Below are positions 1 to 64,000 of a DNA stretch of 64,000 nt, in pieces (position 1 is the stretch's first letter; each line of letters opens with the position of its first letter). The stretch covers positions 6,697 through 70,696 of the forward strand of contig JBDTLT010000009.1 in assembly GCA_039934635.1 (NCBI GenBank), read 5' to 3'. The translations under genes were made by a program, and so were the position numbers. Origin of the DNA: Acidimicrobiales bacterium. GTDB taxonomy: Bacteria > Actinomycetota > Acidimicrobiia > Acidimicrobiales > WLNW01. The notes beneath the pieces were generated by a model. That model saw only the letters and a program-made list of their open reading frames with translations, was not told the DNA's origin and did no database searches.

Positions 1-353
1 GCTACCCCACTGTCATCATCGACATGGCGCTCAACTTGCTGATCGCCCTCGTGGTCGTGGCGGCCGTCCGCGCGGTGGGCACCGCGCTGGTCGTCGCACT
101 GCTGACGACTCCCGCTGCGACGGCGCGCATCGTGTCCTCGCGCATCACGACGATGATGGTGCTGTCGTGTGCAATCGGCGCCATCGGGGGCTGGCTCGGC
201 CTGGTCATCAGCTACGACGCATCGATCCATTACGACGTGCGGCTGGCCGCCGGCGCCACCACGGTCGTTGTGCTCACGGTCGCGTTCGCGGCAGTTGCCG
301 TGGCGTTCGCGCTTGCGCGCCGGCGCCACGCCCGCCAGGCGGTCGTGTCATGA
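1..353 (+). CDS. Metal (Mn/Zn/Fe-type) ABC transporter permease, ABC-3 family; 3' part only, the 5' end is off-window
   Basis: The frame is open from position 3 (YPTVIIDMALNLLIALVVV...). The product is very hydrophobic, with the TTPAATARIV motif typical of ABC-3 permeases. Its stop TGA (351-353) overlaps the next ATG (ATGA). Confidence 0.8.
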   Translation, partial: YPTVIIDMALNLLIALVVVAAVRAVGTALVVALLTTPAATARIVSSRITTMMVLSCAIGAIGGWLGLVISYDASIHYDVRLAAGATTVVVLTVAFAAVAVAFALARRRHARQAVVS

Positions 354-1225
354 ACCATCTCCTCGATCTCTACGACTCGACGATCATGCAGCGAGCGCTC
401 ATCGAAGCCGCACTCGTCGGCGCGTTGTGCGGTGCAGTGGGTATCCACGTGTTGCTGCGCCGGCTGCCGTTCTTCACGATCACCGTGGCGCACGCGACCT
501 TCCCCGGGGTCGTCCTCGCGGTCATCCTCGGGGCCAGCGTGCTCACCGGCGCGGTGGTGTTCGCGTTGTTACTGGTGTTGGGCATCTGGCTGACCGGTGT
601 CGAAGAACGACTGGCGACATCGACTGTCGTCGGGGTCGCACTCGCCGGTTCGTTCGGCGTCGGCGCCATGTTGCAATCGACGCAGAACGGCTTCACCAAG
701 GACCTCGCGTCCATCTTGGTCGGGCAGATCATCGCCGTGCAGCGCGGCGATCTGATCGCCACCGCCATCATCGGCGGGCTCGTACTCGCGACTATGGTCT
801 CGACGCACAAAGAGCTCGTCCTGTCGGCGTTCGACCGCACCGAGGCGCAAGCGCAGGGTCATTCCCGCACGGTCGACCTGCTCGCGCTGTTGATCGTCGC
901 GGCCGCGGTCGTGACGACGGTGCCCGCGGTGGGCACGATCTTGTCGGTGGCCTTGCTGACGATCCCCGCGATGACGGCTCGGCTCGTGACGCGGCGCGTC
1001 GAGACCGCGATGGTCACGTCGGCCGCGATCGGCGCGCTCGCCGGGGTAGTCGGGCTCACGATCTCGGCTCAATGGCGGGTCGCGGCCGGTGCCGCGATCA
1101 CTCTCACCGCAGCGGGGTTGTTCTTGCTCGTGCTCCTGTTCACGACGGTGACCCGCCGTGCGACGTCAACCGAGAAGGCCGTTGTGTTCCCCGATGCGGG
1201 GCGCACGCCGGAGCTGGCTCGCTGA
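350..1225 (+). CDS. Metal ABC transporter permease, ABC-3 family (second permease of the pair)
   Basis: I trimmed ORF 167..1225 to the ATG at 350 (MNHLLDLYDSTIMQRALIEA...). The product is multi-TM and has the LLTIPAMTARLV motif, paralogous to the preceding gene. The upstream 61 codons are Arg-rich junk overlapping the previous gene. Confidence 0.85.
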   Translation: MNHLLDLYDSTIMQRALIEAALVGALCGAVGIHVLLRRLPFFTITVAHATFPGVVLAVILGASVLTGAVVFALLLVLGIWLTGVEERLATSTVVGVALAGSFGVGAMLQSTQNGFTKDLASILVGQIIAVQRGDLIATAIIGGLVLATMVSTHKELVLSAFDRTEAQAQGHSRTVDLLALLIVAAAVVTTVPAVGTILSVALLTIPAMTARLVTRRVETAMVTSAAIGALAGVVGLTISAQWRVAAGAAITLTAAGLFLLVLLFTTVTRRATSTEKAVVFPDAGRTPELAR

Positions 1226-2401
1226 CCCGTTGCAGATGAACGGCAAGCCGAGATACGTATAGGACGCCCCGAGGTCCTCGTGCTCGACCTCGACCGGGAA
1301 CCCGCGAGCGACGAAGTGGGGATCGCTCAAGACCTCTTCGGGCGAGTACACCACCGTGGCCGCGATGCCGTGGTGCTGTGCCCCCATGAAGAACTCATAC
1401 GCAGTCGAGCGTTCGGCCATGAACCGAATCGCTTCGCGGCCGGCGTTGAAGATCGCCTGCGCTTCGGGATCGGTGGCGATCTCGTTGAGTTGCACGCCCC
1501 CGCGGGCCACACCCATCTCCAAGAAGAACGCTTCGCCATACTCTTCGCGGACACCTTCGTCGTCCAACCAATCGACGAGGCGCTGATACTCGGCCGCGCT
1601 GCGCGGTGGCACGCCGCTGTGCACGGTACGGCCGTCTGCCGCCTCCGCGAACGAGCTCGTCGTCATACGCACCGACGCGTGCCGCCCGGTCTGTCGTTGC
1701 ACCGTACGTTGCGCGACGAGGTAGTCGTAGGTCGCGGCTTCGGTGGTGACGTTGACCGCCGCGTGCAGGCTCACATCGATGAATTGCCCGATCCCGGTCG
1801 CGCCACGATGCAACACCGCGGTGAGCGCAGACATCGTCGCGAAGATCGAGCCGGTCTGATAGCCCTGGTTGCCGCCGCCGCGCACCGGGGGTATCGAATG
1901 GTCGTCGTAGCCACAGCTCCACACCGGCCCGCCGCCCGCCAGCACCGTGAGATCGGTCGAGAGCTCGGACGCCCGTGGACCAGACCGCCCGAACGGCGTG
2001 ACCGACACCCAGATCATCGCCGGGTTGAGCGAGCGCAGATCGGGATAGTCGAGCGCCTTGGCGGCCAGCACGCCCGGCATCTCGGATTCGACCACGATGT
2101 CGGCCGTCGCGATCAGCGACCGCAGCGCATCGGCCCCGGCGCGGTCGTCGAGATCGATCGTCACACCAAGCTTGTTGGTGTTGTAGTGCCACCACCACAA
2201 GCTGCGTTCGGGGTCTTCGACGTCGCCGGCGAAGGGCGCCCAATGGCGCGTCTCGTGACCGCCCGGTGGTTCGACGACGATCACTTCCGCGCCGTAGATC
2301 GCCAGCAGCTTGCCCGCGAAGCAGGCGCGTGACGAGGCCAACTCCACGACGCGCAACCCGGACAACGGCCCGCCTGGCCCGGCACTCTCGCTTCGCTCCA
2401 T
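1166..2401 (-). CDS. CoA-transferase family III (CaiB/BaiF-type)
   Basis: The N-terminus LSGLRVVELASSRACFAGKLLAIYGAEVIVVEPPGG is the family-III glycine-rich fold. Its ATG shares one nt with the TGA of the upstream paralog (TGATG at 2399-2403). Confidence 0.88.
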   Translation of the reverse strand: MERSESAGPGGPLSGLRVVELASSRACFAGKLLAIYGAEVIVVEPPGGHETRHWAPFAGDVEDPERSLWWWHYNTNKLGVTIDLDDRAGADALRSLIATADIVVESEMPGVLAAKALDYPDLRSLNPAMIWVSVTPFGRSGPRASELSTDLTVLAGGGPVWSCGYDDHSIPPVRGGGNQGYQTGSIFATMSALTAVLHRGATGIGQFIDVSLHAAVNVTTEAATYDYLVAQRTVQRQTGRHASVRMTTSSFAEAADGRTVHSGVPPRSAAEYQRLVDWLDDEGVREEYGEAFFLEMGVARGGVQLNEIATDPEAQAIFNAGREAIRFMAERSTAYEFFMGAQHHGIAATVVYSPEEVLSDPHFVARGFPVEVEHEDLGASYTYLGLPFICNGSASQLRRAPRIGEHNGLLG

Positions 2402-3657
2402 CAGATGATCCCGTCGGTGCGAAGGTCGTCGATCTGCGCGGTGGTCATCCCGAGCAGTTCGCCGAAGACCTGTTCGTTGTGCTCACCGAGGCAGGGCGCG
2501 CCGCGTGCGATCACCCAATCGGTTTCGCTGAAATGCGCCGGCTCGCCGTCGACGCGCACCTCGCCCATCTCGCGGTGCTCCACGGTCGGCCAGAGCCCCC
2601 ACGCGGACGTGTTCGTGTCCGCGTCGATGCGCTCCGCCGGCTTTTGCACCGCCGAGGCCGGCACACCGACGGCTTGCAGCCGCGCCGCGAGATCGAACTT
2701 GTTCCACGAACGAGTCGCGGCGTCGATGGCGAGGTCGAGTTCGTCTTCGTGGGCGAGCCGGCCCGCGAGCGTGGCGTAGCGCGCATCGCCGCACCACGGT
2801 TGGGCCATCACTTCGGCGAAGCGCACCCAGTCGTGGTCGTCGCGACAGGACACTGCGACCCAATCGTCGTCGCCGGTGCACGCGTAGATGCCGTGGGGCG
2901 CCATCGGTGGGAACTGGCTGCGGTTCGAATTCGGCATGCCGGTGCGGCGCAGCGGGCGGCCGTTGACCGTGTAGTCGAGCACGACCGGGCCGAGCAACGC
3001 TGCCCCCGCTTCGGTGCACGACATGTCGACCCACTGCCCCTCGCCCGTGCGTTGGTGGTGCACCAGTGCGCAGAGGATCGCGATCGCCATGATGTTGCCG
3101 CCGTGGTGGTCCATGTAGCTGTAGCCCCACCCCGCAGGCGGCAGACCGGGCAATCCCGACGAGAACGTGAGCCCGCAGGCCGCTTGCACGATCGGGCCCC
3201 ACGTGCGAAAGCTGCGATACGGCCCCGTGTGACCGAACCCGCAATTCGACACGTAGATGATGTCGTCCTTGATCGCGCGCAATGCGGGGTAGTCGAAGCC
3301 CCACCGCTCGAGGACCCCCGCGGCAAAGTTCTCGCTGACGACATCGCTGATCTCGACGAGTTGGCGCAGCAACTCTTTGCCCCGATCGGTGCGCAGGTTC
3401 AGTGTGATGCCGAGCTTTTCGACGTTGTGGTTCTGGAACCCGCCGCCGAGCTCGATGCCGCGACGATCGTCCTGGAACGGCTCGTTGCCCCGCAAGATGT
3501 CCCACTTGCCTTGCCGCACCGGGTCCTCGATGCGAATCACTTGCGCGCCGAGCGCCGCGAGCCACCGCGTTGCGCCCGCACCCGCGAGTTGGCCGGTGAA
3601 GTCGCAGATGCGGATGTGCGAAAGCGCGGCCGATTTCGCGGGGGTAACCGTCGTCAT
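2401..3657 (-). CDS. CoA-transferase family III (CaiB/BaiF-type), first of a translationally coupled pair
   Basis: IRICDFTGQLAGAGATRWLAALGAQVIRIEDP and ...ENFAAGVLERWGFDYPALRAIKDDIIYVSNCGFG are typical family-III signatures. Confidence 0.88.
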   Translation of the reverse strand: MTTVTPAKSAALSHIRICDFTGQLAGAGATRWLAALGAQVIRIEDPVRQGKWDILRGNEPFQDDRRGIELGGGFQNHNVEKLGITLNLRTDRGKELLRQLVEISDVVSENFAAGVLERWGFDYPALRAIKDDIIYVSNCGFGHTGPYRSFRTWGPIVQAACGLTFSSGLPGLPPAGWGYSYMDHHGGNIMAIAILCALVHHQRTGEGQWVDMSCTEAGAALLGPVVLDYTVNGRPLRRTGMPNSNRSQFPPMAPHGIYACTGDDDWVAVSCRDDHDWVRFAEVMAQPWCGDARYATLAGRLAHEDELDLAIDAATRSWNKFDLAARLQAVGVPASAVQKPAERIDADTNTSAWGLWPTVEHREMGEVRVDGEPAHFSETDWVIARGAPCLGEHNEQVFGELLGMTTAQIDDLRTDGII

Positions 3658-3692
3658 GGGACGAACCTATTCGAAATGAGTACCGTGGTTCC

Positions 3693-4691
3693 ATGACACT
3701 CGCCGCAGAACGCCATCAGTACGACGACTACGACTCCCTGCTCGAGGACTATTTCGAAAAGGGTTGGACCGATGGGTTACCGGTCGTGCCGCCGACGCCC
3801 GAAAAAGTCGAGCACTTCCTGCGCGTCGCCGGTCTCGAACCCGACACCGAGCTGGGTGCAGTACCGACGCGCGAAGTGGTGGTGACCGCCGAGCAGGCCG
3901 CCATCAACGCAGTGATGGCCGGATGCAAGCCCGAATACTTCCCCGCGGTCGTTGCGGCAGTGCGCGCGCATCTCGATCCGATGGGCAATTGCCACTCGAC
4001 CACCGGCACGCTCTCGGGCGCGGCGCATGCGGTCATCATCAATGGACCCATCCGCAACGAGATCGGCGTGGCCAGTTACTCCGGTTGCTTCGGGCCGGGT
4101 TTCCGCGCCAACGCCACCATCGGCCGCGCGTTACGGCTCGTGATCCGCAATGTCTGTCGGGCGATTCCCGGCTTTCTCGACCGCGCATCGTTCTCGTGGC
4201 CGCTGCGTTACTCGTTCTGCTTTGGCGAGAACGAAGAAGCCAGCAACTGGACACCGATGCACGTGCAACGCGGATTCCGGCCCGACCAGAGCACCGCCAC
4301 CGTCATGTCGATCATGAAGTTCGCACCGGCGAGCGATCTCACGAGCCGTACCGCCGAGGGCATCTTGGATTCGATCGTGAAGAACGCGCGCTGGTCCGGT
4401 GTGGGCGGCGACCACTGGCTCGGTGATGACCACAACGTCATGTTCGTGTTCGGCACCGAGCATCACCGCTTCTTCATCGAAGAGGACTATTCGAAAGAGC
4501 GCATGCAGGAGTACCTGTGGCCCAAGCTCTACGCGGAGACGAGTGGTCCCAACGACCGCCGGGTGAACGTGGCCAAGCCCGAGGGCATCTTGTTGGTCGC
4601 TGCCGGCGGGCCGGGTATGGGTGAGACGTGGATGCTGATGCCGCATCTCGCCCACGCGATCATCCGCGAAATCGAACCGGCCCGGGCCTGA
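3693..4691 (+). CDS. Conserved protein of unknown function, 332 aa, several conserved-looking Cys; first gene of the selenoprotein operon
   Basis: This is a clean ATG ORF with good codon bias. Motifs are GWTDGLPVVPPT, MAGCKPEY, GNCHSTTGT and YSGCFGPGFRAN. I recognise no family. Confidence 0.8.
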   Translation: MTLAAERHQYDDYDSLLEDYFEKGWTDGLPVVPPTPEKVEHFLRVAGLEPDTELGAVPTREVVVTAEQAAINAVMAGCKPEYFPAVVAAVRAHLDPMGNCHSTTGTLSGAAHAVIINGPIRNEIGVASYSGCFGPGFRANATIGRALRLVIRNVCRAIPGFLDRASFSWPLRYSFCFGENEEASNWTPMHVQRGFRPDQSTATVMSIMKFAPASDLTSRTAEGILDSIVKNARWSGVGGDHWLGDDHNVMFVFGTEHHRFFIEEDYSKERMQEYLWPKLYAETSGPNDRRVNVAKPEGILLVAAGGPGMGETWMLMPHLAHAIIREIEPARA

Positions 4692-4769
4692 GGCACGCGG
4701 CCCGTGCGGCAAGGGAGCCTGAACGGGGAACCCTGGTAACATCAACGGACCGGCGATGGAGGTAGCACC

Positions 4770-5309
4770 ATGGCATTGATCGGACTCGATCCGACGAGTG
4801 GTCCCATCGGGGGCGACAGCGGCAAACGCCTCGCTCCCCGTCCGGTTTCGCTGGCGGGACAAGTGGTCGGGCTCGTCGCCAACGGTCTCGGCCAAGGCGA
4901 GGCGTTCCTCGACGCCCTCTACGAAGAGCTCAACAAGATCGACGATCTCCAGGGCAAGGTCAAGGTCATCAAGGGGTCGGTGTCGATCGCGCCGTATCCC
5001 GACGATTGGAAGCGCTTGACCGAAGGAGCCACCGTCGCCATCACCGGCTTCGGTGGTTGAGGCAGCTGTAGCGCCCGCAGTTTGCGGGACGCCGTCGAAC
5101 TCGAGTGGGCCGGCATTCCGTCGGTGGCCATCATTCACTACGAGATGACCGGGTCGGCCAAGGCGATCGCCCGCATCAGCGGACACGAAGACTACGACTT
5201 TGTCACGGTCGGCTATCCGCACATCCCGACCGCGGTGTGGACTGCCGACGAGGCCAAAGAGATCGCGTCGGATGTTGCGCCGCTCGTGCGCAAGCTCTTG
5301 ACTTCGTAG
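4770..5309 (+). CDS. Putative selenoprotein with a U-G-S-C redox motif (179 aa, Sec at codon 97, TGA 5058-5060); the ORF caller splits it into 4770..5060 and 5082..5309
   Basis: Both called ORFs are in the same frame. Only TGA plus 7 sense codons (GSCSARS) separate them. GGAGG lies 9-13 nt before the ATG at 4770, and the second half has no RBS or ATG. The context is ITGFGG-U-GSCS, with a hairpin 10 nt after the TGA. It resembles what I recall RefSeq naming 'UGSC family (seleno)protein'; I could not verify this. Confidence 0.72.
5071..5092 (+). promoter_or_regulatory. SECIS-like stem-loop downstream of the TGA at 5058
   Basis: The sequence gcgcccgc-AGUUU-gcggg(a)cgc gives an 8-bp stem with one bulged A and a 5-nt apical loop containing G and U. 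It starts 10 nt after the UGA, which is the spacing expected for bacterial SECIS elements. Confidence 0.6.
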
Positions 5310-5311
5310 AC

Positions 5312-5806
5312 ATGAGTGGTGACAACCTCCAACGCGAGGTGCGGTTGCTTGCCGCGCATCGTGCCATCGAGCAACAGATCTACCGCATGGGCTACGCGCT
5401 CGAGGATGGCGACTTCGAGGTCGTAGGCGAGCTGTTGCAACACGCGACATTCGGCGCCGACATGATCGGGCGCCGCGTCTTCACCGGACGTGACGAGATC
5501 CGTGGCCAGTACGAGCGCACCAACATTGTCTATCCGGGCAAAGGCCGAGCGACCCGTGAGATGTACACCAACGTCGTCATCGACATCGATCTCGATGCAT
5601 CGACGGCCCGATCAACCACGATGTACACGGTGGCACAGCAGATCCCCGACAGCGGAGCGCCGTTCGCGATGTTGGTGGCGGGGCGTTACGAAGACGAATG
5701 GGCCGTCATAGACGACGACTGGCACTGGACAGACCGCTTCATCGTCGTGCAATTCAAGAACGACCTCGACCGGCACATGCACACCGGTTCGCAGCCCTAC
5801 AACTGA
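5312..5806 (+). CDS. SnoaL-like / NTF2-fold protein
   Basis: I trimmed ORF 5105..5806 to the ATG at 5312, 2 nt after the selenoprotein stop. The product (MSGDNLQREVRLLAAHRAIEQQIYRMGYALEDGDFE...WHWTDRFIVV) matches the SnoaL_4/NTF2-like pattern. Confidence 0.7.
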   Translation: MSGDNLQREVRLLAAHRAIEQQIYRMGYALEDGDFEVVGELLQHATFGADMIGRRVFTGRDEIRGQYERTNIVYPGKGRATREMYTNVVIDIDLDASTARSTTMYTVAQQIPDSGAPFAMLVAGRYEDEWAVIDDDWHWTDRFIVVQFKNDLDRHMHTGSQPYN

Positions 5807-5807
5807 C

Positions 5808-5824
5808 CGGCAAACCGTTTGCCG
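5808..5824. terminator. Near-perfect palindrome between convergent genes; possible bidirectional terminator hairpin
   Basis: cggcaaac-c-gtttgccg has 8-bp arms. It sits in the 18-bp gap between the stops at 5806 (+) and 5825 (-). There is no clear U-tract. Confidence 0.35.
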
Positions 5825-6700
5825 TCAGACGACGTCGAGCAGTGAACCGGGTTGCAGCCCGGCGGCGCGGATCTCTTTGATGATCTGCACGAGGGCGTTG
5901 CCGTCCTGCGACTGCTCGCCGACGTGGAACAACAAGATGCCGCCCGGGACGAACGCCTTGCGGCAGATCTCGACGATCTGCGGCGCGGTCTTGCCCATCC
6001 ACCCGAGCGAGTCGACGGTCCAGAGCGCGTCGTACTTGTAGCCGAGCTGGCCGAGCAGCTTGTCGGTCTCGTTGTCGACGTCGCCGAACGGCGGCCGGAA
6101 CCACGGCTTGGACGTGACGTTTGCGCCGGCAAGGTTCTTGAACACCTGCTCGGCCTTGTCCAGCTCGGCGGTGCGAGCTTCACGATTCAGCAGCGCCGTC
6201 GACGACGAGAAGCCGGTCCACGACTTGTGGCTGTATGTGTGATTGACGAGGTGATGACCTTCGGCGACGATGCGCCGGAACATGTCGGGGTTCTGTTCGG
6301 CCCACTTGCCCGTCATGCCGAAGCTGACCTTGATCTGCTCGGCTTTGAGAGTGTCGAGAATCTGGCCCGTGAACCCGACGTCGGAACCCGCGTCGAAGGT
6401 GAGGGCGACGACCTTGCGCCCGTTGGTTCCCTTGCGCATCTGCAGCGCGGGCGCGCCGGCCGGTGGCGCAGTCGTCGTCGACGCACCGGCGACGGTGCCG
6501 ATCGGTGCGGTAGTGGCGGATGCCGCGCGCGTCGTGGCGGGCGCGGCGGTACTCGCCGTCGCTTCGACTTGACCAGAGGCCGTCGATGTCACTCCGGGCT
6601 CGTCGTCGGGCGCCGCCTGTGGGGCGCCGCCGCACGCCGTGAACACGAGTGCACACGCGACCGAGAGCGCGACGCGAGAAAGAATGCGGGGAGACGGCAC
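5825..6700 (-). CDS. Polysaccharide deacetylase (NodB/CE4 family) lipoprotein with an Ala/Thr-rich linker
   Basis: CE4 motifs are present: LTFDAGSD, HLVNHTYSH, RPPFG. The signal and lipobox read RILSRVALSVACALVFTAC. The start is set at the GTG at 6700. The called 464-aa ORF extends antisense across the SDR gene and I rejected that extension. Confidence 0.8.
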   Translation of the reverse strand: MPSPRILSRVALSVACALVFTACGGAPQAAPDDEPGVTSTASGQVEATASTAAPATTRAASATTAPIGTVAGASTTTAPPAGAPALQMRKGTNGRKVVALTFDAGSDVGFTGQILDTLKAEQIKVSFGMTGKWAEQNPDMFRRIVAEGHHLVNHTYSHKSWTGFSSSTALLNREARTAELDKAEQVFKNLAGANVTSKPWFRPPFGDVDNETDKLLGQLGYKYDALWTVDSLGWMGKTAPQIVEICRKAFVPGGILLFHVGEQSQDGNALVQIIKEIRAAGLQPGSLLDVV

Positions 6701-6782
6701 CGCGCAACAGTACCGAGACGGCCCGATAGGTGCAGAACGGGCGGCGTGACAGAATGGCCATCCATCTTCCAGGGGGCTTTCC

Positions 6783-7586
6783 ATGACCGATCCGTTCGCC
6801 GCGTACGACATGACCGGAAAGGTGGCAGTCCTCACCGGAGGGGCCAGCGGCATCGGCGAGGCGTCAGCCGAGCTCATCGCCGGCGCCGGCGGCGCGGTCG
6901 TGTTGGGCGATATCGACGAAGGTGGAGCCGAAAAGGTCGCGCAGCGCATCCGTGATGCCGGCGGTCGCGCCGTCGCCCAGCGGTGCAACGTCGCGCAAAA
7001 AGCCGACGTCGACGCGCTCATCGATCGAGGCGTGGCGGAATTCGGCAGGGTTGACGCGATGGGCAACATCGCGGGCGTGATGAACGCCGATCTCGTCATC
7101 AACATCACCGAGGCCGAGTTCGACCGCATCATCGCCATCAACATGAAGGGCGTGCTGTGGGGTTGCCAGGCTGCGCTGCGGGTGATGATGCCGCAGGGTT
7201 CGGGCAGCATCATCAACATCTCGTCCGCCGCGATCGACTATCCCAACAGCAACGTGTCGCTCTACGCCATGACCAAAGCGGCCGTGGCCATGTTGACGAT
7301 GGAACTCGCCATCGAGGCCGGCCCGCACGGCGTGAGGGTCAACTGCCTCGCACCCGGTCAGACGGCCACCAACTTCGGCCGCTATCTCCGTGAAGACGAC
7401 AAGGGTGAGATCGACCCCGACAAGTACGCCGGGTACGTGAGCCGCGGCACCAGCCTCTCGCCGATCGGCCGTCTCGGCGAAGCCATCGACCAGGCACACC
7501 TCGTGCACTATTTGGCCAGCGATGCGTCTCGCTTCGCGACCGGCGCCATCTTCCGTGTGAATGGTGGTGTGGGGATCGTCTGGTGA
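6783..7586 (+). CDS. SDR-family oxidoreductase
   Basis: The Rossmann motif is TGGASGIGEA and the YxxxK is YAMTKAAV. The stop overlaps the next start (GTGA at 7583-7586). Confidence 0.9.
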   Translation: MTDPFAAYDMTGKVAVLTGGASGIGEASAELIAGAGGAVVLGDIDEGGAEKVAQRIRDAGGRAVAQRCNVAQKADVDALIDRGVAEFGRVDAMGNIAGVMNADLVINITEAEFDRIIAINMKGVLWGCQAALRVMMPQGSGSIINISSAAIDYPNSNVSLYAMTKAAVAMLTMELAIEAGPHGVRVNCLAPGQTATNFGRYLREDDKGEIDPDKYAGYVSRGTSLSPIGRLGEAIDQAHLVHYLASDASRFATGAIFRVNGGVGIVW

Positions 7587-8794
7587 CGTCCGATCCCTAC
7601 TTCGATCCGCGCGATCCGAACCACGTTCGCAATCCCTACGCGACCTACGCCCGGCTGCGCGCCGAAGCGCCGGTGCATCACAGCCCGCTCGGGTTTTGGA
7701 TCATCTCTCGCTACGACGACGTGATGGAGATGCTGCGCGACCCGCGCGGCAGTCGCGAGATGCACCAGTGGTCCGAGGCCTACGAGCAGAGCCATTCCGC
7801 GGCCGGGCCCGCCTGGGAACAGTTCGTGACGGATCAGGTTCAGTTCATGGATCCGCCGAACCACACACGCCAACGCAAGCTGGTCGCGAAGGCGTTCACG
7901 CCCATGGCGATCGACGCGAACCGTCCACGGGTCGAACAGATCGTGCGCGAGCTCATCGATGCCGGTGAAGGTCGGCTCGACGTCGTAGAGGAGCTGGCCC
8001 GGCCCCTTCCCTACCGCATCATCTCCGAGATGCTCGGCGTGCCGTGGGACGACCCGCGTCTCCAACCCGAATGGATCACCATGATCGTGCGCGGCTTGTC
8101 GACGCTCGTCACCGACGACGACATGCGCAATGCCCGCGACGCGCTCGTCGGTATCACCGACCTCTTCCACGAGGCAATCGAGGACCACCGCCGGCGCCCG
8201 CGCAATGACCTCATGTCGGCGTTGATCGCGGCCGAGGAAGAGGGCGACCGCCTGAGCACGAACGAACTGTTCGCGCTGTCGATCAACCTGCTCGTGGGTG
8301 GGTCGGAGACGACGATGAACCTCATCGCCAGCGCGCTCTATTCGCTGACACGATTTCCCGACCAACTCCAGCGCCTGAGGCGCCACCCAGGACTCATGCG
8401 CAACGCCGTCGAGGAGTTTCTGCGCTTCGAGTCGCCCGCGCAATTCCAGTCGCGCACGGCGACGCAGCCCATCGTCGTGGGCGGTGTCGAGATTCCGCCC
8501 CGTCAGACCATCTACCTCTGCCTCGGGTCGGCCAATCACGACGACGATCGCTGGGATAGACCCGACGAGCTCGACATCGAGCGCGGCGAGCTGCAGCACA
8601 TGGCCTTTGGCTACGGCATCCACCACTGCCTCGGAGCGTCGCTCGCTCGGCTCGAGACCGCGGTCGCCGTGCAGGCGCTCGTGGAGCTGCCCGATCTCGG
8701 GCTTGTCGGGCCCGAACCCGAATGGGGCGGCGCCGCCGCGCTGTCGCAACGAGGCTTGAAGCACCTCGACATCCGCTGGCAATACCGCCAATAG
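7583..8794 (+). CDS. Cytochrome P450
   Basis: The heme-thiolate loop is FGYGIHHCLGASLA, the EXXR is EEFLRFESP, and the I-helix reads LLVGGSETT. Confidence 0.92.
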   Translation: MTSDPYFDPRDPNHVRNPYATYARLRAEAPVHHSPLGFWIISRYDDVMEMLRDPRGSREMHQWSEAYEQSHSAAGPAWEQFVTDQVQFMDPPNHTRQRKLVAKAFTPMAIDANRPRVEQIVRELIDAGEGRLDVVEELARPLPYRIISEMLGVPWDDPRLQPEWITMIVRGLSTLVTDDDMRNARDALVGITDLFHEAIEDHRRRPRNDLMSALIAAEEEGDRLSTNELFALSINLLVGGSETTMNLIASALYSLTRFPDQLQRLRRHPGLMRNAVEEFLRFESPAQFQSRTATQPIVVGGVEIPPRQTIYLCLGSANHDDDRWDRPDELDIERGELQHMAFGYGIHHCLGASLARLETAVAVQALVELPDLGLVGPEPEWGGAAALSQRGLKHLDIRWQYRQ

Positions 8795-8821
8795 GTCGCG
8801 TCGCCAATAACATGGGGCGCC

Positions 8822-10768
8822 GTGCGCGGTCGGCTGGCAGTCCTACGGGTGCGACAGCCGATCACGATCGTGATCGCGCTGGCGATCGTGTCATTCGTGC
8901 TCGCGCTCGTCGTGGCCGATCGACTCTTCCCCCTGTTGTCCGCCAACAACGACGAAGCGGTCTATCTCTTCCAGGCCCGCATCTTCCGGTCGGGCCATCT
9001 CACATTGCCCGCCGACGGTTACCGAGACTTCTTCCGTCCGTGGATGTCGTCCGAACACGACCAACAGTTGGTTCTGGTGTTCCAGCCCGTGTTCCCGGCG
9101 CTGCTGGCGCTGTCTGATCTCGTCTTCGGGTCGATGCGGGTCGCTCTCGGCATCATCGCGGGAGCCAGCGTGCTGCTCGTCTACGCACTGTGTGGCGAAC
9201 TCGGTCTCTCCCCGCGGGCGCGCGTCATCGCGGCTGCGATCTTTGCGCTGTCGCCGTTCGCGGTCATTCAGAGCGCGCTGTATCTCGAATATCTGTTTGC
9301 CGTCGCCCTCGAGATGGCGGTGCTCACATTGCTACTCGCGGGCCTGCGATCGACGAGGGGACGGCGGGCCCGCCGGTTGGCCGCCGCCGGGCTCGTGTTC
9401 GGGTTGCTCGTCTTCACCCGCCCGCTCGAGGGGCTGATGCTCGGGGTCGCGATGGGTCTGTTCCTCATCGTCCGCGAACGCAACTTCGCACGGGCGTTGC
9501 GCCAATTGCTCTGGCCGGCGCTCGGCGCGCTGCCCATCGTCGCGTTGATGCTCGTGTACAACGCGCAACTCACCGGCAAACCGTTGCGATTCCCGCTGTG
9601 GGCGATCGGCGGCAACAACTCCTTCGGCTTCGGCAGGCGCAACGTGGTCGCCGGATCACCATTGATCGACGCCACGTTCCTCAACGGCCTCAAGGCGCTG
9701 CACCAGAACATGCGGGCATTGCCGCACTGGGTGTTCGGCTCCATCATCGTCGTTCCGCTCGCCCTCCACGGTCTGTGGCAGCGCCGGCGCGAGACGACGA
9801 CGGTGTTGCTGGTCGCCATCGGCGTGCTTTTCCCCCTCGCCTATCTCTTCTATTGGGGCAACCTGTTGATCGTCAACGGACGCAAGCTCATCGGTCCGCA
9901 CTACTACATGGCGCTGTTGATACCGACGGTCGTGTTCGCGGCGGTCGCGCTCGACCGACTCGCAGTACGGCGCAAGTCCTTGGCGACATTGGTGTTCGTA
10001 TCGATGATCGCGGCGACCTTGATCGAGTTGCCGGACAAGATCGACCGCAACGATCATTTCACCGACGTCTACCGCGCCGAGCAAGCCGCGATCGACTCGG
10101 TCGTCGACGACAATGCCGTCGTCATTCTGCCGATCACACCCGACGGGTCGTACTTGCTGCATCCGCGTAGTTGGCTGACCAACGACTTCGACCTTCGCGA
10201 TCCGATCCTGTACGCCGCGGATCGAGGCCCGGAGAACATCGAACTCTCCCGCCGCTACTCCGACCGGCGCTTGTACCGCCTGCAAGCCGTCGAAGCGACC
10301 CGTGTCCCACTCACCTTCCGCCCCTCGGTCCGCGAAGTGGTGGCGGTGAAGTCCGCCGAATTGCGCCGAGCCCTGAGCGCCCCGGTACCGGCCGAGGTCA
10401 CGCGGGTCAACGCGTACGTGCAGACCGACGGCACCAATCGACAGACGTGCGCGGTCACGCCGGCCGCATCGACAGTGCGCGTCGCGGTAGACATGCGCCG
10501 GGGCAATGTTTTCCTCAACGGCTGTGATGGCGGCGGCCTGCTCTCGCTGGCGTTTGTCAACGCGCCCGCGACGTTGGTCGTCGGCTTCGAATTGTTCACC
10601 GACACGCTCGGGCAGTCGGAATCACGCGAACTCCGCGTGTGGACCGCGCCGGAGGGATCCGACATCGTCAGCCTCAACGAAGAGACGTGGCGCATCGTCC
10701 CCCACGACAAGACATCGACCCGCGTGATCGAAGCCAGCCCCGACCTCACCGTCGCCGCGCGCCCCTGA
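8822..10768 (+). CDS. GT-C fold membrane glycosyltransferase (GT39/PMT_2/ArnT-like), 648 aa
   Basis: The N-terminal half has about 10 TM segments. A DE motif follows TM1 directly (SANNDEAVYLFQARIF), as in ArnT/PMT-type GT-C enzymes. The C-terminal domain is soluble. The start is GTG. Confidence 0.65.
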   Translation: MRGRLAVLRVRQPITIVIALAIVSFVLALVVADRLFPLLSANNDEAVYLFQARIFRSGHLTLPADGYRDFFRPWMSSEHDQQLVLVFQPVFPALLALSDLVFGSMRVALGIIAGASVLLVYALCGELGLSPRARVIAAAIFALSPFAVIQSALYLEYLFAVALEMAVLTLLLAGLRSTRGRRARRLAAAGLVFGLLVFTRPLEGLMLGVAMGLFLIVRERNFARALRQLLWPALGALPIVALMLVYNAQLTGKPLRFPLWAIGGNNSFGFGRRNVVAGSPLIDATFLNGLKALHQNMRALPHWVFGSIIVVPLALHGLWQRRRETTTVLLVAIGVLFPLAYLFYWGNLLIVNGRKLIGPHYYMALLIPTVVFAAVALDRLAVRRKSLATLVFVSMIAATLIELPDKIDRNDHFTDVYRAEQAAIDSVVDDNAVVILPITPDGSYLLHPRSWLTNDFDLRDPILYAADRGPENIELSRRYSDRRLYRLQAVEATRVPLTFRPSVREVVAVKSAELRRALSAPVPAEVTRVNAYVQTDGTNRQTCAVTPAASTVRVAVDMRRGNVFLNGCDGGGLLSLAFVNAPATLVVGFELFTDTLGQSESRELRVWTAPEGSDIVSLNEETWRIVPHDKTSTRVIEASPDLTVAARP

Positions 10769-10784
10769 CCCCAGACCCGTTCTT

Positions 10785-10822
10785 GTGGTGTTCGATAGGT
10801 GTATATACGTATCGAACACCAC
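10785..10822. terminator. Perfect 12-bp inverted repeat with an AT-rich 14-nt spacer between convergent genes; bidirectional terminator or protein-binding palindrome
   Basis: gtggtgttcgat-aggtgtatatacgt-atcgaacaccac is the lowest-GC spot of the local region. It lies between the stops at 10768 (+) and 10836 (-). Confidence 0.45.
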
Positions 10823-10835
10823 CAGAATGCGGTGT

Positions 10836-11939
10836 TTAGAGGTTGTATTGCGGGAGGGATCCGTTGGCGATAAGGGTGAGGCTGCCGGTGCCCGCACCGG
10901 TAGTGCCGGCGACGGTCACCGGTTGGATGCGATGCACCGGCCGGTCGACGGTACCGTCCTCATGCACGACGTCGACGGGATGGCGCACCTCCCACATATC
11001 GATCTCGTCGCATTGGTCGCCGCGCCACGCACCGAGTGCGCGACCGTCGTTCCAGCCGCCGCTGTAACCAAGGCCCGGCATGGCGATCGACGAACCCAGC
11101 GCGCTCGTCACGAACGTCGCCGATCGCCCGTCGTCGCACGTCACCGCGAAATCGGCTTGCTCGATGCGCCGTGTCCCCTCGAAGAAACGCAACGCCATCT
11201 CTGCCGTGGTGACATGGAGGTCGAGACGATCGGGCGCGTTGCGTTCGCGTAGCAAGCCGGTCATGTACACGCGTTCCCGGCCCCGTTCCATGATCTGCAC
11301 GTGGCCCGCGTAGTCGTCGGTCGAGAAGAACAAGAACGCGAACAAGGTGCCCACCTCTGACACCGGCGGCGTCGCCCCCGTGATGGGATCCCAGCCACCG
11401 ACACCCGGACGCACGCCCCACGAGTGATCGCGACAGGCCCACCACTGCTGCACCGGCCAGCGTTCACCGCGCACGACGAGCTCACCGTCGACCACGCCGA
11501 CCTGGTCGAGCCGTTGGTAATCCTCGTTGAGGCGGCCTCGAATGCGGGCCACGTGGGGCTTCTCCAACTCGGGCGGCAGCACTGCTCGCCAATGCAGTTC
11601 ACCGTGCACGTGATGCTCTCCCGGCTCGACGATGAGTCGGATGTGCTCGAAGGGCTCGACGACATCGATGCGCATGGCGCCCACCGCCGGCTCGAAGCGG
11701 GGCCGAAGCGAGCGAGAGGTGCGTAGGTTGTACTGCGTCGTGTCCCGGATGACCACGAATCCGCCGTCGATGACGTTCATGTTGTTGTACACGCCGATGG
11801 TGAACTGCAAGGCGCCCGAACCGGCAGGGTCGTAGACCGCGAACCACATGCGGTCGAAAAACCGGTGGTCGCTGGTCCCGACATTTTCGAACGGGCTCGC
11901 GATCTGATGCCACAGCGAATCGTCGAGCGGTGTGAGCAT
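10836..11939 (-). CDS. Conserved hypothetical protein, 367 aa
   Basis: This is an ATG ORF with good codon bias. Motifs are DSLWHQ, DRMWFAVYDP and CRDHSWGVRPGVGGW. It is possibly an AttH/CrtC-like beta-barrel, but I cannot confirm the family. Confidence 0.7.
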   Translation of the reverse strand: MLTPLDDSLWHQIASPFENVGTSDHRFFDRMWFAVYDPAGSGALQFTIGVYNNMNVIDGGFVVIRDTTQYNLRTSRSLRPRFEPAVGAMRIDVVEPFEHIRLIVEPGEHHVHGELHWRAVLPPELEKPHVARIRGRLNEDYQRLDQVGVVDGELVVRGERWPVQQWWACRDHSWGVRPGVGGWDPITGATPPVSEVGTLFAFLFFSTDDYAGHVQIMERGRERVYMTGLLRERNAPDRLDLHVTTAEMALRFFEGTRRIEQADFAVTCDDGRSATFVTSALGSSIAMPGLGYSGGWNDGRALGAWRGDQCDEIDMWEVRHPVDVVHEDGTVDRPVHRIQPVTVAGTTGAGTGSLTLIANGSLPQYNL

Positions 11940-12003
11940 CAGTTTCTCCTTGGAAGGCGACCTTCGTGATGGTGCCGGATGTGCCGTTCGCTAACTTTGC
12001 CCG

Positions 12004-13239
12004 ATGTTCCGCATCCGTGTCGGTTTGCTCTCCGTGTCACTCCTCGTGGCGGCCGGATGCTCGTCGTCGCCCGACGCCGCGCCCGGCACATCCACCTCGG
12101 TGTCGACGACCGCCGCCACGTCGTCGACCACGACGACAACCATGGCGACCACGACGACATCGACCACCACCACCTCGACGACGACAACCACGATCGGATC
12201 GCCGACCGGCCGTCCTCTGCTGGCCGGCATGCCGCAGTTGACCGACGCCAAGAACGTCTACGCCGAGACCGGCACCGACAAGATGGCCGCGAGCAACGTC
12301 GGCATCAAGCCGCTCGTGTATGTGCCCAGCAACAACAGCAACGACGTCACCGTCATCGACCCCGCGACCTTCCAGGTGATCGACCGCTACTCGACCGGCG
12401 CCGTACCGCAACACGTCGTGCCGTCATGGGACATGACGACGCTCTACGTCAACAACAACTCCGGTAACTCACTCACACCCATCGACCCCAAGACCGGCAA
12501 GCCTGGCCCGAACATCGCCGTCGACGACCCGTACAACCTCTACTTCACGCCCGACGGCAAGTACGCGCTCGTGATGGAAGAGCGCAACAACACCATCGCC
12601 GTGCGCGACGCCAAGACATTCGCCGAAGTCAAGAAAGTGAAGACACCGTGCCGAGGCGTGAACCACGCGGACTACTCGATCGATGGCTCGTATCTCATCG
12701 CCAGCTGTGAGTTCTCGAGCCAGCTGATCAAGTTCGACGTCACCACACTCGAGGTGGTCGCCGAGCGCACCATCCCCGGTTCGGTGCCCCAGGACGTGCG
12801 GGTGATGAGCGACGGCCTCACCTACCTCGTGGCCGACAATGCCAAGGCCGGTGTGCACGTCGTCGACGGCGAACGATTCGAGGTGATCGGCTTCATCCCG
12901 ACCGGCGCGGGCGCGCACGGCATCTACCCGAGCCGCAACGCCAAGGCGATGTACGTCTCGAATCGCCTCGCGGGTTCGGTGAGCGTCATCGACCAAGCGA
13001 CGCGCCAAGTCACCTTCACGTACTTCATACCGGGCGGCGGGTCGCCCGACATGGGCAGCGTTTCGGCGGACGGCCTCGTGTTGTGGCTGTCGGGTCGCTA
13101 CCACAACGTCGTCTACGCCATCGACGTGCTCGAATGGAAGCTGTTGGCCCGCATCCCCGTGGGATCCGCGCCGCACGGCCTCACGTACTTCCCCCAACCG
13201 GGGCGCTACTCACTCGGCCACACCGGCAACTACCGCTGA
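12004..13239 (+). CDS. Lipoprotein with a poly-Thr/Ser linker and a YVTN/YncE-like beta-propeller domain
   Basis: The lipobox is LLVAAGC. The linker reads STSVSTTAATSSTTTTTMATTTTSTTTTSTTTTT. Repeated blades end in ...VYV(P/S)N...V(T/S)VID.... Confidence 0.8.
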   Translation: MFRIRVGLLSVSLLVAAGCSSSPDAAPGTSTSVSTTAATSSTTTTTMATTTTSTTTTSTTTTTIGSPTGRPLLAGMPQLTDAKNVYAETGTDKMAASNVGIKPLVYVPSNNSNDVTVIDPATFQVIDRYSTGAVPQHVVPSWDMTTLYVNNNSGNSLTPIDPKTGKPGPNIAVDDPYNLYFTPDGKYALVMEERNNTIAVRDAKTFAEVKKVKTPCRGVNHADYSIDGSYLIASCEFSSQLIKFDVTTLEVVAERTIPGSVPQDVRVMSDGLTYLVADNAKAGVHVVDGERFEVIGFIPTGAGAHGIYPSRNAKAMYVSNRLAGSVSVIDQATRQVTFTYFIPGGGSPDMGSVSADGLVLWLSGRYHNVVYAIDVLEWKLLARIPVGSAPHGLTYFPQPGRYSLGHTGNYR

Positions 13240-13258
13240 CGCGGAAGCTGAAACTGGT

Positions 13259-14395
13259 CTACGCGAACGAGTTGGCGGCGAGGAAATCCCACACGACTTT
13301 GGTGGTGTCGAATCCCTGAATGCGGAACCATTCGTGGACGCCGCCATTGACCCGATAGTGCACGACCGGGCTGCCGGGGGTGCAGGCCTGCGCCTCGACC
13401 ATCGTGACCGCCAGCGCGGCCTTGATAGGCGTCTCGCGAGTGCCCGTACAGTGACACGTGCCGGACCAGAACGATACGAAGTCGGCCACCGACAGCACGC
13501 TGCCGCGCTTGCGGCCTTGATTGTCGGCCACCTTGCCGCCTGTGTAGGGGACGACCGGATCGCTGGTGCCGTGCACTTCGACGATCGGTATCGACCGGCT
13601 GGGCAGACAGACCTGCGAATTGTTCTGGCCCGCAGTACCGCCGACCAACGCGACGCCGCGGACGCGATCGGGCATGTCGCACGCGACCCGACTCGCCATC
13701 AGCGCGCCGTTGGAAAAGCCCGCAACCGCGACGCGCGTTGCATCGACATTGGCGCGGTTGACCATCTCGTCGATCAGCGCTCGCAAGAAAGCGACGTCGT
13801 CGGTGATCATGCCGGCTTGCAGCGGCTCCATGCCGGCGCGCCCGTCGTTCCAGCTACCCCCGACGGCGTCGGGATAGACGACCACCGTGCCGTTGGCGGC
13901 GGCGCTCGGCTCGAATCCCATCGAGCGCATGTTGGCGCCGCGCCCGTTGACGCCGTGCAACACGATCAGCAGTGAGTGAGGCTTGGCCGTCGGCGGAGGA
14001 ACGACCGCGAGGTAGTTGCGGCTGAAACCGCCGACCGGCATCTGCTGCTCGTTAACGCCGACCGCCAGCGGGTTGGGGAGGGGCCACGCGAGGATGTCGT
14101 CGGCCGGCGAAAGGTGCGGGGCAGGCGCCGTCGTCGGGGCCGCCGTTGTCGTCGAGGCCGGGCCGGTCGAAGTCGGCGGCGCCGTCGTCGGGGCCGAGAC
14201 CGCCGACGTATCCGGTGCTTCGACCGCCGTGTCGGCGCTGGCGTTGGTAGTCGTCGTGCTCGCGTTTTCGGACGTGCCGAGAACGTTGGTCTGCGCCCCG
14301 GATTCAGTAGCCCCCGGCACCACCGCCATTGCGATGGCCGAGGCAACCGCAAAAGGGAGTAGTGCGCGCGCTCCCTTCAGAATCCAATCAGGCAC
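13259..14395 (-). CDS. Secreted esterase of the PHB-depolymerase/LpqC (CE1-like) family with a Thr/Pro/Ala-rich linker
   Basis: The signal peptide is MPDWILKGARALLPFAVASAIAMA. The nucleophile elbow is GFSNG. HGVNGRG and HGTSDPVVPY are also present. Confidence 0.78.
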   Translation of the reverse strand: MPDWILKGARALLPFAVASAIAMAVVPGATESGAQTNVLGTSENASTTTTNASADTAVEAPDTSAVSAPTTAPPTSTGPASTTTAAPTTAPAPHLSPADDILAWPLPNPLAVGVNEQQMPVGGFSRNYLAVVPPPTAKPHSLLIVLHGVNGRGANMRSMGFEPSAAANGTVVVYPDAVGGSWNDGRAGMEPLQAGMITDDVAFLRALIDEMVNRANVDATRVAVAGFSNGALMASRVACDMPDRVRGVALVGGTAGQNNSQVCLPSRSIPIVEVHGTSDPVVPYTGGKVADNQGRKRGSVLSVADFVSFWSGTCHCTGTRETPIKAALAVTMVEAQACTPGSPVVHYRVNGGVHEWFRIQGFDTTKVVWDFLAANSFA

Positions 14396-14497
14396 ATATC
14401 AAGAAGAGCACAAGTGACACTCGACATACAAGGTCAGAACGGTCCATCTTGAGAAAACGGCCTCACGACAGCGGCATTTCTGGCCGACATATCGACT

Positions 14498-16930
14498 GTG
14501 GGTCGCTCGAGTGGGGCATCGAAGGATCGAGAACGCGCACTCGACGCCCTGCGCGCCATCGCGCTCGTCCGGGTCGTTCTGTGGCACACCTACGGCAACG
14601 CCGCCATCACCTATGTGATCGCCGCGGTGCCGACGATGTTCTTCGTAACGGGCAGCCTCTTCGCGAAGTCGGCCCAACGCCGACCGGTGGCCGAGGTCGT
14701 GCGCAACCGCGTGCGGCGGATCTTCGTGCCCCTCTGGGCGTTCAGCGCGGTATGTCTCCTCGCGATGAGCATCGCCCACCGCGTCGACGGCACCGGCGCC
14801 ACCAAGGTGCCGTGGCGCGGCATGTGGCTCTGGTTCATCCCACTGGCCGATCCCAACGGTTCGCCGTGGGAGGGCGGGCACCTGAGCGCGCCGTTGTGGT
14901 TCGTCCGGGCGATGCTGTGGGTGCTGCTCGCGGCACCGCTGTTGCTGACCGCGGCACGCCGGCGGCCCGCGCTGCTGCTCGCCGGCTGCGTCACGGCGAT
15001 TCTCGCGCTCGACCTCGTCGGCCGTCATCCTTCGTGGAACATCGCCGCCCTTCCCGACCTCGTCTGGCAATCAGGCGACGTCGCGCTCTACGCAATGTTC
15101 TTCACGCTCGGCGTATTGCATCGATGGGGCACCTTCCGGCACTTGCGATCGCCGCACCTCGGGGGCATCGCTCTCGCGAGCGCAGTCCTCGCCGCGGCGT
15201 GGATCACCACACAGCCCGTGCCCAAGCACGTCGTGAACAACTCGCACCCTGCGCACCTCTTCGTCGGGCTGGCGTGGTTGGCCGTCGCACTCGCCGCGCT
15301 GCCGTCGCTCGAACGCGCCGCCGCCATGCGGCCATTCGAAGGCGCCATCTCATTGCTGTCGCAACGAAGCTTCACGATCTACCTCTGGCATCCTGTCGGC
15401 ATCGTCATCTCTTTCGTGGCGATCGGTCGGGTGGGCCGCCTGCCCTTGGGCTACTGGAGCACGGCGCTGTTGCTCGGCACCGTGGCGGTGACGTCGCTGC
15501 TCGTGATCATCTTCGGATCGATCGAGGACGTCGCGAGCCGCAAAACCATTCGCTGGTGGCCGGCACCGCTGCACACCCGTCGATACGGATGGGTGCCCGC
15601 GCTCGCGGGGCTGGCGTTGATGGTCGTGTCGCTCACCTCGATCTCGGTCAAACGCGACACGGCGGGAGAGATCTTCGCGGCGCGCCAACTCACGGTTCCG
15701 TCACAGGCGCCGCCGAAACCGAAGTTCGATGCGCCCGTTGTTCGGGTCGAGGGTGCCGTCTCGCCAGTCCAGCGAACCGACCTCGCTCCGGCGCGTATCC
15801 CGGTCACCAACGCGGCACTCGCGCCCGCGGCGTCGGCTTCGATGAGCACGCAACTCAGTGAAATGTATGACGCGTGGATCGAGCACTGGGGCATCACAGG
15901 TGCCGAGGTGGGTGTGACGCGTCCGAACCAGTTCCTCTGGCAGCGGGCCAGCGGTGTCGACGGCGCCGGTGTGTCCGCGACGCTCGACACGACGTTCGAC
16001 ATCGGCTCGATCACGAAGACATTCACCGCTGCACTTCTCATGCAACTGGTGCAAGAGGGCGTCATCAGTCTCGACGAACCGTTGCCCGTGCTGCGCGACG
16101 TGCCGTCGTTCCCCTACGCGGGCAAGATGACGGTGCGCGATCTGCTCTATCACCGCAGTGGGCTCGTCAACTATCGCGATACCGCGGAGTTCGCGCGCGA
16201 TCCGTTCGCAGTCAAGACACCGGCGCAGGCGGTGATGGCCTCGGCGCGCGAACCGCTGAAGTTCGCGCCGGGCACCGACGTCGCCTACACGTCGACCAAC
16301 TTTTTGTTGCTCGGCATGTTGATCGAGCAGCGCACCGGTCGATCCTTCGACGACAACCTCCGCCAGCGCCTGTTGGCCCCGCTGGGTCTCGAAGAGTTGG
16401 TGCACTTGCCTTCATCGCCGGGCGCGCCGAATCAAGCCACTGCCGGCATCCTCACCAGCACGGAGGATCTGTTGCGCTGGGGTGCGGCGCTGTACCGCGA
16501 CGGCCGCGTCGTCGACGCGCAGTCACTGAAGACGATGACGACGATCGATCCGGTGACAGGACTCGGTGGCGGCACATTCGGCTACTGCCCGTGCACGATG
16601 ACGCCCGACGGACAGCCGGTGTTCACCTATGTCGGCCACTCCGGCGGCACGACGATCCTGCGGTATGCGGCAATCGAAGATCTCGTCATCACCGTCAATC
16701 TCTCTGGCAGCGTCTGGACGCCCGAGATGGTGCAGGCAACCGCCGACTTCTTCGAGATGGTGCGGGCGATCGTCCGTAGCCACGACGCCGCCGCGCTACC
16801 GGCACCGACCGAGCCCGTTACCACCGAGCCATCGGGGCCATCGGAACCCGAGGATCCCGAGAACGCAGCACCCGCCGAGCCCGACACCGCGGCGGTACCC
16901 GCAGAAGGCCAACCGAGCGACGACCTGTAG
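14498..16930 (+). CDS. Fusion protein: N-terminal acyltransferase-3 (10-TM O-acyltransferase) plus C-terminal beta-lactamase/DD-peptidase-fold serine hydrolase
   Basis: The N-terminus reads [19 protein letters not shown] and is followed by about 10 TMs. The C-terminus has the SxxK motif (GSITKTF), YHRSGL and a YTSTNF (YxN) motif, and HSGG. The tail is acidic and Pro-rich. The start is GTG. Confidence 0.8.
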
Positions 16931-16937
16931 CGGTCGG

Positions 16938-19256
16938 TCAGCGGCGCCACACGCGCAGGCGACCGTCGTCGCCCTCGCCGTTGATGGCGCGCCACACCTT
17001 TTCGGCGGTGCAGGGCATGTCGATGTGGCGCACCCCGAGGTGCGCGACTGCGTCGAGTACGGCGTTGTGCACCGCGGCGGTCGAACCGATCGTCCCTGAT
17101 TCGCCGATGCCCTTTGCGCCGAGCGGGTTGATGTGCGTCGGCGTGACCGTGTGATCGAGGGTGAACGACGGCAATTCGGCCGCGCTCACAAACGCGTAGT
17201 CGGCGAGGTTGCTCGTCAGCAGGTTGCCGAACTCGTCGTAGACGACTTCTTCGAGCAATGCCTGTGCCGCGCCCTGTGCGATGCCACCGTGCACCTGACC
17301 GTCGGCGAGCAACGGATTGATGATGGTGCCGCAATCATCGACGGCCGTGTGATCGATGAGCGTCACCTGACCGGTGTCGCGGTCGATGTCGACCACGGCG
17401 ACGTGCGCGCCGAACGGGAACGTCGAGTCGGGTCGCTCCCAGTCGATTTCGACGAACAGGCCGGTGCGCAAACCGTCGTCTTGTGGCGAAGCCGCAGCGT
17501 GCGCCTGCGCCTGCGCGTGTGAGGCGGCCTGCGCCCACGTGACGCGCTGTGAAGGCACGCCGGCCACGGCAAAACCACTGGCGTCGTGCACGATGTCGAC
17601 CGCGGCGGCCTCGAGTATGTCCGCCGCGAGCAGCTTGGCCTTTTCGACGACCTGCCCGCAGGCCACGTGGATGGCGGTTCCGCCCACTTGCACCGAACGC
17701 GACGAGTAGGTGCCGACGCCGCGAGCGACCTTGTCGGTGTCGCCGTCGATGATGGTGATGTCGGCGAAGGGAATGCCCAACGCGTCCGCTGCGATCTGGC
17801 TGTAGGTCGTCTTGTGACCCTGACCGTGCGAAAACGTTCCGACTTTGATGGTGGCCTTGCCGTCGGCATCGATCTCGACGTCGGCGAACTCGGTCGGTCC
17901 CGCGCCGGCAGTGACCTCGACGTAGACCGCCACGCCGACGCCAAGGAGGTGGCGGTCGTCGCGGGCGCGTCGCTCGGCTTGCTCACGTCGGCGCTCGGCA
18001 TAACCCGAGAGCGTGAGCACACGATCGAGCGCCGCGTGATAGTCGCCGGTGTCGTACACCGCGCCGGTCGGTGTTGTGTAAGGGAACCGGTCTTTGGCGA
18101 TGAAGTTGCGCCGACGGATCTCGATCGGATCAAGTTCGAGCTCGCCGGCGAGCACGTCGAGGGCCCGTTCCACGAGACACGCGGCTTCGGGGCGACCGGC
18201 ACCACGATACGCAGTCGGCGGCGCGGTGTTCGTGGCGACTGCGATCGCCGACGATGTCGCGCGCGGCACGGCGTAGACACCCGCGAGCATGCGTCCGGTC
18301 AACGTCACCAGGTACGCATTGACCGCGGGGTAGGCACCACCATCGCCGAGCAGATCGGCGTGGATCGCGGTCAAGATGCCGTCGCGCGTTGCCGCCATGC
18401 GTACGCGTTGTCGTTGGCCGCGGCCATGGACCGCCAACATGTTCTCGGTTCGCGTCTGACGCCACCGCACGGGGCGTTGCAGTTGGCGGGCCAACGAGCA
18501 CGCGATGACGTACTCGGCTTCGGGGACCGACTTCGCGCCGAACCCGCCACCGACCGCGGGTGCGATCACGTGCACCTTGTCCTTCGCCAGCCCGAGCAAC
18601 GACGCGAGACCGTCGCGTACCGCGTGCGGTGACTGCGTCGACACGTAGACGGTGAGTTGGTCGCCGTCGGGGATCGCGAGGATGTTGTTCGATTCGAGGG
18701 GCGCCACCGCGACCCGCTGGTTGTCGAACCACACGTCGACGACGATGTCGGCGCCCTCAGTGAGATCGGCGGGCTCGAACTCGCCCAACCGCAAAACCTC
18801 ATTGGAGGCGAGGTCGGCGAAGAGCCTCGGCGCGTCGCTTTCGATCGCCCGCTCGACATCGACCACGGCGTCGAGTGGCTCGTAGTCGACGACTACGGCT
18901 TCGACCGCGTCGACCGCCAACGTTTGCGACTCGGCCGCCACGACCGCGATGGGTTCACCGATGAAACGGGTGAATCCATTGGCGAGCGGCGGACGAAGCG
19001 CCGCCGCGGGTACCGGCACCGGAGAAAATCCGGGGATGAACGACACGTCGTCGTAGAGGAGCACTGCGTGCACACCGGCCATCTCGCGGGCGGCGTCGAC
19101 ATCGACGGACACGAGGCGGGCGTGCGCCACGTTGGAACGTACGAACGCCAACTCGAGGGCGGGGGTCTCGGTGACGATGTCGCCGACATAGCGCGCTGCA
19201 CCGCGCACGAGTTGAGGATCTTCGATACGACGGATGCGTTGTCCGATGAGCGCCAT
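16938..19256 (-). CDS. Molybdopterin-dependent oxidoreductase, xanthine dehydrogenase/CoxL-like large subunit (form-II type loop AYRGAGR)
   Basis: [26 protein letters not shown] is followed by ...[14 protein letters not shown]...[13 protein letters not shown]. The start is placed at the ATG at 19256; a GTG at 19277 is an alternative. Confidence 0.88.
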
Positions 19257-19306
19257 GAACCCATGGTCGCACACCACCCACGCGTGGTGGGTACTGGCCT
19301 TCTGCG

Positions 19307-20077
19307 TCAGTCGAGCAAGCGCGGATCGTCTCGCAGTTCTTGGCGAACCATCGCTTCCCAGAACCCGATGAAGTTATCGCCTTGTGACGCAGCCATACGC
19401 TCGACGTAGGACGGCGGCAGCGCCGGGACCAGCGGATTTCCGGCGGCACGAATATGCCATCCGTGCTTGCACCGTTGTTCGAGCGCAACCGCCCGTTGAT
19501 GCACGGCCCGCGCACTGTTGCCGAGCACGAACACACCATGGCCGGCGAGTAGCGCGATCTCCGCGGACCCCATCTTTTCGACGGCCTTGCGCGCCGAGCT
19601 CGCGTCGTTGACCGCGCCGTCGTATTCGTCGACCAACACGAGCTGGCCGCCACCCAGTGACGAACTCTGATCCATCGCCGGCGGGACCTCGCCCATGTCG
19701 GCCCATACCGTGCCGAAGACGGGATGGTTGTGCATCGCCCAATGGACGCCGGGCCGCAGCTTGTGCAATTGCAGGTGCAACGGGATACCGGGCGGCACCG
19801 GCCAATCGCCTTCGATGACATTGCCTTCGAGATCTATGCGAATCACGTCGTGCGCACGGAACTCGTTCCACAACAGGTGCCACGGATTGCACAACAGAGT
19901 GCCGTCACCGAGGTTGAAGGTGATGTGCCCGGCAAGGTGATCGTTGTAGCCCTCGCGCCAGAGGGTGCGGGCCAACAACACGATCTCTTCGCGTGGCGAG
20001 AGATCGGGCATCAGCTTCTCGGAGGTGGGCTGGAACGACATCATGTCCCCCATCGTTCGGAATCCTTCATCATACAA
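19307..20077 (-). CDS. Class II aldolase/adducin-domain protein
   Basis: LARTLWREGYNDHLAGHITF, WAMHNHP and LLAGHGVFVLG are present. The exact start is uncertain; internal ATGs at 20053 and 20044 are possible. Confidence 0.8.
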   Translation of the reverse strand: MYDEGFRTMGDMMSFQPTSEKLMPDLSPREEIVLLARTLWREGYNDHLAGHITFNLGDGTLLCNPWHLLWNEFRAHDVIRIDLEGNVIEGDWPVPPGIPLHLQLHKLRPGVHWAMHNHPVFGTVWADMGEVPPAMDQSSSLGGGQLVLVDEYDGAVNDASSARKAVEKMGSAEIALLAGHGVFVLGNSARAVHQRAVALEQRCKHGWHIRAAGNPLVPALPPSYVERMAASQGDNFIGFWEAMVRQELRDDPRLLD

Positions 20078-20097
20078 TTTTCGCTTACTCTGGCCGT

Positions 20098-20925
20098 ATG
20101 CCGAATGCCGTACTCACTGTTCGTCCTGCTGCAGGCGCCCTCGGTGCCGTTGTGGAAGGAGCCGATCTGAGCCGACCCCTCGGCCCCGACGGGGTCGACC
20201 AACTGCACCAGTTGCTGCTCGAGCACCTCGTCTTGTTCTTCCCCGGCCAAGACCTCGACGACGACCAACACCTGCAGTTCTCGCTCCAATTCGGCGACTA
20301 CTACACCCATCCCATCGCGCGGGCCGCGAACCTCGGCGCCCGGGTCGGTCACATCGTCGACGACGTCGACCACCCGCCGTTTCAGGACGAGTACCACACC
20401 GACGTCAGCTGGGACTCGGTGCCGCCGACCTTCGGGGTCCTGCGCATGATCGACCGCCCGGCGCGTGGCGGCGACACGATATTCGCCAACATGTACACCG
20501 CCTACGACCGGCTTTCCGACACGATGAAGGGATGCGTCGACGGTCTGACGGCCTGGCACGACATGGGCGAGGGCAAAGCCTTTCGTAGCAAGTCGGGCAA
20601 CTCTGCCACCGACATGGCGGCCGAGCTACAACCCGGTGCCGAGCATCCGGTTGTCGGCGTGCATCCGGTGACCGGCCGGCGCTATCTCTACGTCAACCGC
20701 GGGTTCACCCGGCGCATCTGCGGTATGCACAAGAACGAAAGCGATGCGCTCGTGCGCTGCCTCGCCGACCACGCCATCAACCCCAACTTTCAGGTGCGCT
20801 GGAATTGGACGGTCGGCGACGTGGTCTTGTGGGACGAACGTTGCACCCAACACTTCGCGGTGGCCGATCACTACCCGCAGCGGCGAGAGACCGCTCGCGT
20901 CAACGTCACGTCGCCGACGCTCTGA
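20098..20925 (+). CDS. TauD/TfdA-family Fe(II)/2-oxoglutarate dioxygenase
   Basis: I trimmed ORF 19993..20925 to the ATG at 20098. The facial-triad HxD is in YHTDVSW, followed by GGDTIFANM and a distal His region (QHFAVADH). Confidence 0.85.
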   Translation: MPNAVLTVRPAAGALGAVVEGADLSRPLGPDGVDQLHQLLLEHLVLFFPGQDLDDDQHLQFSLQFGDYYTHPIARAANLGARVGHIVDDVDHPPFQDEYHTDVSWDSVPPTFGVLRMIDRPARGGDTIFANMYTAYDRLSDTMKGCVDGLTAWHDMGEGKAFRSKSGNSATDMAAELQPGAEHPVVGVHPVTGRRYLYVNRGFTRRICGMHKNESDALVRCLADHAINPNFQVRWNWTVGDVVLWDERCTQHFAVADHYPQRRETARVNVTSPTL

Positions 20926-20928
20926 GTC

Positions 20929-22128
20929 TCAGGGACTCGGTACACCGAGCAACAGAACCCGCGACGATCCGTTCGCCCACAACCCATCGGCCGATGGCCC
21001 GGTTGCGTCGCGGTTCGTACCGGTCAGATCGAACGCCGTCGTAACCGTTCCTCGCGTCACGTCGACCAGCGCCAGGCCGTCCGCGCTGATCGCCTTCGCC
21101 GACGACGCGACATAACGCAGGTAGACGAGATTGTTCACCGCGCCGGCGACAGAGGCGGATGCGAAGTCGGCCGGCAGCATCGTCTTCGCGCCGGTTGTGC
21201 CCACGAGCGCGAGCGGCTTCGCGGCTTCGACCTTGAAGCCGTCGACCGTCGTGGGGGCCGGCGCCTCCTTCATCGTCAATTGCAGCGTCGGATCGGTTGC
21301 GCCCGCCTCGAGTCGCACGAACACACCGGTCCGCTCGCTCTTCGGACGTTGGAGATCGACCAGGTATCCGTCGTCGAGCGCCGATGCATTGACCATGCGG
21401 TTGGTCGCACCGATGTCGATGGCCTCGTCCACGAACCGGAACGTCGTCAGGTCGACCGTGCGCCGGACGATGTACGGGATGCGGTCACCGTCCACCGCGC
21501 CGTCGGCGAACAAGAAGCTGAAGCGATGATCGTCCACGACCTGAAGGCTGTTGGTGAAGAGCGAATGCGACGAATCGATCGCGCTGGTCGTGTAGTAGTT
21601 CTTGCCCTTCGTGTCGTAGCTCTCGATCAGCACATCGGTGCCGACACCCTCTCGCGCGTCGTCGCCGACGTCGGCCGTCGACGCGCGCAAGGCAACGACC
21701 CAACCTGACCCGACGGCGACATGCGGCACGCCGGCGGTCGCGATCGGTCTCCACGAGGGGTCGCGGCCGACTTCCTCGACCGTCCACCCCTTGTTGACGC
21801 GCAGGTACTTCGCCGCGTCGTCTTCCATCGCGACGACGAACGGACCGCTGGTGCCATTCGTGATCGCGAGCAACACGCCGTTTTGGTTCGTGGCGGTTAC
21901 CGAACCGGCTTTGAGCGCTTCGAAGCTGCTCGACGATTTCAGCGGGACGTAGTGGCCCTTGTCGTCCCCGTCGAGGATCGGCGAGCCCAGTTCACCGCCG
22001 GGCGCCGCCGTCTCGATCGAAGGCCCCAACGATGTGTGCGCCGGATCGCCCGAGGACTCGGCCTTCTTGCCCGAACAGGCGCCGACCACGAAAACCAGTG
22101 CCATCACTGCGGCCAGTGCCCGTTTCAT
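20929..22128 (-). CDS. Lipoprotein of unknown function, 399 aa
   Basis: The signal and lipobox are MKRALAAVMALVFVVGAC. The composition looks beta-rich. It is the last gene of the minus-strand cluster 25444->20929. Confidence 0.75.
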   Translation of the reverse strand: MKRALAAVMALVFVVGACSGKKAESSGDPAHTSLGPSIETAAPGGELGSPILDGDDKGHYVPLKSSSSFEALKAGSVTATNQNGVLLAITNGTSGPFVVAMEDDAAKYLRVNKGWTVEEVGRDPSWRPIATAGVPHVAVGSGWVVALRASTADVGDDAREGVGTDVLIESYDTKGKNYYTTSAIDSSHSLFTNSLQVVDDHRFSFLFADGAVDGDRIPYIVRRTVDLTTFRFVDEAIDIGATNRMVNASALDDGYLVDLQRPKSERTGVFVRLEAGATDPTLQLTMKEAPAPTTVDGFKVEAAKPLALVGTTGAKTMLPADFASASVAGAVNNLVYLRYVASSAKAISADGLALVDVTRGTVTTAFDLTGTNRDATGPSADGLWANGSSRVLLLGVPSP

Positions 22129-22167
22129 CCCCCTCGTATCGGCGCGCGGATGGGTTTGTTTGAGGGA

Positions 22168-23058
22168 TTAGCCGGCGCAGCGGAAGCTCAGGTTGCCCGT
22201 CGTGCTGTCCGGGCTGTTCGAACTGCGGGCGGGCACCCGAAATCGGAAGCAATACGACTCGTGGCACAAGAACGACCCACCCCGCATCACGCGTTGGGTG
22301 CCGTGGGGCGGTCCGGTCGGGTTGCGTCGGGGCCCGTCACGGTGGAATTCGGCGTCGAACCAGTCGTGGCACCACTCCCAGGCGTTGCCCACGACGTTGT
22401 ACAGGCCGTAGCCATTGGGGGCGAAGGTGTCGACCGGCGCCGTGCCGTAATAGCCGTCCTCGACGGTGTTGACGTTCGGGAACGTGCCCTGCCACACGTT
22501 GCACTGATGGCGTCCGTCGACCAACACCTCGTCACCCCACGGGTAGCGCTTGCCCTCGAGGCCGCCGCGCGCGGCGAACTCCCACTCGGCTTCGGTCGGC
22601 AGCCGCAGGCCGACCCACGCGCAATACGCCTGCGCGTCATCCCACGAGACATGCAACACCGGATGATCGAGGCGGTCCGCGAGATCGGACTGCGGGCCTT
22701 CGGGATGGCGCCACTGCGCACCGAAGACCTGACGCCACCATTCGGCCCCCACCACCCCCCGAGTCTCGACGAAGTCGTCGGGCAACAGACCGGCGAACAC
22801 GAACGACCAACCAAACCGCTCGGCGTCGGTGACGTGTCCCGTGGCGTCGACGAACGTCGCGAATTGCCCATTCGTCACCGCGTATCGATCGATGGAGAAC
22901 GCGTCGACCGTCACCCGCCGCGCCGGGCCCTCGCCATCACCCGGATAGTCAGGGCCGCCATCGTTTCCCATGGTGAATTCGCCACCATCGAGGCGCACGA
23001 GTGAGTGGGCGTTGCGGTTGTCGGGCACCGCTCCAGCACAGCCCAGCCGCCACGGCAT
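22168..23058 (-). CDS. Formylglycine-generating enzyme (FGE/SUMF1 family) with the catalytic Cys pair
   Basis: RGGSFLCHESYCFRFRVPARSSNSPDSTTGNLSFRCA is a near-verbatim match to the aerobic FGE active-site segment. AWEWCHDW is also present. The ATG lies 6 nt after the upstream stop. Confidence 0.88.
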   Translation of the reverse strand: MPWRLGCAGAVPDNRNAHSLVRLDGGEFTMGNDGGPDYPGDGEGPARRVTVDAFSIDRYAVTNGQFATFVDATGHVTDAERFGWSFVFAGLLPDDFVETRGVVGAEWWRQVFGAQWRHPEGPQSDLADRLDHPVLHVSWDDAQAYCAWVGLRLPTEAEWEFAARGGLEGKRYPWGDEVLVDGRHQCNVWQGTFPNVNTVEDGYYGTAPVDTFAPNGYGLYNVVGNAWEWCHDWFDAEFHRDGPRRNPTGPPHGTQRVMRGGSFLCHESYCFRFRVPARSSNSPDSTTGNLSFRCAG

Positions 23059-23064
23059 GGCAAC

Positions 23065-24489
23065 TCAGCGAACGTCGAGCGTCTCGACCGTGAACTTGGC
23101 GCCGTTGCCCATCCACTCCATTCCGTACGTGCTCTTGTCCATTCGCCGCAGTGTGGCTTGCTCGATCGTCACCCGGTGGCCCAATAGTTTCTCGAGTGCA
23201 TCGAGCGAGTCGGGCAACTGCAACGGGTTCGTGAGTCCGTCGACGAGTTGCTGCGCCGCGGGATGGGTCTCCGGGTCGCGGAGATCGATGACCGCAGTGT
23301 GGCGTTCGATGTTCTTACCGATCTCGGCGACGATCGTCAGTTCGATGCGCGAGAAGTCGCCGGTGGCGGTATCGCGAACCAGGCCGACCTTCAGCTCGGC
23401 TCCGGCGAGCTTGGAGAGATCGAGCCCGAACAAGCGGTACGTGATCGGCGTCGCGACCTCGCCCCTGACGTCCATGTAGTAGGTCTTTTGATCCGGGCGT
23501 TGTTCGACGCCCACAACCGCGCGCCCGTTGAGCGAGACGCCCACTTTGCCCTTGACGGGGATCTTCTTCACCAACGACGCCAACGGTCCCAACGGACCGA
23601 GCGGGTTCAACCCCGCGCCCGCGCTGACGCCCGCGGTGACGCCGCCTTCGGTGAACTGGCTCAAGGGTTGCGGCCTCGTCCAGTTGAGCCGCTTGCGCAG
23701 CGCCGTGATGGCGTCATGCGCTTTCCACAGCGGCAGGTGGTCGACGACGCCGACCACTTTCTTGGTGATGCCCGTGACCGCACCCGGCTGGCCGAGAACA
23801 CCCGGCAATGTGAAGCGACGCGCCGCGAAGTCGAGCAGATCGCTGGCCATGAACTCGTCGAGCTCGTCGGCACCGATCTCGTAGGTCGTGCCGTGGGCCA
23901 AGAGCACCTCGATCCACGCCTTTGCCGAGGCTCCCGTTGTCGTCGTCGACTTGCCGGTGTGGAATTCGCTGTCCATGCCGCCGCTCGACGCGAGGCCGAA
24001 AGCTCCCTCCTCGATGCGCGTCACGCGTAGCCGGCCGCTGTGCAGGTGTTCGACCCGCACCATGTAGGACGCGTCGAGCTTGAGACCGGTAACCGCCAAG
24101 AGCGGGATGTACACGCCCGCGGCCACGGTGTACAGCTTGATCGACTCTACGGGATCACACGGCGAGTCGAAGCCCAACGCAGTCGAGGCACCCAACCGAC
24201 ACGCCGCGGCATCGATGGTCACGGAACGCGCCACGCTCAGCAATGACGTCTGCAGCGCGAGGTCGAGAACCAGCCCTTGTGCCGTGTCGGCGCGGCCGCG
24301 CAAGACCGCTCCGGTTTGCACGAGTTCGCCGGCAAGGCCCCGCATGATCTCGGGCATCGATGACGCGAGTTCACTGTCGAAGACCGCCCGGCCGATGTCG
24401 AGTGCGAGAACATCCGCAAGGTCGGCCGTAGCGACCAATCGATCGGCGAGAAGGCGCACGCCTTCGGGTTGCATGCCGGTGAAGGCCAC
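23065..24489 (-). CDS. Hypothetical 474-aa protein; helical N-terminal ~100 aa and a beta-rich C-terminal region; candidate secreted effector
   Basis: The N-terminus MAFTGMQPEGVRLLADRLVATADL matches the N-terminal motif of the WXG-like protein two genes upstream. I recognise no catalytic motif, TM segment or signal peptide. Confidence 0.75.
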   Translation of the reverse strand: MAFTGMQPEGVRLLADRLVATADLADVLALDIGRAVFDSELASSMPEIMRGLAGELVQTGAVLRGRADTAQGLVLDLALQTSLLSVARSVTIDAAACRLGASTALGFDSPCDPVESIKLYTVAAGVYIPLLAVTGLKLDASYMVRVEHLHSGRLRVTRIEEGAFGLASSGGMDSEFHTGKSTTTTGASAKAWIEVLLAHGTTYEIGADELDEFMASDLLDFAARRFTLPGVLGQPGAVTGITKKVVGVVDHLPLWKAHDAITALRKRLNWTRPQPLSQFTEGGVTAGVSAGAGLNPLGPLGPLASLVKKIPVKGKVGVSLNGRAVVGVEQRPDQKTYYMDVRGEVATPITYRLFGLDLSKLAGAELKVGLVRDTATGDFSRIELTIVAEIGKNIERHTAVIDLRDPETHPAAQQLVDGLTNPLQLPDSLDALEKLLGHRVTIEQATLRRMDKSTYGMEWMGNGAKFTVETLDVR

Positions 24490-24522
24490 GGTTGTCCAGT
24501 CTCATGATCATCGAATCGGTCA

Positions 24523-24948
24523 TCAGTGCGAATTCGCAGACACCCAGTCGGGCGGAGTCGGCGGGGCCTCAGGTCGTCGCGGGGCCGGCCCGGGTGCCGC
24601 GACGAGATCGGGCATGAGGGCGTGTGCGTCTGCTTGCACCGCCCATCGTCGCCGCTCGCCTTCATACACATCGTTGGCGCTGTCGAATTCGCCCAGCGCC
24701 GCCTGATATGCCGCACACGTCTCGGCACGGCGGCGACACGTCGCCGCGAGATCGCGCAGATCGTCGGCCCGATTGCGCAGCGTGCCCCGCAAGTGGTCGA
24801 ACCACAGGCTCAATTCGATCGTGAGCAGTCCACCTACGAGCACACCTTCGTGGAGTAGATCGTGGGGGCCGAGGAACATCTCGTCGACGAGTACCGCCGA
24901 CCGATCGAACTCGCCGGCCGCGCGTTCGAAGTCACCTTGCGTGGGCAT
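24523..24948 (-). CDS. Hypothetical 141-aa predicted helical protein with a Pro-rich tail
   Basis: The ATG lies 7 nt after the WXG-like gene stop. Codon bias is consistent with its neighbours. I recognise no family. Confidence 0.65.
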   Translation of the reverse strand: MPTQGDFERAAGEFDRSAVLVDEMFLGPHDLLHEGVLVGGLLTIELSLWFDHLRGTLRNRADDLRDLAATCRRRAETCAAYQAALGEFDSANDVYEGERRRWAVQADAHALMPDLVAAPGPAPRRPEAPPTPPDWVSANSH

Positions 24949-24955
24949 CGCGTGA

Positions 24956-25444
24956 TCAGGCGACCGAGAGACCGGTGTTCATCACCATGTCGAGGTTCGC
25001 TCGTTGTCCTTGGACGGCGCTGCTCATGGTCTGCGTCGAACTCTGCGCGTTCACGAGCGAGCTCGCCAACTGCTGTGCGTAGTCCGTCAAGGATGCCGCC
25101 ATCTGATCGATCGCCCGGTGGAAGTCGGCAAACGTTTCTTTCGTCGTCGTCTCGGCCTGTTGCATCGAGGCGTCGAACTGCTGGTAGGCACCACGAAAAC
25201 GCTCGGCATTGGCGCCGGTCCATTGGGCCGACGTCGACGAGGTGCTCGCGGCCCGTACCGACTCGCGCAAGGTGTCCATCTGCGTGGTGATGCGCTGCAG
25301 GGCGGTGGTGGCCGCCGTGCGGACCGACTCGACGACCTGATTGGTGTCGGCGGTCGAGCGGGATTGGCAATCCGCGATGGCGCCCCCGGTGCGGTCGAGT
25401 TGACCGGCGAGCGCGCTGAGATCGTCGAGTTGTGCACCGAGCAT
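24956..25444 (-). CDS. WXG100-like (ESAT-6-like) helical-hairpin protein, enlarged to 162 aa
   Basis: A central SAQ-W-T-G-ANAERFRGAYQQF segment is flanked by long, Q/A/T-rich, helix-prone stretches. An AGAGGA-like SD lies upstream of the ATG. Confidence 0.7.
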   Translation of the reverse strand: MLGAQLDDLSALAGQLDRTGGAIADCQSRSTADTNQVVESVRTAATTALQRITTQMDTLRESVRAASTSSTSAQWTGANAERFRGAYQQFDASMQQAETTTKETFADFHRAIDQMAASLTDYAQQLASSLVNAQSSTQTMSSAVQGQRANLDMVMNTGLSVA

Positions 25445-25536
25445 GAAAGGTCCTCTTTGGTTCGTGGGTCGAAGGATCGCAGTATTGAAGATACTGAAAT
25501 AGATTGAAATGACATGAAGATTCTCGCCGAGAGTGG

Positions 25537-27174
25537 GTGCACTGTCAAGGCGTTCATCGGAAGAACCGGGGAGTCGACTTCAATGGCCCCGTGGTTCCGT
25601 TCGATCGCCGGCAGTCGCTGCGGCGCCTGGCCGACGAGTCCTTCGACGTCCTCGTCGTCGGCGGTGGGATCACCGGTGCCGGCTGTGCACTCGACGCCGC
25701 AACGCGGGGGCTGCGGGTGGCACTCGTCGAGGCCAACGACTTCGCATCCGGCACGTCGTCGAAGTCGTCCAAGCTCGTGCACGGTGGGTTGCGGTACCTG
25801 CAGAACGGCGAGCTGCGTCTCGTCTACGAGGCGTTGGCCGAACGGCAGATCCTGGCGGAGAACGCACCGCACCTCGTGCAGATGCTGCCGTTCCTCTTGC
25901 CGATCTTCCACGATGGCGGCTTCATCGATCGGCGCCTTGCCCGCGGCCTCGGTCTGGCGATGTGGGGCTACGACCTCACCGGCGGACTTCGCTACGGCAA
26001 GTTGCACGACCGGCTGTCGCAGTCAGAGGCGCTGACTCGCTTTCCCACACTCGATGCAACGCGACTGGCCTACGCGTACGTGTACTACGACGCGACGGCC
26101 GACGATGCCCGGCTCACCCTGACGATTGCGCGCACCGCGTCGTACTACGGCGCCGCTGTCGCGAACTACTCGCCCGTGCAGTCACTCATGCACGATCGCG
26201 ATGGACGCGTCGTGGGTGCAACCGTCGAGGCCGACGGCGCCGAAATCGCAATTCGTGCGCGCGTGGTGATCAACGCCTGTGGGGTCTGGAGCGACCGCAT
26301 TCGGGCAATGGATCCGGGTGCGACTGCGCCGATGATCCGTCCGGCCAAGGGCGTGCACATCACCGTGCCGCGATCGCTGATCCGCAACGAGATCGCGGCA
26401 GTGCTGCCGGTGCCCGGCGACAAGCGCACCGTGTTCGTAGTGCCGTGGGGCGACTTCACCTACGTCGGGACGACCGACACCGACTATGACGGCACCATCG
26501 ACGACCCTCGCTGCACCGACGACGACATTGCGTACTTGTTGCGCACGATCAACGCGGCGCTCAAACCGCCGATCTCGCGCGACGACATCGTCGGCGCCTG
26601 GGCGGGGCTGCGACCCCTGGTCGCTCTGTCAGGGGCGCGCGGCCGCCGCGCCCGCGATCTCTCTCGGCGTCATCTCGTGCACTCCGCGGCCAGCGGCCTG
26701 ATCACGGTGACCGGCGGCAAGCTGACCACGTACCGGCGCATGTCCGAGCAGACCATCGATAGGGCGATTCGAGCACTCGGCCGGCACGGTCATCGCTGCC
26801 TCACCGCACGAGTCCCGCTCGTCGGCGCCGAGCGCTTCGAGCCCGGTACGGCGGACTCTCATCTCGCGGCGCGTTTCGGCACCGAGGCCGGCGCGGTACG
26901 CGCGCTCACTCGCCAAGCCGGTCTCGAACGGCCACTGATCCCGGGGCTCCCCTACTTGCGTGCGGAGGTCGTCTTCGCGGCGCGCCACGAGATGGCCCGA
27001 ACGGTCGACGATGTGTTGAGCCGGCGCACGCGGGCGCGCATCCTGGCGCGCCGGGCAAGCGTCGCTGCTGCGGCCGACGTCGCGATGCTGCTCGGTGCCG
27101 AGCTCGGGCTCTCGCCCGAAGTGCAGCGCGCGCAGGTCACCACCTATCGCACGCGCGTCGATGACGCTGAGTAG
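25537..27174 (+). CDS. glpD: FAD-dependent glycerol-3-phosphate dehydrogenase
   Basis: FDVLVVGGGITGAGCALDAATRGLRVALVEANDFASGTSSKSSKLVHGGLRYL is the GlpD N-terminal signature. The start is GTG and may be a few codons downstream. Confidence 0.88.
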   Translation: MHCQGVHRKNRGVDFNGPVVPFDRRQSLRRLADESFDVLVVGGGITGAGCALDAATRGLRVALVEANDFASGTSSKSSKLVHGGLRYLQNGELRLVYEALAERQILAENAPHLVQMLPFLLPIFHDGGFIDRRLARGLGLAMWGYDLTGGLRYGKLHDRLSQSEALTRFPTLDATRLAYAYVYYDATADDARLTLTIARTASYYGAAVANYSPVQSLMHDRDGRVVGATVEADGAEIAIRARVVINACGVWSDRIRAMDPGATAPMIRPAKGVHITVPRSLIRNEIAAVLPVPGDKRTVFVVPWGDFTYVGTTDTDYDGTIDDPRCTDDDIAYLLRTINAALKPPISRDDIVGAWAGLRPLVALSGARGRRARDLSRRHLVHSAASGLITVTGGKLTTYRRMSEQTIDRAIRALGRHGHRCLTARVPLVGAERFEPGTADSHLAARFGTEAGAVRALTRQAGLERPLIPGLPYLRAEVVFAARHEMARTVDDVLSRRTRARILARRASVAAAADVAMLLGAELGLSPEVQRAQVTTYRTRVDDAE

Positions 27175-27206
27175 CGTGCCCGCTCGGACGACGCAGGGGG
27201 ACACCA

Positions 27207-28013
27207 ATGGCTGATGACGTGATCCTGATCGAGGACCGCGAACGGGTGCGCTATCTCACCATCAACCGACCCGAGAAGCGCAACGCGATCACTGTCGATC
27301 AACTCGGTCAGCTCATCGACGCGGCGCTCGCGGCGAACGGAGATCCGTCGATCGGCGCGGTCGTGATCCGGGGTGAGGGCAAAGCATTTTGTGCCGGCAT
27401 CGACATCGATCCCTCGCAGATGGACATGCAATACGACACTCGCACGTTGCAACAAGAGCTGCGATTGCTCGAACCGTTTCGCCGTCTCGACGACCTCTGG
27501 CGCTCACCGACGCCGGTGATCGCCAGTGTGCACGGCTATTGCCTCGGCGTTGGCACTGATGTCGCGTTCCACAGCGACATCGTCGTGTGTGCCGAGGACG
27601 CGAAGTTCGGCTATCCCATCGTGCGTTCGATGGGATCGCCCCCGACGCATATGTGGACGTATCTCGCCGGTCCACAGTGGGCCAAGCGCATGCTGCTCAC
27701 CGGCGACATGATCGACGGACGCACCGCCGAGCGGGCGGGCTTCGTCATGCAGGCGGTGCCGACGGAGGATCTCGCCACTGTGACCCACGAGTTGGCGCGC
27801 AAGATCGCCACCGTGCCCCCCGACCTTCTCGCGCACAACAAATCGATCTGCAACAAGGTCATCGAAGCCATGGGTCGGGCGCTCGTGCAGGAGCTGGCCC
27901 GCGAGCAAAATGCGATGGGTCATCACTCGCCTGACGCGCAAGAGTTCGGCCGCATCGCCAACGATCAAGGGCTGAAGGCCGCGCTCGCCTGGCAGAACGA
28001 CAAGTTCGGCTGA
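27207..28013 (+). CDS. Enoyl-CoA hydratase/isomerase (crotonase) family protein
   Basis: The segment LTINRPEKRNAI...GEGKAFCAGIDI forms the oxyanion-hole region. Confidence 0.88.
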   Translation: MADDVILIEDRERVRYLTINRPEKRNAITVDQLGQLIDAALAANGDPSIGAVVIRGEGKAFCAGIDIDPSQMDMQYDTRTLQQELRLLEPFRRLDDLWRSPTPVIASVHGYCLGVGTDVAFHSDIVVCAEDAKFGYPIVRSMGSPPTHMWTYLAGPQWAKRMLLTGDMIDGRTAERAGFVMQAVPTEDLATVTHELARKIATVPPDLLAHNKSICNKVIEAMGRALVQELAREQNAMGHHSPDAQEFGRIANDQGLKAALAWQNDKFG

Positions 28014-28022
28014 CGCCAGCCG

Positions 28023-29162
28023 CTAGCGCAACAACTCGCGCATCGTGTTGTGGAAGTGGATCGCGGCGGGCTCGTTGCGGCCGAAGATGGTCTCTTTGAC
28101 GAGACCCGACGCGAGCGATCGCTGGATGGCTTCCTGCTGGATGAAGTCCTCGCCGCCGCTGACCTTCTGATGCAGCTCGAGCGTGCGCCGGTAGTGCTCG
28201 TGGTCGGCGTCGCTCTCGACCGGCTTCGGCGTGTAGATAGTCAACTCGGCAACCGTCTCGTCGACCGCACGCGGCAGGAATCGGTAGACGGCCATGTGGT
28301 CGACGCTGTGTGACAAAATAGTGTTCGGCGCGATGAAATACTCGATGGTGCCGCGCGATTCGAGATCCCACTGGTCTTCGGGCAGATCCTTCAGCTCGGG
28401 GAAGTTCTTCTGCAACGAGTGGTAGCGCAGATTCGGCCCGAACGGATCCCACGTCGACGGCGCGACGAGGTAATAGCGCGCCACTGATCGGCGATGCAGC
28501 GCGAACACGTGATACGCCTCGAGAAACGTGTCGAGGATGAGCTTGTAGTTGCACTTCCACGACGACACCCAGCTGTCGTAGCGAAAGAACGACGCCAGCT
28601 CGAAGTCGACGAGTTCTTCGTCGACGCCGCACAGCAGTGCATCGAGGTCGATCGGCTCGTCGCTGGCGGCGCGTACGAACACCAAGCCCGCGCGCTCGGC
28701 CACCGCGGCGGGTCGCAACGAGAGCTCGTCGGTGTCGATCGAAACGAAACCGTCGCACGAGAACGGTTGCGCTACCAGCCGGCCATCGAGACCGTAGGTC
28801 CATCCGTGGAAACCGCAGACGATGCTGCGGTTCAACGTGCCACTGCCGTCGAGCAGGATCGACGCACGATGGCGGCAGATGTTGACGAAGCCGCGCAGCT
28901 GGCCGTCGTCACCTCGAACCACCGCAATCGGTATCCCACCACAGTCGGTCGTCACGAACGCACCGGGCTCGGCGACATCGACCGAAAGACACGCGACGAC
29001 CGGCCGCTCGCGGAAGAGCCGCTGCTGTTCGAGCGCGAACTGCTCGGGGCTCGTGTAGTCCTCGGCCGGGTTGCGCAACGGCTCGGGCGCGAGTTCGGTC
29101 GACTTCTCTTCGTGCAGCGCCAGCAGCCGGCGCACGATCTCTCGTTGTCGTTCCGGCTTCAT
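28023..29162 (-). CDS. Rieske [2Fe-2S] non-heme iron oxygenase, alpha subunit
   Basis: The Rieske motif is CRHRASILLDG...CGFHGWTY and the mononuclear iron motif is EAYHVFALH. I trimmed the ORF to the ATG at 29162, which overlaps the MFS stop (ATGA). Confidence 0.88.
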   Translation of the reverse strand: MKPERQREIVRRLLALHEEKSTELAPEPLRNPAEDYTSPEQFALEQQRLFRERPVVACLSVDVAEPGAFVTTDCGGIPIAVVRGDDGQLRGFVNICRHRASILLDGSGTLNRSIVCGFHGWTYGLDGRLVAQPFSCDGFVSIDTDELSLRPAAVAERAGLVFVRAASDEPIDLDALLCGVDEELVDFELASFFRYDSWVSSWKCNYKLILDTFLEAYHVFALHRRSVARYYLVAPSTWDPFGPNLRYHSLQKNFPELKDLPEDQWDLESRGTIEYFIAPNTILSHSVDHMAVYRFLPRAVDETVAELTIYTPKPVESDADHEHYRRTLELHQKVSGGEDFIQQEAIQRSLASGLVKETIFGRNEPAAIHFHNTMRELLR

Positions 29163-30607
29163 GCGCGCTCCGATCGCGGCCCCATTGTGGCTGCTGCATC
29201 GGCGTCGCGCACGAAGAGCGCCGCGACCGCACCCACGGCGTAGAAGATGACGACCCACAGAAACGAGCGGTGATACGCGTCGAGCTGTGCCTTCTTGAGA
29301 CCTTCACCCGTCGCGCCGGCGGCCGCCGCAGCCGCCGTCTTCGTGCGGATGCCCGTGAAGAGGATTGCTCCGAGGATGGCCACGCCTACCGCGGACGCCA
29401 CCTGTCGCTGGGTACTGAACAGCGAGGACGCGCGACCGGTGTCGGCCATCGTGATGCTGGCGAACGCGCTCGCTTGCAAGGGGATGAACAACAGCGGCAG
29501 GCACAACCCGCGTCCGAACATGATGAGCCGGATCCACCAGAGGTTGGTGTGCTCGTCGACCCACAAGAAGTTGAGATTGATCAGCGCCGAGAAAAGCAGG
29601 CCGGCAACCATGAGACGACGCGGGCCGAGGCGCATGTACGCGATGCCCACGTAGCGGGCAATCGCGATGAAGCCCAATGCCTGCGTGAAGGTGGTCAAAC
29701 CAGACTCTTGTGGCGACAGGCCGCGGTAGAGCTGCAGGAACAGCGGGAGCACGAAGACACTGCCGATGAATGCGCCCATGCCGATGAATCCGACGATGTT
29801 CGCGGAGCGGAACGCGCGGTTGGCGTAGAGGCGAAACGCCAACATCGGCGAGCTCTGGCGCAACTCGTAGAGGATCAGGATCGCGACGACAACCAGGCCT
29901 GCCGCAGTCGGCACGATCGAGAGTGCCGCCGTCCACCCGCGGCGCGGGACCTCGGACAGCCCGAAGATGACGAGACCGAAACCGGTTGCCGAAAGCGCGA
30001 AGCCGGGGACGTCGAACTTGCCCGCGGTCGGTTCTTTGCCTTCTTGCAGATAGAGCACCCCGAACACGAAGGCGGCGATGCCGATCGGCACGTTGATGAG
30101 GAAGATGAATCGCCACGACGTGTGCGTGGTGATGACGCCGCCCAGCACCGGCCCGAGCGCGGGGCCGAGCACGCTCGGGATCGTGAGCACCGACGACGCC
30201 CGCGCCCGCTCGCTCGGAGGGTACGCGCGGTACAGCATCGCCGTGCCGACCGGTACGAGCATGCCGCCACCGATGCCCTGCACGACGCGAAAGGCGATCA
30301 GCGCCTCGATGCTCCACGAGAGACCGCAGAGCGCCGACCCGAGGGTGAACATGCCCAACGCGAACAGGAACACGCGCTTTGTGCCGACGCGATCACCCAG
30401 CCAACCGGAGGCGGGGATCCAGACCGCGAGGCTGAGGAGATAGCCGGTGACCACCCATTCGAGACCGGTGGCGCTGGCGCCGAACTTGTCGCCGATCGTC
30501 GGCAACGCGACGTTGACGATGGTGACGTCGAGGACATCCATGAACACACCGACGACGAACGCGACGGCGACAATTCGCTTGTACGGCCACGACGTGAGGG
30601 TGGGCAT
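29159..30607 (-). CDS. MFS transporter, DHA2 (EmrB/QacA, 14-TMS) family
   Basis: I trimmed the ORF to the ATG at 30607 (MPTLTSWPYKRIVAV...). LDVTIVNVALPTI, WLGDRVGTKRVF and FRVVQGIGGG are present. Confidence 0.88.
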   Translation of the reverse strand: MPTLTSWPYKRIVAVAFVVGVFMDVLDVTIVNVALPTIGDKFGASATGLEWVVTGYLLSLAVWIPASGWLGDRVGTKRVFLFALGMFTLGSALCGLSWSIEALIAFRVVQGIGGGMLVPVGTAMLYRAYPPSERARASSVLTIPSVLGPALGPVLGGVITTHTSWRFIFLINVPIGIAAFVFGVLYLQEGKEPTAGKFDVPGFALSATGFGLVIFGLSEVPRRGWTAALSIVPTAAGLVVVAILILYELRQSSPMLAFRLYANRAFRSANIVGFIGMGAFIGSVFVLPLFLQLYRGLSPQESGLTTFTQALGFIAIARYVGIAYMRLGPRRLMVAGLLFSALINLNFLWVDEHTNLWWIRLIMFGRGLCLPLLFIPLQASAFASITMADTGRASSLFSTQRQVASAVGVAILGAILFTGIRTKTAAAAAAGATGEGLKKAQLDAYHRSFLWVVIFYAVGAVAALFVRDADAAATMGPRSERA

Positions 30608-30641
30608 GCGGGCGGACCCTACAGCGTGACAGGCTGCGCAT

Positions 30642-31850
30642 ATGAATGCGACACGCAACTCAGCAGACGGACCACTCCGCGGTGTTCGCATTGTCGATTT
30701 GTCGACCGTGCTGTCCGGCCCCATGGCGACCACACTCCTCGCCGATCAGGGCGCGACCGTGATCAAGGTCGAAGCACCCGGCGCCGGCGACCTGACGCGA
30801 CAGATCTCGACGCGCAGCAACGGCGTGACGGCCATGTTCCAGGTCGCCAACCGCGGGAAACGCGCGATCACCATCGATCTGCGTCGTGAACACGGCCTGG
30901 CGGTGCTGCACAAGCTGGCCGCCGGCGCCGATGTGTTCGTGCAGAATTTCCGGCCCGGCGTCGTCGACCGCATCGGCATCGGCTACGACGCGCTGCGCGC
31001 ATTGAACCCCGAGTTGATCTATCTGTCGATCAGCGGTTTCGGATCGGTCGGCCCTCTCGCCCAGACGAAGGTGTACGACAACTTGATCCAAGCCGCGTCG
31101 GGCTTCGCGCACGGCCAAGCGGGCGCCGACGGCGCCCCCACGTTCATCAAGAACCTTGCCTGCGACAAGATCACTGCACTCACCGCCGCACAGGCGATCA
31201 GCGCGGCGCTCTACGCACGAGCAATGGGTCGCGGAGGCCAGCACATCGAGCTCGCCATGCTCGATGCGGCGGTGTGGTTCCTGTGGACCGACCGGGCAAC
31301 CGAATTCACCTGGACCGGCGAGGATGTCAAGGTGTTGCCGTCGTTGTCGCAGTACGACGTCACGCGATTCAAAGATGGATGGGGCACGATCGCCGCGGTG
31401 ACCGACGAAGAGTTCGCCGGGCTCTGTCGCGCCCTCGATGTCGCGCACATCGCCGAGGACCCTCGATTCACCACGATGACCAAGCGTCTCTCGGATCCCG
31501 ACTATCCCCGCGTCTACCGCGAGATCGTGCAAGGGGCCGCCGGCAAATTCACGATCGGCGAAGCGCTGCGCCGCCTGAGCGAAGCCAAGGTGCCCGCCGT
31601 CGCGGCCGTGGCGCTGTCGGAGATTCCGGACCATCCTCAGATCATCGCCAACGAGCTCATCGTCGCGGACGAGCATCCGCTCGCCGGTCCGCTGCAGCAA
31701 CCGCGGCCCGCGGCGCGGTTCTCCGAGACGCCGGCGGCACCCGCGGGGCCGGCCCCGGTCCCCGGACAGCACACCGACGCCATCCTCGCCGAGCTCGGCT
31801 ACAGCGCGACCGAGTGCGCCGCGTTGCGATCCGATGGCGCCGTCGCCTAA
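30642..31850 (+). CDS. CoA-transferase family III (CaiB/BaiF-type)
   Basis: LRGVRIVDLSTVLSGPMATTLLADQGATVIKVE and ...VFVQNFRPGVVDRIGIGYDAL are family-III signatures. Confidence 0.9.
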   Translation: MNATRNSADGPLRGVRIVDLSTVLSGPMATTLLADQGATVIKVEAPGAGDLTRQISTRSNGVTAMFQVANRGKRAITIDLRREHGLAVLHKLAAGADVFVQNFRPGVVDRIGIGYDALRALNPELIYLSISGFGSVGPLAQTKVYDNLIQAASGFAHGQAGADGAPTFIKNLACDKITALTAAQAISAALYARAMGRGGQHIELAMLDAAVWFLWTDRATEFTWTGEDVKVLPSLSQYDVTRFKDGWGTIAAVTDEEFAGLCRALDVAHIAEDPRFTTMTKRLSDPDYPRVYREIVQGAAGKFTIGEALRRLSEAKVPAVAAVALSEIPDHPQIIANELIVADEHPLAGPLQQPRPAARFSETPAAPAGPAPVPGQHTDAILAELGYSATECAALRSDGAVA

Positions 31851-31893
31851 CCGACCGTCTCCCCAAAAACCCCCGAGCGGGTAGGGTGCGGCG

Positions 31894-32280
31894 GTGGCCG
31901 ATGTACAGCGAATCTCTTCAGGGAGCCCGTTCGAACCGGTGATGGGCTATTGCCGCGCCGTGCGCGTCGATGACCGCATCTTCGTGGCGGGCACCGCACC
32001 GAGTTGGCCCGACGGTCACGTCGATCCCGATGCCGAAACGCAAGCCCGACGGTGCTTCGAGATCATCGGGCGGGCGCTCGAAGAGGCCGGTGCATCGTTC
32101 GGCGATGTCGTGCGTACGCGCATCTACCTCGTCGACGCAACCGACTTCGACGCCGTCGCCCGCGCCCACGGCGAGATATTCGCCGACATCCGGCCGGCCA
32201 ACACGACGCTCGTCGTGGCCGCGTTGCTCAACGCGGCGTGGAAGATGGAGATCGAAGTCGACGCGGTCATCTCGTCGTAG
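31894..32280 (+). CDS. RidA/YjgF-family protein
   Basis: The product is 128 aa with ...RIFVAGT...VRTRIYL...EIEVDAV, the typical RidA pattern. The start is GTG. Confidence 0.8.
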   Translation: MADVQRISSGSPFEPVMGYCRAVRVDDRIFVAGTAPSWPDGHVDPDAETQARRCFEIIGRALEEAGASFGDVVRTRIYLVDATDFDAVARAHGEIFADIRPANTTLVVAALLNAAWKMEIEVDAVISS

Positions 32281-32291
32281 CCGACCGTGAG

Positions 32292-34376
32292 CTAGTGATA
32301 GCTCACCAACGTGGCAGCCGCGGCAGCAATGTCTTCTGACTGCGGCAACACTGCGCGTTCGAGCAGCGGCTCGTAGGGAACGTGCGTGTCGAGGGCACCA
32401 ACTCGGCGCACCGGTGCGTCGAGCGACGCGAAGAGCACGTCGCCCGCCCATGCGGCGATCTCGGCGCCGAAGCCACCGGTCACGATGTCTTCGTGCACGA
32501 CGAGCAGTCGGTGTGTCTTGCGCACCGAACTTTCGATGGCGTCGCGGTCATAGGGAATGATCGTGCGCAAGTCGAGGACTTCGACATCGATCTCGGCCTC
32601 GGCCCGCAACCGCTCGGCGGCCTCGAGCGACTTCTGCACGGTCGCGCCCCACGTGACGATCGTGAGATCACGTCCCTCGCGACGGCGTGCCGCCCGCCCG
32701 AACGGCACGATGTGGTTGGCGCCGGGATACGGATCACGCGCGTACGGTTGGCGCAGCAGGTGCTTGTGCTCCAGGAACAACACCGGGTCTTCACACTCGA
32801 ACGCGTAGCGCAACAAGCCCGCCGCGTCGGCCGCGCGCGAAGGGAACGCGATCAACAGGCCCGGTATGTGCGCAAAGATCGATTCGCCGCTTTGACTGTG
32901 CCAGATCGCGCCGCCGGTCAAGTAACCACCGATCGCGACCCGGATGACGGTGGGTACGTGAAACGCCCCATTGGAGCGCCACCGGATCGTCGCCGCTTCG
33001 CTCTTGATCTGCTGCATGGCGGGCCAGATGTAGTCGAAGAACTGGATCTCGGGACACGGGCGCAAACCGCGCAGGGCCTGCCCAACCGCACGACCGATGA
33101 TGTTCGCTTCGGCGAGCGGCGTGTTGTAGCAGCGGTCGCTGCCGAACTTGCGCTGCAGCCCACGGGTCGTGCCGAACACGCCACCTTTGCCTTCGACCAT
33201 GTCGAGCAACTCGGGCGGTGCGTCGGCCACGTCTTCGCCGAAAACCCGAACGCGCTCGTCGACCGCCATGATGTCGTGCAGGGTGCGGTTGATGGTGTCG
33301 CCGAAGCCGGCGGGGTCGCCTTCGTTGGCGGGTGTCGTCTCGGTACGCGCCGGCAACATGTAGACGTGGTCGCCGACGGTGAGCGGATCGGGGCGCCGCG
33401 CCTCGATGGCGCGCCGCGCGATGTCGGCGACCGCCTCACGTGCGTCGGCTCGGATGCGCTCGACTTCGTCGTCGCTCAGCACCCCGGCATCGACGAGCGT
33501 GCGGCCCATGAGCACCAGCGGATCGCGACGCGCTTCGTCGGCGAGCTCGTCGGCCGGCCGGTACTTCGACTGCGCGTCGGCCGACGAGTGCGAATACGGC
33601 CGTGTGACCTTGGCGTGCAACAGCGCGGGCCCGCGACCCGAGCGCACCCAATCGATGGCCTGCGCGCCCACCCTGCGCACCGCGAAGTAGTCGCCGCCAT
33701 CGACGTGGAAGATGTTGAGGCCACGGAACCCGATGACCATCTGATCGATCGGCGCCGGCGCCTGATCACGAGCAGGGACCGATATCGCCCATCCGTTGTC
33801 GGCGACGACGATCAGCAACGGCAACTTGAGCGTGCATGCCGTGTTGAGGCCTTCCCACACTTCACCTTCGGAGCACGCGCCTTCTCCGAGCGACACGTAG
33901 GTCAGCTCGTCAGTGTGCGCGACACAGCCGGGCATGCCCGGATGGTTCACGATGTAACGCGACGCTTCGGCACAACCGACTGCGCCGAGCATCTGGCTGC
34001 CGGTGGGGCTCGACTGCGTGACGATGTTCAACTTTGCGTCGCCCCAATGCGCCGGCATCATGCGACCGCCGGACGCGGGATCGTCGGCTGCGCCGACGGC
34101 TTGGAGCAGCGTGTCGTACGGCGAGACACCAAGACCCAACACGAGCGAGAGATCACGGTAGTAGGGGAAGAACCAGTCGTGGGCGGGACGAAGATGGCGC
34201 GCCAACCCGACACCCAATGCCTCATGGCCGGCGCCCGAGATCTCGAAGAAGACCTTCGACTGTTTTTGCAGGCTGATCTCGCGGTCATCGATCGCACGCG
34301 ATGTTGCTGCCAGCCGGAAATCGGCAACGGCCTCGTCGGCGGCGACGCCGTGCGGCAATTCTCGAGGCGAGCCCAT
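32292..34376 (-). CDS. 2-oxoacid dehydrogenase E1 component, fused alpha/beta subunits (ThDP-dependent)
   Basis: The alpha part reads ISGAGHEALGV...YYRDL...PTGSQMLGAVG...GEGACSEGEVWE. The beta part reads ...YNTPLAEANIIGRAVG.... The start is set at the ATG at 34376, which shares one nt with the E2 stop (TGATG). Confidence 0.88.
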   Translation of the reverse strand: MGSPRELPHGVAADEAVADFRLAATSRAIDDREISLQKQSKVFFEISGAGHEALGVGLARHLRPAHDWFFPYYRDLSLVLGLGVSPYDTLLQAVGAADDPASGGRMMPAHWGDAKLNIVTQSSPTGSQMLGAVGCAEASRYIVNHPGMPGCVAHTDELTYVSLGEGACSEGEVWEGLNTACTLKLPLLIVVADNGWAISVPARDQAPAPIDQMVIGFRGLNIFHVDGGDYFAVRRVGAQAIDWVRSGRGPALLHAKVTRPYSHSSADAQSKYRPADELADEARRDPLVLMGRTLVDAGVLSDDEVERIRADAREAVADIARRAIEARRPDPLTVGDHVYMLPARTETTPANEGDPAGFGDTINRTLHDIMAVDERVRVFGEDVADAPPELLDMVEGKGGVFGTTRGLQRKFGSDRCYNTPLAEANIIGRAVGQALRGLRPCPEIQFFDYIWPAMQQIKSEAATIRWRSNGAFHVPTVIRVAIGGYLTGGAIWHSQSGESIFAHIPGLLIAFPSRAADAAGLLRYAFECEDPVLFLEHKHLLRQPYARDPYPGANHIVPFGRAARRREGRDLTIVTWGATVQKSLEAAERLRAEAEIDVEVLDLRTIIPYDRDAIESSVRKTHRLLVVHEDIVTGGFGAEIAAWAGDVLFASLDAPVRRVGALDTHVPYEPLLERAVLPQSEDIAAAAATLVSYH

Positions 34377-35314
34377 CAGATCTCGTCTTCCCAATCACGC
34401 TGCACGAGGATGTCACGCACAAGCGCGAGGAATGCCGTCGCGTAGGCGCCGTCGAACGCACGGTGGTCGAAAGACAACGAGAGGTTGCCGATCGGTCGGA
34501 TGCCCACCGACCAACCGCCGGCGCCGTCGGCCACTGCGCAGGGCCGCATGTGCACACCGTCGGTCGAGAGGATCGCGACCTGTGGAGGGTTGATGATCGG
34601 CCCGGTGACGACGGTGCCATAGCTGCCGGCGTTGGTGATCGTGAATGTGCCACCGCGGAGATCATCAGCACTCAACTGTCGGGCGCGTGCGCTCGCGGCC
34701 ATGGAACGGAATCGGTCGGCCATCGCCAAGAGGCGCAGCCCGCCGGCATTGCGCAACACCGGCACGACGAGGCCTTGAAAGTCGAGATCGACCGAGATGC
34801 CGAGGTTGATCTCGCGATGGACGATCAACACGTCGTCACCGAGTGAGGCATTCACATGGGGAAACTGGCGCAAGGCATCGACCACCGCGCGACCGACGAA
34901 CGGTAGGTAGGACACTTTGTTGGCCGTACGCACCGACTCGACGGCGGAGTAGTCGACCTCGACGACGACGAGGGTGTGGGCTGCGGTCGACAGCGAATGC
35001 GTCAGGTTCGCCGCGATGCGCTTGCGGATCGGCGTCAGCGCCACCACCGTGTCGCCGTCACCGGCAGCAAGACCGGCGAGGGGCGCCGGTGCAACAGATG
35101 CGGTCGGTGCACTCGCCCGACCGTTGGTCGGGGGACGCCGGACGAGCGGTTCACTGCGCGCCGCGAGGCGTGCCGCAACGAGGTCACGCGTCGTGAGCCC
35201 GCCGAGCGCGGCCCCCGCGGGGACCGCGTCGGAAGGTGCGAGACCGCCCGAATTTTCAGGCACCGGCAAACCCCCGATCGGCAGTACTGAACACGAGTCT
35301 AACGGGCGGGTCAC
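34376..35314 (-). CDS. 2-oxoacid dehydrogenase E2 acyltransferase catalytic domain only (no lipoyl domain)
   Basis: The catalytic core reads PIRKRIAANL...TITNAGSYG...LSLSFDHRAFDGA. The N-terminal ~95 aa is a Pro/Ala-rich linker-like sequence. The start is GTG. Only 77 bp separate it from the divergent gene. Confidence 0.8.
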   Translation of the reverse strand: MTRPLDSCSVLPIGGLPVPENSGGLAPSDAVPAGAALGGLTTRDLVAARLAARSEPLVRRPPTNGRASAPTASVAPAPLAGLAAGDGDTVVALTPIRKRIAANLTHSLSTAAHTLVVVEVDYSAVESVRTANKVSYLPFVGRAVVDALRQFPHVNASLGDDVLIVHREINLGISVDLDFQGLVVPVLRNAGGLRLLAMADRFRSMAASARARQLSADDLRGGTFTITNAGSYGTVVTGPIINPPQVAILSTDGVHMRPCAVADGAGGWSVGIRPIGNLSLSFDHRAFDGAYATAFLALVRDILVQRDWEDEI

Positions 35315-35391
35315 GGCCCACCGACATACCGCACGAGTCGAGACGCCCTCACGACAACGTCACCCCTACGACGCGGGTACGGTGCGCACCC

Positions 35392-36132
35392 ATGGATCTT
35401 GCTCGTTTGGGATTTGCCGACGACGCGGTCGTGATCACCGGCGCCGGCAGTGGCATCGGACGGGCGACCGCGCTTGCCTGCGCCGCGCTGGGGTTGCGGG
35501 TCGCGGTGTGGGACATCGTCGCCGACAACGCGCGCGCGACGGTCGACGCCCTGGGTGTCGCCGATACGCGTGCGCATTTCGTCGTCGCAGACGTGAGCGA
35601 CCCGGCCGCCGTCGAGTCGGCGTTCGCCGAGACGATCGCGCACATCGGACCGGTGCGGTACCTCGTCAACAATGCCGGCCCGCGTGCGGCGGACCCTTAC
35701 ACGTTCGACGAGGGAATGCGCCTCGGTGCCGGCAGTGTCGAGCTCGTCACGCGTTCGTTCATGGCCACGTCGCCACCCCGCGATGCCGGCATCGTCAACG
35801 TCGCCTCGGTGGCGGGCAACCTCGCCGGCACCGATCCGGCGTGGTACGCGGCGAACAAAGCAGCCATCGCCGGATACACCCGCGCGATGGCGACCGCGTT
35901 GGCGCCGCACGTCCGCGTCAATGCAGTCGCACCATCACTGGTCAACACCCCGCGCACGTCCAATTGGACCGACTCCGATCTCGGTCGCCATTGGGCCGAG
36001 ATCAATCCCCTGCAACGGTGGGCGGTCGCCGACGACATCGCGCATCCCATCGTGTACCTGCTCTCGCCGATGGCCTCCTACGTCAACGGGGTGTTGTTGC
36101 CCGTCGACGGTGGTCAGACGTTGGTGTTGTGA
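35392..36132 (+). CDS. SDR-family oxidoreductase
   Basis: I trimmed the ORF to the ATG at 35392. ITGAGSGIGRA, NNAG and YAANKAA (YxxxK) are present. Confidence 0.88.
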   Translation: MDLARLGFADDAVVITGAGSGIGRATALACAALGLRVAVWDIVADNARATVDALGVADTRAHFVVADVSDPAAVESAFAETIAHIGPVRYLVNNAGPRAADPYTFDEGMRLGAGSVELVTRSFMATSPPRDAGIVNVASVAGNLAGTDPAWYAANKAAIAGYTRAMATALAPHVRVNAVAPSLVNTPRTSNWTDSDLGRHWAEINPLQRWAVADDIAHPIVYLLSPMASYVNGVLLPVDGGQTLVL

Positions 36133-36839
36133 AGTAGCAATGCCAACTCTGCCGGGCGCGACAGAAACGGCGAGTGACTGCCGTCCATCAGAAGCGGCTC
36201 GCCACCGTCGAGTATCAAGCGTCCCGCTTGTTGTGCCGCGTCGATCGACACTGCACCGTCGTCGCGTGTGAGGATCACCGACCGAGCGGCATCGGGCCAC
36301 GACGTGATCGGCCACGGGTCGAGCATCGGACGCGCGCCCTGTGGCCGCAAGCGAGCGATCGCCCACGCAGCCGTGGCGTCGTCGCAGTCGCCATAGAAGC
36401 CCTCCCACGCGTCGGCGGCGCTCATGACCGCGCGCCCGTGCTCGTCGCGAAATCGCGCCATCGCGCCGAAGCGCGGGGTCACCATGCGCGCCCGCAACTC
36501 GTCGGCGCGCGGGCCACCGACTACCGGCGCGGTGCAGAGGAAGACCAGCCGCCGTACCGGTCGCCGCTGCGCCACGAGCGGGATGGTGAAGCCACCCAGC
36601 GAGTGCCCCACGACCACGACGTCGCCACCCGCGCCCGCGGTACCCGCTCGGCTGGCGGCGTCCGCGGTGTCCATGGCGGCGAGCACGGCCGCCACGTACT
36701 CGTCATAGCCCGCGCCGGGGTCGTCGCAGGGCAGGTCAGGCGCAATCGCGCCATGCCCGAAGCGTTCGAGCTCGGGGACGAGGCGGCTCCAGCACCACCC
36801 ACCGTGATAGGCGCCGTGGACGAGAACGAACAGTGACAT
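36114..36839 (-). CDS. Alpha/beta-hydrolase (esterase)
   Basis: MSLFVLVHGAYHGGWCW and the nucleophile elbow GHSLGG are present. Its 3' end converges with and overlaps the SDR gene by 19 bp. Confidence 0.8.
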   Translation of the reverse strand: MSLFVLVHGAYHGGWCWSRLVPELERFGHGAIAPDLPCDDPGAGYDEYVAAVLAAMDTADAASRAGTAGAGGDVVVVGHSLGGFTIPLVAQRRPVRRLVFLCTAPVVGGPRADELRARMVTPRFGAMARFRDEHGRAVMSAADAWEGFYGDCDDATAAWAIARLRPQGARPMLDPWPITSWPDAARSVILTRDDGAVSIDAAQQAGRLILDGGEPLLMDGSHSPFLSRPAELALLLHNTNV

Positions 36840-36962
36840 AGTGACCTCCGACCCTAGTCACGGTCACCCGGGGCTTTGACGATTGGGCCCATCATCACGA
36901 GCCCGTCGATCGCGCCAGTAGCTGTACGATCGACGGTGCCCGCCAGCCGACGAGGGGACCCA

Positions 36963-38186
36963 ATGGCCTCATTCCCTGAAGTACCCAAGATCATTTCGGT
37001 CGACGATCACGTCGTCGAGCCGCCCGATCTGTGGACCAACCGCCTCCCGGCGAAGTACCAGGACCGCGCCCCTCGCATCGTGCGCGAAAAGTGCACGATG
37101 AAGATGGTCGGCGGCGTGTTCACGTTCGAGCGCAACGTGCCCGACGGTGATTGGTGCGATGTGTGGCTCTACGACGATCTCGTCTACCCGTTCCCCAAGC
37201 TGTCTGCGGCGAGTGGTTTCGCCAATCTCGACAACGAACCGGTCACGTTCGACCAGATCCGGCCGGGCGGTTGGAAGCAGAAGGAACGACTCGAAGACAT
37301 GGACGCCAATCACGTCCAAGCGTCGATCAACTTCCCCAACGTATTGCCACGCTTTTGCGGGCAAGCGTTCCTCGAGCGCCAAGACAAAGAGCTGGCGCTC
37401 TTGTGCGTCCAGGCGTACAACGACTGGACGATCGACGAGTGGTGCGCGGGCGCGGGTCACGGTCGTTTGATCCCGCTGACGATCATTCCCTTGTGGGATC
37501 CGCATTTGGCCGCCAAAGAGATTCACCGCTGCGCCGACAAAGGCAGCCATGCGATCACGTTCTCCGAAAATCCGTACCACCTCGGGCTGCCGTCGGTGCA
37601 CGACAAAGATCGTTTCTGGGACCCGATGTTCCAGGCGTGTGTCGAAACCGACACGGTCGTCAACATGCACATCGGTTCGTCGTCCAAGATGCCGTCGACG
37701 TCACCTGACTCTCCGTTCATCGTGAGCTCGATCCTCACGTTCCAAAACGCCATGGGATCGATGATCGACTACCTCATGTCCGGGGTGTTCCAGCGCTTCC
37801 CCGAGCTGCGCATTGCGTACAGCGAGGGCCAGGTCGGCTGGGTGCCTTACGTGCTCGAGCGGGCCGACAAGTTGTGGCACGAGCGCGGCGACACGAGCTT
37901 CGGCAGCGACCTACCCGCACCGCCGTCGACGTACGTCAAGGACCACATCTGGTTCTGCATCTTCGACGACGACACCGGCTTGCGTAACCGCAACCAGATC
38001 GGCATGGACCAGATCACGTTCGAAGTCGACTTCCCGCACGCCGATTCGACGTTCCCGCACACCTTGAAGGTGGCCGAGGACATCGTGGCCCGGGCCAAGC
38101 TCAACAAGACCGAGACGCAAAAGCTGTTCCGCGGCAACGCCATCAAGCTCTACCACCTCGACAAGTACTACGGCATCAAGAAGTAG
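36963..38186 (+). CDS. Amidohydrolase-2 (ACMSD-like metal-dependent hydrolase/decarboxylase) family protein, paralog 1
   Basis: I trimmed the ORF to the ATG at 36963. IISVDDHVVEPPDLWTNRLPAKY and ...FEVDFPHADSTFP are present. It is closely similar to 43516..44712. Confidence 0.85.
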   Translation: MASFPEVPKIISVDDHVVEPPDLWTNRLPAKYQDRAPRIVREKCTMKMVGGVFTFERNVPDGDWCDVWLYDDLVYPFPKLSAASGFANLDNEPVTFDQIRPGGWKQKERLEDMDANHVQASINFPNVLPRFCGQAFLERQDKELALLCVQAYNDWTIDEWCAGAGHGRLIPLTIIPLWDPHLAAKEIHRCADKGSHAITFSENPYHLGLPSVHDKDRFWDPMFQACVETDTVVNMHIGSSSKMPSTSPDSPFIVSSILTFQNAMGSMIDYLMSGVFQRFPELRIAYSEGQVGWVPYVLERADKLWHERGDTSFGSDLPAPPSTYVKDHIWFCIFDDDTGLRNRNQIGMDQITFEVDFPHADSTFPHTLKVAEDIVARAKLNKTETQKLFRGNAIKLYHLDKYYGIKK

Positions 38187-38194
38187 CCCCGCCG

Positions 38195-38232
38195 ACTTCT
38201 TCCGGTGCTGCTGCTACGGCGCCGGAAGAAGT
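38195..38232. terminator. Long hairpin between convergent genes (bidirectional terminator candidate)
   Basis: acttcttccggtgc-(10 nt)-gcgccggaagaagt gives 14 bp including one G.U pair. It starts 9 nt after the amidohydrolase stop, and its right arm lies in the last codons of the GNAT gene. Confidence 0.5.
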
Positions 38233-38741
38233 ACGGACGGGTCTTTCCACGCGTACAGAAAGCCGACGACGCTGCCTCCCCCGGGGGCCTCGGAGATCTC
38301 TTGGCCGACGCGCTCACCGCCACGCGCCTCGTAGAAGGCCTGTGCCGGCGCGTTTGCTTCGAGGACTGCGAGGTACAAGCGCTTGTTCGTCGCCCGCGCC
38401 ATCACTGCAGACGCGGATTGCGCCATCAGTTGCGTGCCGATCCCGGTGCGCTTGACATCGTGGGCCACATGGAGATTGTCGAGTAGGGCGCCCAGCAGAG
38501 GGTCGTGATCGAGGATCGTGTGGACGAACCCGATGATCGAGCCGCGCCATTCGGCAACAACTGTTTCATCGCGGGCACTCGGACGGGCCAAGCGCTCGGA
38601 CCAGACAGCTCGCCGGTCGTCGAAGACATCTCCGTCGAGGAACGCGTCCGAGTACGCACCGCGGTAACTGTTCCGCCAACTCTCGGCATGCAGCAGCGCG
38701 ATCGCATCGATGTCTTGCGCGTTGGCTCGCCGGAACTGCAC
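38214..38741 (-). CDS. GNAT-family N-acetyltransferase
   Basis: The product is 175 aa. HVAHDVKRTGIGTQLM matches the R/Q-x-x-G-x-G/A acetyl-CoA motif. Confidence 0.85.
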   Translation of the reverse strand: MQFRRANAQDIDAIALLHAESWRNSYRGAYSDAFLDGDVFDDRRAVWSERLARPSARDETVVAEWRGSIIGFVHTILDHDPLLGALLDNLHVAHDVKRTGIGTQLMAQSASAVMARATNKRLYLAVLEANAPAQAFYEARGGERVGQEISEAPGGGSVVGFLYAWKDPSVLLPAP

Positions 38742-38799
38742 CAGAGCACCCTATGCCCCGACCGCCGAACGGGCCGAGAGTTTTCTCCGGACCTCGCGG

Positions 38800-39651
38800 T
38801 CAGGTCTGCACGTGCTCGAAGCCGAATCGGCCTTTGATACACAGGTTTCCGTGCGTGATGTCGTGATCGTGCGGTGACGTCACCTTCACGATGCGGTTGT
38901 CCTGCACGTGCAGCGTCAGCGTGCAACCAACACCGCAATACGGGCAGATGGTGTCGGTGCTGGTTTGGCGCGCCTCGTCCCACGTGCCCGCGGCGCGCAT
39001 CTCGAATTCGGAGGTCGGCATCAGCGCGCCCGTAGGGCACACCGCGATGCAGTTACCGCAATAGACACAGGCCGAGTCGGTCAGCGCGACGTCCCACTCG
39101 GTCGAAATACGCGCATCGAAGCCGCGCCCGGCGACGCCGATCGCGAACGTGTTCTGCCATTGCTCGCCGCACGCGTCGACGCACTGGTAACACAAGATGC
39201 ACTTTGCGTAGTCACGAACGTACAGCGCGTTGTCGATCTTGACCGGCTGCTCGACGGTGGCCCGCTCGCCAAAGCGTTCGGGCTGCGCGCCGTATTCGGT
39301 CATCCAGCGATCGATGTTGGGCGCGATCGACAGGTCAGTCGCGCTCGCCAGGAACTCGAGGACCATGCGCCGGGAATGGCGCGTGCGCTCGGTGGCGGTC
39401 TGCACGACCATGCCGGCCTCCACGGGTCGCGAACACGAGGGCACCAGCGCGCGCGACCCCTCGACCTCGACCACGCACACGCGGCAGGCATTCTTCGGTG
39501 TCAGCGTGTCGCCATAACACAGCGTCGGGATGTCGCGCCCGGCCGATCGGCACGCGTCGAGCACGGTCGAGCCATCGGGGACGCGCTGGGTTTCGCCGTC
39601 GACGGTGATCTCGATCAACCGGCGCGGCGCGGCGACCGGTTGCTCGGTCAT
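38800..39651 (-). CDS. Formate dehydrogenase Fe-S module: NuoG-like N-terminal [2Fe-2S] plus 2x[4Fe-4S] plus the Molybdop_Fe4S4 domain, encoded as a separate polypeptide
   Basis: The 2Fe-2S motif is TLCYG...NACRVCVVEV. The ferredoxin motifs are CILCYQCVDAC and CVYCGNCIAVCP. The product ends just after the MopB Fe4S4 motif (CPYCGVGC...CIKGRFGFEHVQT*). Its ATG overlaps the NuoEF stop (ATGA). Confidence 0.85.
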   Translation of the reverse strand: MTEQPVAAPRRLIEITVDGETQRVPDGSTVLDACRSAGRDIPTLCYGDTLTPKNACRVCVVEVEGSRALVPSCSRPVEAGMVVQTATERTRHSRRMVLEFLASATDLSIAPNIDRWMTEYGAQPERFGERATVEQPVKIDNALYVRDYAKCILCYQCVDACGEQWQNTFAIGVAGRGFDARISTEWDVALTDSACVYCGNCIAVCPTGALMPTSEFEMRAAGTWDEARQTSTDTICPYCGVGCTLTLHVQDNRIVKVTSPHDHDITHGNLCIKGRFGFEHVQT

Positions 39652-41492
39652 TGCCGCCGCCGGAACGGCTCGAACTTCACCATCGCGGACTCGATCGCAC
39701 TGCTGGCAGTCTGGCCGAGACCACAGATGGATGCGTCGCGCATGGCCTGCCCGATGTCGGCGAGCAGGGCCAACTCGGTGTCGACCGAGCCGCGGGGCTG
39801 ACCGGCCGCGAGCCGGGCGAGCAATTCATCCTGGCGCACTGCGCCGACGCGGCACGGCACGCATTGCCCGCACGATTCGTCGCGGAAGAACTCGGCGATG
39901 CGCCGCAGAAATGCCACCAGATCGACGGTGTCGTCGAGCACGAGTACGACACCCGAACCGAGCGCGGCGGACGCCGCACGCGTGCCTTCGAATGTGAGCG
40001 CGACATCGATCTCGTCGGCCCGCACGAACGTGCCGGCCGCGCCGCCGAGCAACACGCATTGCAGCGCCCGACCGCTGCGTACCCCGCCCGCCATCTCGAG
40101 TAGTTCGCGCAGCGACACACCGAATTCGACCTCGTACACGCCCGGCAGGGCCACGCAACCCGATACGCAGAACAGCTTGGTTCCGTTCGAGCCATCGGTA
40201 CCAGTGGCGGCGAAGGCAGAGGCGCCGCGCTCGAGTATGGGCAACACGTTGACGAGCGTCTCGACATTGTTGACCACGGTCGGTACGCCGAAGAGGCCGG
40301 CATCGGTCGGGTACGGAGGCTTGTTGCGGGGTTCACCGCGATAGCCCTCGATCGAGTTGAAGATCGCCGTCTCCTCGCCGCAGATGTAGGCGCCCGCCCC
40401 GCGCCGGATCTCGATATCGAACGAGAACCCGTGCCCGTCGACGTCGTCACCCAACCATCCGGCGGCGCGGGCGGTGGCGATGGCGTGGTCGAGCCGTTCC
40501 CACGCGAGCGGGTATTCGCCCCGCAGGTAGATGTAACCCCGAGCGCTGCCCGTGGCGTAGCCGGCGATCGTGAGCGCGTCGATCACGGCGAAGGGATCGC
40601 CCTCCATGAGCACGCGATCTTTGAACGTTCCCGGCTCGCTTTCGTCGGCGTTGCACACGACGAAGTGCGGTTGGCGTTCGTGCTCGCGAACGGCCTGCCA
40701 CTTGCGGCCGGTGGGAAACGCCGCCCCGCCGCGCCCGACGAGCCCACTGTCGAGCACCTCGCGCACGACGCCCTCCGCGCCGAGCTCGAAGGCTCGTTGC
40801 ACCGCGCGCCGGCCGCCGTTGGCCGTGTACTCGTCGATGCTGGCGGGATCGACGACGCCGATCCTGCGTAACAACACCAGGCCCTCGGTATCGCGTTGGG
40901 GCACGCTCGCCGCGTGCGCCCACTGAGGCGCGACCGCGCCGTTCATCGAGACACGGATCGCGTCGGCGTCGACGAACGGCAGCGGCGCTTCGTACGGCGG
41001 GTCACCGGCGTGGATCACCAGTGCCGCGGGTGCCCGCTCGCACAACCCGAGGCAAGGGCTCGGGTGCCAACTGCTCATCGTGCGCGCCCCGGCGGGCGGT
41101 TCGCCCGCACGGAGCTGATCGACGATGGTGTCGGCGCCACTCAGTTTGCAGGCGAGATCGGTGCAAAGGTGCACGACGCGCGCGGGGCTCGGTTCGAGCG
41201 AGAACAATCCGTAGAACGACGCGACGCCGTACGCATCGGCCGGCGCGATCGAAAGGCGCCGGCACACGTAGCCGATGCCTCCTTGGCTGATCCAGCCGAC
41301 ACGCGATTGCAGCGCGTGCAACGCAGGCAACAAGAGGTCACGACCGTGGATGCGGTCATCCCGCGAGAACGACGCCCGCAGGTCACGCTCACTGCGCACG
41401 CCTCCCTCCCACGACGACGCCGACCGACCCAGCACCGCGTCGACCGCCGCTCGCTCGGCGTCGGTCGCTTCGGCCTCGAGGACGTGCTCCAT
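39648..41492 (-). CDS. NuoE-like [2Fe-2S] / NuoF-like (FMN, NADH, [4Fe-4S]) fusion; diaphorase module of an NAD-linked formate dehydrogenase
   Basis: The NuoE-like part reads LLPALHALQSRVGWIS...VHLCTDLAC. The NuoF part reads GLVGRGGAAFPTGRKW...ESCGQCVPCRVG. Its ATG directly follows the TAG of the upstream gene. Confidence 0.88.
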   Translation of the reverse strand: MEHVLEAEATDAERAAVDAVLGRSASSWEGGVRSERDLRASFSRDDRIHGRDLLLPALHALQSRVGWISQGGIGYVCRRLSIAPADAYGVASFYGLFSLEPSPARVVHLCTDLACKLSGADTIVDQLRAGEPPAGARTMSSWHPSPCLGLCERAPAALVIHAGDPPYEAPLPFVDADAIRVSMNGAVAPQWAHAASVPQRDTEGLVLLRRIGVVDPASIDEYTANGGRRAVQRAFELGAEGVVREVLDSGLVGRGGAAFPTGRKWQAVREHERQPHFVVCNADESEPGTFKDRVLMEGDPFAVIDALTIAGYATGSARGYIYLRGEYPLAWERLDHAIATARAAGWLGDDVDGHGFSFDIEIRRGAGAYICGEETAIFNSIEGYRGEPRNKPPYPTDAGLFGVPTVVNNVETLVNVLPILERGASAFAATGTDGSNGTKLFCVSGCVALPGVYEVEFGVSLRELLEMAGGVRSGRALQCVLLGGAAGTFVRADEIDVALTFEGTRAASAALGSGVVLVLDDTVDLVAFLRRIAEFFRDESCGQCVPCRVGAVRQDELLARLAAGQPRGSVDTELALLADIGQAMRDASICGLGQTASSAIESAMVKFEPFRRRQ

Positions 41493-43415
41493 CTACAACC
41501 TCTCCAACCGCACGGCGGTCGCCTTGAACTCGGCAGTACCGGAACGCGGATCCACAGCATCGATCGTGAGCACATTGGTGTCCACATCGTCCGAGAAGTG
41601 AAACGTCATGAAGGCGAGCCCGGCGCGCAACGCGTGGTCGACACGCGCCGGCGCCACCACTGCACCTCTACGCGAGACGACCCTTACGGATTGGCCATCG
41701 GCGATGTCGAGGCGACGCGCGTCCTCAGGCGAAAGGTCGAGGGTTTCGCCGAGCCGTAACGGCGACGCGTAGCTGCCCGACTGCACGCCGGTGTTGTAGC
41801 TGTCGAGGCGGCGACCGGTGGTCAGCCGCAGCGGGAAGTCTTCGGTGAGCTCGTCGACGGGAAGGTCGTGGGTCACCACATTGAACGGAGCGGGCCGGCC
41901 TCTACGCGTGGGATCGTCATCCCACAGCCGCCCGTGCAGGAACGACGGCTCGATTGTGTCGTCGTCGTAACACGGCCACTGAATGCCGTCCAACGCCTCG
42001 ATGCGCGCGTACGACATGCCCGCGTGAATCGGCGACAACGAGCGCACCTCGTTCCAGATGGCTTCGGCGCGCTGGCGGGGCTCGTCACCGTAACGCCAGT
42101 CGCGGCCCATTCGCGACGCGAGTTGCAACAGGACTTCGATGTCGTCGCGTGCGTTACCGGGTGGGTCGAGCGCCTTGCGCACGCGCTGTACGCGTCGCTC
42201 GCTGTTCGTCACCGTGCCTTCGCTCTCGCACCATGCTGCGGCCGCAGGAAAGACGACATCGGCCATCTCCGCGGTCTTGGTCAAGAAGATGTCCTGCACC
42301 ACCAGAGTGTCGAGGCCTTCGAGTAAGTGTCGCGCGTGGGTCACGTCGGCTTCGCTCTGCGCCGGATTCTCGCCGATGACGTACAGCGCGGTGAGGTCGC
42401 CCCGACCCATTGCCTCGAACATCTGCGTCAACGTCCAACCTGGTTTCGGCGGCACGGTGCACTCCCAGGCCTGGTCGAACTGGCCACGCAGATCCGCGTC
42501 GGTGATGTCTTGAAAGCCGGGCAGCCGCGGGGGGATGGCGCCCATGTCGCCGCCGCCCTGCACGTTGTTCTGACCGCGTAGCGGGTTGAGGCCCGAGCCG
42601 TAGCGACCGACATGGCCGCAGAGCAGCGCCAGGTTGATGAGCGCCAACACGTTCTCGACCGCGTTGTGGTGTTCGGTGATGCCGAGCGTCCAGCACAGTT
42701 GCGCGCGTGGCGCGCGGGCGTACGCGTGCGCAACCTGGCGAATCACTTCGGCGGGCACGCCGGTCTCCATCTCGCCCCGCTCGAGCGTCCACGACTCGAC
42801 CGAGCGCGCGTACGCATCGAAGTCGACGGTGGCTCGCTCGATGAAGTCACGGTGCGCAAGGCCTTGGTGGATGATCTCGCGCGCCATCGTGTTGGCCAGT
42901 GCAATGTCGGTCCCGACGTCGAGCCCGACCCAGATGTCGGCGAACTGCGCGGTCGCGGTACGCCGCGGGTCGACGACGAACAGCTGCGCGCCGTTGCGCA
43001 CCCCCGCCAGCACGTGATGGAAGAAGATCGGATGCGCCTCGCGCGCGTTGGATCCCCACAACACGATCACGTCGGTCGCTTCGATCTCTTTGTAGGACGA
43101 CGTTCCGCCACCCACTCCGAACACTGCCGCCAGACCGACGACGCTGGGAGCGTGTCAAGTTCGATTGCACGAATCGATGTTGTTCGTCCCCATCACCGCC
43201 CGGGCGAACTTCTGCGCGAGAAAGTTCATCTCGTTGGTGGCCTTCGAACAGCTGAACATGCCGAAGGCCTGCGGGCCTTTGGTGTCGAGCGCTCGGCGAA
43301 ACCCGGCAGCGGCGCGGTCGAGTGCCTCATCCCAGGTTGCCGGGCGCAGCGCGCCGTTGTCGCGCACCAGCGGCTCGGTCAGCCGTGAGTAGACCCGTGC
43401 CGGCCGTCGCGCCAT
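41493..43415 (-). CDS. Formate dehydrogenase catalytic (MopB, bis-MGD) subunit with selenocysteine at TGA 43155-43157; lacks its own N-terminal Fe-S domains; split by the ORF caller
   Basis: ORFs 43155..43604 and 41493..43124 are in the same frame. The joined sequence reads ...MGTNNIDSCNRT-U-HAPSVVGLAAVFGVGGGTSSY..., matching the FdhF-type C.R.UH.PSV active site. The C-terminus has a molybdopterin dinucleotide-binding domain. The start at the ATG at 43415 is approximate. Confidence 0.82.
43126..43142 (-). promoter_or_regulatory. SECIS-like apical stem-loop for the FDH UGA
   Basis: The mRNA reads GUCGUC-GGUCU-GGCGGC: a 6-bp stem with 2 G.U pairs and a GGUCU loop. It begins 12 nt after the UGA. 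As I recall it, the loop sequence GGUCU is the same as in the E. coli fdhF SECIS. Confidence 0.6.
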
Positions 43416-43515
43416 GGGTCCATCGTAAACCCCCGGTGGGTGCCCCAAGGCATAAGGGCCCCGTTCGACACAGTCGCTGCCGCAGAGGGCAAACTGGTGG
43501 CGACTAGGGGGAACC

Positions 43516-44712
43516 ATGGCCGACATCGAGATCCCACCGATCATCAGCGTGGACGACCACGTCGTCGAACCCCCCGACCTCTGGACGAGCCGGCTGCCCG
43601 CCAAGTACAGAGATGTCGGCCCCCACGTGGTCTACAAACCGACCGGCAAACCGATCCTCGTCGGTGGCGGCTATATCGAAGAGCCGGGTACCGAAGGCGA
43701 CCCGATCGCCTGGTGGTTCTTCGAGGACCACAAGTATTCGGTCAAGCGGCTCATCGCTGCGGCGGGGTATTCGCCCGACGAGATCGGCCTCGAGGGCGTG
43801 ACGTTCGAGGACATGCGCCCCGGCTGTTGGCAGCCAAAGGCGCGACTGGCCGACATGGACGTCAACAATGTCGAAGCGTCGCTGTGCTTTCCCAACTACC
43901 CCCGCTTCTGCGGACAGCTCTTCAAGAACGCCAAGGACAAAGACCTCGCGCTGCTGTGCGTACAGGCCTACAACGACTGGATGGTCGACGAATGGTGCGG
44001 CGACTCCAACGGTCGCCTCATCCCACTGTGCCTGATCCCGTTGTGGGATGTCGACCTCGCCGTCACGGAGATCTACCGCAATGCGGCGCGCGGCGTCCGT
44101 GCGGTGGCCTTCAGCGAATGCCCGGCCTGGATCGACCTGCCGTCGATCCACTCGGGCTACTGGGAGCCGTTCTGGGCCGCGTGCGCCGACACCGGCACCG
44201 TGCTGTGCATGCACATCGGCTCCGGCACCAAGACGATGACCACCAGTTCGGATGCACCCGAGGGCGTGACGGCTACCGGCATCTTCACCAACAGCGCGAT
44301 GTCGATGATCGACTTCTTGTTCTCGGGTGTATTGGTGCGCCATCCCGATCTCAAGCTGTTGTACGCCGAAGCGCAGATCGGTTGGATCCCCTACGTCGTC
44401 GAACGCATCGACGACATCTGGAACACCCATCGTGGATGGGCCCACGTGCGGGACAACACTCCCGAGCCACCCTCGACCTACTACTACCGGCAGATGCACA
44501 GCTGCTTCTTCAAGGACTCCGTCGGGCTCGAGCTGCTCGATCGAGTCGGTGTCGACAACATCATGTTCGAGACCGACTACCCGCACCAGGACGGCACATG
44601 GCCCAACTCCAAAGAAGTCGCGCAAAAGCTCTTCGGCCATCTCGACGCCGCCACCACACGCAAGATCGTCCGGGGTAACGCGGTGCGATTGTTCGGTCTC
44701 GACGCGAAATAA
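43516..44712 (+). CDS. Amidohydrolase-2 family protein, paralog 2
   Basis: IISVDDHVVEPPDLWTSRLPAKYRD and ...FETDYPHQDGTWP are present. It is collinear with 36963..38186. Confidence 0.87.
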   Translation: MADIEIPPIISVDDHVVEPPDLWTSRLPAKYRDVGPHVVYKPTGKPILVGGGYIEEPGTEGDPIAWWFFEDHKYSVKRLIAAAGYSPDEIGLEGVTFEDMRPGCWQPKARLADMDVNNVEASLCFPNYPRFCGQLFKNAKDKDLALLCVQAYNDWMVDEWCGDSNGRLIPLCLIPLWDVDLAVTEIYRNAARGVRAVAFSECPAWIDLPSIHSGYWEPFWAACADTGTVLCMHIGSGTKTMTTSSDAPEGVTATGIFTNSAMSMIDFLFSGVLVRHPDLKLLYAEAQIGWIPYVVERIDDIWNTHRGWAHVRDNTPEPPSTYYYRQMHSCFFKDSVGLELLDRVGVDNIMFETDYPHQDGTWPNSKEVAQKLFGHLDAATTRKIVRGNAVRLFGLDAK

Positions 44713-44718
44713 CGCTTC

Positions 44719-46263
44719 GTGCAGATAGAGCAGGCGCCGACGGGAAGCGGTCTCGCGCCCAAACAGATCCACATCTTGATGATCGCGGTCATGACCGGGA
44801 TGTTCCTCTCCGCGCTCGACGCGACGATCGTGCAGACCGCCATCCCCACGATCGTGGGCGATCTCGGCAACTTGTCGCAGGCACCATGGATCGCAGTGTC
44901 GTATCTGCTGACGCAGACGATCTCGACACCGATCATCGGCAAGCTGTCCGACATCTACGGTCGCAAGCGCGTCTTCCAGATCAACATCGCCTTGTTCATC
45001 GCGTCATCCGTGCTCGCCGCCCTGTCGCAGAACATGTGGCAACTCGTGCTCTTCCGGGCGATACAGGGTCTCGGCGCGGGCGGGCTCAACACGCTGCCGA
45101 TGGCGATCGTCGGTGACGTGCTCCCACCGGCCGAGCGGGCCAAGTACCAGGGCTACATATCCGGCACTTTCATGCTCGCGGCCCTCATGGGCCCACTGGC
45201 GGGCGGCTTCTTCGTCGATCATCTCAATTGGCGGTGGGTGTTCCTCGTCAATCTCCCGATCGGCGCCGCGTCGATGACAGCAGTGCAGCGCTATCTGCAT
45301 GTCGAGCGGGTGGCGACACGCCGAGCCATCGACTATTTCGGTGCCACCGCACTGGTCATCGCCACGACTCCGCTCGCCTTCTCGCTGCTGTGGGCGGGCG
45401 AGAAATACGGTTGGGGCAGCGCCGTGACGCTTGCGTTGTTCGCCATTTCTGCCATAGGCACCCTGCTGTTCGTGCTCATCGAGTTGCAAGCCGAAGAGCC
45501 CATCCTGCCGATGACATTGTTCAGCAACCAGATCGTGCGGACCACGATGGTCGGCGGTTTCATCATCGGCGTCGCCATGTATTCGATGAACAGTTACACG
45601 GGCGTGTTCCTGCAAGTCGTCGACGGCGTGAGCGCCACGAAGTCGGGTTTGTTCATGCTGCCGATGATGATCGCGGTGACCACCGCGTCGATCACGTCAG
45701 GCCGGCTCATCGCCCGCACCGGCAACTACAAGCCGTATCCGATCTGCGGGGTCGCGATCATGTTGGTCGCCGCGGTCTTGTTGAGCACCATGGACGTTCA
45801 CACCACTCGCTGGGGAGTCGCGGTGCGGGTAATGATCGCCGGTCTCGGCATGGGACAGATCGGCCCGTCGCTCACGATCATCGTGCAGAACGCGGTCGAC
45901 TACCGAGACCTTGGTGTCGCGACCGCCGGATTCGCCTTCGTTCGCTCACTGGGTGGTTCGGTCGGCTCGGCCGTGATCGGCGCGGTGTACTCGCACCGAG
46001 TTGATCGACTGATTCCCAAGTACGTCGGACAAGAGAACATCGATCGACTACCCGACACCGCGGCACTGCGCGGACGGCCGTCGACGATCCGCGGCTTGCC
46101 GGAACCAGTGCGTACCGGCGTACGCCGCGCGTTCGCTGACGCGGTGACCGGATCGACGCGCGTGGTGATCCCCGTTTTGGTCGTGACGCTGGTCGTGTTC
46201 TCGATGATCCCGAAGGTGCCGCTCAAGCGCAGCTTCGACAAACAACCCGTCGCCGTCGAATAA
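44719..46263 (+). CDS. MFS transporter, DHA2 (EmrB/QacA) family
   Basis: LDATIVQTAIPTI, GKLSDIYGRKRVF and FRAIQGLGAGG are present, with about 14 TMs. The GTG start lies 7 nt after the previous stop. Confidence 0.87.
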   Translation: MQIEQAPTGSGLAPKQIHILMIAVMTGMFLSALDATIVQTAIPTIVGDLGNLSQAPWIAVSYLLTQTISTPIIGKLSDIYGRKRVFQINIALFIASSVLAALSQNMWQLVLFRAIQGLGAGGLNTLPMAIVGDVLPPAERAKYQGYISGTFMLAALMGPLAGGFFVDHLNWRWVFLVNLPIGAASMTAVQRYLHVERVATRRAIDYFGATALVIATTPLAFSLLWAGEKYGWGSAVTLALFAISAIGTLLFVLIELQAEEPILPMTLFSNQIVRTTMVGGFIIGVAMYSMNSYTGVFLQVVDGVSATKSGLFMLPMMIAVTTASITSGRLIARTGNYKPYPICGVAIMLVAAVLLSTMDVHTTRWGVAVRVMIAGLGMGQIGPSLTIIVQNAVDYRDLGVATAGFAFVRSLGGSVGSAVIGAVYSHRVDRLIPKYVGQENIDRLPDTAALRGRPSTIRGLPEPVRTGVRRAFADAVTGSTRVVIPVLVVTLVVFSMIPKVPLKRSFDKQPVAVE

Positions 46264-46348
46264 CGCCTTCTTGTGCGGCTCCGCCGCAACGGACTGGCGG
46301 CTTCGCCGCGGAACTGACGATGCCGTCAACTGAGTTGCAGGGGAAGTC

Positions 46349-47116
46349 TCAGCCCGTCATCAATCTTGAAAAGGCGGCGCGTTGCGCGGCGATGCGGGTC
46401 GGGTCGGCTGGCACCGCGCTGCTTCGTTCGAGCACCACGCGGGCGATCTTGCCGCCCCCCACGGTGAATGCCTCGCCGGTGATCGCACACTGCTCGTGGC
46501 ACAGCCACGCCACTGCTGCCGCCGCCTCACCTGCCGGGGGCGCGGTGCTGCCCTCGCGCGCCAGGCGCGTCGAACCCCACGGCAACACGCAATTGAGGTG
46601 GATGCCGTGCGGCTCGCCTTCGATCGCGAGCGTCTTGGTCATCGCGAACACCGCGCCCTTGGCCGCGACATAGTGTGCGCGCCCGGCGATGCCGAAGATG
46701 CCGCCCGACGCCGTCGTCACGATGCGGCCGTAGTGGGCCGCCGTCATGAGAGACCACGCGGCCCGCACGACATGAAACGTGCTCGTGAGGTTGTGGCGCA
46801 ACGCGTCATCGAATTCAGATGTGGTCATCTCGGCGAAGTCGCGGTGCCACGAGACGCCGGCATTCGCAACGAGGACATCGATCGGGCCGGCTTGCTCGAT
46901 GACCGATCGAGCGCCGGCCTCGCTCGATATGTCCGCCGCGATGGCCATCACGCCGAGCTCCACCGCAGTTGCGTGGACCGCATCGTGATCGATGTCGTTG
47001 AGAATCACACGGGCACCGCGTGCGGCCAGTAGTTCGGCATAGGCGCGCCCGAGACCGCGCGCCGCGCCGGTGACGAGCGCGGCGCGGCCGTCGAAGCGCG
47101 GCTCGTCTTCGGTCAT
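46349..47116 (-). CDS. SDR-family oxidoreductase
   Basis: I trimmed the ORF to the ATG at 47116 (ATGA overlap with the upstream stop). VTGAARGLGRA, NAG and YVAAKGA (YxxxK) are present. Confidence 0.87.
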   Translation of the reverse strand: MTEDEPRFDGRAALVTGAARGLGRAYAELLAARGARVILNDIDHDAVHATAVELGVMAIAADISSEAGARSVIEQAGPIDVLVANAGVSWHRDFAEMTTSEFDDALRHNLTSTFHVVRAAWSLMTAAHYGRIVTTASGGIFGIAGRAHYVAAKGAVFAMTKTLAIEGEPHGIHLNCVLPWGSTRLAREGSTAPPAGEAAAAVAWLCHEQCAITGEAFTVGGGKIARVVLERSSAVPADPTRIAAQRAAFSRLMTG

Positions 47117-48246
47117 CGAGGATCGATCTGGTAGAGCAGCGCGGCGTTGTCGGTCGCGATGCGTTGCCGCGCCGTAGCATCGAGCAAGGCAGTGCGATCG
47201 GCGAACACTTCGCGTGAACGCGGGAACAGGCCTTCGCTGTGCGGATAGTCGGAGCCCCACAGGATGCGATCGCTGCCGACTGCCTGCGCGACCGCCGCGG
47301 CCGACGGATCTTCGCAGAACTGCGCCCAAACGTTGTTACGCACGAAGTCGCTCGGCAACGTGCCCGCCGCGAAACGGTGACCCTTGGTGGCCCGCTGCGT
47401 GTACGTGTAGTCCATGCGTTCGACGAAGAACGGCAGCCAACCCACTTCGTGTTCGGCGGAGACGATGCGCAGGCCGGGAAACCGCTCGAACACACCCGAG
47501 AAGATGATGTCGCCGAGTGCCTGGCGCACCCAATGGTCGGCGGTCGCGAAGGCGGTCTGCGCCGGCTTGGCCGATGCAGACTGCGCGCCCGGGATCACCG
47601 GCGCAGCTTGACGGTCGGGATTCGCCCGATAGGTGCCGATGTGCAACGACAACGGCACATCGAGCGCGGCCGCCACCGCCCACAGTCGATCGAACGACGG
47701 ATCCGCGTACGTGCGGCCCCCCGGGAGCCCGACAGGGATAAGCCCGGCCGCCAACCCGCGGAGCACCGCGCGCTCGAGCTCGGCTGCCGCGGTCTCGATG
47801 TCGTCGACGTTGAGCGCGGCCACGCCTCGCAGCCGTTGTGGCTGCGCGGCCGTGAACTCGGCCAACCAGTCGTTGTACGCCCGGCAGGTGGCGTCGACGA
47901 GCACGGTGTTGCGCACGGCGTAGTGCTGCATCTGCTGCGTGGGATAAAGGACCGATGCGGTCACGCCGTCGGTGAGGTTCTCGTCGACGTAAAGATCGGG
48001 GTCGTAGGCGCCGGCACGCACGTTCTCGAAGCGATCCGCCAGCACGAGGGCGTCGGGATCAGCGAAGCGAACGCCCGCCTGCGTGCCACCGGCGAACGAG
48101 TTCGTGCGATGGCCGTCCACATACCACCAGTCGTTGCCGTCGTCGTCGCGACGTACCTGTGGAGCACGCTCGCCCCACTCGTTCTGCAGCCGCTGGGTCC
48201 AGACATCGGGCGGCTCGATGACGTGCGAGTCAGCCGAGATCATCAC
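47113..48246 (-). CDS. Amidohydrolase-2 family protein, paralog 3 (more divergent)
   Basis: MMISADSHVIEPPDVWTQRL and ...WGSDYPHSEG are present. Confidence 0.85.
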   Translation of the reverse strand: MMISADSHVIEPPDVWTQRLQNEWGERAPQVRRDDDGNDWWYVDGHRTNSFAGGTQAGVRFADPDALVLADRFENVRAGAYDPDLYVDENLTDGVTASVLYPTQQMQHYAVRNTVLVDATCRAYNDWLAEFTAAQPQRLRGVAALNVDDIETAAAELERAVLRGLAAGLIPVGLPGGRTYADPSFDRLWAVAAALDVPLSLHIGTYRANPDRQAAPVIPGAQSASAKPAQTAFATADHWVRQALGDIIFSGVFERFPGLRIVSAEHEVGWLPFFVERMDYTYTQRATKGHRFAAGTLPSDFVRNNVWAQFCEDPSAAAVAQAVGSDRILWGSDYPHSEGLFPRSREVFADRTALLDATARQRIATDNAALLYQIDPR

Positions 48247-49444
48247 GAGGCCGAGCCACGAAACGCACCCGCAGTTCTTCGAACTTCTCGGCCGGTCCGA
48301 ACGGTTCGCGACGGATCGGATCGGTTGTCACTTCGAGATCGCCGCACCGGCGCACCATGATCGGGATCGCCTCGGTGAGGTTCGCCCGCGCCAGCGCCTG
48401 GCCGAGACAGAAGTGGGGACCGTGGCCGAACGCGGCGTGACGATGATCGCCACGGCGAACGTCGAAGCGATGCGGATCGGCAAAGCGGGCCGGGTCGCGA
48501 TTGGCCGCCTGTCGCGACACCAAGATCGTGTCGTCGACATCGAGATGTAGGCCGATGACATCGACCGGTGCGAGTGCCTTGCGCCGCGTGGAACGAAACG
48601 GCGGCGCGTAACGCAGGCACTCTTCGACGGCGTCGCGGTCGATCGACGGGTCGTCGTGCACGATCTGCGCTTGGTCGGGATGAGCAGAGAACAAGTAGGC
48701 GGCGTTGGAGATCGCGGCTTCGCTCGAGCCGACGGCGCCACCGATGATGTTGACCACCATCGCCAGCAGTTCATCGGGGGTCAGGCGGTCGCCTGCTTCT
48801 TCGACGTGCACGAGTGCCGACACGAGGTCGTCGCCCGGGTCGCGGCGTCGGCGCTGTACGAGCCGATCGACGTATCCGTACAGCGCGACGATGCCATCAT
48901 TGGCGCGCTGTTTGCGCTCGTCGGTCATCGGCCAGGCGAAGCCCTCGTCGGTGCCGACCATGAACGCCTGTATCTCGTCGCGATCGTGCTCGTCGATCCC
49001 GAGGAAGACGCAAATGCCATAGAGCGGAATGTCGTGGGCGTAATCGGCTATGACGTCCATCTCGCCCGCGCCGGCCACCGCATCGAGCAGCCGGTGCGCG
49101 TGCTCGCGCACGAGCGGCCGCACCCGCTGAACCTGCCGGGGCGTGAACGCCCGACCGACGAGCGCGCGTAGGCGCGTGTGATCGTCGCCCGGTTGCGCGT
49201 TGAGCGACAGACGCCGCCACTCACGGAACGGGCCCTCGGTGATACCGAGCCGATCGAGTGCATCGAGCCCGAGCGGTGCCATCGCGGGATGGCCCGACAC
49301 GGTCTCGAGATCGTCGATCGACAACGTGACGGGCTCACCGGATTCGCTGACCGCGGTGCGTCCGCGCGCGCGTGCTTCGTCGAGCACCGGATACGGGTCT
49401 TGCCAGAACGCCGCACTGCGCAACGGCAAGGTCATCCGTGCCAT
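48230..49444 (-). CDS. Cytochrome P450
   Basis: I trimmed the 631-aa ORF to the ATG at 49444, 2 nt after the crotonase stop. The heme loop is FGHGPHFCLGQALA and the EXXR is EECLRYAPP. Confidence 0.9.
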   Translation of the reverse strand: MARMTLPLRSAAFWQDPYPVLDEARARGRTAVSESGEPVTLSIDDLETVSGHPAMAPLGLDALDRLGITEGPFREWRRLSLNAQPGDDHTRLRALVGRAFTPRQVQRVRPLVREHAHRLLDAVAGAGEMDVIADYAHDIPLYGICVFLGIDEHDRDEIQAFMVGTDEGFAWPMTDERKQRANDGIVALYGYVDRLVQRRRRDPGDDLVSALVHVEEAGDRLTPDELLAMVVNIIGGAVGSSEAAISNAAYLFSAHPDQAQIVHDDPSIDRDAVEECLRYAPPFRSTRRKALAPVDVIGLHLDVDDTILVSRQAANRDPARFADPHRFDVRRGDHRHAAFGHGPHFCLGQALARANLTEAIPIMVRRCGDLEVTTDPIRREPFGPAEKFEELRVRFVARPRDDLG

Positions 49445-49446
49445 GG

Positions 49447-50259
49447 TCACCGATTGTGATACGAGGGATCGCGTCCCTCGGCCTTGGCCGCCTTGAACTC
49501 GCGGTAGTCGTCGGAGTGGTAGATCTGCGCTTCGAGGAGTGCCTCTTCTTCGATTGACTGCTGCACGAGGTGCGTAGCGATACGGCTCAGGTCGCGGCGG
49601 AACAGTTTGACGCTGAATGCCGGCAACTTGGCGATCTTGTGGGCCATCTCGAGCGCGGTGGCGTCGAGCTCGTCGTCGGTGACGACCCTCGACACGATGC
49701 CGTGCGCGAGTGCCTCGTGGGCCTCCATCACGCGGCCGGTGAGGGCCATGTCCGCGGCCAGCCCGTGGCCGGCAATCTGGAACAGGCGTGCGACGCCACC
49801 GGAGTCGGGGACCACACCGTGCATCAACTCGGGCAACCACAGCTTGGCCGTCTCGCCGGCGATGCGAAGGTCGCACAAGAGCGCCCGCTCGAACATGCCA
49901 CCGATGACCCAGCCTTTGAGCGACACGATGATCGGTGCCGGGCAACTGAACAGCATTTGCGTCCACCCATGACCGCGCTCGATGTGCTGCAGATGGCTCA
50001 TGCCGCCGTCGCGGGCACCGCCGAGCTCGCGCAGATCGCGCCCCGAGGAGAACGATTTGCCATTGCCGCGCCAGATCACACAACGGATGTCGTCGCGCAG
50101 GTGAAGCTCGTAGAAAACCTCCCACAGCCGTCGATTGAAGGCGTCGGAGGCGGCGTTGTGGACCTCGGGTCGATTGTTACTGATGATCGCTACCGGCCCG
50201 TCGAAATCGAGGAGCACGGGCGGTGGCGGCAATTCGTCTTGCTTCGTTGGCGGCATCAT
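49447..50259 (-). CDS. Enoyl-CoA hydratase/isomerase (crotonase) family protein
   Basis: ISNNRPEVHNA...GNGKSFSSGRDL is present. It is the first gene of the operon 50259->46349. Confidence 0.87.
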   Translation of the reverse strand: MMPPTKQDELPPPPVLLDFDGPVAIISNNRPEVHNAASDAFNRRLWEVFYELHLRDDIRCVIWRGNGKSFSSGRDLRELGGARDGGMSHLQHIERGHGWTQMLFSCPAPIIVSLKGWVIGGMFERALLCDLRIAGETAKLWLPELMHGVVPDSGGVARLFQIAGHGLAADMALTGRVMEAHEALAHGIVSRVVTDDELDATALEMAHKIAKLPAFSVKLFRRDLSRIATHLVQQSIEEEALLEAQIYHSDDYREFKAAKAEGRDPSYHNR

Positions 50260-50355
50260 TCCTCCGAACCCCGATCGACGTTACCGGAATCGCATTACAC
50301 GAACGAGCCGTCGACGACTCCTGCCTGATTGCCGCCACGCGCTAGAAACACCCGG

Positions 50356-52689
50356 ATGCGCAATCGGCTGGCGGTGGTACTGGGGCCGATCTTCGCGCTC
50401 ACCGGGTTCTCTGCGCTCACGTTGCAGGTCGTGTGGCAGCGAGTCATCTCCCTGCATTCGGGCGTCGATCTGGCCTCGACCACGACGGTGGTCGCCGCAT
50501 TCCTGGCCGGGTTGGGCTTCGGCAGCTTGTTGGGCGGATGGCTGGCCGACCGGCTCGGCCCCCGCCGTTCACTGATCGGCTTTGCGCTCGCCAACGTCGG
50601 CATCGGTGTCTTCGCGTGGATCAGCCTGTTGCTCTTCTACGACCTCTACCGCGAACTCGTGCCGCACCTCTCGAGCACCTTCGCGTCGTTCTGTTTCAAC
50701 ACCGCGATCCTTCTGGTGCCGACGACGTTGATGGGTCTGTCACTGCCACTCGTGGCGCGGGCGGTCACATCGACCGTCACCGACGCCGGCCCGTTGATCG
50801 GACGCATGTACGGCGTCAACACCATCGGTGCGGGTGCCGGCGCGGCCGTGGCCGGTTGGTACCTGCTCGGCACCTACGGCTTCGAGAACACCACGCGCAT
50901 CGCGGGCACACTCAACGTGATCGCCGCGTTGTTGATCTACCTCGTGTATCGAGCCGCGGCGACAACATCGGCCGCAAGCGCGGGCGAACCTGTCGCCGCC
51001 GCAGTGATGACCGCGGCGCCCGCCGGCGGCAAGCGCGTCAGTGGAGGCGCGGGGCGCGAGCGCGTCTGGCCGTGGTTCGCCATCTACGGTCTCACCGGCG
51101 CCGTTGCGCTCGGGTTCGAGCAGTTGTTCTTCCGTGTCATCGACGCCGAGATGCGCTCCAACTCCTACAGCTTCGCCCACGTGCTCATGCTGTACCTCTT
51201 GCTCTTCGGCGTCGGCGCCGCGGTCGGGTCACGCCTGTTGCGACGCGGTGGCGATCCTCGCCGGTGGTTTCTCTGGATGCAGTTCGCGGTCGGCATCACC
51301 GCGCTTCTCGCGATTGTCATCCTCGTGCGGGTCCTCCCCCTGTCGGGGTATCTCGACGAGCAGCTGCGCAACTACTTCGCCGGCGAGGGCTACAACAGCG
51401 GCTTCGGCACCATCGACACCGTCAAAGACTGGGCAACGGTGGTCGGCGTCTACGGCGCGATCCCACTCGGGCTGATGGGTGCGCCGGTCTTGCTGATGGG
51501 CATGTCGTTCCCGTTCGTGCAAGCGATGGTCTCCGATCACGTCGATTCGCTCGGGCGCCGTACCGGCACGCTCATGTTCGCCAACATCGTGGGCAACGTC
51601 GTCGGCACGCTGCTCACCGGCTTCGTCCTCATCGACGTTTTCGGCACGGCGGGCACGTATCGCTTGTTGACGCTCGCGCTCGGCGTCGCCGGCGTCGCTG
51701 CCGCGTTGCTGACCGCACGACCCCGACGCGTCGCCGCAATGGCGTTGGTCGTCGTGTTGCTCGCCAGTGTCGTCGGGCTCTCTCCGTCGAATCATCGCCT
51801 CTGGGCCTTCATGCAGGGGGCCGACAACGACGAGGTGTTGATCGCCGAAGACCACGCGTGCGCCGCCACGGTCAAGTTCGAGGGCGAAAGGGCGCTGCTC
51901 TACATCAACGCGTCGATCCAGAACGCGCATCCCTTCGACGACTTCCACGTGTTGATAGGGCTCGTGCCCGCATTGGCGCACCCGGATCCCGAGAGGGCGC
52001 TCGCGATCGGCCTCGGTATCGGATCGACCACCTACGGCATGTTGCGAGACCCACGCCTCGACGAGGTCGAAACGGTCGAGTTGTGCGGCGGTGAGTACGA
52101 CCTCATCCATCAACTCGCCGCGCGGGGCCGCACCGAGTTCTCCCTCATGCTCGACGATCCTCGCTACATCCAGGGCGTCGGTGACGGCCGCAAGTTCCTC
52201 CTCGAGCGCGACGATCGCTACGACATCATCACCGTCGACACGCTGCGCCCCACCTCGGCTTTCAGCGGCAGCCTGTATTCACGCGAGTTCTACGAATTGA
52301 TCAACACGCACCTCAACGACGACGGCATCGTTGCGCAGTGGGTCCCCACGCCGCGCGTCGCGAACACCGCGTCGCAGGTCTTCCCGTACGTCATCGCGTT
52401 CCGCGTCGACGACTACGACGAAGGATCCGTGTTCTTCGTCGGTAGCCGCTCGCCCATCGTGCTCGACCGATCGGCGATGATCAGTCGACTCGCGGCCGCG
52501 GCCCCCGGTTCGTTCACCGACGAGCAGCGGGGACGCCTCGAGCAGTTCATCGCCGCTGCGCCCACCTTCTGCTACACGAACGGCGCCGTCCTGACCGGCG
52601 TGGCGAGCGATCAAGAGAATCTCGACCTGCGTCCTCGCGACGAGTACTTCATCAACAACGACGCGGCAACCACTCTGCCCAAGTGCTGA
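50356..52689 (+). CDS. Fused polytopic membrane (MFS-like) / spermidine synthase-like methyltransferase-fold protein
   Basis: About 12 TMs are followed by a C-terminal domain reading ALAIGLGIGST...VELCGGE...DIITVD. The start is placed at the ATG at 50356; a TTG at 50329 is an alternative. Confidence 0.78.
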   Translation: MRNRLAVVLGPIFALTGFSALTLQVVWQRVISLHSGVDLASTTTVVAAFLAGLGFGSLLGGWLADRLGPRRSLIGFALANVGIGVFAWISLLLFYDLYRELVPHLSSTFASFCFNTAILLVPTTLMGLSLPLVARAVTSTVTDAGPLIGRMYGVNTIGAGAGAAVAGWYLLGTYGFENTTRIAGTLNVIAALLIYLVYRAAATTSAASAGEPVAAAVMTAAPAGGKRVSGGAGRERVWPWFAIYGLTGAVALGFEQLFFRVIDAEMRSNSYSFAHVLMLYLLLFGVGAAVGSRLLRRGGDPRRWFLWMQFAVGITALLAIVILVRVLPLSGYLDEQLRNYFAGEGYNSGFGTIDTVKDWATVVGVYGAIPLGLMGAPVLLMGMSFPFVQAMVSDHVDSLGRRTGTLMFANIVGNVVGTLLTGFVLIDVFGTAGTYRLLTLALGVAGVAAALLTARPRRVAAMALVVVLLASVVGLSPSNHRLWAFMQGADNDEVLIAEDHACAATVKFEGERALLYINASIQNAHPFDDFHVLIGLVPALAHPDPERALAIGLGIGSTTYGMLRDPRLDEVETVELCGGEYDLIHQLAARGRTEFSLMLDDPRYIQGVGDGRKFLLERDDRYDIITVDTLRPTSAFSGSLYSREFYELINTHLNDDGIVAQWVPTPRVANTASQVFPYVIAFRVDDYDEGSVFFVGSRSPIVLDRSAMISRLAAAAPGSFTDEQRGRLEQFIAAAPTFCYTNGAVLTGVASDQENLDLRPRDEYFINNDAATTLPKC

Positions 52690-52716
52690 AGGCTGCTACG
52701 TTCTCTTGATAATTCG

Positions 52717-53451
52717 GTGACCTTCGGAGGGGCTGTGGGACGCACGACAGGCCTACTCATCTCGTATGTGAAGTGCAATGTGCCCGCGGCCGAAGCCGAG
52801 TGGGCCGCGTGGTACGACGACACCCACCTACCCGATCTGCTGCGCGGTGACGACGCGCCCTGGGTGGTCACCCGCTGGGAGCTCACGCAAAAGCCGCAGC
52901 CCGGCATGCCTGGCATCGGCTTCAGCTATGTGACGATCTACGAGTTCGATCAGCCCGATGTGCTCGCGCAGGTCGAGCGACTGGTGGCCCGTGATCTGCG
53001 GTTGCGCAAGGACGGGCGCGTCCATCCCAACCACTCGGTGATCGACGCCCACGTCTTCACGGCCCACGGTGCCCACCGCGACAAGACCGAGCCGGGCCCC
53101 AACCTCAAGGGCCACATCCTGACCTACGTGCTGTGCAACGACCCCGAGGTCGAGCCCGAGTGGGACGAGTGGTACGACCGCGAGCACGTGCCCGACATGC
53201 TCGAATCCGGTGCGTTCTCGGCCATGACGCGATGGGAGCGGGTGCCGCGCAATACCTATGGTGCACACCACATCACGCTCTACGACACGCATCTCGATTC
53301 GATTCAAGAAGCCGTCGACAAGTCAGCCGTGTCGCTGGCAAAGCTGACCGCGGCGGGTCGCAAGCACCGTTGCCACACGGGTGCCATGACGGTGATGTTG
53401 ACCGGATCCGGTCGCTACGGAGGTAACGGACTCCACAAGAGCGATCTATGA
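52717..53451 (+). CDS. Hypothetical protein made of two tandem homologous ~110-aa domains (ferredoxin-like/DUF4286-like guess)
   Basis: The internal repeat aligns LLISYVKCNVPAAEAEWAAWYDDTHLPDLL...TRWE with HILTYVLCNDPEVEPEWDEWYDREHVPDML...TRWE. The start is GTG. The stop overlaps the next ATG (ATGA). Confidence 0.7.
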   Translation: MTFGGAVGRTTGLLISYVKCNVPAAEAEWAAWYDDTHLPDLLRGDDAPWVVTRWELTQKPQPGMPGIGFSYVTIYEFDQPDVLAQVERLVARDLRLRKDGRVHPNHSVIDAHVFTAHGAHRDKTEPGPNLKGHILTYVLCNDPEVEPEWDEWYDREHVPDMLESGAFSAMTRWERVPRNTYGAHHITLYDTHLDSIQEAVDKSAVSLAKLTAAGRKHRCHTGAMTVMLTGSGRYGGNGLHKSDL

Positions 53452-54593
53452 GCGTGCGGCCATTTCGTATCGAGGTCCCGCAAGAGGTCCTCGACGATCT
53501 GCATCGCCGCCTCGACGCCACCATCTGGCCGCAGACGATTCCCGGCGCCGGATGGGACTACGGCACCGACATCGACGAATTGCGCGCGCTCGCCGACCAT
53601 TGGCGCCATGACTACGACTGGCGGCGCGTCGAAGCCGAGCTCAACCAGCTGCCGCAGTTCATCGTCACCGTCGACGGCATGGACGTCCATTGCATCCATG
53701 CAAAGGGCAAAGGCAGTAACGGCCGCGCCCTGGTGCTCACACACGGCTGGCCGAGCACCTTCTACGAACTGCACCGCCTGGTCGGGCCGTTGACCGACCC
53801 CGCTGCGCACGGCGCCGACGCCACTGCCGCGTTCGACGTCGTGATGCCCTCGCTGCCCGGCTACGGATGGTCGAGCGCGCCGACCACGCGCGGCTTCGGC
53901 GCCAATCAGGTCGCCGATCTCTGGGTAAAGGTGATGGCCGAGTTGGGCTACGAACGATTCGGCTCGCACGGGGGCGACTGGGGTTCCGCGGTCACGACCG
54001 CACTCGGCGCGCGCCATCCCGATCGGCTGACGGGCATTCACGTCAACATGCTGGCGCCGCCGGTGGACGTGGCGTCGCTGACGCCCGAGCAGCGCGAGTG
54101 GTGGGACCGCGTGCTCGCCTATCGAGACCGCGAGTGGGGCTACGTCCATCTCCAACGCACCAAGCCGCAAACCGCGTCGTTCGCGCTGACCGATTCACCC
54201 GTCGGACTCGCCGCGTGGATCCTCGAGAAGTGGTGGCGCTGGAGCGACATCGACGACGAGCACGGCCGCCGGGTGCTCTCGCGCCGCTACACGCTGGACG
54301 AGTTGATCACCACGATCATGATCTATTGGGTCACGCGCACGATCGGCCCGTCACTGCGCATGTACTACGAGACCTTCTCCGCGATGAACCTCATCGCGCA
54401 GCCGGGCCGCATCGAGGTGCCCTTCGGTATGGCCGCGTTCAAGGAGATGAATCGTGCGCCACGGGAACTGGCCGAAGCGCACTACGACATCCGCCGCTGG
54501 ACGGTGATCGACGACGGCGGGCATTTCCCCGGTCTCGAAAATCCGGTGGCGCTGGCGCACGAGATTCGCGAGTTCTTCCGCGAATTGAGCTGA
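53448..54593 (+). CDS. Epoxide hydrolase (microsomal EH-like, N-terminal EHN domain plus alpha/beta-hydrolase fold)
   Basis: FRIEVPQEVLDDLHRRL, HGWPSTFYE and the nucleophile segment HGGDWGS are present. Confidence 0.88.
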   Translation: MSVRPFRIEVPQEVLDDLHRRLDATIWPQTIPGAGWDYGTDIDELRALADHWRHDYDWRRVEAELNQLPQFIVTVDGMDVHCIHAKGKGSNGRALVLTHGWPSTFYELHRLVGPLTDPAAHGADATAAFDVVMPSLPGYGWSSAPTTRGFGANQVADLWVKVMAELGYERFGSHGGDWGSAVTTALGARHPDRLTGIHVNMLAPPVDVASLTPEQREWWDRVLAYRDREWGYVHLQRTKPQTASFALTDSPVGLAAWILEKWWRWSDIDDEHGRRVLSRRYTLDELITTIMIYWVTRTIGPSLRMYYETFSAMNLIAQPGRIEVPFGMAAFKEMNRAPRELAEAHYDIRRWTVIDDGGHFPGLENPVALAHEIREFFRELS

Positions 54594-54624
54594 TCGGCCC
54601 CTCAAACCCTCCACCCAAGCGCCG

Positions 54625-55599
54625 ATGGCTACCCACTTCTGGCGCGCACCCGGCCAGGGCGCCGAGCAGACGGTGGAGAGGCACATGCGACGGTCGAAGC
54701 GACTCGCGACGCAGACGGGCCGATTCGGGCCCGTGCCCCTGTCGTTTCGATTCTTCGACCAGGGCGAATGGGACACCTTCAACGATCTCGTCCGGCGCGA
54801 GCTCGCTGTCCAGGGCTACACCGCCGAGTTCGCGGCGCCTGGTGAAGTGACGCTGCCCGAGATGCAGATCACCCTCGGACTCGTCAACCTCGCGCAGCAA
54901 TGCCGACAGGCCGATGACGTCGAGTGGGCGCCCATCGTGGCTCATCACATCACGCGCATCCCCCGCATCGACGAGATGCCGACCGACAAGAGCAAGGTGC
55001 TCCCGGCACTGCGCGTGCTGCTCGTACCGGACGACTACCTGCCCACCGACATCGCCACGCTGCAGATGCCTTACGCCGAGAGCGTGATCGCGACGGTAGT
55101 CGCCGACCTGCCGGCGTCGGTCCGGTCACTCGCACCGACCGATCTCGTCGACTGGGACATGAGCGAGCAGGAGATCTGGGAACGAGCGTGGGCGAACACG
55201 CGCCGCCATCCCGAGCCGATCGATGTCGCGACCATCGAGATCGCCGGCGGACCGATGACGGTCGTGCACGGAGAACACTTCTACACCGCCAGCCGCGTGC
55301 GCTGGCTCGAAGACCTCGTCGGGCCGGTCGGTCCGTTCGGTGCGCTGGTCGCCCTGCCTCGGCGCAGCACGCTGCTCGTGCACGTCATACGCGATGCCGA
55401 CGTCATGAACGCCGTCGAGCCACTGGTCCTCAACGCGCGGCTCTTGCACCTCGAAGGTCCGCGCTCGGTGAGTGCGCACGTGTACTGGTGGCGTGACGGC
55501 CAGTTGCGCTGGGTGCCGACGATCTTCGACGAGGACGACGACAGCGTCGAGTTCCATCCCCCACCCGATCTCGCCCAGGTGCTCGCCTTCGTCGCCTAA
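54625..55599 (+). CDS. Hypothetical protein (about 300-324 aa)
   Basis: The ORF has good codon bias inside a co-directional operon. I recognise no motif. The start is uncertain (ATG at 54625 or 54685). Confidence 0.6.
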   Translation: MATHFWRAPGQGAEQTVERHMRRSKRLATQTGRFGPVPLSFRFFDQGEWDTFNDLVRRELAVQGYTAEFAAPGEVTLPEMQITLGLVNLAQQCRQADDVEWAPIVAHHITRIPRIDEMPTDKSKVLPALRVLLVPDDYLPTDIATLQMPYAESVIATVVADLPASVRSLAPTDLVDWDMSEQEIWERAWANTRRHPEPIDVATIEIAGGPMTVVHGEHFYTASRVRWLEDLVGPVGPFGALVALPRRSTLLVHVIRDADVMNAVEPLVLNARLLHLEGPRSVSAHVYWWRDGQLRWVPTIFDEDDDSVEFHPPPDLAQVLAFVA

Positions 55600-55608
55600 C
55601 TTGGTGGC

Positions 55609-56805
55609 ATGATCGTCGTCGACACCACGGATCTCGCGTTCTCGCGTGATCCGCACGAGATCTTGCGCCAGGCGCGGGTCCGCAGCCCGATTGCTTTCGA
55701 TGCGTTCGGCACGCCGATGCTCTTGCGCTATGCCGACGTCGATGCGGCGCTCAAAGATCCGCGCTTCGTGAACGACTACGACGTGCTCATCACGCGGCAC
55801 GGCATCACGAGCGGGCCGTTGTACGACTGGTGGAAGCTGGCGATGCTCAACACCAATCCGCCGGTGCACACACGGTTGCGCAGCCTTGCGAGCCGGGCGT
55901 TCACCCCACGCGCCGCGAACGGCACGCGTGCCCGCATGCGGGCACTGACCGTCGAGCGCCTGCAGGTCTACGACGGCCGCGATTCGATCGATCTGATCGA
56001 CGACATCACCGAATCACTGCCGCTCACCATCGTCTGCGACATGATCGGCGTGCCTCGCGACGATCACGGGGCATTCCACCAATGGGTGGCCGACATCGGG
56101 CTGATGTTCTCCGACTCGATCCCCGACGAGAATCGCGTTCGCGCCGAACACGCGATGTTCGCGTTAGGCGACTACGTCGTGGCGATGATCGAGCACAGGC
56201 GGCGCGCCCCCGACGAGTCACTGATGAGCATGCTCATCGCCGCCGAAGAAGGGGGCGATCGACTGAGCTATGACGAACTGGTCGCACTCGTGGTCAACCT
56301 GATGCTCGGCGCACTCGACACTTCGCGCAGCGCACTGTCGATCGGGCTGTGGCTGCTGTGGACGCACGGGTTGCGCACTGTCACACCCGCGTTGATCGAA
56401 GAGATCCTGCGCTACGAGCCGCCGTCGGGTGAATTACGGCGCACGGCCGGCGAAGATTTCGAGCTGTGCGGCGTACCCGTCAAAGCCGGCACGAGCGTGG
56501 CGTTGTCGGTGATGGCGGCCAACCGCGATGCATCCGCCTACGACGATGCCGACGACTTCGTCGCCGATCGCTACGAAGCCGGCCCGAGCGCGAAGGCCAC
56601 AACCAAGCCACACCTCACGTTCGGCAGAGGATCGCACTTCTGCCTCGGCCAAGCGATCGCGCGCGTCGAGATGCACGAAGTGCTCGACGTCATCCTCACT
56701 CGCTATCCCGATCTCGAGGTGCTGACCGACTCGCCACAGTGGGTACCATTCCTGCGGGTGCGCCGGTTCGAGCAGTTGCCGGTTCGGTTGGGTGATCCGT
56801 CGTGA
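55609..56805 (+). CDS. Cytochrome P450
   Basis: The heme loop is FGRGSHFCLGQAIA and the EXXR is EEILRYEPP. The stop overlaps the amidase start (GTGA). Confidence 0.9.
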   Translation: MIVVDTTDLAFSRDPHEILRQARVRSPIAFDAFGTPMLLRYADVDAALKDPRFVNDYDVLITRHGITSGPLYDWWKLAMLNTNPPVHTRLRSLASRAFTPRAANGTRARMRALTVERLQVYDGRDSIDLIDDITESLPLTIVCDMIGVPRDDHGAFHQWVADIGLMFSDSIPDENRVRAEHAMFALGDYVVAMIEHRRRAPDESLMSMLIAAEEGGDRLSYDELVALVVNLMLGALDTSRSALSIGLWLLWTHGLRTVTPALIEEILRYEPPSGELRRTAGEDFELCGVPVKAGTSVALSVMAANRDASAYDDADDFVADRYEAGPSAKATTKPHLTFGRGSHFCLGQAIARVEMHEVLDVILTRYPDLEVLTDSPQWVPFLRVRRFEQLPVRLGDPS

Positions 56806-58256
56806 ACGATGCAATGACTCAGGCCGCGATGGTGCGGCGCGGTGAGTGCTCTCCCCTCGAATTGGTCGACGAAGCCATCGCGCGAATCGAGGCAGTCAAC
56901 CCGGCGATCAACGCGGTCATCCATACGCGCTTCGCGCAGGCACGCGAAGAAGCGCGCCGTCTCCAATCGAGCCGTGTCGAAGCCAGCACCGCCGGCCCAT
57001 TCCGCGGCGTGCCGATCGTCGTGAAGGATTCGACCTGCCCGATCGCGGGCGAACCGCTGCACGAAGGTCTGCAGGCCGCCAAAGATGCCGACTACCGCGC
57101 GCCCGCGAACAGCTGGCTGACCGACCGTCTCATCAGCGCCGGTTTCGTGATCGTCGGGCGCACCAACGTGCCCGAGTTGTGCACCCACGCGACCACTGAG
57201 CCCGTGGCGTACGGGCCGACGCGCAACCCATGGGCAACCGATCACAGTGCGGGCGGGTCGAGCGGTGGCTCGGGAGCCGCAGTCGCGGCCGGTATGGTCG
57301 CGATCGGCCACGGCACCGACGGCGGTGGTTCGGTGCGCACGCCGGCGGCGTTCTGCGGGCTAGTCGGGCTCAAACCGACGCGAGGCCGCATCTCCAACGC
57401 ACCCGACAGCGCGGAGCATTGGGCGGGCCTTTCGACCGACGGCTTCGTGACGCGGACAGTGCGTGACAGCGCCGCGGTGCTCGACGCGGTGTGCGGCAGT
57501 TCTCCCGGCGATCCCTACACGACACCGCTCACTGCCTCGCTCTCGGCAGCGCTCGACGGCGCGCCGCTCGAGCGGCCTTCTGAGCGGGAAGCGCGGCCGC
57601 GCCTGCGCGTCGGCGTACGGCTGCGCGGCGCCAACGAGGGCATCGACGCGCATCCCGAGGTGGCGCGTTCCATTCGCCAGATCGCCGATCTGCTCGCCGC
57701 ACACGGTCACGACGTCGTCGAGGCCGCGCCGGTCGCGCTCGACGAGGTCGAGGCGGTCGCACAACAAGGCGTCGTGGTCGCCGCCTGCATCGCCGCCGAG
57801 CTCGACGCATGGTCGGCCCGACTTGGCCGAGAGATCACACTCGACGAGATCGAGCCCCGCAATCGCATGAGCGTGAACAACGGGCGATTGGTCACCGGCG
57901 CGCAATATGTCGCCGCCCGCGAGTGGCTCCACGGTTGGGGACGACGCTTGCATGCGTGGTGGGACGACTTCGATCTGCTGCTCACCCCCACCGTGACCCA
58001 ACCACCGGTCAAGATCGGCGCATTGCCGTTCGATCCGAGTGCCCAGGACATGGCCAACATGCGCCGCGAGCTCGGTTGGCTCATGGGTATGTGGAACGTG
58101 TCGGGGCAACCAGCGATCAGCGTCCCTGCCGCGCAAACCAGCGACGGCCTGCCCATCGGCGCGCAGTTGGTCGCGGCGTGGGCTCGCGAGGATCTGTTGT
58201 TGCAGACGGCGGCCCTCATCGAGCGGGCACAGCCGTGGCCCCTCGTCGCCCCATAG
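56802..58256 (+). CDS. Amidase (amidase-signature family)
   Basis: The AS signature is GGSSGGSGAAVAAGMVAIGHGTDGGGSVRTPAAFCGLVGLKPTRGRIS. The catalytic Lys context is VVKDS. Confidence 0.9.
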   Translation: MNDAMTQAAMVRRGECSPLELVDEAIARIEAVNPAINAVIHTRFAQAREEARRLQSSRVEASTAGPFRGVPIVVKDSTCPIAGEPLHEGLQAAKDADYRAPANSWLTDRLISAGFVIVGRTNVPELCTHATTEPVAYGPTRNPWATDHSAGGSSGGSGAAVAAGMVAIGHGTDGGGSVRTPAAFCGLVGLKPTRGRISNAPDSAEHWAGLSTDGFVTRTVRDSAAVLDAVCGSSPGDPYTTPLTASLSAALDGAPLERPSEREARPRLRVGVRLRGANEGIDAHPEVARSIRQIADLLAAHGHDVVEAAPVALDEVEAVAQQGVVVAACIAAELDAWSARLGREITLDEIEPRNRMSVNNGRLVTGAQYVAAREWLHGWGRRLHAWWDDFDLLLTPTVTQPPVKIGALPFDPSAQDMANMRRELGWLMGMWNVSGQPAISVPAAQTSDGLPIGAQLVAAWAREDLLLQTAALIERAQPWPLVAP

Positions 58257-58332
58257 CTCTGCGCTCGCAGGTGCATTTGGCAGGGCCACGCGGCCCGCAT
58301 GAAGATGGCAGTGGGCCAGCGAAGGGGACACG

Positions 58333-60588
58333 ATGAGCGGAAGCATTCTCGGTACGCGGGTCAAGCGGATCGAAGACCCGAAGATGCTCACGGCGGGCGG
58401 CAGCTACATCAACGATCTCCGCCTCGATCATGCGCTGTTCGTGACGTATGTGCGCTCGACGATGGCGCACGCGCGGCTGCGCTCGATCGATGTCGAAAAC
58501 GCCCGATCGGCCGATGGTGTCGTCGCCGTGTACACGTTCCCCGATCTCGCAATGCCGCCGTCGCCACCGATGATGCCGTTCATGAACCAGGCGATGCTGC
58601 GTCCGATGCTGGCGCACGAAACGGTGCGCTTCGTCGGCGAACCGATCGTGGCCATCCTGGCCGAGACCCGTCAGGCCGGTGTCGACGCGGCAGAGTTGGT
58701 GATGATCGACTACGACCCATTGCCGGTCGTCGTCGATCCTGAGGTTGCGTGCGCCGACGAGATGCTGCTCTTCCCCGAAGTCGGCACCAACATCGTGTGC
58801 GAGATCCCACTGGCAGGCCCCGATGACCTGTTCGCCGACTGCGAAGTGATCGTCGAAGCACGGATCATCAGCAACCGGTTGGCGCCGGCTCCGATGGAAC
58901 CACGCGTCGCGGCCGCGGACTGGGACGGCACGCGCCTCACGCAATGGGCGGCGGGTCAAGGCGTGTTCGGCGCGCAAGGCGGCATCGCCCGTCTCAATGG
59001 GCTCGACATCTCGCAGGTGCGCATCATCACGCCCGACGTCGGCGGATCCTTCGGCGCCAAAGGCGGCACGTCGCCCGAAGAACTGCTCGTTGGTTGGTTG
59101 TCGTGCAAACACAACCGGCCGGTGCGCTGGTTCGAGACCCGCACCGAGAACATGACCGCCATGGCGCACGGCCGGGCGCAGGTCCAATACGCAAAGCTCG
59201 GTGGCACTCGCGATGGTCGTTTCCTTGCGTACTCCCTCAAGGTGATTCAGGAAAGCGGCGGCTACCCGTCGCTCGGTGCGTTGCTCCCCAACTTCACGAA
59301 GTTGATGGCGTCGGGTACGTACGCAATCGAAAAGGTCGCAACCGAAGCGGTCACCGTGCTCACCAACACCACACCGGTCGGCGCTTACCGCGGGGCAGGC
59401 CGTCCCGAGGCAACCGCCGCGCTCGAGCGCGTCGTCGACATGTACGCCGTCGAGATCGGCATGGACCCGGGCGACTTGCGCCGGCGCAACGTGATCAATC
59501 CGGCGGCGTTCCCGTACACCACGCCCACCGGCGCGGCCTACGACAGCGGCGAGTATGCCGCGGCGATCGACCGCGTACTCGACGCGGCCGGCTATGCCGA
59601 CCTCCGCGCCGAACAACTCGCGCGCCGTCGCGCCGGTGATACCAAGATGCTCGGCATCGGTTTGGCGTCCTACGTCGAGGTCACCAACCCAATGGGCAGC
59701 GGCGAATGGGCGAGTTTCGAGGTGAAGAACGACGGCGGTGCGATCGTGCGCTCAGGGGTCTCGTCGCACGGCCAAGGGCTCGGCACCGCATTCGTGATGC
59801 TCGCGAGTGAGCGCACGGGCATTCCGATCGAGCGCATGGAATACCACCAGAGCGACACCGACGAGATCCCGCGCGGTGGCGGCACCGGTGGATCGCGTTC
59901 ACTGCAGGTCGGTGGCTCGGCAGTCGCGGGCGCGACCGATCTGGTCGTCGAGACCGCACGCAAGCTGGCGGCGGATCAACTCGAAGCCAACGTCGACGAT
60001 GTGGTACTCGATATCGACAACGGCAACTTCCATGTGGTCGGCACACCGGCGAAATCTGTCGGATGGGCCGAGATCGCGAGCGCACAGGACGCTCCCTTGG
60101 TCGAAGAGTTCGATTTCAAGCCAGGCGGTGCGACCTTCCCCTTCGGGGCGCACGTCGCCGTCGTCGAAGTCGACCGCGACACCGGCAATGTCACCGTGCA
60201 ACGACTGGTCGCGGTCGACGACTGCGGCGTCATCGTCAATCCGTTGCTCGCCGACGGTCAGGTGCACGGGGGTCTCGCGCAGGGCATCGCGCAAGCGCTC
60301 ATCGAAGAGGTGCGCTACGACGAGCTCGGCAATCCGCTCACCGCCAACTTCGCGGACTACGGCATCATCTCTGCGGCGGAACTGCCCTCGTTCGAACGGC
60401 ACCCGATGGAGACGCCGACACCGCGCAATCCGCTGGGGGCCAAGGGCATCGGCGAGTCGGGCACCATCGGCTCCACTCCTGCGGTGCAAAACGCGGTGAT
60501 CGACGCGCTGTCGCACCTGGGTGTCCGCCACCTCGACATGCCCTTCACCGCCGAGCGCGTGTGGCGCGCGATCAACTCGAACCCCTGA
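58333..60588 (+). CDS. Molybdopterin-dependent oxidoreductase, xanthine dehydrogenase/CoxL-like large subunit (form-II loop AYRGAGR)
   Basis: ILGTRVKRIEDPKMLTAGGSYIND, ...[14 protein letters not shown] and ...[13 protein letters not shown] are present. A GAAGGGGA SD precedes the ATG. Confidence 0.9.
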   Translation: MSGSILGTRVKRIEDPKMLTAGGSYINDLRLDHALFVTYVRSTMAHARLRSIDVENARSADGVVAVYTFPDLAMPPSPPMMPFMNQAMLRPMLAHETVRFVGEPIVAILAETRQAGVDAAELVMIDYDPLPVVVDPEVACADEMLLFPEVGTNIVCEIPLAGPDDLFADCEVIVEARIISNRLAPAPMEPRVAAADWDGTRLTQWAAGQGVFGAQGGIARLNGLDISQVRIITPDVGGSFGAKGGTSPEELLVGWLSCKHNRPVRWFETRTENMTAMAHGRAQVQYAKLGGTRDGRFLAYSLKVIQESGGYPSLGALLPNFTKLMASGTYAIEKVATEAVTVLTNTTPVGAYRGAGRPEATAALERVVDMYAVEIGMDPGDLRRRNVINPAAFPYTTPTGAAYDSGEYAAAIDRVLDAAGYADLRAEQLARRRAGDTKMLGIGLASYVEVTNPMGSGEWASFEVKNDGGAIVRSGVSSHGQGLGTAFVMLASERTGIPIERMEYHQSDTDEIPRGGGTGGSRSLQVGGSAVAGATDLVVETARKLAADQLEANVDDVVLDIDNGNFHVVGTPAKSVGWAEIASAQDAPLVEEFDFKPGGATFPFGAHVAVVEVDRDTGNVTVQRLVAVDDCGVIVNPLLADGQVHGGLAQGIAQALIEEVRYDELGNPLTANFADYGIISAAELPSFERHPMETPTPRNPLGAKGIGESGTIGSTPAVQNAVIDALSHLGVRHLDMPFTAERVWRAINSNP

Positions 60589-61577
60589 TGCGCATCCTCG
60601 TCAGCGAAGCCATCTTCCGCGACTACGGCGACGAGCTACTCGCCGCGGCGCCCGACGCCACCTTCGTGCGGCTGCTGCCCGACGGCACGGTCACCGACGA
60701 CGGGCCGGTCGACATCGTGTTCATCTCGAACGACATCTTCTATGGCCCGGTCAAGGCGTGTATGCAGATCGTGGTCGACACACCGCAACTCGCATGGCTG
60801 CAATCGGCGGCCGCGGGCGTCGAGGCCCCGGCCTTCCGGACGCAGCTCGAGCGGGGCGGCCGTCTCACGCGAGCTCACGTGACGGCCGTGCCGATCTCCG
60901 AGTACGTGATGCAGGCAGTGCTCGCCTCGTTCCAACAACCGCAGCGTCTCGCCGAACAGCGCGCCGCGCGTGTGTGGCAACACGTGCCGTTCCGCGAGGT
61001 GTGGCGCACGACGTGGCTCATCGTTGGCCTCGGCTCGATCGGGCGCGAGGTGGCGCAACGGGCCCGCGCGTTCGATGCGCACGTCATCGGAGTGCGCCGC
61101 ACACCCGATGGCACCGAACCAGTCGACGAGATCCTGGCGTCGGATCGCATGCTCGACGCGGTGGCCCGCGCCGACGTCGTCGTCATCGCGGCAGAGCTCA
61201 ACGACGGCAACCGTCATCTCGTCGATGCGACGTTCCTCGCCGCGATGCGGCCCGGCTCGTGTTTCGTCAACGTCGCGCGCGGGGGGTTGGTCGACGAAGC
61301 TGCGCTGCTCGAGGCGCTCGCACGCGATGCGCCGGCGAGCGCGGTGCTCGACGTGTTCGAAACCGAACCCTTGCCGCGCGACAGCGTGTGGTGGACGCAT
61401 CCCAAGGTGATCATGTCGCCGCACTCGTCGGGCGGTGGCAACGGCCGGCTCGTGCGCGCCACCGAGGTGTTCCTCGAAAACCTACGGCGCTATCGCGACG
61501 GGCGCGAGTTGCTGTACGAAGTGCGCCTGACCGATCTACCCGCCCAACCGACCGTCTGGCACGTCGAAAAACGGTAG
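60588..61577 (+). CDS. D-isomer-specific 2-hydroxyacid dehydrogenase family, NAD-binding protein
   Basis: I trimmed ORF 60063..61577 to the ATG at 60588 (TGATG overlap with the CoxL-like stop). GLGSIGREVA, NVARGGLVDE and SPHSSG are present. Confidence 0.85.
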   Translation: MRILVSEAIFRDYGDELLAAAPDATFVRLLPDGTVTDDGPVDIVFISNDIFYGPVKACMQIVVDTPQLAWLQSAAAGVEAPAFRTQLERGGRLTRAHVTAVPISEYVMQAVLASFQQPQRLAEQRAARVWQHVPFREVWRTTWLIVGLGSIGREVAQRARAFDAHVIGVRRTPDGTEPVDEILASDRMLDAVARADVVVIAAELNDGNRHLVDATFLAAMRPGSCFVNVARGGLVDEAALLEALARDAPASAVLDVFETEPLPRDSVWWTHPKVIMSPHSSGGGNGRLVRATEVFLENLRRYRDGRELLYEVRLTDLPAQPTVWHVEKR

Positions 61578-61597
61578 CGGGACCGCGCGATCGGCTA

Positions 61598-62380
61598 CTA
61601 ACGCAGGTCCATCACCTTGTCGAAGTCGTGGAGTGCGCCGCCCTCGAGGAACGGCGGCTTGTCCTTTTCGATCGACATGTACGACGCGTCGCGGCGGTAG
61701 TTGAGGAAGCCGAAGCCGTGCTCGCCGCCCTTGAAGCGATAGCGCCGGTCACCGGCAATGCCGATCGCGTCGCCGGCCTCGAGGATGGTCTGACCCACCT
61801 GGATCGCGCCCGACAACAAGTAGATGATTTCGTCTTCGGAGTGGCTGTGCGGTGACGACAGGTACGCGTCTTCGCGCGATGTGTACAGCAGTGTGATGCG
61901 CGACGTCGGGAACGTGGAGTCGGCGTAGAACTTGGATGCTCGTCCCGGCTGAATCAACGCGTAGGTGCCACCGGGGCCAACGACGTGCACGGTGCGACCT
62001 TCTTCGGCGGGGGGACCGTACGCCCCGGTCGTCGGCGGGTTCGGGTCCCACGGACCGAAGTGCACAACGGTCGTCGGCTCGTCGGCGCGCACGAGCGCGG
62101 GCACACCGGCCTCGAGAATGAGCGTGCCGTCGACGGGACAAACACGACCGTCGATCGACAACGACCCTTTCTTGACGTAGACGGCTTCGTCACCGTGCGT
62201 CGCGTTCCACTCGAGCTCGACGCCGGCATCGAGCTCGGCCGTGAGCGACCACAACGGAAACTCGCGCGGCGACATCATGCGGCTAGTGCAGTTGCCCCGA
62301 GCGACGACCGTCGGCGCGGCATACCCCGCGCGATAGTCGACGTCTCCTTGGGCGGTGATCCACAGATCGAGTGTTTCCAT
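61598..62380 (-). CDS. Bicupin-like protein of unknown function
   Basis: There appear to be two cupin-like halves (...HGDEAVYVKKGSL... and ...PHSHSEDEIIYLLSGAI...). The family assignment is tentative. Confidence 0.65.
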   Translation of the reverse strand: METLDLWITAQGDVDYRAGYAAPTVVARGNCTSRMMSPREFPLWSLTAELDAGVELEWNATHGDEAVYVKKGSLSIDGRVCPVDGTLILEAGVPALVRADEPTTVVHFGPWDPNPPTTGAYGPPAEEGRTVHVVGPGGTYALIQPGRASKFYADSTFPTSRITLLYTSREDAYLSSPHSHSEDEIIYLLSGAIQVGQTILEAGDAIGIAGDRRYRFKGGEHGFGFLNYRRDASYMSIEKDKPPFLEGGALHDFDKVMDLR

Positions 62381-62398
62381 GCGTTGAGTGTGCCCGAT

Positions 62399-63175
62399 TC
62401 AGCCCGGTCTTGTCGACCGTGACCGGGTCGCCGCGAGGCGCTCGCGCCGCAGCTCTTCGGTCGCGGCAACGACCTCGTGTTCGAGGGGATCGAGCGGACC
62501 GACGATCATCGCCAGCAGCCAATCGGCCAGGGCCGGGTTGCGGGCCAGTACGGGGCCGTGCGCGTAGGTCGCGACGACGCGCTCGGCCACCGCGCCTTCA
62601 GTCGGTGCTCCGGGGTCGGTTTTGCGCTCCGCAGGGCGCTCGGGCCGGCCGTTGCCCACCCCTTCGAGCACCCGGCCGAGCACACGGGCATCGCGGCCGA
62701 CCGCGGTCACTCCCTGATGGTTCTCGAAGCCGGAGATGAGCGGCAGACCGAGGGACGCGTCGGGCTCGATCAACAGCTCACCGACCGCGCGAGGCCCGGC
62801 ACCGACGGTCGTCGTGACATCGAGCAGCCCGAGCCCCGCCTCGTCGCCTTCGGCGCCCGGAAACGACTGGCCCACGATCTGATAGCCGGCACACACCGCG
62901 AAGATCACCGCGCCGCGCGAGTGCGCGCGGTTGATCGCGCCGCTGGCGCGCAGCTCGCGGGCGGCAAGTGTCTGGGGACGATCTTCGCCCCCACCGAGCA
63001 GGTAGAGGTCAGCCGTCTCAGGAAGCGCGGCGGCGTCGCCACACTCGATGCGCTCGACCGCGATGCCGCGCCAGCGCAACCGGTGTTCGAGCACGATGCC
63101 GTTGCCCCCGTCGCCATAGGTGCCGAGAAGCTCGGGCAACACGACGGCGATGCGTACCGCTGACACACGCGTCAT
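62399..63175 (-). CDS. gatD: Lipid II isoglutaminyl synthase, glutaminase subunit (CobB/CobQ-like GATase)
   Basis: IAVVLPELLGTYGDGGN, the nucleophile segment AVCAGYQ and a His in TYAHGPVL are present. Its start overlaps the MurT stop. Confidence 0.85.
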   Translation of the reverse strand: MTRVSAVRIAVVLPELLGTYGDGGNGIVLEHRLRWRGIAVERIECGDAAALPETADLYLLGGGEDRPQTLAARELRASGAINRAHSRGAVIFAVCAGYQIVGQSFPGAEGDEAGLGLLDVTTTVGAGPRAVGELLIEPDASLGLPLISGFENHQGVTAVGRDARVLGRVLEGVGNGRPERPAERKTDPGAPTEGAVAERVVATYAHGPVLARNPALADWLLAMIVGPLDPLEHEVVAATEELRRERLAATRSRSTRPG

Positions 63176-64000
63176 CGTGCGACTCCCAACGCGCGGCGAA
63201 CCTCACGAAATGCCGTGTAGTTCGCAACGACATCACGGTCGTCGGCGCGGGCGAGGTCCAGCGCACGAGCGAGGTCGGGCTCGGTCACGACGTCGACGTC
63301 CGCGTAGAGCAGGCGCACTGCGAGATCGTGACACCGCCGTCCGGAGGCAATCGCCTGCCTACCCCGCAATCGCTCGAACGGCACGTCCCACAGCCACGAC
63401 GTGTCCTTGCCGTCGGCGATCTCGGCATTGATGACGATCAACACCCGCCGCGTCGACTGCATCAACAACTCGATGATCTCGATCCACCCGGCGGGATTCT
63501 TCGAAAGGTAGAGCCGGGCAGTGCTGCTGTCGCCCCACACGTAGTCGTAGCGTCCCTCGATGGCGCGGATCGATGTCATTGCGTCGAGCGCGGTGCGGAT
63601 GGAAATGCCGATCGCGTCGGCCGCCGCCAACGCCATCACCGCGTTGGTCTGGTTGTGACGGCCGGGTACTCCGAGTACGACGGGCAAATCACCCACGTCT
63701 CTGCCCTCGACGACGAGGCCACCGTCGGCGGTGATCGACCACTGCGCGTCGGGGCGAGCAAGATCGCACTGCGTACATTTCCAGTCGGCGCCGTCGAAAT
63801 GGATGCGCGCTCCGCAGTTCGGACAACTGGTCGCGTCGACTTTCCAGTTACTACCCGCGGCCACCCACACGACGTGCGGCGACGATCGTGCCGCGAACAC
63901 CACTGCGGGGTCGTCGGCGTTGGCGACGACCGTCGTGGCGGGCGATGCGGCGATCCCCTGCCGCCACCGTTCGGCGGTCTTGCGGACTTCGGCGACCCGA
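63172..64000 (-). CDS. murT: Lipid II isoglutaminyl synthase, Mur-ligase-like subunit MurT; 3' part only, the 5' end is off-window
   Basis: The Zn-ribbon is CPNCGARIHFDGADWKCTQC. The DUF1727 segment is NAEIADGKDTSWLWDVPFE. The frame stays open to the window edge. Confidence 0.85.
   Translation of the reverse strand, partial: RVAEVRKTAERWRQGIAASPATTVVANADDPAVVFAARSSPHVVWVAAGSNWKVDATSCPNCGARIHFDGADWKCTQCDLARPDAQWSITADGGLVVEGRDVGDLPVVLGVPGRHNQTNAVMALAAADAIGISIRTALDAMTSIRAIEGRYDYVWGDSSTARLYLSKNPAGWIEIIELLMQSTRRVLIVINAEIADGKDTSWLWDVPFERLRGRQAIASGRRCHDLAVRLLYADVDVVTEPDLARALDLARADDRDVVANYTAFREVRRALGVAR

Follow-up and report, generated by a model that had tools for sequence, protein, structure and literature searches.

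The closest described counterparts of the locus analyzed here are the soluble NAD+-dependent formate dehydrogenases (FDHs). The FdsGBA(D) enzymes of R. capsulatus and C. necator (PDB 6TGA and 6VW7) are built of the same modules, i.e. NuoE-like, NuoF-like, NuoG-like Fe-S, Fe4S4 and MopB, and their alpha subunit, FdsA, is one chain of 958 aa. The tungsten enzyme Fdh1AB of M. extorquens (Methylorubrum extorquens; PDB 7E5Z and 7VW6) also has a single-chain alpha subunit (Fdh1A, 989 aa), which includes the Fe4S4 domain and uses Cys in the active site. In all MopB-superfamily enzymes that we compared and that possess a proximal 4Fe-4S cluster, the chain that binds the pterin also carries the cluster, at its N-terminus. 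A lysine residue is thought to bridge this cluster and the pterin.

In the window (the whole stretch of DNA analyzed, 64 kb of a metagenome-assembled genome [MAG] from an Acidimicrobiales bacterium) these modules are distributed among three tightly coupled genes of a minus-strand operon, in the order MopB, NuoEF, Fe-S. The first gene (positions 43415-41493; 640 codons, including one for selenocysteine) encodes the catalytic MopB subunit of a predicted Mo/W-bisPGD FDH. Its product begins with MARRPARVYSRLTEPLVRDNG, i.e. at about the point where the segment that follows the Fe4S4 domain starts in fused enzymes. The stop codon (TAG, 41493-41495) is directly followed by the ATG (41490-41492) of the second gene (41492-39648), encoding a NuoE-NuoF fusion (614 aa), the predicted diaphorase subunit. 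The third gene (39651-38800), whose start overlaps the NuoEF stop codon (ATGA), encodes a separate Fe-S protein of 283 aa, so that a domain which is normally N-terminal is encoded approx. 2 kb downstream of the catalytic domain. This layout had been proposed in the first-pass annotation as a formate dehydrogenase alpha subunit split at the Fe4S4/MopB junction and permuted around the NuoE-NuoF fusion; the coordinates, both junctions and the gene order were all confirmed. There is no MopB remnant downstream of the Fe-S gene, and a GNAT acetyltransferase gene starts 57 nt beyond it. A promoter scan revealed no promoter-like sites, and the single terminator-like site found is located on the plus strand, inside the MopB gene (shuffled sequences give more).

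The MopB protein contains the Molybdopterin (PF00384, residues 11-434, 5e-69) and Molydop_binding (PF01568, residues 529-633, 6e-27) domains, and has no Fe4S4 domain of its own. It matches positions 52-671 of the 672-position model TIGR01591 (Fdh-alpha) with 640.9 bits, a score that does not reach the curated cut-off of 666.25, and it is the C-terminus of the Fe-S protein that accounts for profile positions 1-49 (52.3 bits), which places the break between the two halves at positions 49 to 52. The best PDB matches of MopB are all FDHs: 7qv7_S, 1aa6_A and 6tg9_A (residues 307-931). The translation contains the motif SCNRT-U-HAPS and the conserved Arg motif RGQNNVQG, within NPLRGQNNVQGGGD. The Sec/Cys-His pair, RGQNNVQG and the TIGR01591 match mark MopB as a member of the FDH clade, and not of a non-FDH clade natively devoid of the Fe-S domains.

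The complementary part of the alpha subunit is found in the Fe-S protein, which carries a Fer2_4 domain, two ferredoxin-type 4Fe-4S motifs and a Molybdop_Fe4S4 domain (PF04879, profile positions 3-54 of 55; residues 231-282, encoded at 38806-38961 on the minus strand). The latter contains the cysteine ligands CPYCGVGC...C and the lysine of CIKGR, which in fused enzymes share a chain with the pterin site; here, the lysine and the pterin site are on different polypeptides. The protein, whose last residues are CIKGRFGFEHVQT, ends directly past this domain. It aligns to residues 24-302 of R. capsulatus FdsA and 64-339 of M. extorquens Fdh1A, and MopB aligns to FdsA residues 307-931, i.e. the two halves are contiguous on the fused protein. 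The same was observed with a fused relative of 911 aa (P0128), on which the Fe-S protein covers residues 9-277 and MopB residues 281-901. The 120 top homologs of the Fe-S protein are all stand-alone (275-392 aa). The stop codon lies 11-25 residues past the last Cys in 88 of 90 members and 51-52 residues past it in the other two, and in none of the 90 does the ORF continue into a MopB domain. Judged by its sequence, the Fe-S subunit corresponds to the N-terminal third of an alpha subunit of the FdsA type, detached from the rest. A feature absent from the first-pass annotation is that the Fe-S protein lacks the His/Cys3 (N5/A4-type) cluster motif. This cluster, A4, is located at the FdsA dimer interface, is off-pathway in the R. 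capsulatus enzyme (RcFDH; PMC7171172), and is the only RcFDH cluster missing from the Fe-S protein.

The NuoEF protein comprises the NuoE-like 2Fe-2S module and the NuoF-like FMN/NAD(H)/4Fe-4S part known from soluble NAD+-dependent FDHs. Pfam domains 2Fe-2S_thioredx (PF01257, residues 51-159), Complex1_51K (PF01512, residues 247-416), SLBB (PF10531/PF22461) and NADH_4Fe-4S (PF10589, residues 528-609) were identified, together with matches to the NCBIfam models TIGR01959 (nuoF_fam) and nuoE_fam, and the cysteine motifs CTDLAC...CLGLC and CGQCVPC. Its PDB matches include the FDH beta subunits of C. necator, R. capsulatus and M. extorquens.

Based on these data, it is highly probable that a single soluble, cytoplasmic NAD+-linked Mo/W-bisPGD FDH of the FdsABG/Fdh1AB class is the joint product of the three genes, with the alpha subunit made as two polypeptides. 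The 640-aa MopB would carry the pterin cofactor and the Sec-His active site, but no Fe-S cluster, and the 283-aa protein would provide in trans the proximal [4Fe-4S] cluster (in Molybdop_Fe4S4, with the conserved CxKG lysine), as well as two ferredoxin-type [4Fe-4S] clusters, together with a [2Fe-2S] cluster. The NuoE-NuoF fusion would contribute a [4Fe-4S] cluster, FMN, the NAD(H) site and an off-path [2Fe-2S] cluster. On the model of the R. capsulatus homolog, electrons would pass from formate to Mo/W, then to the proximal 4Fe-4S cluster on the other polypeptide, through two further 4Fe-4S clusters to the 2Fe-2S cluster of the Fe-S subunit, and onward via the NuoF 4Fe-4S cluster and FMN to NAD+.

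Among the best PDB matches of NuoEF are also subunits from enzymes that are bifurcating or multimeric (8oh5_B, 9bov_B, HydB), which raises the question of another or additional acceptor, i.e. an electron-bifurcating, ferredoxin-coupled or NADP-specific enzyme. HydB-type bifurcating subunits (HydABC) carry a C-terminal 2x[4Fe-4S] ferredoxin domain. Pfam detected no such domain in the NuoF part, whose only cluster domain is NADH_4Fe-4S, and the hosts are aerobic actinobacteria; we therefore consider this alternative very unlikely.

The catalytic gene contains an in-frame TGA (43155-43157, minus strand), overlooked in the first-pass annotation, at the active-site Sec/Cys-His position (SCNRT-[TGA]-HAPSVVGL). 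Because of this codon, the gene appears as two pieces in a mechanical ORF list, one of 149 aa (of which 86 aa are the real part) and one of 543 aa. Among related loci the same codon is TGA in 26 and TGC/TGT in 45; Acidimicrobiia use Sec, while Streptomyces and the cultured Streptosporangiales use Cys. It is predicted that the UGA is read as selenocysteine, aided by a hairpin immediately 3′ of it (SECIS; 43114-43151, minus strand). The hairpin, as obtained with RNAalifold from 20 TGA-bearing sequences, has 10 pairs, none of which is broken, with GC<->CG covariation of 13:7. Its 6-bp upper stem (43142-43137 paired with 43131-43126) is placed above a lower stem and closed by the apical loop GGUCU (43136-43132). 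The SECIS of E. coli fdhF has GGUCUG at the same distance from the UGA. The upper-stem pairs are complete (6/6) in all 19 unique Sec sequences vs 1 of 46 Cys sequences, and the GGT Gly codon is present in 19/19 and 0/46, respectively. It is this comparative evidence that carries the case for the SECIS: no match was found in the window at the Rfam gathering thresholds, a permissive scan gave a full-length but weak match to SECIS_3 (43160-43099; 14.4 bits, well short of the gathering level), and minimum free energy folding of the region alone provided no information, the sequence being rich in GC (z = 0.3). The window contains no tRNA genes (including tRNA-Sec), no recognizable sel domains among the 33 window proteins scanned, and no fdhD, so Sec decoding and cofactor sulfuration would depend on loci elsewhere.

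The split of the catalytic gene at the TGA in the mechanical list, together with the non-canonical order of the alpha-subunit domains, could suggest a decaying or rearranged FDH operon, in which the alpha gene is broken by a premature stop and one fragment of it has been displaced. Against this, purifying selection acts on each of the three genes (dN/dS 0.08-0.2 in close comparisons; 0.10 for MopB vs loci L010 and L012) and on both sides of the TGA, with dN/dS of 0.07-0.14 in the 86 codons that precede it. Moreover, the TGA occupies the Sec position and is accompanied by a covarying SECIS, and dozens of species share the identical architecture, many of them with Cys in place of Sec. Decay is thus extremely unlikely, in agreement with the first-pass view of a functional locus, and the comparative data identify the TGA as a predicted active-site Sec codon, not a lesion.

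Since the window is MAG sequence, the permuted order might also have been created during assembly. However, of the 80 species loci that we retrieved, about 60 show the order MopB, NuoEF, Fe-S (most of the remaining loci have too little upstream DNA to show the order). These include Streptosporangiales, such as Thermopolyspora flexuosa (5.2-Mb contig) and Nonomuraea dietziae (8.9-Mb contig), many Streptomyces, among them Streptomyces flavusporus with its complete chromosome (CP176503), and independent MAGs of Acidimicrobiia/Acidimicrobiales from different studies. The presence of the arrangement in complete and isolate genomes excludes misassembly, and the probability of an artefact is practically nil. 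The layout is real, functional and widespread in actinobacteria.

The linkage of the three genes shows some variation. In four loci (L045, L050, L059 and L085) MopB lies approx. 2 kb from NuoEF; two reverse-strand genes occupy the gap in L050 and part MopB from NuoEF in some Acidimicrobiia, and one MAG contains the Fe-S gene alone. Co-transcription is therefore not obligatory. The same observations, as well as the HoxU-like character of the Fe-S protein over residues 14-212, would fit a scenario in which MopB and NuoEF/Fe-S are not one obligate enzyme, i.e. NuoEF and the Fe-S protein form a HoxFU-like general diaphorase and MopB acts alone or with other partners. We regard this as improbable: a proximal cluster has to be supplied to MopB from outside, since it contains no Fe-S cluster, the FDH-type Fe4S4 domain of the Fe-S protein has no role without a pterin subunit, and the three genes occur together in nearly all loci, mostly with overlapping or abutting junctions.

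Within the preferred reading, of a single three-subunit FDH, the placement of the Fe4S4 domain in trans might serve assembly or maturation: MopB would acquire and sulfurate bisPGD (via FdhD) and only then dock on a pre-assembled NuoEF/Fe-S module. We put this forward tentatively, as a rather doubtful option. If it were true, the catalytic module would be exchangeable and independently regulated, and the enzyme would be the first of the MopB superfamily in which electrons pass from pterin to cluster across a subunit boundary; lineages in which MopB is apart from, or unlinked to, the NuoEF and Fe-S genes offer a hint in this direction. A gene for FdhD directly follows the operon in Streptomyces and Streptosporangiales. 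None is adjacent in the Acidimicrobiia loci retrieved, where it may lie elsewhere in the genome.

In public annotation, the T. flexuosa orthologs are named as the catalytic, flavoprotein and iron-sulfur subunits of an NAD-dependent formate dehydrogenase. A three-subunit NAD-FDH is thus already labelled by some annotation sources, but the split itself is not described in the literature found: a full-text search revealed no paper that describes it or characterizes the enzyme. The nearest statement concerns a "three-subunit type" Fdh1A/B/C in the genomes of methylotrophic Mycobacterium (PMC5023230), which may be another family. Annotation pipelines give the Fe-S subunit a generic label and ORF callers halve the Sec gene, and for these reasons the potential for formate oxidation is easily under-called in Acidimicrobiia and Streptomyces. 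This large actinobacterial family amounts to a natural fragment-complementation experiment, and constitutes a test system for the assembly and maturation of metal-dependent formate dehydrogenases. A modular plan for engineered CO2-reducing enzymes might also be drawn from it, and the matching Sec and Cys forms that it comprises, from aerobic actinobacteria of soil and freshwater, could reveal what selenium buys an FDH exposed to oxygen.

Compared with FdsGBA(D), the enzyme described here has an alpha subunit divided into two chains, of which the catalytic one is encoded first, a fused NuoE and NuoF, Sec instead of Cys in the active site, and no A4 cluster; FdsD was not identified. An FdhD/FdsC-type gene adjoins the operon in many relatives of the present locus. 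The NuoG/HoxU-like extension, joined to the catalytic domain in the FdsABG/Fdh1AB class, is a separate gene product here. In Fdh1AB the beta subunit (572 aa) is also a single NuoE+NuoF-type polypeptide, as was reportedly established by Laukel and colleagues in 2003; the alpha subunit of the present enzyme differs from Fdh1A in being split and in carrying Sec.

Two systems offer partial precedents. In the formylmethanofuran dehydrogenase FwdB/FwdD, a MopB-superfamily catalytic unit is divided between polypeptides; this split removes the C-terminal Molydop_binding domain (the replaced C-terminus is noted in the R. capsulatus paper, PMC7171172), and not the N-terminal Fe4S4 domain, so that FwdB retains its own cluster, and the FwdB match is limited to the front of the MopB domain. 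HoxU, of the HoxFU diaphorase of NAD+-reducing hydrogenases, is a stand-alone protein resembling the NuoG N-terminus, encoded beside a NuoF-type subunit, and the HoxU model NF005745 matches residues 14-212 of the Fe-S protein. However, HoxU serves a NiFe hydrogenase and lacks the Molybdop_Fe4S4 domain that the Fe-S protein possesses.

The best sequence matches of MopB are FdhF-type enzymes, FDH-H of E. coli (1AA6) and FdhF of the T. kivui HDCR (7QV7). The unusual SCNRT-U-HAPS motif is shared with a Bacillales family of Sec-containing FdhF-like proteins (L093), which shows 50-62% identity to MopB; in single-sequence comparisons, the values are 51-62% for this Bacillales sister vs 40-54% for the fused FdsA-type proteins. 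Unlike MopB, the FdhF-type enzymes, including this family, keep Fe4S4 at their own N-terminus, and the Bacillales locus examined has no NuoEF or NuoG-like partners. For the Fe4S4 domain, single-sequence identities are 40-44% to the Bacillales sister and 50-57% to the fused relatives P0128 and P0139. Group means (up to 25 sequences per group) are 45.9% for our group vs the sister, 44.4% for our group vs FdsA-like proteins and 36.6% for the sister vs FdsA-like proteins, which removes the incongruence; a mosaic origin (FdhF-type MopB and FdsA-type Fe-S protein, with complementary domain loss) is therefore not claimed. As the nearest MopB cluster, that of Bacillales (50% identity), has the Fe4S4 domain in the same chain, the split is derived. 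Among the fused relatives examined, the closest one is organized as NuoE, NuoF, FdsA, and its F/A junction overlaps. With respect to such fused relatives, the MopB module now stands at the 5′ end of the operon, where it may have arrived by translocation or by tandem duplication followed by terminal deletions, and the NuoF-to-Fe-S junction retains the ancestral overlap.

Three abutting genes occupy positions 38800-43415 of the minus strand. The first (43415..41493) encodes the MopB catalytic protein, which begins with MARRPARVYSRLTEPLVRDNG and comprises Molybdopterin (residues 11-434) and Molydop_binding (529-633) domains; a domain search of its translation revealed no Fe4S4 domain. Its stop codon (TAG, 41493-41495) is followed, with zero spacing, by the ATG of a 614-aa NuoE-NuoF fusion protein (NuoEF) containing 2Fe-2S_thioredx (51-159), Complex1_51K (247-416), SLBB and NADH_4Fe-4S (528-609) domains. 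The TGA stop codon of NuoEF shares an ATGA overlap with the start of the third gene (39651..38800), encoding a 283-aa Fe-S protein with a Fer2_4 domain, two CxxCxxCxxxC(P) motifs and a C-terminal Molybdop_Fe4S4 domain (231-282), which ends with CIKGRFGFEHVQT. A GNAT acetyltransferase gene lies downstream, beyond a 57-nt spacer, and no MopB remnant was found downstream of the Fe-S gene in any frame. ORF and domain analysis of this segment confirmed the coordinates, junctions and domain content reported in the first-pass annotation, which had proposed a formate dehydrogenase (FDH) alpha subunit split at the Fe4S4/MopB junction and permuted around a NuoE-NuoF fusion.

The MopB protein covers positions 52-671/672 of the NCBIfam Fdh-alpha profile TIGR01591, and the last 49 residues of the Fe-S protein cover positions 1-49. 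In alignments, residues 24-302 of Rhodobacter capsulatus FdsA (the FDH alpha subunit) correspond to the Fe-S protein and 307-931 to MopB; the respective ranges in P0128, a fused 911-aa metagenomic relative, are 9-277 and 281-901. The ancestral fused junction segment (26 residues) matches the end of the Fe-S protein (CIKGRFGFEHVQT) joined to the start of MopB (MARRPARVYSRLTEPLVRDNG), and the split of the alpha subunit is exact. The MopB protein scores 640.9 against TIGR01591, under the cut-off of 666.25, and lacks both the in-chain Fe4S4 domain required by this profile and the covalent NuoG-like extension of soluble NAD-linked FDHs.

Within the catalytic reading frame, whose coordinates had been correctly assigned, the first-pass annotation overlooked an in-frame TGA at 43155-43157 (context GTNNIDSCNRT-[TGA]-HAPSVVGL). 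This codon occupies the position of the Mo/W-ligating Sec or Cys, which is followed by the catalytic His. Among the related loci retrieved, it is TGA in 26 and TGC/TGT in 45. The TGA carriers are mostly Acidimicrobiia-type MAGs, together with a few labelled Actinomycetes, Actinomycetota or "bacterium" and one Streptosporangiaceae MAG; the Cys carriers are Streptomyces and cultured Streptosporangiales. Directly 3′ of the TGA, 16-32 nt from the U of UGA, is a hairpin whose upper stem has 6 bp and whose apical loop reads GGUCU. When 20 sequences with the TGA were analysed with RNAalifold, its 10 pairs were intact in every one, with a GC-CG switch at one pair (13:7) and G-U variation at two. All 19 unique Sec sequences have 6/6 stem pairs and GGT as the loop-forming Gly codon, while among 46 unique Cys sequences the six pairs occur once and the GGT codon never. 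The hairpin site gives a full-length but weak match to Rfam SECIS_3 (14.4 bits), and membership of that family is not claimed. The codon distribution, the conserved, covarying hairpin and the dN/dS of the 86 codons 5′ of the TGA (0.07-0.14) together argue strongly that the UGA is read through as Sec. The picture of two catalytic ORFs (149 aa and 543 aa) was rejected as an ORF-calling artefact. One Streptosporangiaceae MAG (locus L024, 2374-2420) carries TGA and an intact SECIS (GUCGCC-GGUCU-GGCGAC), whereas all loci of cultured Streptosporangiales encode Cys, which would imply Sec/Cys switching within this order.

The Fe-S protein is 100% identical to an NCBI protein labelled "MAG: Acidimicrobiales bacterium", and the 120 best-matching homologues all stand alone as well, ending with the Fe4S4 domain at a length of 275-392 aa (275-323 aa in 119). 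Scanning one genome per species yielded at least 505 stretches coding for relatives; the best 80 loci come from Acidimicrobiia, from Streptosporangiales (among them Nonomuraea, Herbidospora, Thermopolyspora and Planomonospora) and from many Streptomyces, one of which is represented by a complete chromosome. By tblastn, the order MopB, NuoEF, Fe-S is kept wherever upstream DNA suffices, and an FdhD gene directly follows the operon in Streptomyces and Streptosporangiales. Conservation of the order across many genomes, the complete Streptomyces chromosome among them, excludes misassembly. An Fe-S ORF that would run on after sequence correction is likewise excluded, since in 90/90 the stop comes soon after the final cysteine of the Fe4S4 domain (at 11-25 residues in 88, and at 51-52 in two that have low-complexity tails). 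The dN/dS values against the closely related loci L010 and L012 (MopB 0.10, NuoEF 0.12-0.20, Fe-S gene 0.08-0.11) exclude decay and, with the conserved order, bear out the earlier view of a functional arrangement. Judged by these comparisons, the split operon is real, conserved and functional.

Several loci deviate in detail. In L045, L050, L059 and L085 (labelled Actinomycetota, Acidimicrobiales, Acidimicrobium sp. and Ferrithrix thermotolerans), ~2 kb (lying at about 2.1-4.2 kb of each locus) separates the MopB gene from NuoEF. The gap of L050, the one read, contains two reverse-strand genes (a zinc-type alcohol dehydrogenase-like gene and one for a 288-aa protein), so MopB would form a separate transcription unit there. 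An Acidimicrobiia MAG (L031, 6010-6846) has a lone 278-aa Fe-S gene, whose flanks contain neither MopB nor NuoEF over 6 kb in each direction. Within single contigs, Nonomuraea dietziae assemblies encode a pair of Fe-S subunit paralogues, one of 279-280 aa and one of 277 aa (P0062/P0091, P0066/P0092, P0095/P0120), which suggests two operon copies. In a JGI contig (L009, 6239-10004), MopB is broken into ORFs of 86, 416 and 133 aa, more pieces than the Sec codon alone would give, and NuoEF is also cut; the otherwise intact synteny and identity make sequencing frameshifts the probable cause of these breaks.

Among 1.8 billion cluster representatives searched for outgroups, those nearest to the family without belonging to it (39-44% identical) have an in-chain Fe4S4 domain: FdsA-like proteins (~900 aa) match from near residue 350 and FdhF-like proteins (~680 aa) from near residue 135. 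The closest cluster is formed by Bacillales: a large Sec-FdhF-like family, 50% identical, that shares the SCNRT-U-HAPS motif and likewise keeps its Fe4S4 domain in-chain. Since these outgroups keep the domain in-chain, the split is a derived state. A mosaic origin was hinted at by single-sequence comparisons and disappeared at group level. The fused relative P0139 is encoded in a canonical operon (NuoE, NuoF, FdsA) in which the F and A genes overlap; set against such operons, the E-F-(NuoG-like/Fe4S4) part keeps its collinearity and the MopB module alone is relocated to the 5′ end, which is a cyclic permutation of the operon. Either tandem duplication followed by terminal deletions or simple translocation could have yielded it.

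The MopB-like protein P0258 (620 aa, 35% identity) lacks an Fe4S4 domain and has its start precisely at the DRLQKPL junction; where the Cys/Sec-His active site would be, it reads AARFYYAPG. It may be a paralogue that is non-catalytic or has another function, or its start may be mis-called. Bacillales sister-family members (L093, 598-2655) are routinely split at the UGA into pieces of ~137 and ~539 aa; NCBI gives two N-terminal fragments from Ammoniphilus oxalaticus (P0313, P0334) the name [quoted passage not shown], apparently a mis-annotation.

In the R. capsulatus enzyme (RcFDH), electrons pass from bis-MGD through clusters A1, A2, A3 and A5 to the FdsB cluster and FMN (PMC7171172). By homology, the 283-aa protein would supply A1 (Fe4S4 domain), A2 and A3 (ferredoxin-type) and A5 ([2Fe-2S]), and NuoEF a 4Fe-4S cluster, FMN, the NAD(H) site and an off-path 2Fe-2S cluster. 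With A1 on the small subunit and the pterin on MopB, the first electron step out of the pterin would cross a subunit interface. The CxKG lysine, implicated in the first electron-transfer step in E. coli FDH-H, also lies on the small subunit. The His/Cys3 cluster A4 is missing: the region (residues ~85-125, window 39270-39400) reads LEFLASATDLSIAPNIDRW versus ISDHPLDCLTCAANGDCELQD in RcFdsA, and the N5/A4-type [4Fe-4S] motif is present in none of 90 Fe-S ORFs (L001-L090). In RcFDH, A4 is off-pathway and located at the FdsA dimer interface (PMC7171172), so its loss should leave the electron chain intact and suggests a different oligomeric state or quaternary structure. Bifurcation of the HydB type is argued against by a domain search, which found no extra ferredoxin domains in the NuoF part.

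The window is a soil-type Acidimicrobiales catabolic region, with MFS transporters, P450s, CoA-transferases, enoyl-CoA hydratases and a 2-oxoacid dehydrogenase E1/E2 pair. The large subunits of two molybdenum hydroxylases of the xanthine-dehydrogenase/aldehyde-oxidase family (16938-19277, minus strand; 58333-60588, plus strand) point to heavy investment of the organism in Mo cofactors; no fdhD, tRNA or recognisable sel genes were found within the 64 kb. Three Amidohydro_2 (ACMSD/decarboxylase-type) genes flank the operon on both sides (36876-38186 and 43516-44712, plus strand; 47113-48246, minus strand), an arrangement syntenic in loci L007 and L010, and an aromatic or heterocycle catabolic route linked to formate production is conceivable.

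In some public annotation, the Thermopolyspora flexuosa orthologues are already named catalytic, flavoprotein and iron-sulfur subunits of NAD-dependent formate dehydrogenase, while the NCBI label of the small subunit reads only "2Fe-2S iron-sulfur cluster-binding protein". Full-text literature searches turned up neither a characterised member nor any account of the split or the permuted order; a "three-subunit type" FDH of Mycobacterium, mentioned in a 2015 genomics paper (PMC5023230), may belong to the same family. The split layout is widespread and unremarked, not rare. Functionally, the predicted three-gene enzyme groups with the soluble NAD-linked metal FDHs of the FdsABG/Fdh1AB class, in which M. 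extorquens Fdh1B provides a precedent for the NuoE-NuoF fusion. It differs from this class in that the NuoG-like extension, covalent there, is a separate protein, and from TIGR01591 Fdh-alpha proteins in that the Fe4S4 domain, in-chain in the latter, is located on a separate small subunit.

Follow-up and report, generated by a model that had tools for sequence, protein, structure and literature searches.

A formate dehydrogenase gene of an Acidimicrobiales bacterium, cut in two by gene calling at a UGA codon that very probably encodes selenocysteine

As two open reading frames of 149 aa (43155..43604) and 543 aa (41493..43124) lie in one and the same frame of the minus strand, separated by a TGA (43157-43155) and 10 sense codons up to a GTG at 43124, we were interested whether this locus in the window (the whole stretch of 64,000 nucleotides analysed) holds one selenoprotein gene, a broken gene or two separate ones. 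The sequence around the TGA reads AAT CGA ACT TGA CAC GCT CCC AGC GTC GTC GGT CTG GCG GCA GTG. Coordinates and sequence thus agree with the original prediction, which had read the pair as a formate dehydrogenase catalytic subunit with selenocysteine (Sec), split at the TGA by the ORF caller; the observation was confirmed and the interpretation is supported by the analysis. Translation of 43415..41493 gave 640 codons and a stop, with a single internal TGA as codon 87 in the context NNIDSCNRT-U-HAPSVVGLAAVFGVGGG, and the start of this 640-codon gene agrees in the alignment with the N-termini of orthologues carrying Cys. The gene and its recoded codon were assigned as follows.

41493..43415, minus strand: gene of a formate dehydrogenase catalytic subunit with Mo/W-bis-pyranopterin cofactor, 640 residues including Sec87, without the N-terminal FS0 [4Fe-4S] domain
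43155..43157, minus strand: in-frame UGA, assigned as selenocysteine codon 87 and Mo/W ligand from alignment and conservation in orthologues

Pfam analysis of the 640-aa product led to Molybdopterin (PF00384, 5e-69) and Molydop_binding (PF01568, 6e-27), and TIGR01591 (Fdh-alpha) was by far the top NCBIfam match (2e-192). Positions 52-671 of the 672 in this profile are covered, and the score of 640.9 bits stays just under the curated cut-off of 666.25 because the first 51 profile positions are missing. The product aligns to residues 307-931 of FdsA, 60-686 of FdhF and 372-978 of Fdh1A, its top PDB matches are formate dehydrogenases without exception, and the catalytic residues are found as the pair U87-H88 and as R280 in LRGQNNVQ, the motif U/C-H ... 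R-G-Q/H being used as defined in PMC8808070. An FS0 domain (Molybdop_Fe4S4) is not found in the same polypeptide as the Mo domain. As the gene begins at profile position 52 and FS0 is located on a 283-aa protein of the same operon, it represents a split form of the family rather than the canonical single-chain one.

In the alignment, the TGA codon shares a column with X (Sec140) in chain 1aa6_A of E. coli FDH-H and with the Cys that ligates Mo in Rhodobacter capsulatus FdsA (6tg9_A), so that the proposed location of the UGA at the Mo-ligand position was borne out. About 114 actinomycete orthologues have Cys in this column, where it is invariant in 13 aligned actinomycete orthologues. Sec-type orthologues kept the TGA in 84 of 84 available cases at 68-93% protein identity, with the coding sequence intact on either side and tblastn coverage of residues 1-640; identity-based UPGMA clustering grouped the Cys-type sequences apart from them. 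The eight closest database proteins are all 543-aa fragments, and upstream of such fragments, where this could be inspected, a fragment of 60-86 aa (or an end-truncated one) stops 30 nt before. Public gene callers do therefore cut this gene, as had been anticipated for its annotation. A Sec-type formate dehydrogenase gene is of an ordinary, well-known kind that is routinely cut in two by gene callers, and the data support 43415..41493 on the minus strand as one intact gene with an in-frame TGA read as selenocysteine.

Recoding of a bacterial UGA calls attention to the mRNA directly behind it, where two elements were delimited.

43126..43142, minus strand: core SECIS hairpin, stem 43142-43137 / 43131-43126, apical loop GGUCU at 43136-43132
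43114..43151, minus strand: putative extension of the SECIS stem at its base, in which 43151-43147 would pair with 43118-43114 around the core hairpin; weakly supported

The hairpin GUCGUC-GGUCU-GGCGGC begins exactly 12 nt past the UGA (alignment columns 19-35), at the predicted distance, and was seen in the predicted fold. Among 77 distinct sequences, 99.8% of the cells of the upper helix were paired, and pair 21-33, both positions of which are synonymous third positions, was C:G in 46 sequences, G:C in 31 and unpaired in none. The observed covariation score was reached by none of 500 shuffles, a control that overstates the significance because the sequences are related, and slid registers all scored far lower. 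Since the hairpin overlies the conserved peptide V-V-G-L-A, only evidence from synonymous sites is independent of protein constraint. Among the 84 Sec-type sequences, codons +1 and +6 to +8 had a synonymous entropy of about 0 bits, and Gly+7 was GGT in 83/84, compared with 4-31% GGT at other invariant Gly codons. The Cys-type control for this loop codon comprises three DNA sequences only, which carry GGC, GGG and GGA and lack the GGUCU loop. The single-sequence fold of the region did not exceed shuffled GC-rich sequence in stability (z = +0.51), and the SECIS argument therefore rests on the comparative data. The lower helix appeared in the MFE fold and in the RNAalifold consensus (4 pairs) and was 77% paired overall, most of its conserved pairs being invariant. 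The loop had originally been likened to that of the E. coli fdhF SECIS; the fdhF sequence used in this comparison was correct, as the 47-nt element was found at at least 99% identity to fdhF in 5413 E. coli records, and GGUCUG stands at an identical offset from the UGA in both genes. The element was thus assessed by comparative evidence instead of a dedicated predictor, and held up in pairing, covariation and loop-codon constraint. Rfam gave no match in the 64-kb window at the gathering threshold and none on one orthologous locus (L081) at E <= 0.01; Rfam covers bacterial SECIS elements poorly (bioRxiv 10.64898/2026.04.03.716425). Given the TGA in 84/84 orthologues and the synonymous-site covariation of the hairpin, the association is far beyond chance.

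Two further genes follow the catalytic gene in the same operon.

39648..41492, minus strand: NuoE-NuoF fusion subunit gene, 614 aa, with [2Fe-2S] thioredoxin-like, FMN/NAD(H)-binding and [4Fe-4S] domains
38800..39651, minus strand: NuoG-N-terminal-like FeS subunit gene, 283 aa, with a C-terminal Molybdop_Fe4S4 (FS0) domain

The ATG of the NuoE-NuoF gene abuts the TAG of the catalytic gene (junction TTG TAG ATG), the start of the 283-aa gene overlaps the NuoE-NuoF stop (ATGA), and the 283-aa gene itself ends with TGA. The 614-aa protein was assigned to 2Fe-2S_thioredx, Complex1_51K, SLBB and NADH_4Fe-4S in Pfam and to TIGR01959 nuoF_fam (1.6e-133), so that an FMN/NAD(H)-binding NuoF-like subunit and a NuoE-like [2Fe-2S] module are encoded together with the catalytic subunit. 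The 283-aa protein contains Fer2_4, Fer4_7/Fer4_Nqo3 and, at residues 231-282, Molybdop_Fe4S4; positions 1-49 of TIGR01591 were found at its residues 234-282, and it aligns to FdsA 24-302 and Fdh1A 64-339. Its Cys motifs are located at 45/56/59/73, 151-161, 195-205 and 236/239/243/271, and as no Cys occurs between residues 73 and 151, one of the N-terminal FeS clusters of NuoG/FdsA appears to be absent. The NuoG-like FeS extension is thus not fused to the catalytic N-terminus but is a separate product encoded last in the operon. In all orthologous loci of sufficient length, the gene directly downstream is NuoE-NuoF and the order Mo domain, NuoE-NuoF fusion, NuoG-like FeS protein is kept; the same three-gene order was found in three cultured Cys-type genomes. 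Judged by its domains, the alpha subunit is of the FdsA type, split and reordered: the division falls precisely where the FS0 [4Fe-4S] domain of an FdsA/Fdh1A-type chain meets the pterin-binding body. Owing to this cut and the reordering, the metal is carried by one polypeptide and the cluster adjacent to the active site by another, together with the conserved Lys that follows the cluster's last Cys. By its NuoE/F/G-like partners, the enzyme is of the NAD-linked FdsA/Fdh1A type and not a stand-alone FdhF. Among the about 47 window ORFs scanned with Pfam, no FdhD-NarQ match to an FdhD/FdsC-type sulfurtransferase was obtained; fdhD adjoins the orthologous operon in loci L081, L084 and L086 and may be located elsewhere in the genome of the window. 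Scanning 38000-43800 for promoters and terminators gave nothing informative.

If the UGA is decoded as Sec, the machinery should be encoded in the genome. No selA, selB, selC or selD was found in the 64-kb window by ARAGORN, Rfam, motif search, tblastn and Pfam on about 47 ORFs, and ARAGORN detected no tRNA in the window and no tRNA-Sec in the window or in 83 orthologous loci. Motif search and tblastn, for which approximate sequences of E. coli SelA, SelB and SelD served as queries, led to matches only in L081, where selA and selB adjoin the orthologous operon together with fdhD and mobA. The best 120 database matches of the L081 SelA are only from Gaiellales and metagenome sequences. Sec machinery has been reported from another order of Acidimicrobiia (bioRxiv 10.64898/2026.04.03.716425). 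The window does contain a second candidate for Sec decoding.

4770-5309: second selenoprotein gene, UGSC family, with TGA at 5058-5060

This TGA corresponds to U in the motif U-G-S-C, Cys is found there in full-length homologues, and the closest relatives are truncated at the site; a putative SECIS hairpin lies at 5071-5092. Together, the UGSC gene, selA/selB beside the L081 operon and the universal TGA in the orthologues provide strong, indirect evidence for Sec decoding, and we infer that decoding in this organism is SelB-dependent.

With domain content, UGA position, hairpin conservation and covariation, and gene order as observed, we consider it very likely that the locus is a functional gene for the Sec-containing catalytic subunit of a metal-dependent formate dehydrogenase, probably linked to NAD+, and is expressed by SECIS-dependent recoding of UGA. 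The UGA at codon 87 would be bypassed as a stop during translation, with the mRNA hairpin (stem GUCGUC/GGCGGC, loop GGUCU) serving as a SECIS of the bacterial type; on the model of E. coli fdhF, it would bind SelB-GTP with Sec-tRNA(Sec) and hand it over to the ribosome. The Mo or W of the bis-pyranopterin cofactor would then have Sec87 as its protein ligand, with His88 and Arg280 as the remaining conserved catalytic residues. The catalytic gene opens a run of three translationally coupled genes. The FS0 domain that its product lacks would be supplied by the C-terminus of the third product, the 283-aa NuoG-like FeS protein, and the FMN/NAD(H) site by the second, the NuoE-NuoF fusion. Electrons would pass from formate to the Mo/W-Sec centre, then through the 283-aa subunit, by way of its FS0 and FeS chain, to FMN and on to NAD+. 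Homology points to NAD+ as the probable acceptor and to Mo or W as the metal, domain homology suggests a formate:NAD+ oxidoreductase activity, and the three products would assemble into one complex.

Two fragments from standard gene callers, the existence of Cys-type orthologues and Sec machinery not seen within the 64-kb window are also what one would meet if a nonsense mutation had turned TGC or TGT of a Cys-type formate dehydrogenase gene into TGA and the two ORFs were its decaying remnants. This is very unlikely, and effectively refuted by conservation: many lineages share the same TGA with no frameshift or other stop on either side, and a dead gene would not be expected to keep its downstream synonymous sites constrained and covarying such that the hairpin is retained. 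Furthermore, the genes downstream have remained intact and are coupled in translation, and the UGSC gene provides a second, family-typical Sec TGA within the window. We regard it as very improbable, too, that the UGA is a true stop followed by re-initiation at GTG 43124, giving an 86-aa peptide and a 543-aa protein. Although the GTG is only 10 codons past the TGA and this enzyme family here already tolerates an alpha subunit divided once, such a break would leave no residue at the metal-ligand position and would interrupt the conserved U/C-H-x-P-S motif midway; the 10 codons in between show coding conservation (HAPSVVGLA) and form the covarying hairpin with its fdhF-type loop, and Cys orthologues run continuously across this point.

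Read-through of the UGA without Sec, either with Cys on tRNA(Sec) under selenium limitation or by genome-wide reassignment of UGA, has similarly little probability. Selenium incorporation is beyond the reach of sequence, and Cys is functional at this position in orthologues, but UGA has its normal stop function at other places in the operon (at the ATGA of the NuoE-NuoF gene and the TGA of the 283-aa gene) and the recoding signal is local and of the SelB type. Occasional misincorporation of Cys would still use the Sec machinery and is thus a variant of Sec-dependent recoding rather than an alternative to it.

Since this gene and its relatives are cut into 86-aa and 543-aa pieces, formate oxidation will be under-called in metabolic reconstructions of Acidimicrobiia and related MAGs, and flagging as a pseudogene is possible; the UGSC gene at 4770-5309 poses the same annotation problem. 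Among bacterial selenoproteins, FdhA is the most widespread (PMC1794560), and a further example is therefore to be expected. The locus adds a clean comparative view of a SECIS in which synonymous sites covary perfectly across 84 genomes, together with evidence for selenocysteine use in this lineage, and the conserved split and reordered FdsA-type alpha subunit could inform FS0 docking and enzyme assembly. Neither this architecture nor a Sec-containing formate dehydrogenase in Acidimicrobiia was described in the limited collection of literature searched. Tentatively, the operon might represent a structural subclass of NAD-linked metal formate dehydrogenases, not biochemically described, whose Sec form prevails in uncultured soil and freshwater Actinomycetota (Acidimicrobiia, Gaiellales) and whose Cys form occurs mainly in cultured Actinomycetes.

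Among known systems, E. coli FdhF has Sec at the homologous position (Sec140) in the same U-H-x-P-S-V-x-G-L context and shares the Molybdopterin and Molydop_binding domains, and its SECIS hairpin is equally far from the UGA, with GGUCUG (codons Gly-Leu) in the corresponding place. In E. coli fdhF, an A-U pair closes the GGUC loop and a U bulges out below it, whereas the GGUCU loop of the window is closed by C-G and its stem sequence is unlike that of fdhF. FdhF also differs in having its own N-terminal FS0 [4Fe-4S] domain and hydrogenase 3 as partner, with no NuoE/F/G-like subunits. Cultured counterparts are the Cys-type orthologues of Actinomycetes (Thermopolyspora flexuosa, Saccharopolyspora, Nocardiopsis, Streptomyces and others), which align over the full length at 64-71% identity and share the reordered three-gene operon and the N-terminus without FS0, but have TGC or TGT for TGA, a variable loop codon and no GGUCU loop. 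These proteins are annotated as 'molybdopterin oxidoreductase family protein' or 'NAD-dependent formate dehydrogenase catalytic subunit'.

The NAD+-dependent Mo enzyme FdsABG(D) of R. capsulatus and Cupriavidus necator (PDB 6tg9/6tga) shares the NuoE-like, NuoF-like, NuoG-N-like FeS and Mo-bisPGD modules, residues 24-302 and 307-931 of FdsA being jointly covered by the two window proteins, and resembles the relatives of the window in the FdhD-type maturation genes beside the operon. FdsA, however, is a single polypeptide with a Cys Mo ligand, while the window has Sec and a cut between domain I (FS0) and the rest, encodes the Mo part first and the FeS part last, and has NuoE and NuoF fused. Similarly, residues 64-339 and 372-978 of the alpha subunit of the tungsten enzyme Fdh1AB from Methylobacterium/Methylorubrum extorquens (PDB 7e5z, 7vw6) align to the two window proteins, but this alpha subunit is unsplit and has a Cys ligand; its beta subunit is a NuoE-NuoF fusion, as in the window. 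A Mo/W-bisPGD catalytic subunit with one domain as a separate polypeptide is known from FwdB/FwdD of formylmethanofuran dehydrogenase. There, the separate piece is the C-terminal Molydop_binding domain, whereas in the window the N-terminal FS0 domain is detached and joined to a NuoG-like protein.

The two ORFs that the original prediction had joined across a TGA share one frame on the minus strand, on which the ORF list and the sequence agree:

43155..43604, minus strand: 149-aa ORF
41493..43124, minus strand: 543-aa ORF

The junction reads AAT CGA ACT TGA CAC GCT CCC AGC GTC GTC GGT CTG GCG GCA GTG, with the TGA (43157-43155) followed by ten sense codons and a GTG at 43124. Translation of 43415..41493 led to 640 codons, with codon 87 as the sole internal TGA (NNIDSCNRT-U-HAPSVVGLA). 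ATG 43415 is the likely start of this catalytic gene; the N-termini of full-length orthologues align with it as M-x(5-12)-Y-x-RLT-x-PLVRD, and 100 nt separate it from a divergent amidohydrolase gene (ATG 43516). Pfam analysis of the product gave Molybdopterin and Molydop_binding domains, and TIGR01591 (Fdh-alpha) was the top NCBIfam model by a wide margin (2e-192, profile positions 52-671 of 672). The best matches among solved structures were all formate dehydrogenases (FDH), namely HDCR FdhF, archaeal Fdh, E. coli FDH-H, FdsA and Fdh1A. In residue-level alignments the TGA codon is matched by Sec140 of E. coli FDH-H (shown as X) and by the Cys of R. capsulatus FdsA within CARVCHSPT, and at this position 13/13 full-length actinomycete orthologues aligned carry an invariant Cys (SCNRT-C-HAPSV), as anticipated for a UGA at the Mo-ligand position. 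His88, adjacent to Sec87, and Arg280 (LRGQNNVQ) complete the catalytic motif, which is strictly conserved in these enzymes (PMC8808070).

A hairpin of the fdhF type lies 12 nt downstream of the UGA. The 66-nt SECIS segments of the orthologues were aligned gap-free, and pairing figures were taken from 77 distinct sequences:

43142-43137/43131-43126, minus strand: SECIS upper helix (alignment columns 19-24/30-35), 99.8% of cells paired in the 77 sequences

At pair 21-33, 46 sequences have C:G, 31 have G:C and 0 are unpaired; one-sided changes were seen at pairs 20-34 (U:A vs U:G) and 23-31 (U:G vs C:G). Column 21 holds the third position of Val+5 (GTC/GTG) and column 33 that of Ala+9 (GCG/GCC), counted in codons downstream of the TGA, so the covariation is purely synonymous and does not arise from protein constraint. 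The observed covariation score was reached by 0/500 shuffles, a count that is not a probability because the sequences are related, and every slid register scored far lower. Synonymous entropy is about 0 bits at His+1, Val+6, Gly+7 and Leu+8, compared to 0.8-1.85 bits at other nearby invariant Gly/Val/Leu codons. GGT is used at Gly+7 in 83/84 sequences, compared to 4-31% GGT at other invariant Gly codons. In three orthologues with Cys at codon 87 (Cys-type) the Gly+7 codon is GGC, GGG or GGA and the GGUCU loop is absent. The likeness of this loop to the E. coli fdhF SECIS could be confirmed, with GGUCUG at equal offset from the UGA in both; the 47-nt E. coli element showed at least 99% identity to fdhF in 5413 E. 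coli records (100% among the matches listed). The single-sequence fold energy is unremarkable (z = +0.51), and a lower helix, predicted for the single sequence and only 77% paired across the aligned sequences, is not established. As judged from the alignment, the predicted hairpin after the UGA is maintained by selection.

All eight of the nearest database proteins (85-92% identity) are 543-aa fragments, bearing out the expectation that gene callers split the gene. Contigs were looked up for six of them, and where the upstream side could be seen the gene tables list an ORF of 60-86 aa (or one cut off by the contig end) that stops 30 nt before the fragment. Such a pair of fragments might be read as a dead gene with a nonsense mutation. 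When one genome per GTDB species was scanned, 495 relatives were returned and 80 kept (68-93% identity), mostly MAGs of Acidimicrobiia, Gaiellales and other Actinomycetota, and all 80 have a TGA at codon 87. Once the window itself and three metagenome contigs are added, the TGA is kept in 84/84 orthologues, and a nonsense mutation can therefore be ruled out as the explanation. The TGA at codon 87 is thus very probably a functional Sec codon. A few kept relatives come from bins labelled Acidobacteriota, Rokuibacteriota or Gammaproteobacteria; operons sharing 68-75% identity with that of the window were observed in bins that carry the labels Acidobacteriota, Terriglobia, Thermoanaerobaculia, Rokuibacteriota and Gammaproteobacteria (L013, L017, L031, L039, L050, L054-L056, L060, L066, L068 and L080), meaning that either the Sec-FDH operon has been transferred laterally or contigs were mis-binned.

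Within the window no tRNA, no Rfam match and no homologue of SelA, SelB or SelD (motif search, tblastn and Pfam on ~47 ORFs) were detected. A scan of the window for in-frame TGAs with coding-like composition on their flanks led to a second case:

4770..5309, plus strand: UGSC candidate selenoprotein gene (joined ORF), TGA 5058-5060

The ORFs on both sides of this TGA match Pfam UGSC (PF24696), and the joined ORF aligns with positions 2-147 of the 147 in NCBIfam NF041046 'UGSC family (seleno)protein', scoring 79.6 bits against a cut-off of 125. This TGA supplies the U of a GFGG-U-GSC motif, where full-length homologues have Cys; its nearest relatives (65-89% identity) are fragments of 98-111 aa that stop at ...GFGG or GFRG. 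A hairpin is predicted to start at the 11th nt after the TGA, leaving 10 nt between (stem GCGCCCGCA/UGCGGG.CGC, loop GUU), and the gene is a candidate second selenoprotein. In a Gaiellales MAG (locus L081, 14856-21032, minus strand) the genes after the orthologous Sec-FDH operon are fdhD, one with a Mop domain, mobA, selB (TIGR00475, 349 bits) and selA (TIGR00474, 511 bits); tRNA-Sec and selD were not detected within this 21.9-kb locus. selA, selB, selC and selD are reported from every complete genome in a different order of Acidimicrobiia (2026 preprint, bioRxiv 10.64898/2026.04.03.716425). The UGSC gene, the L081 selA/selB and this preprint indirectly favour the Sec trait.

The TIGR01591 match of the catalytic gene starts only at position 52, and the gene is without the N-terminal [4Fe-4S] cluster (FS0) domain, Molybdop_Fe4S4, of FDH alpha subunits. 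Its surroundings are as follows:

38800-41492, minus strand: operon partners of the catalytic gene (41493-43415), with the NuoE-NuoF fusion gene between and the FS0-bearing gene last
38214-38741: GNAT gene directly downstream of the operon
36876-38186 and 43516-50259: catabolic neighbourhood, syntenic with related loci L001/L002

The TAG of the catalytic gene directly abuts the ATG of the 614-aa NuoE-NuoF fusion (2Fe-2S_thioredx, Complex1_51K, SLBB, NADH_4Fe-4S), whose stop overlaps (ATGA) the start of a gene for a 283-aa protein with a NuoG-type [2Fe-2S] domain, a two-cluster ferredoxin domain and Molybdop_Fe4S4 at residues 231-282 (TIGR01591 positions 1-49). On R. capsulatus FdsA the 283-aa protein aligns with residues 24-302 and the catalytic protein with residues 307-931. 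By this coverage, the two genes together make up an FdsA/Fdh1A-type alpha subunit that is divided at the edge of domain I, the C-part being encoded first, then beta, then the N-part. This order is kept wherever an orthologous locus is long enough to reveal it, and likewise in three Cys-type operons (Thermopolyspora flexuosa, Saccharopolyspora antimicrobica and Nocardiopsis dassonvillei), of which two are followed by fdhD; its persistence across Sec- and Cys-type loci rules out an assembly artefact. The split, reordered architecture, of which we found no description in the literature searched, is on this comparative evidence real and old. K273 (LCIKG) of the 283-aa protein, which follows the last FS0 Cys, is the counterpart of the Lys in the FdhF motif LCLKG, which we take to mediate FS0-to-pterin electron transfer; this Lys is thus located on the small subunit. 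One [2Fe-2S] and three [4Fe-4S] clusters can be assigned from the Cys motifs of this subunit (38800-39651, minus strand). It has no Cys between residues 73 and 151, and the His/Cys-ligated [4Fe-4S] cluster that follows the [2Fe-2S] domain in NuoG/FdsA-type N-termini is apparently missing.

The flanking genes, syntenic in close relatives, are catabolic: three Amidohydro_2 genes, MFS transporters, SDRs, P450s, enoyl-CoA hydratases and CoA-transferase III. The window has three family III CoA-transferases (1166-2401, 2401-3657 and 30642-31850), none adjacent to the operon, and elsewhere two xanthine-dehydrogenase-family molybdenum hydroxylase large subunits (16938-19277 and 58333-60588). In S. antimicrobica (locus L085, 2411-5518, minus strand) the Cys-type operon adjoins a family III CoA-transferase and a TPP enzyme with an oxalyl-CoA-decarboxylase-like domain set, which suggests that oxalate breakdown is linked there to formate oxidation.

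The three-gene, translationally coupled operon carries all modules of an NAD-linked FDH, with a UGA at the metal-ligand codon of its catalytic gene. SelB with Sec-tRNA(Sec) would bind the hairpin and Sec87 be inserted, forming a Mo/W active site with His88 and Arg280, from which electrons may travel by way of FS0 and the FeS chain of the 283-aa subunit to the NuoE-NuoF subunit, with FMN and NAD+ as the last stations.

The main practical value of the finding is annotation correction. Among bacterial selenoproteins, Sec-containing FdhA is the most widespread, and its family is well known for Sec/Cys pairs (PMC1794560). In identity-based clustering 82/84 Sec-type sequences (TGA at codon 87) stand apart from 114 Cys-type sequences, and the other two cluster with the latter, hinting at a recent Sec/Cys switch. 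Only the split, reordered alpha subunit and the neighbouring UGSC candidate selenoprotein go beyond what would be expected.
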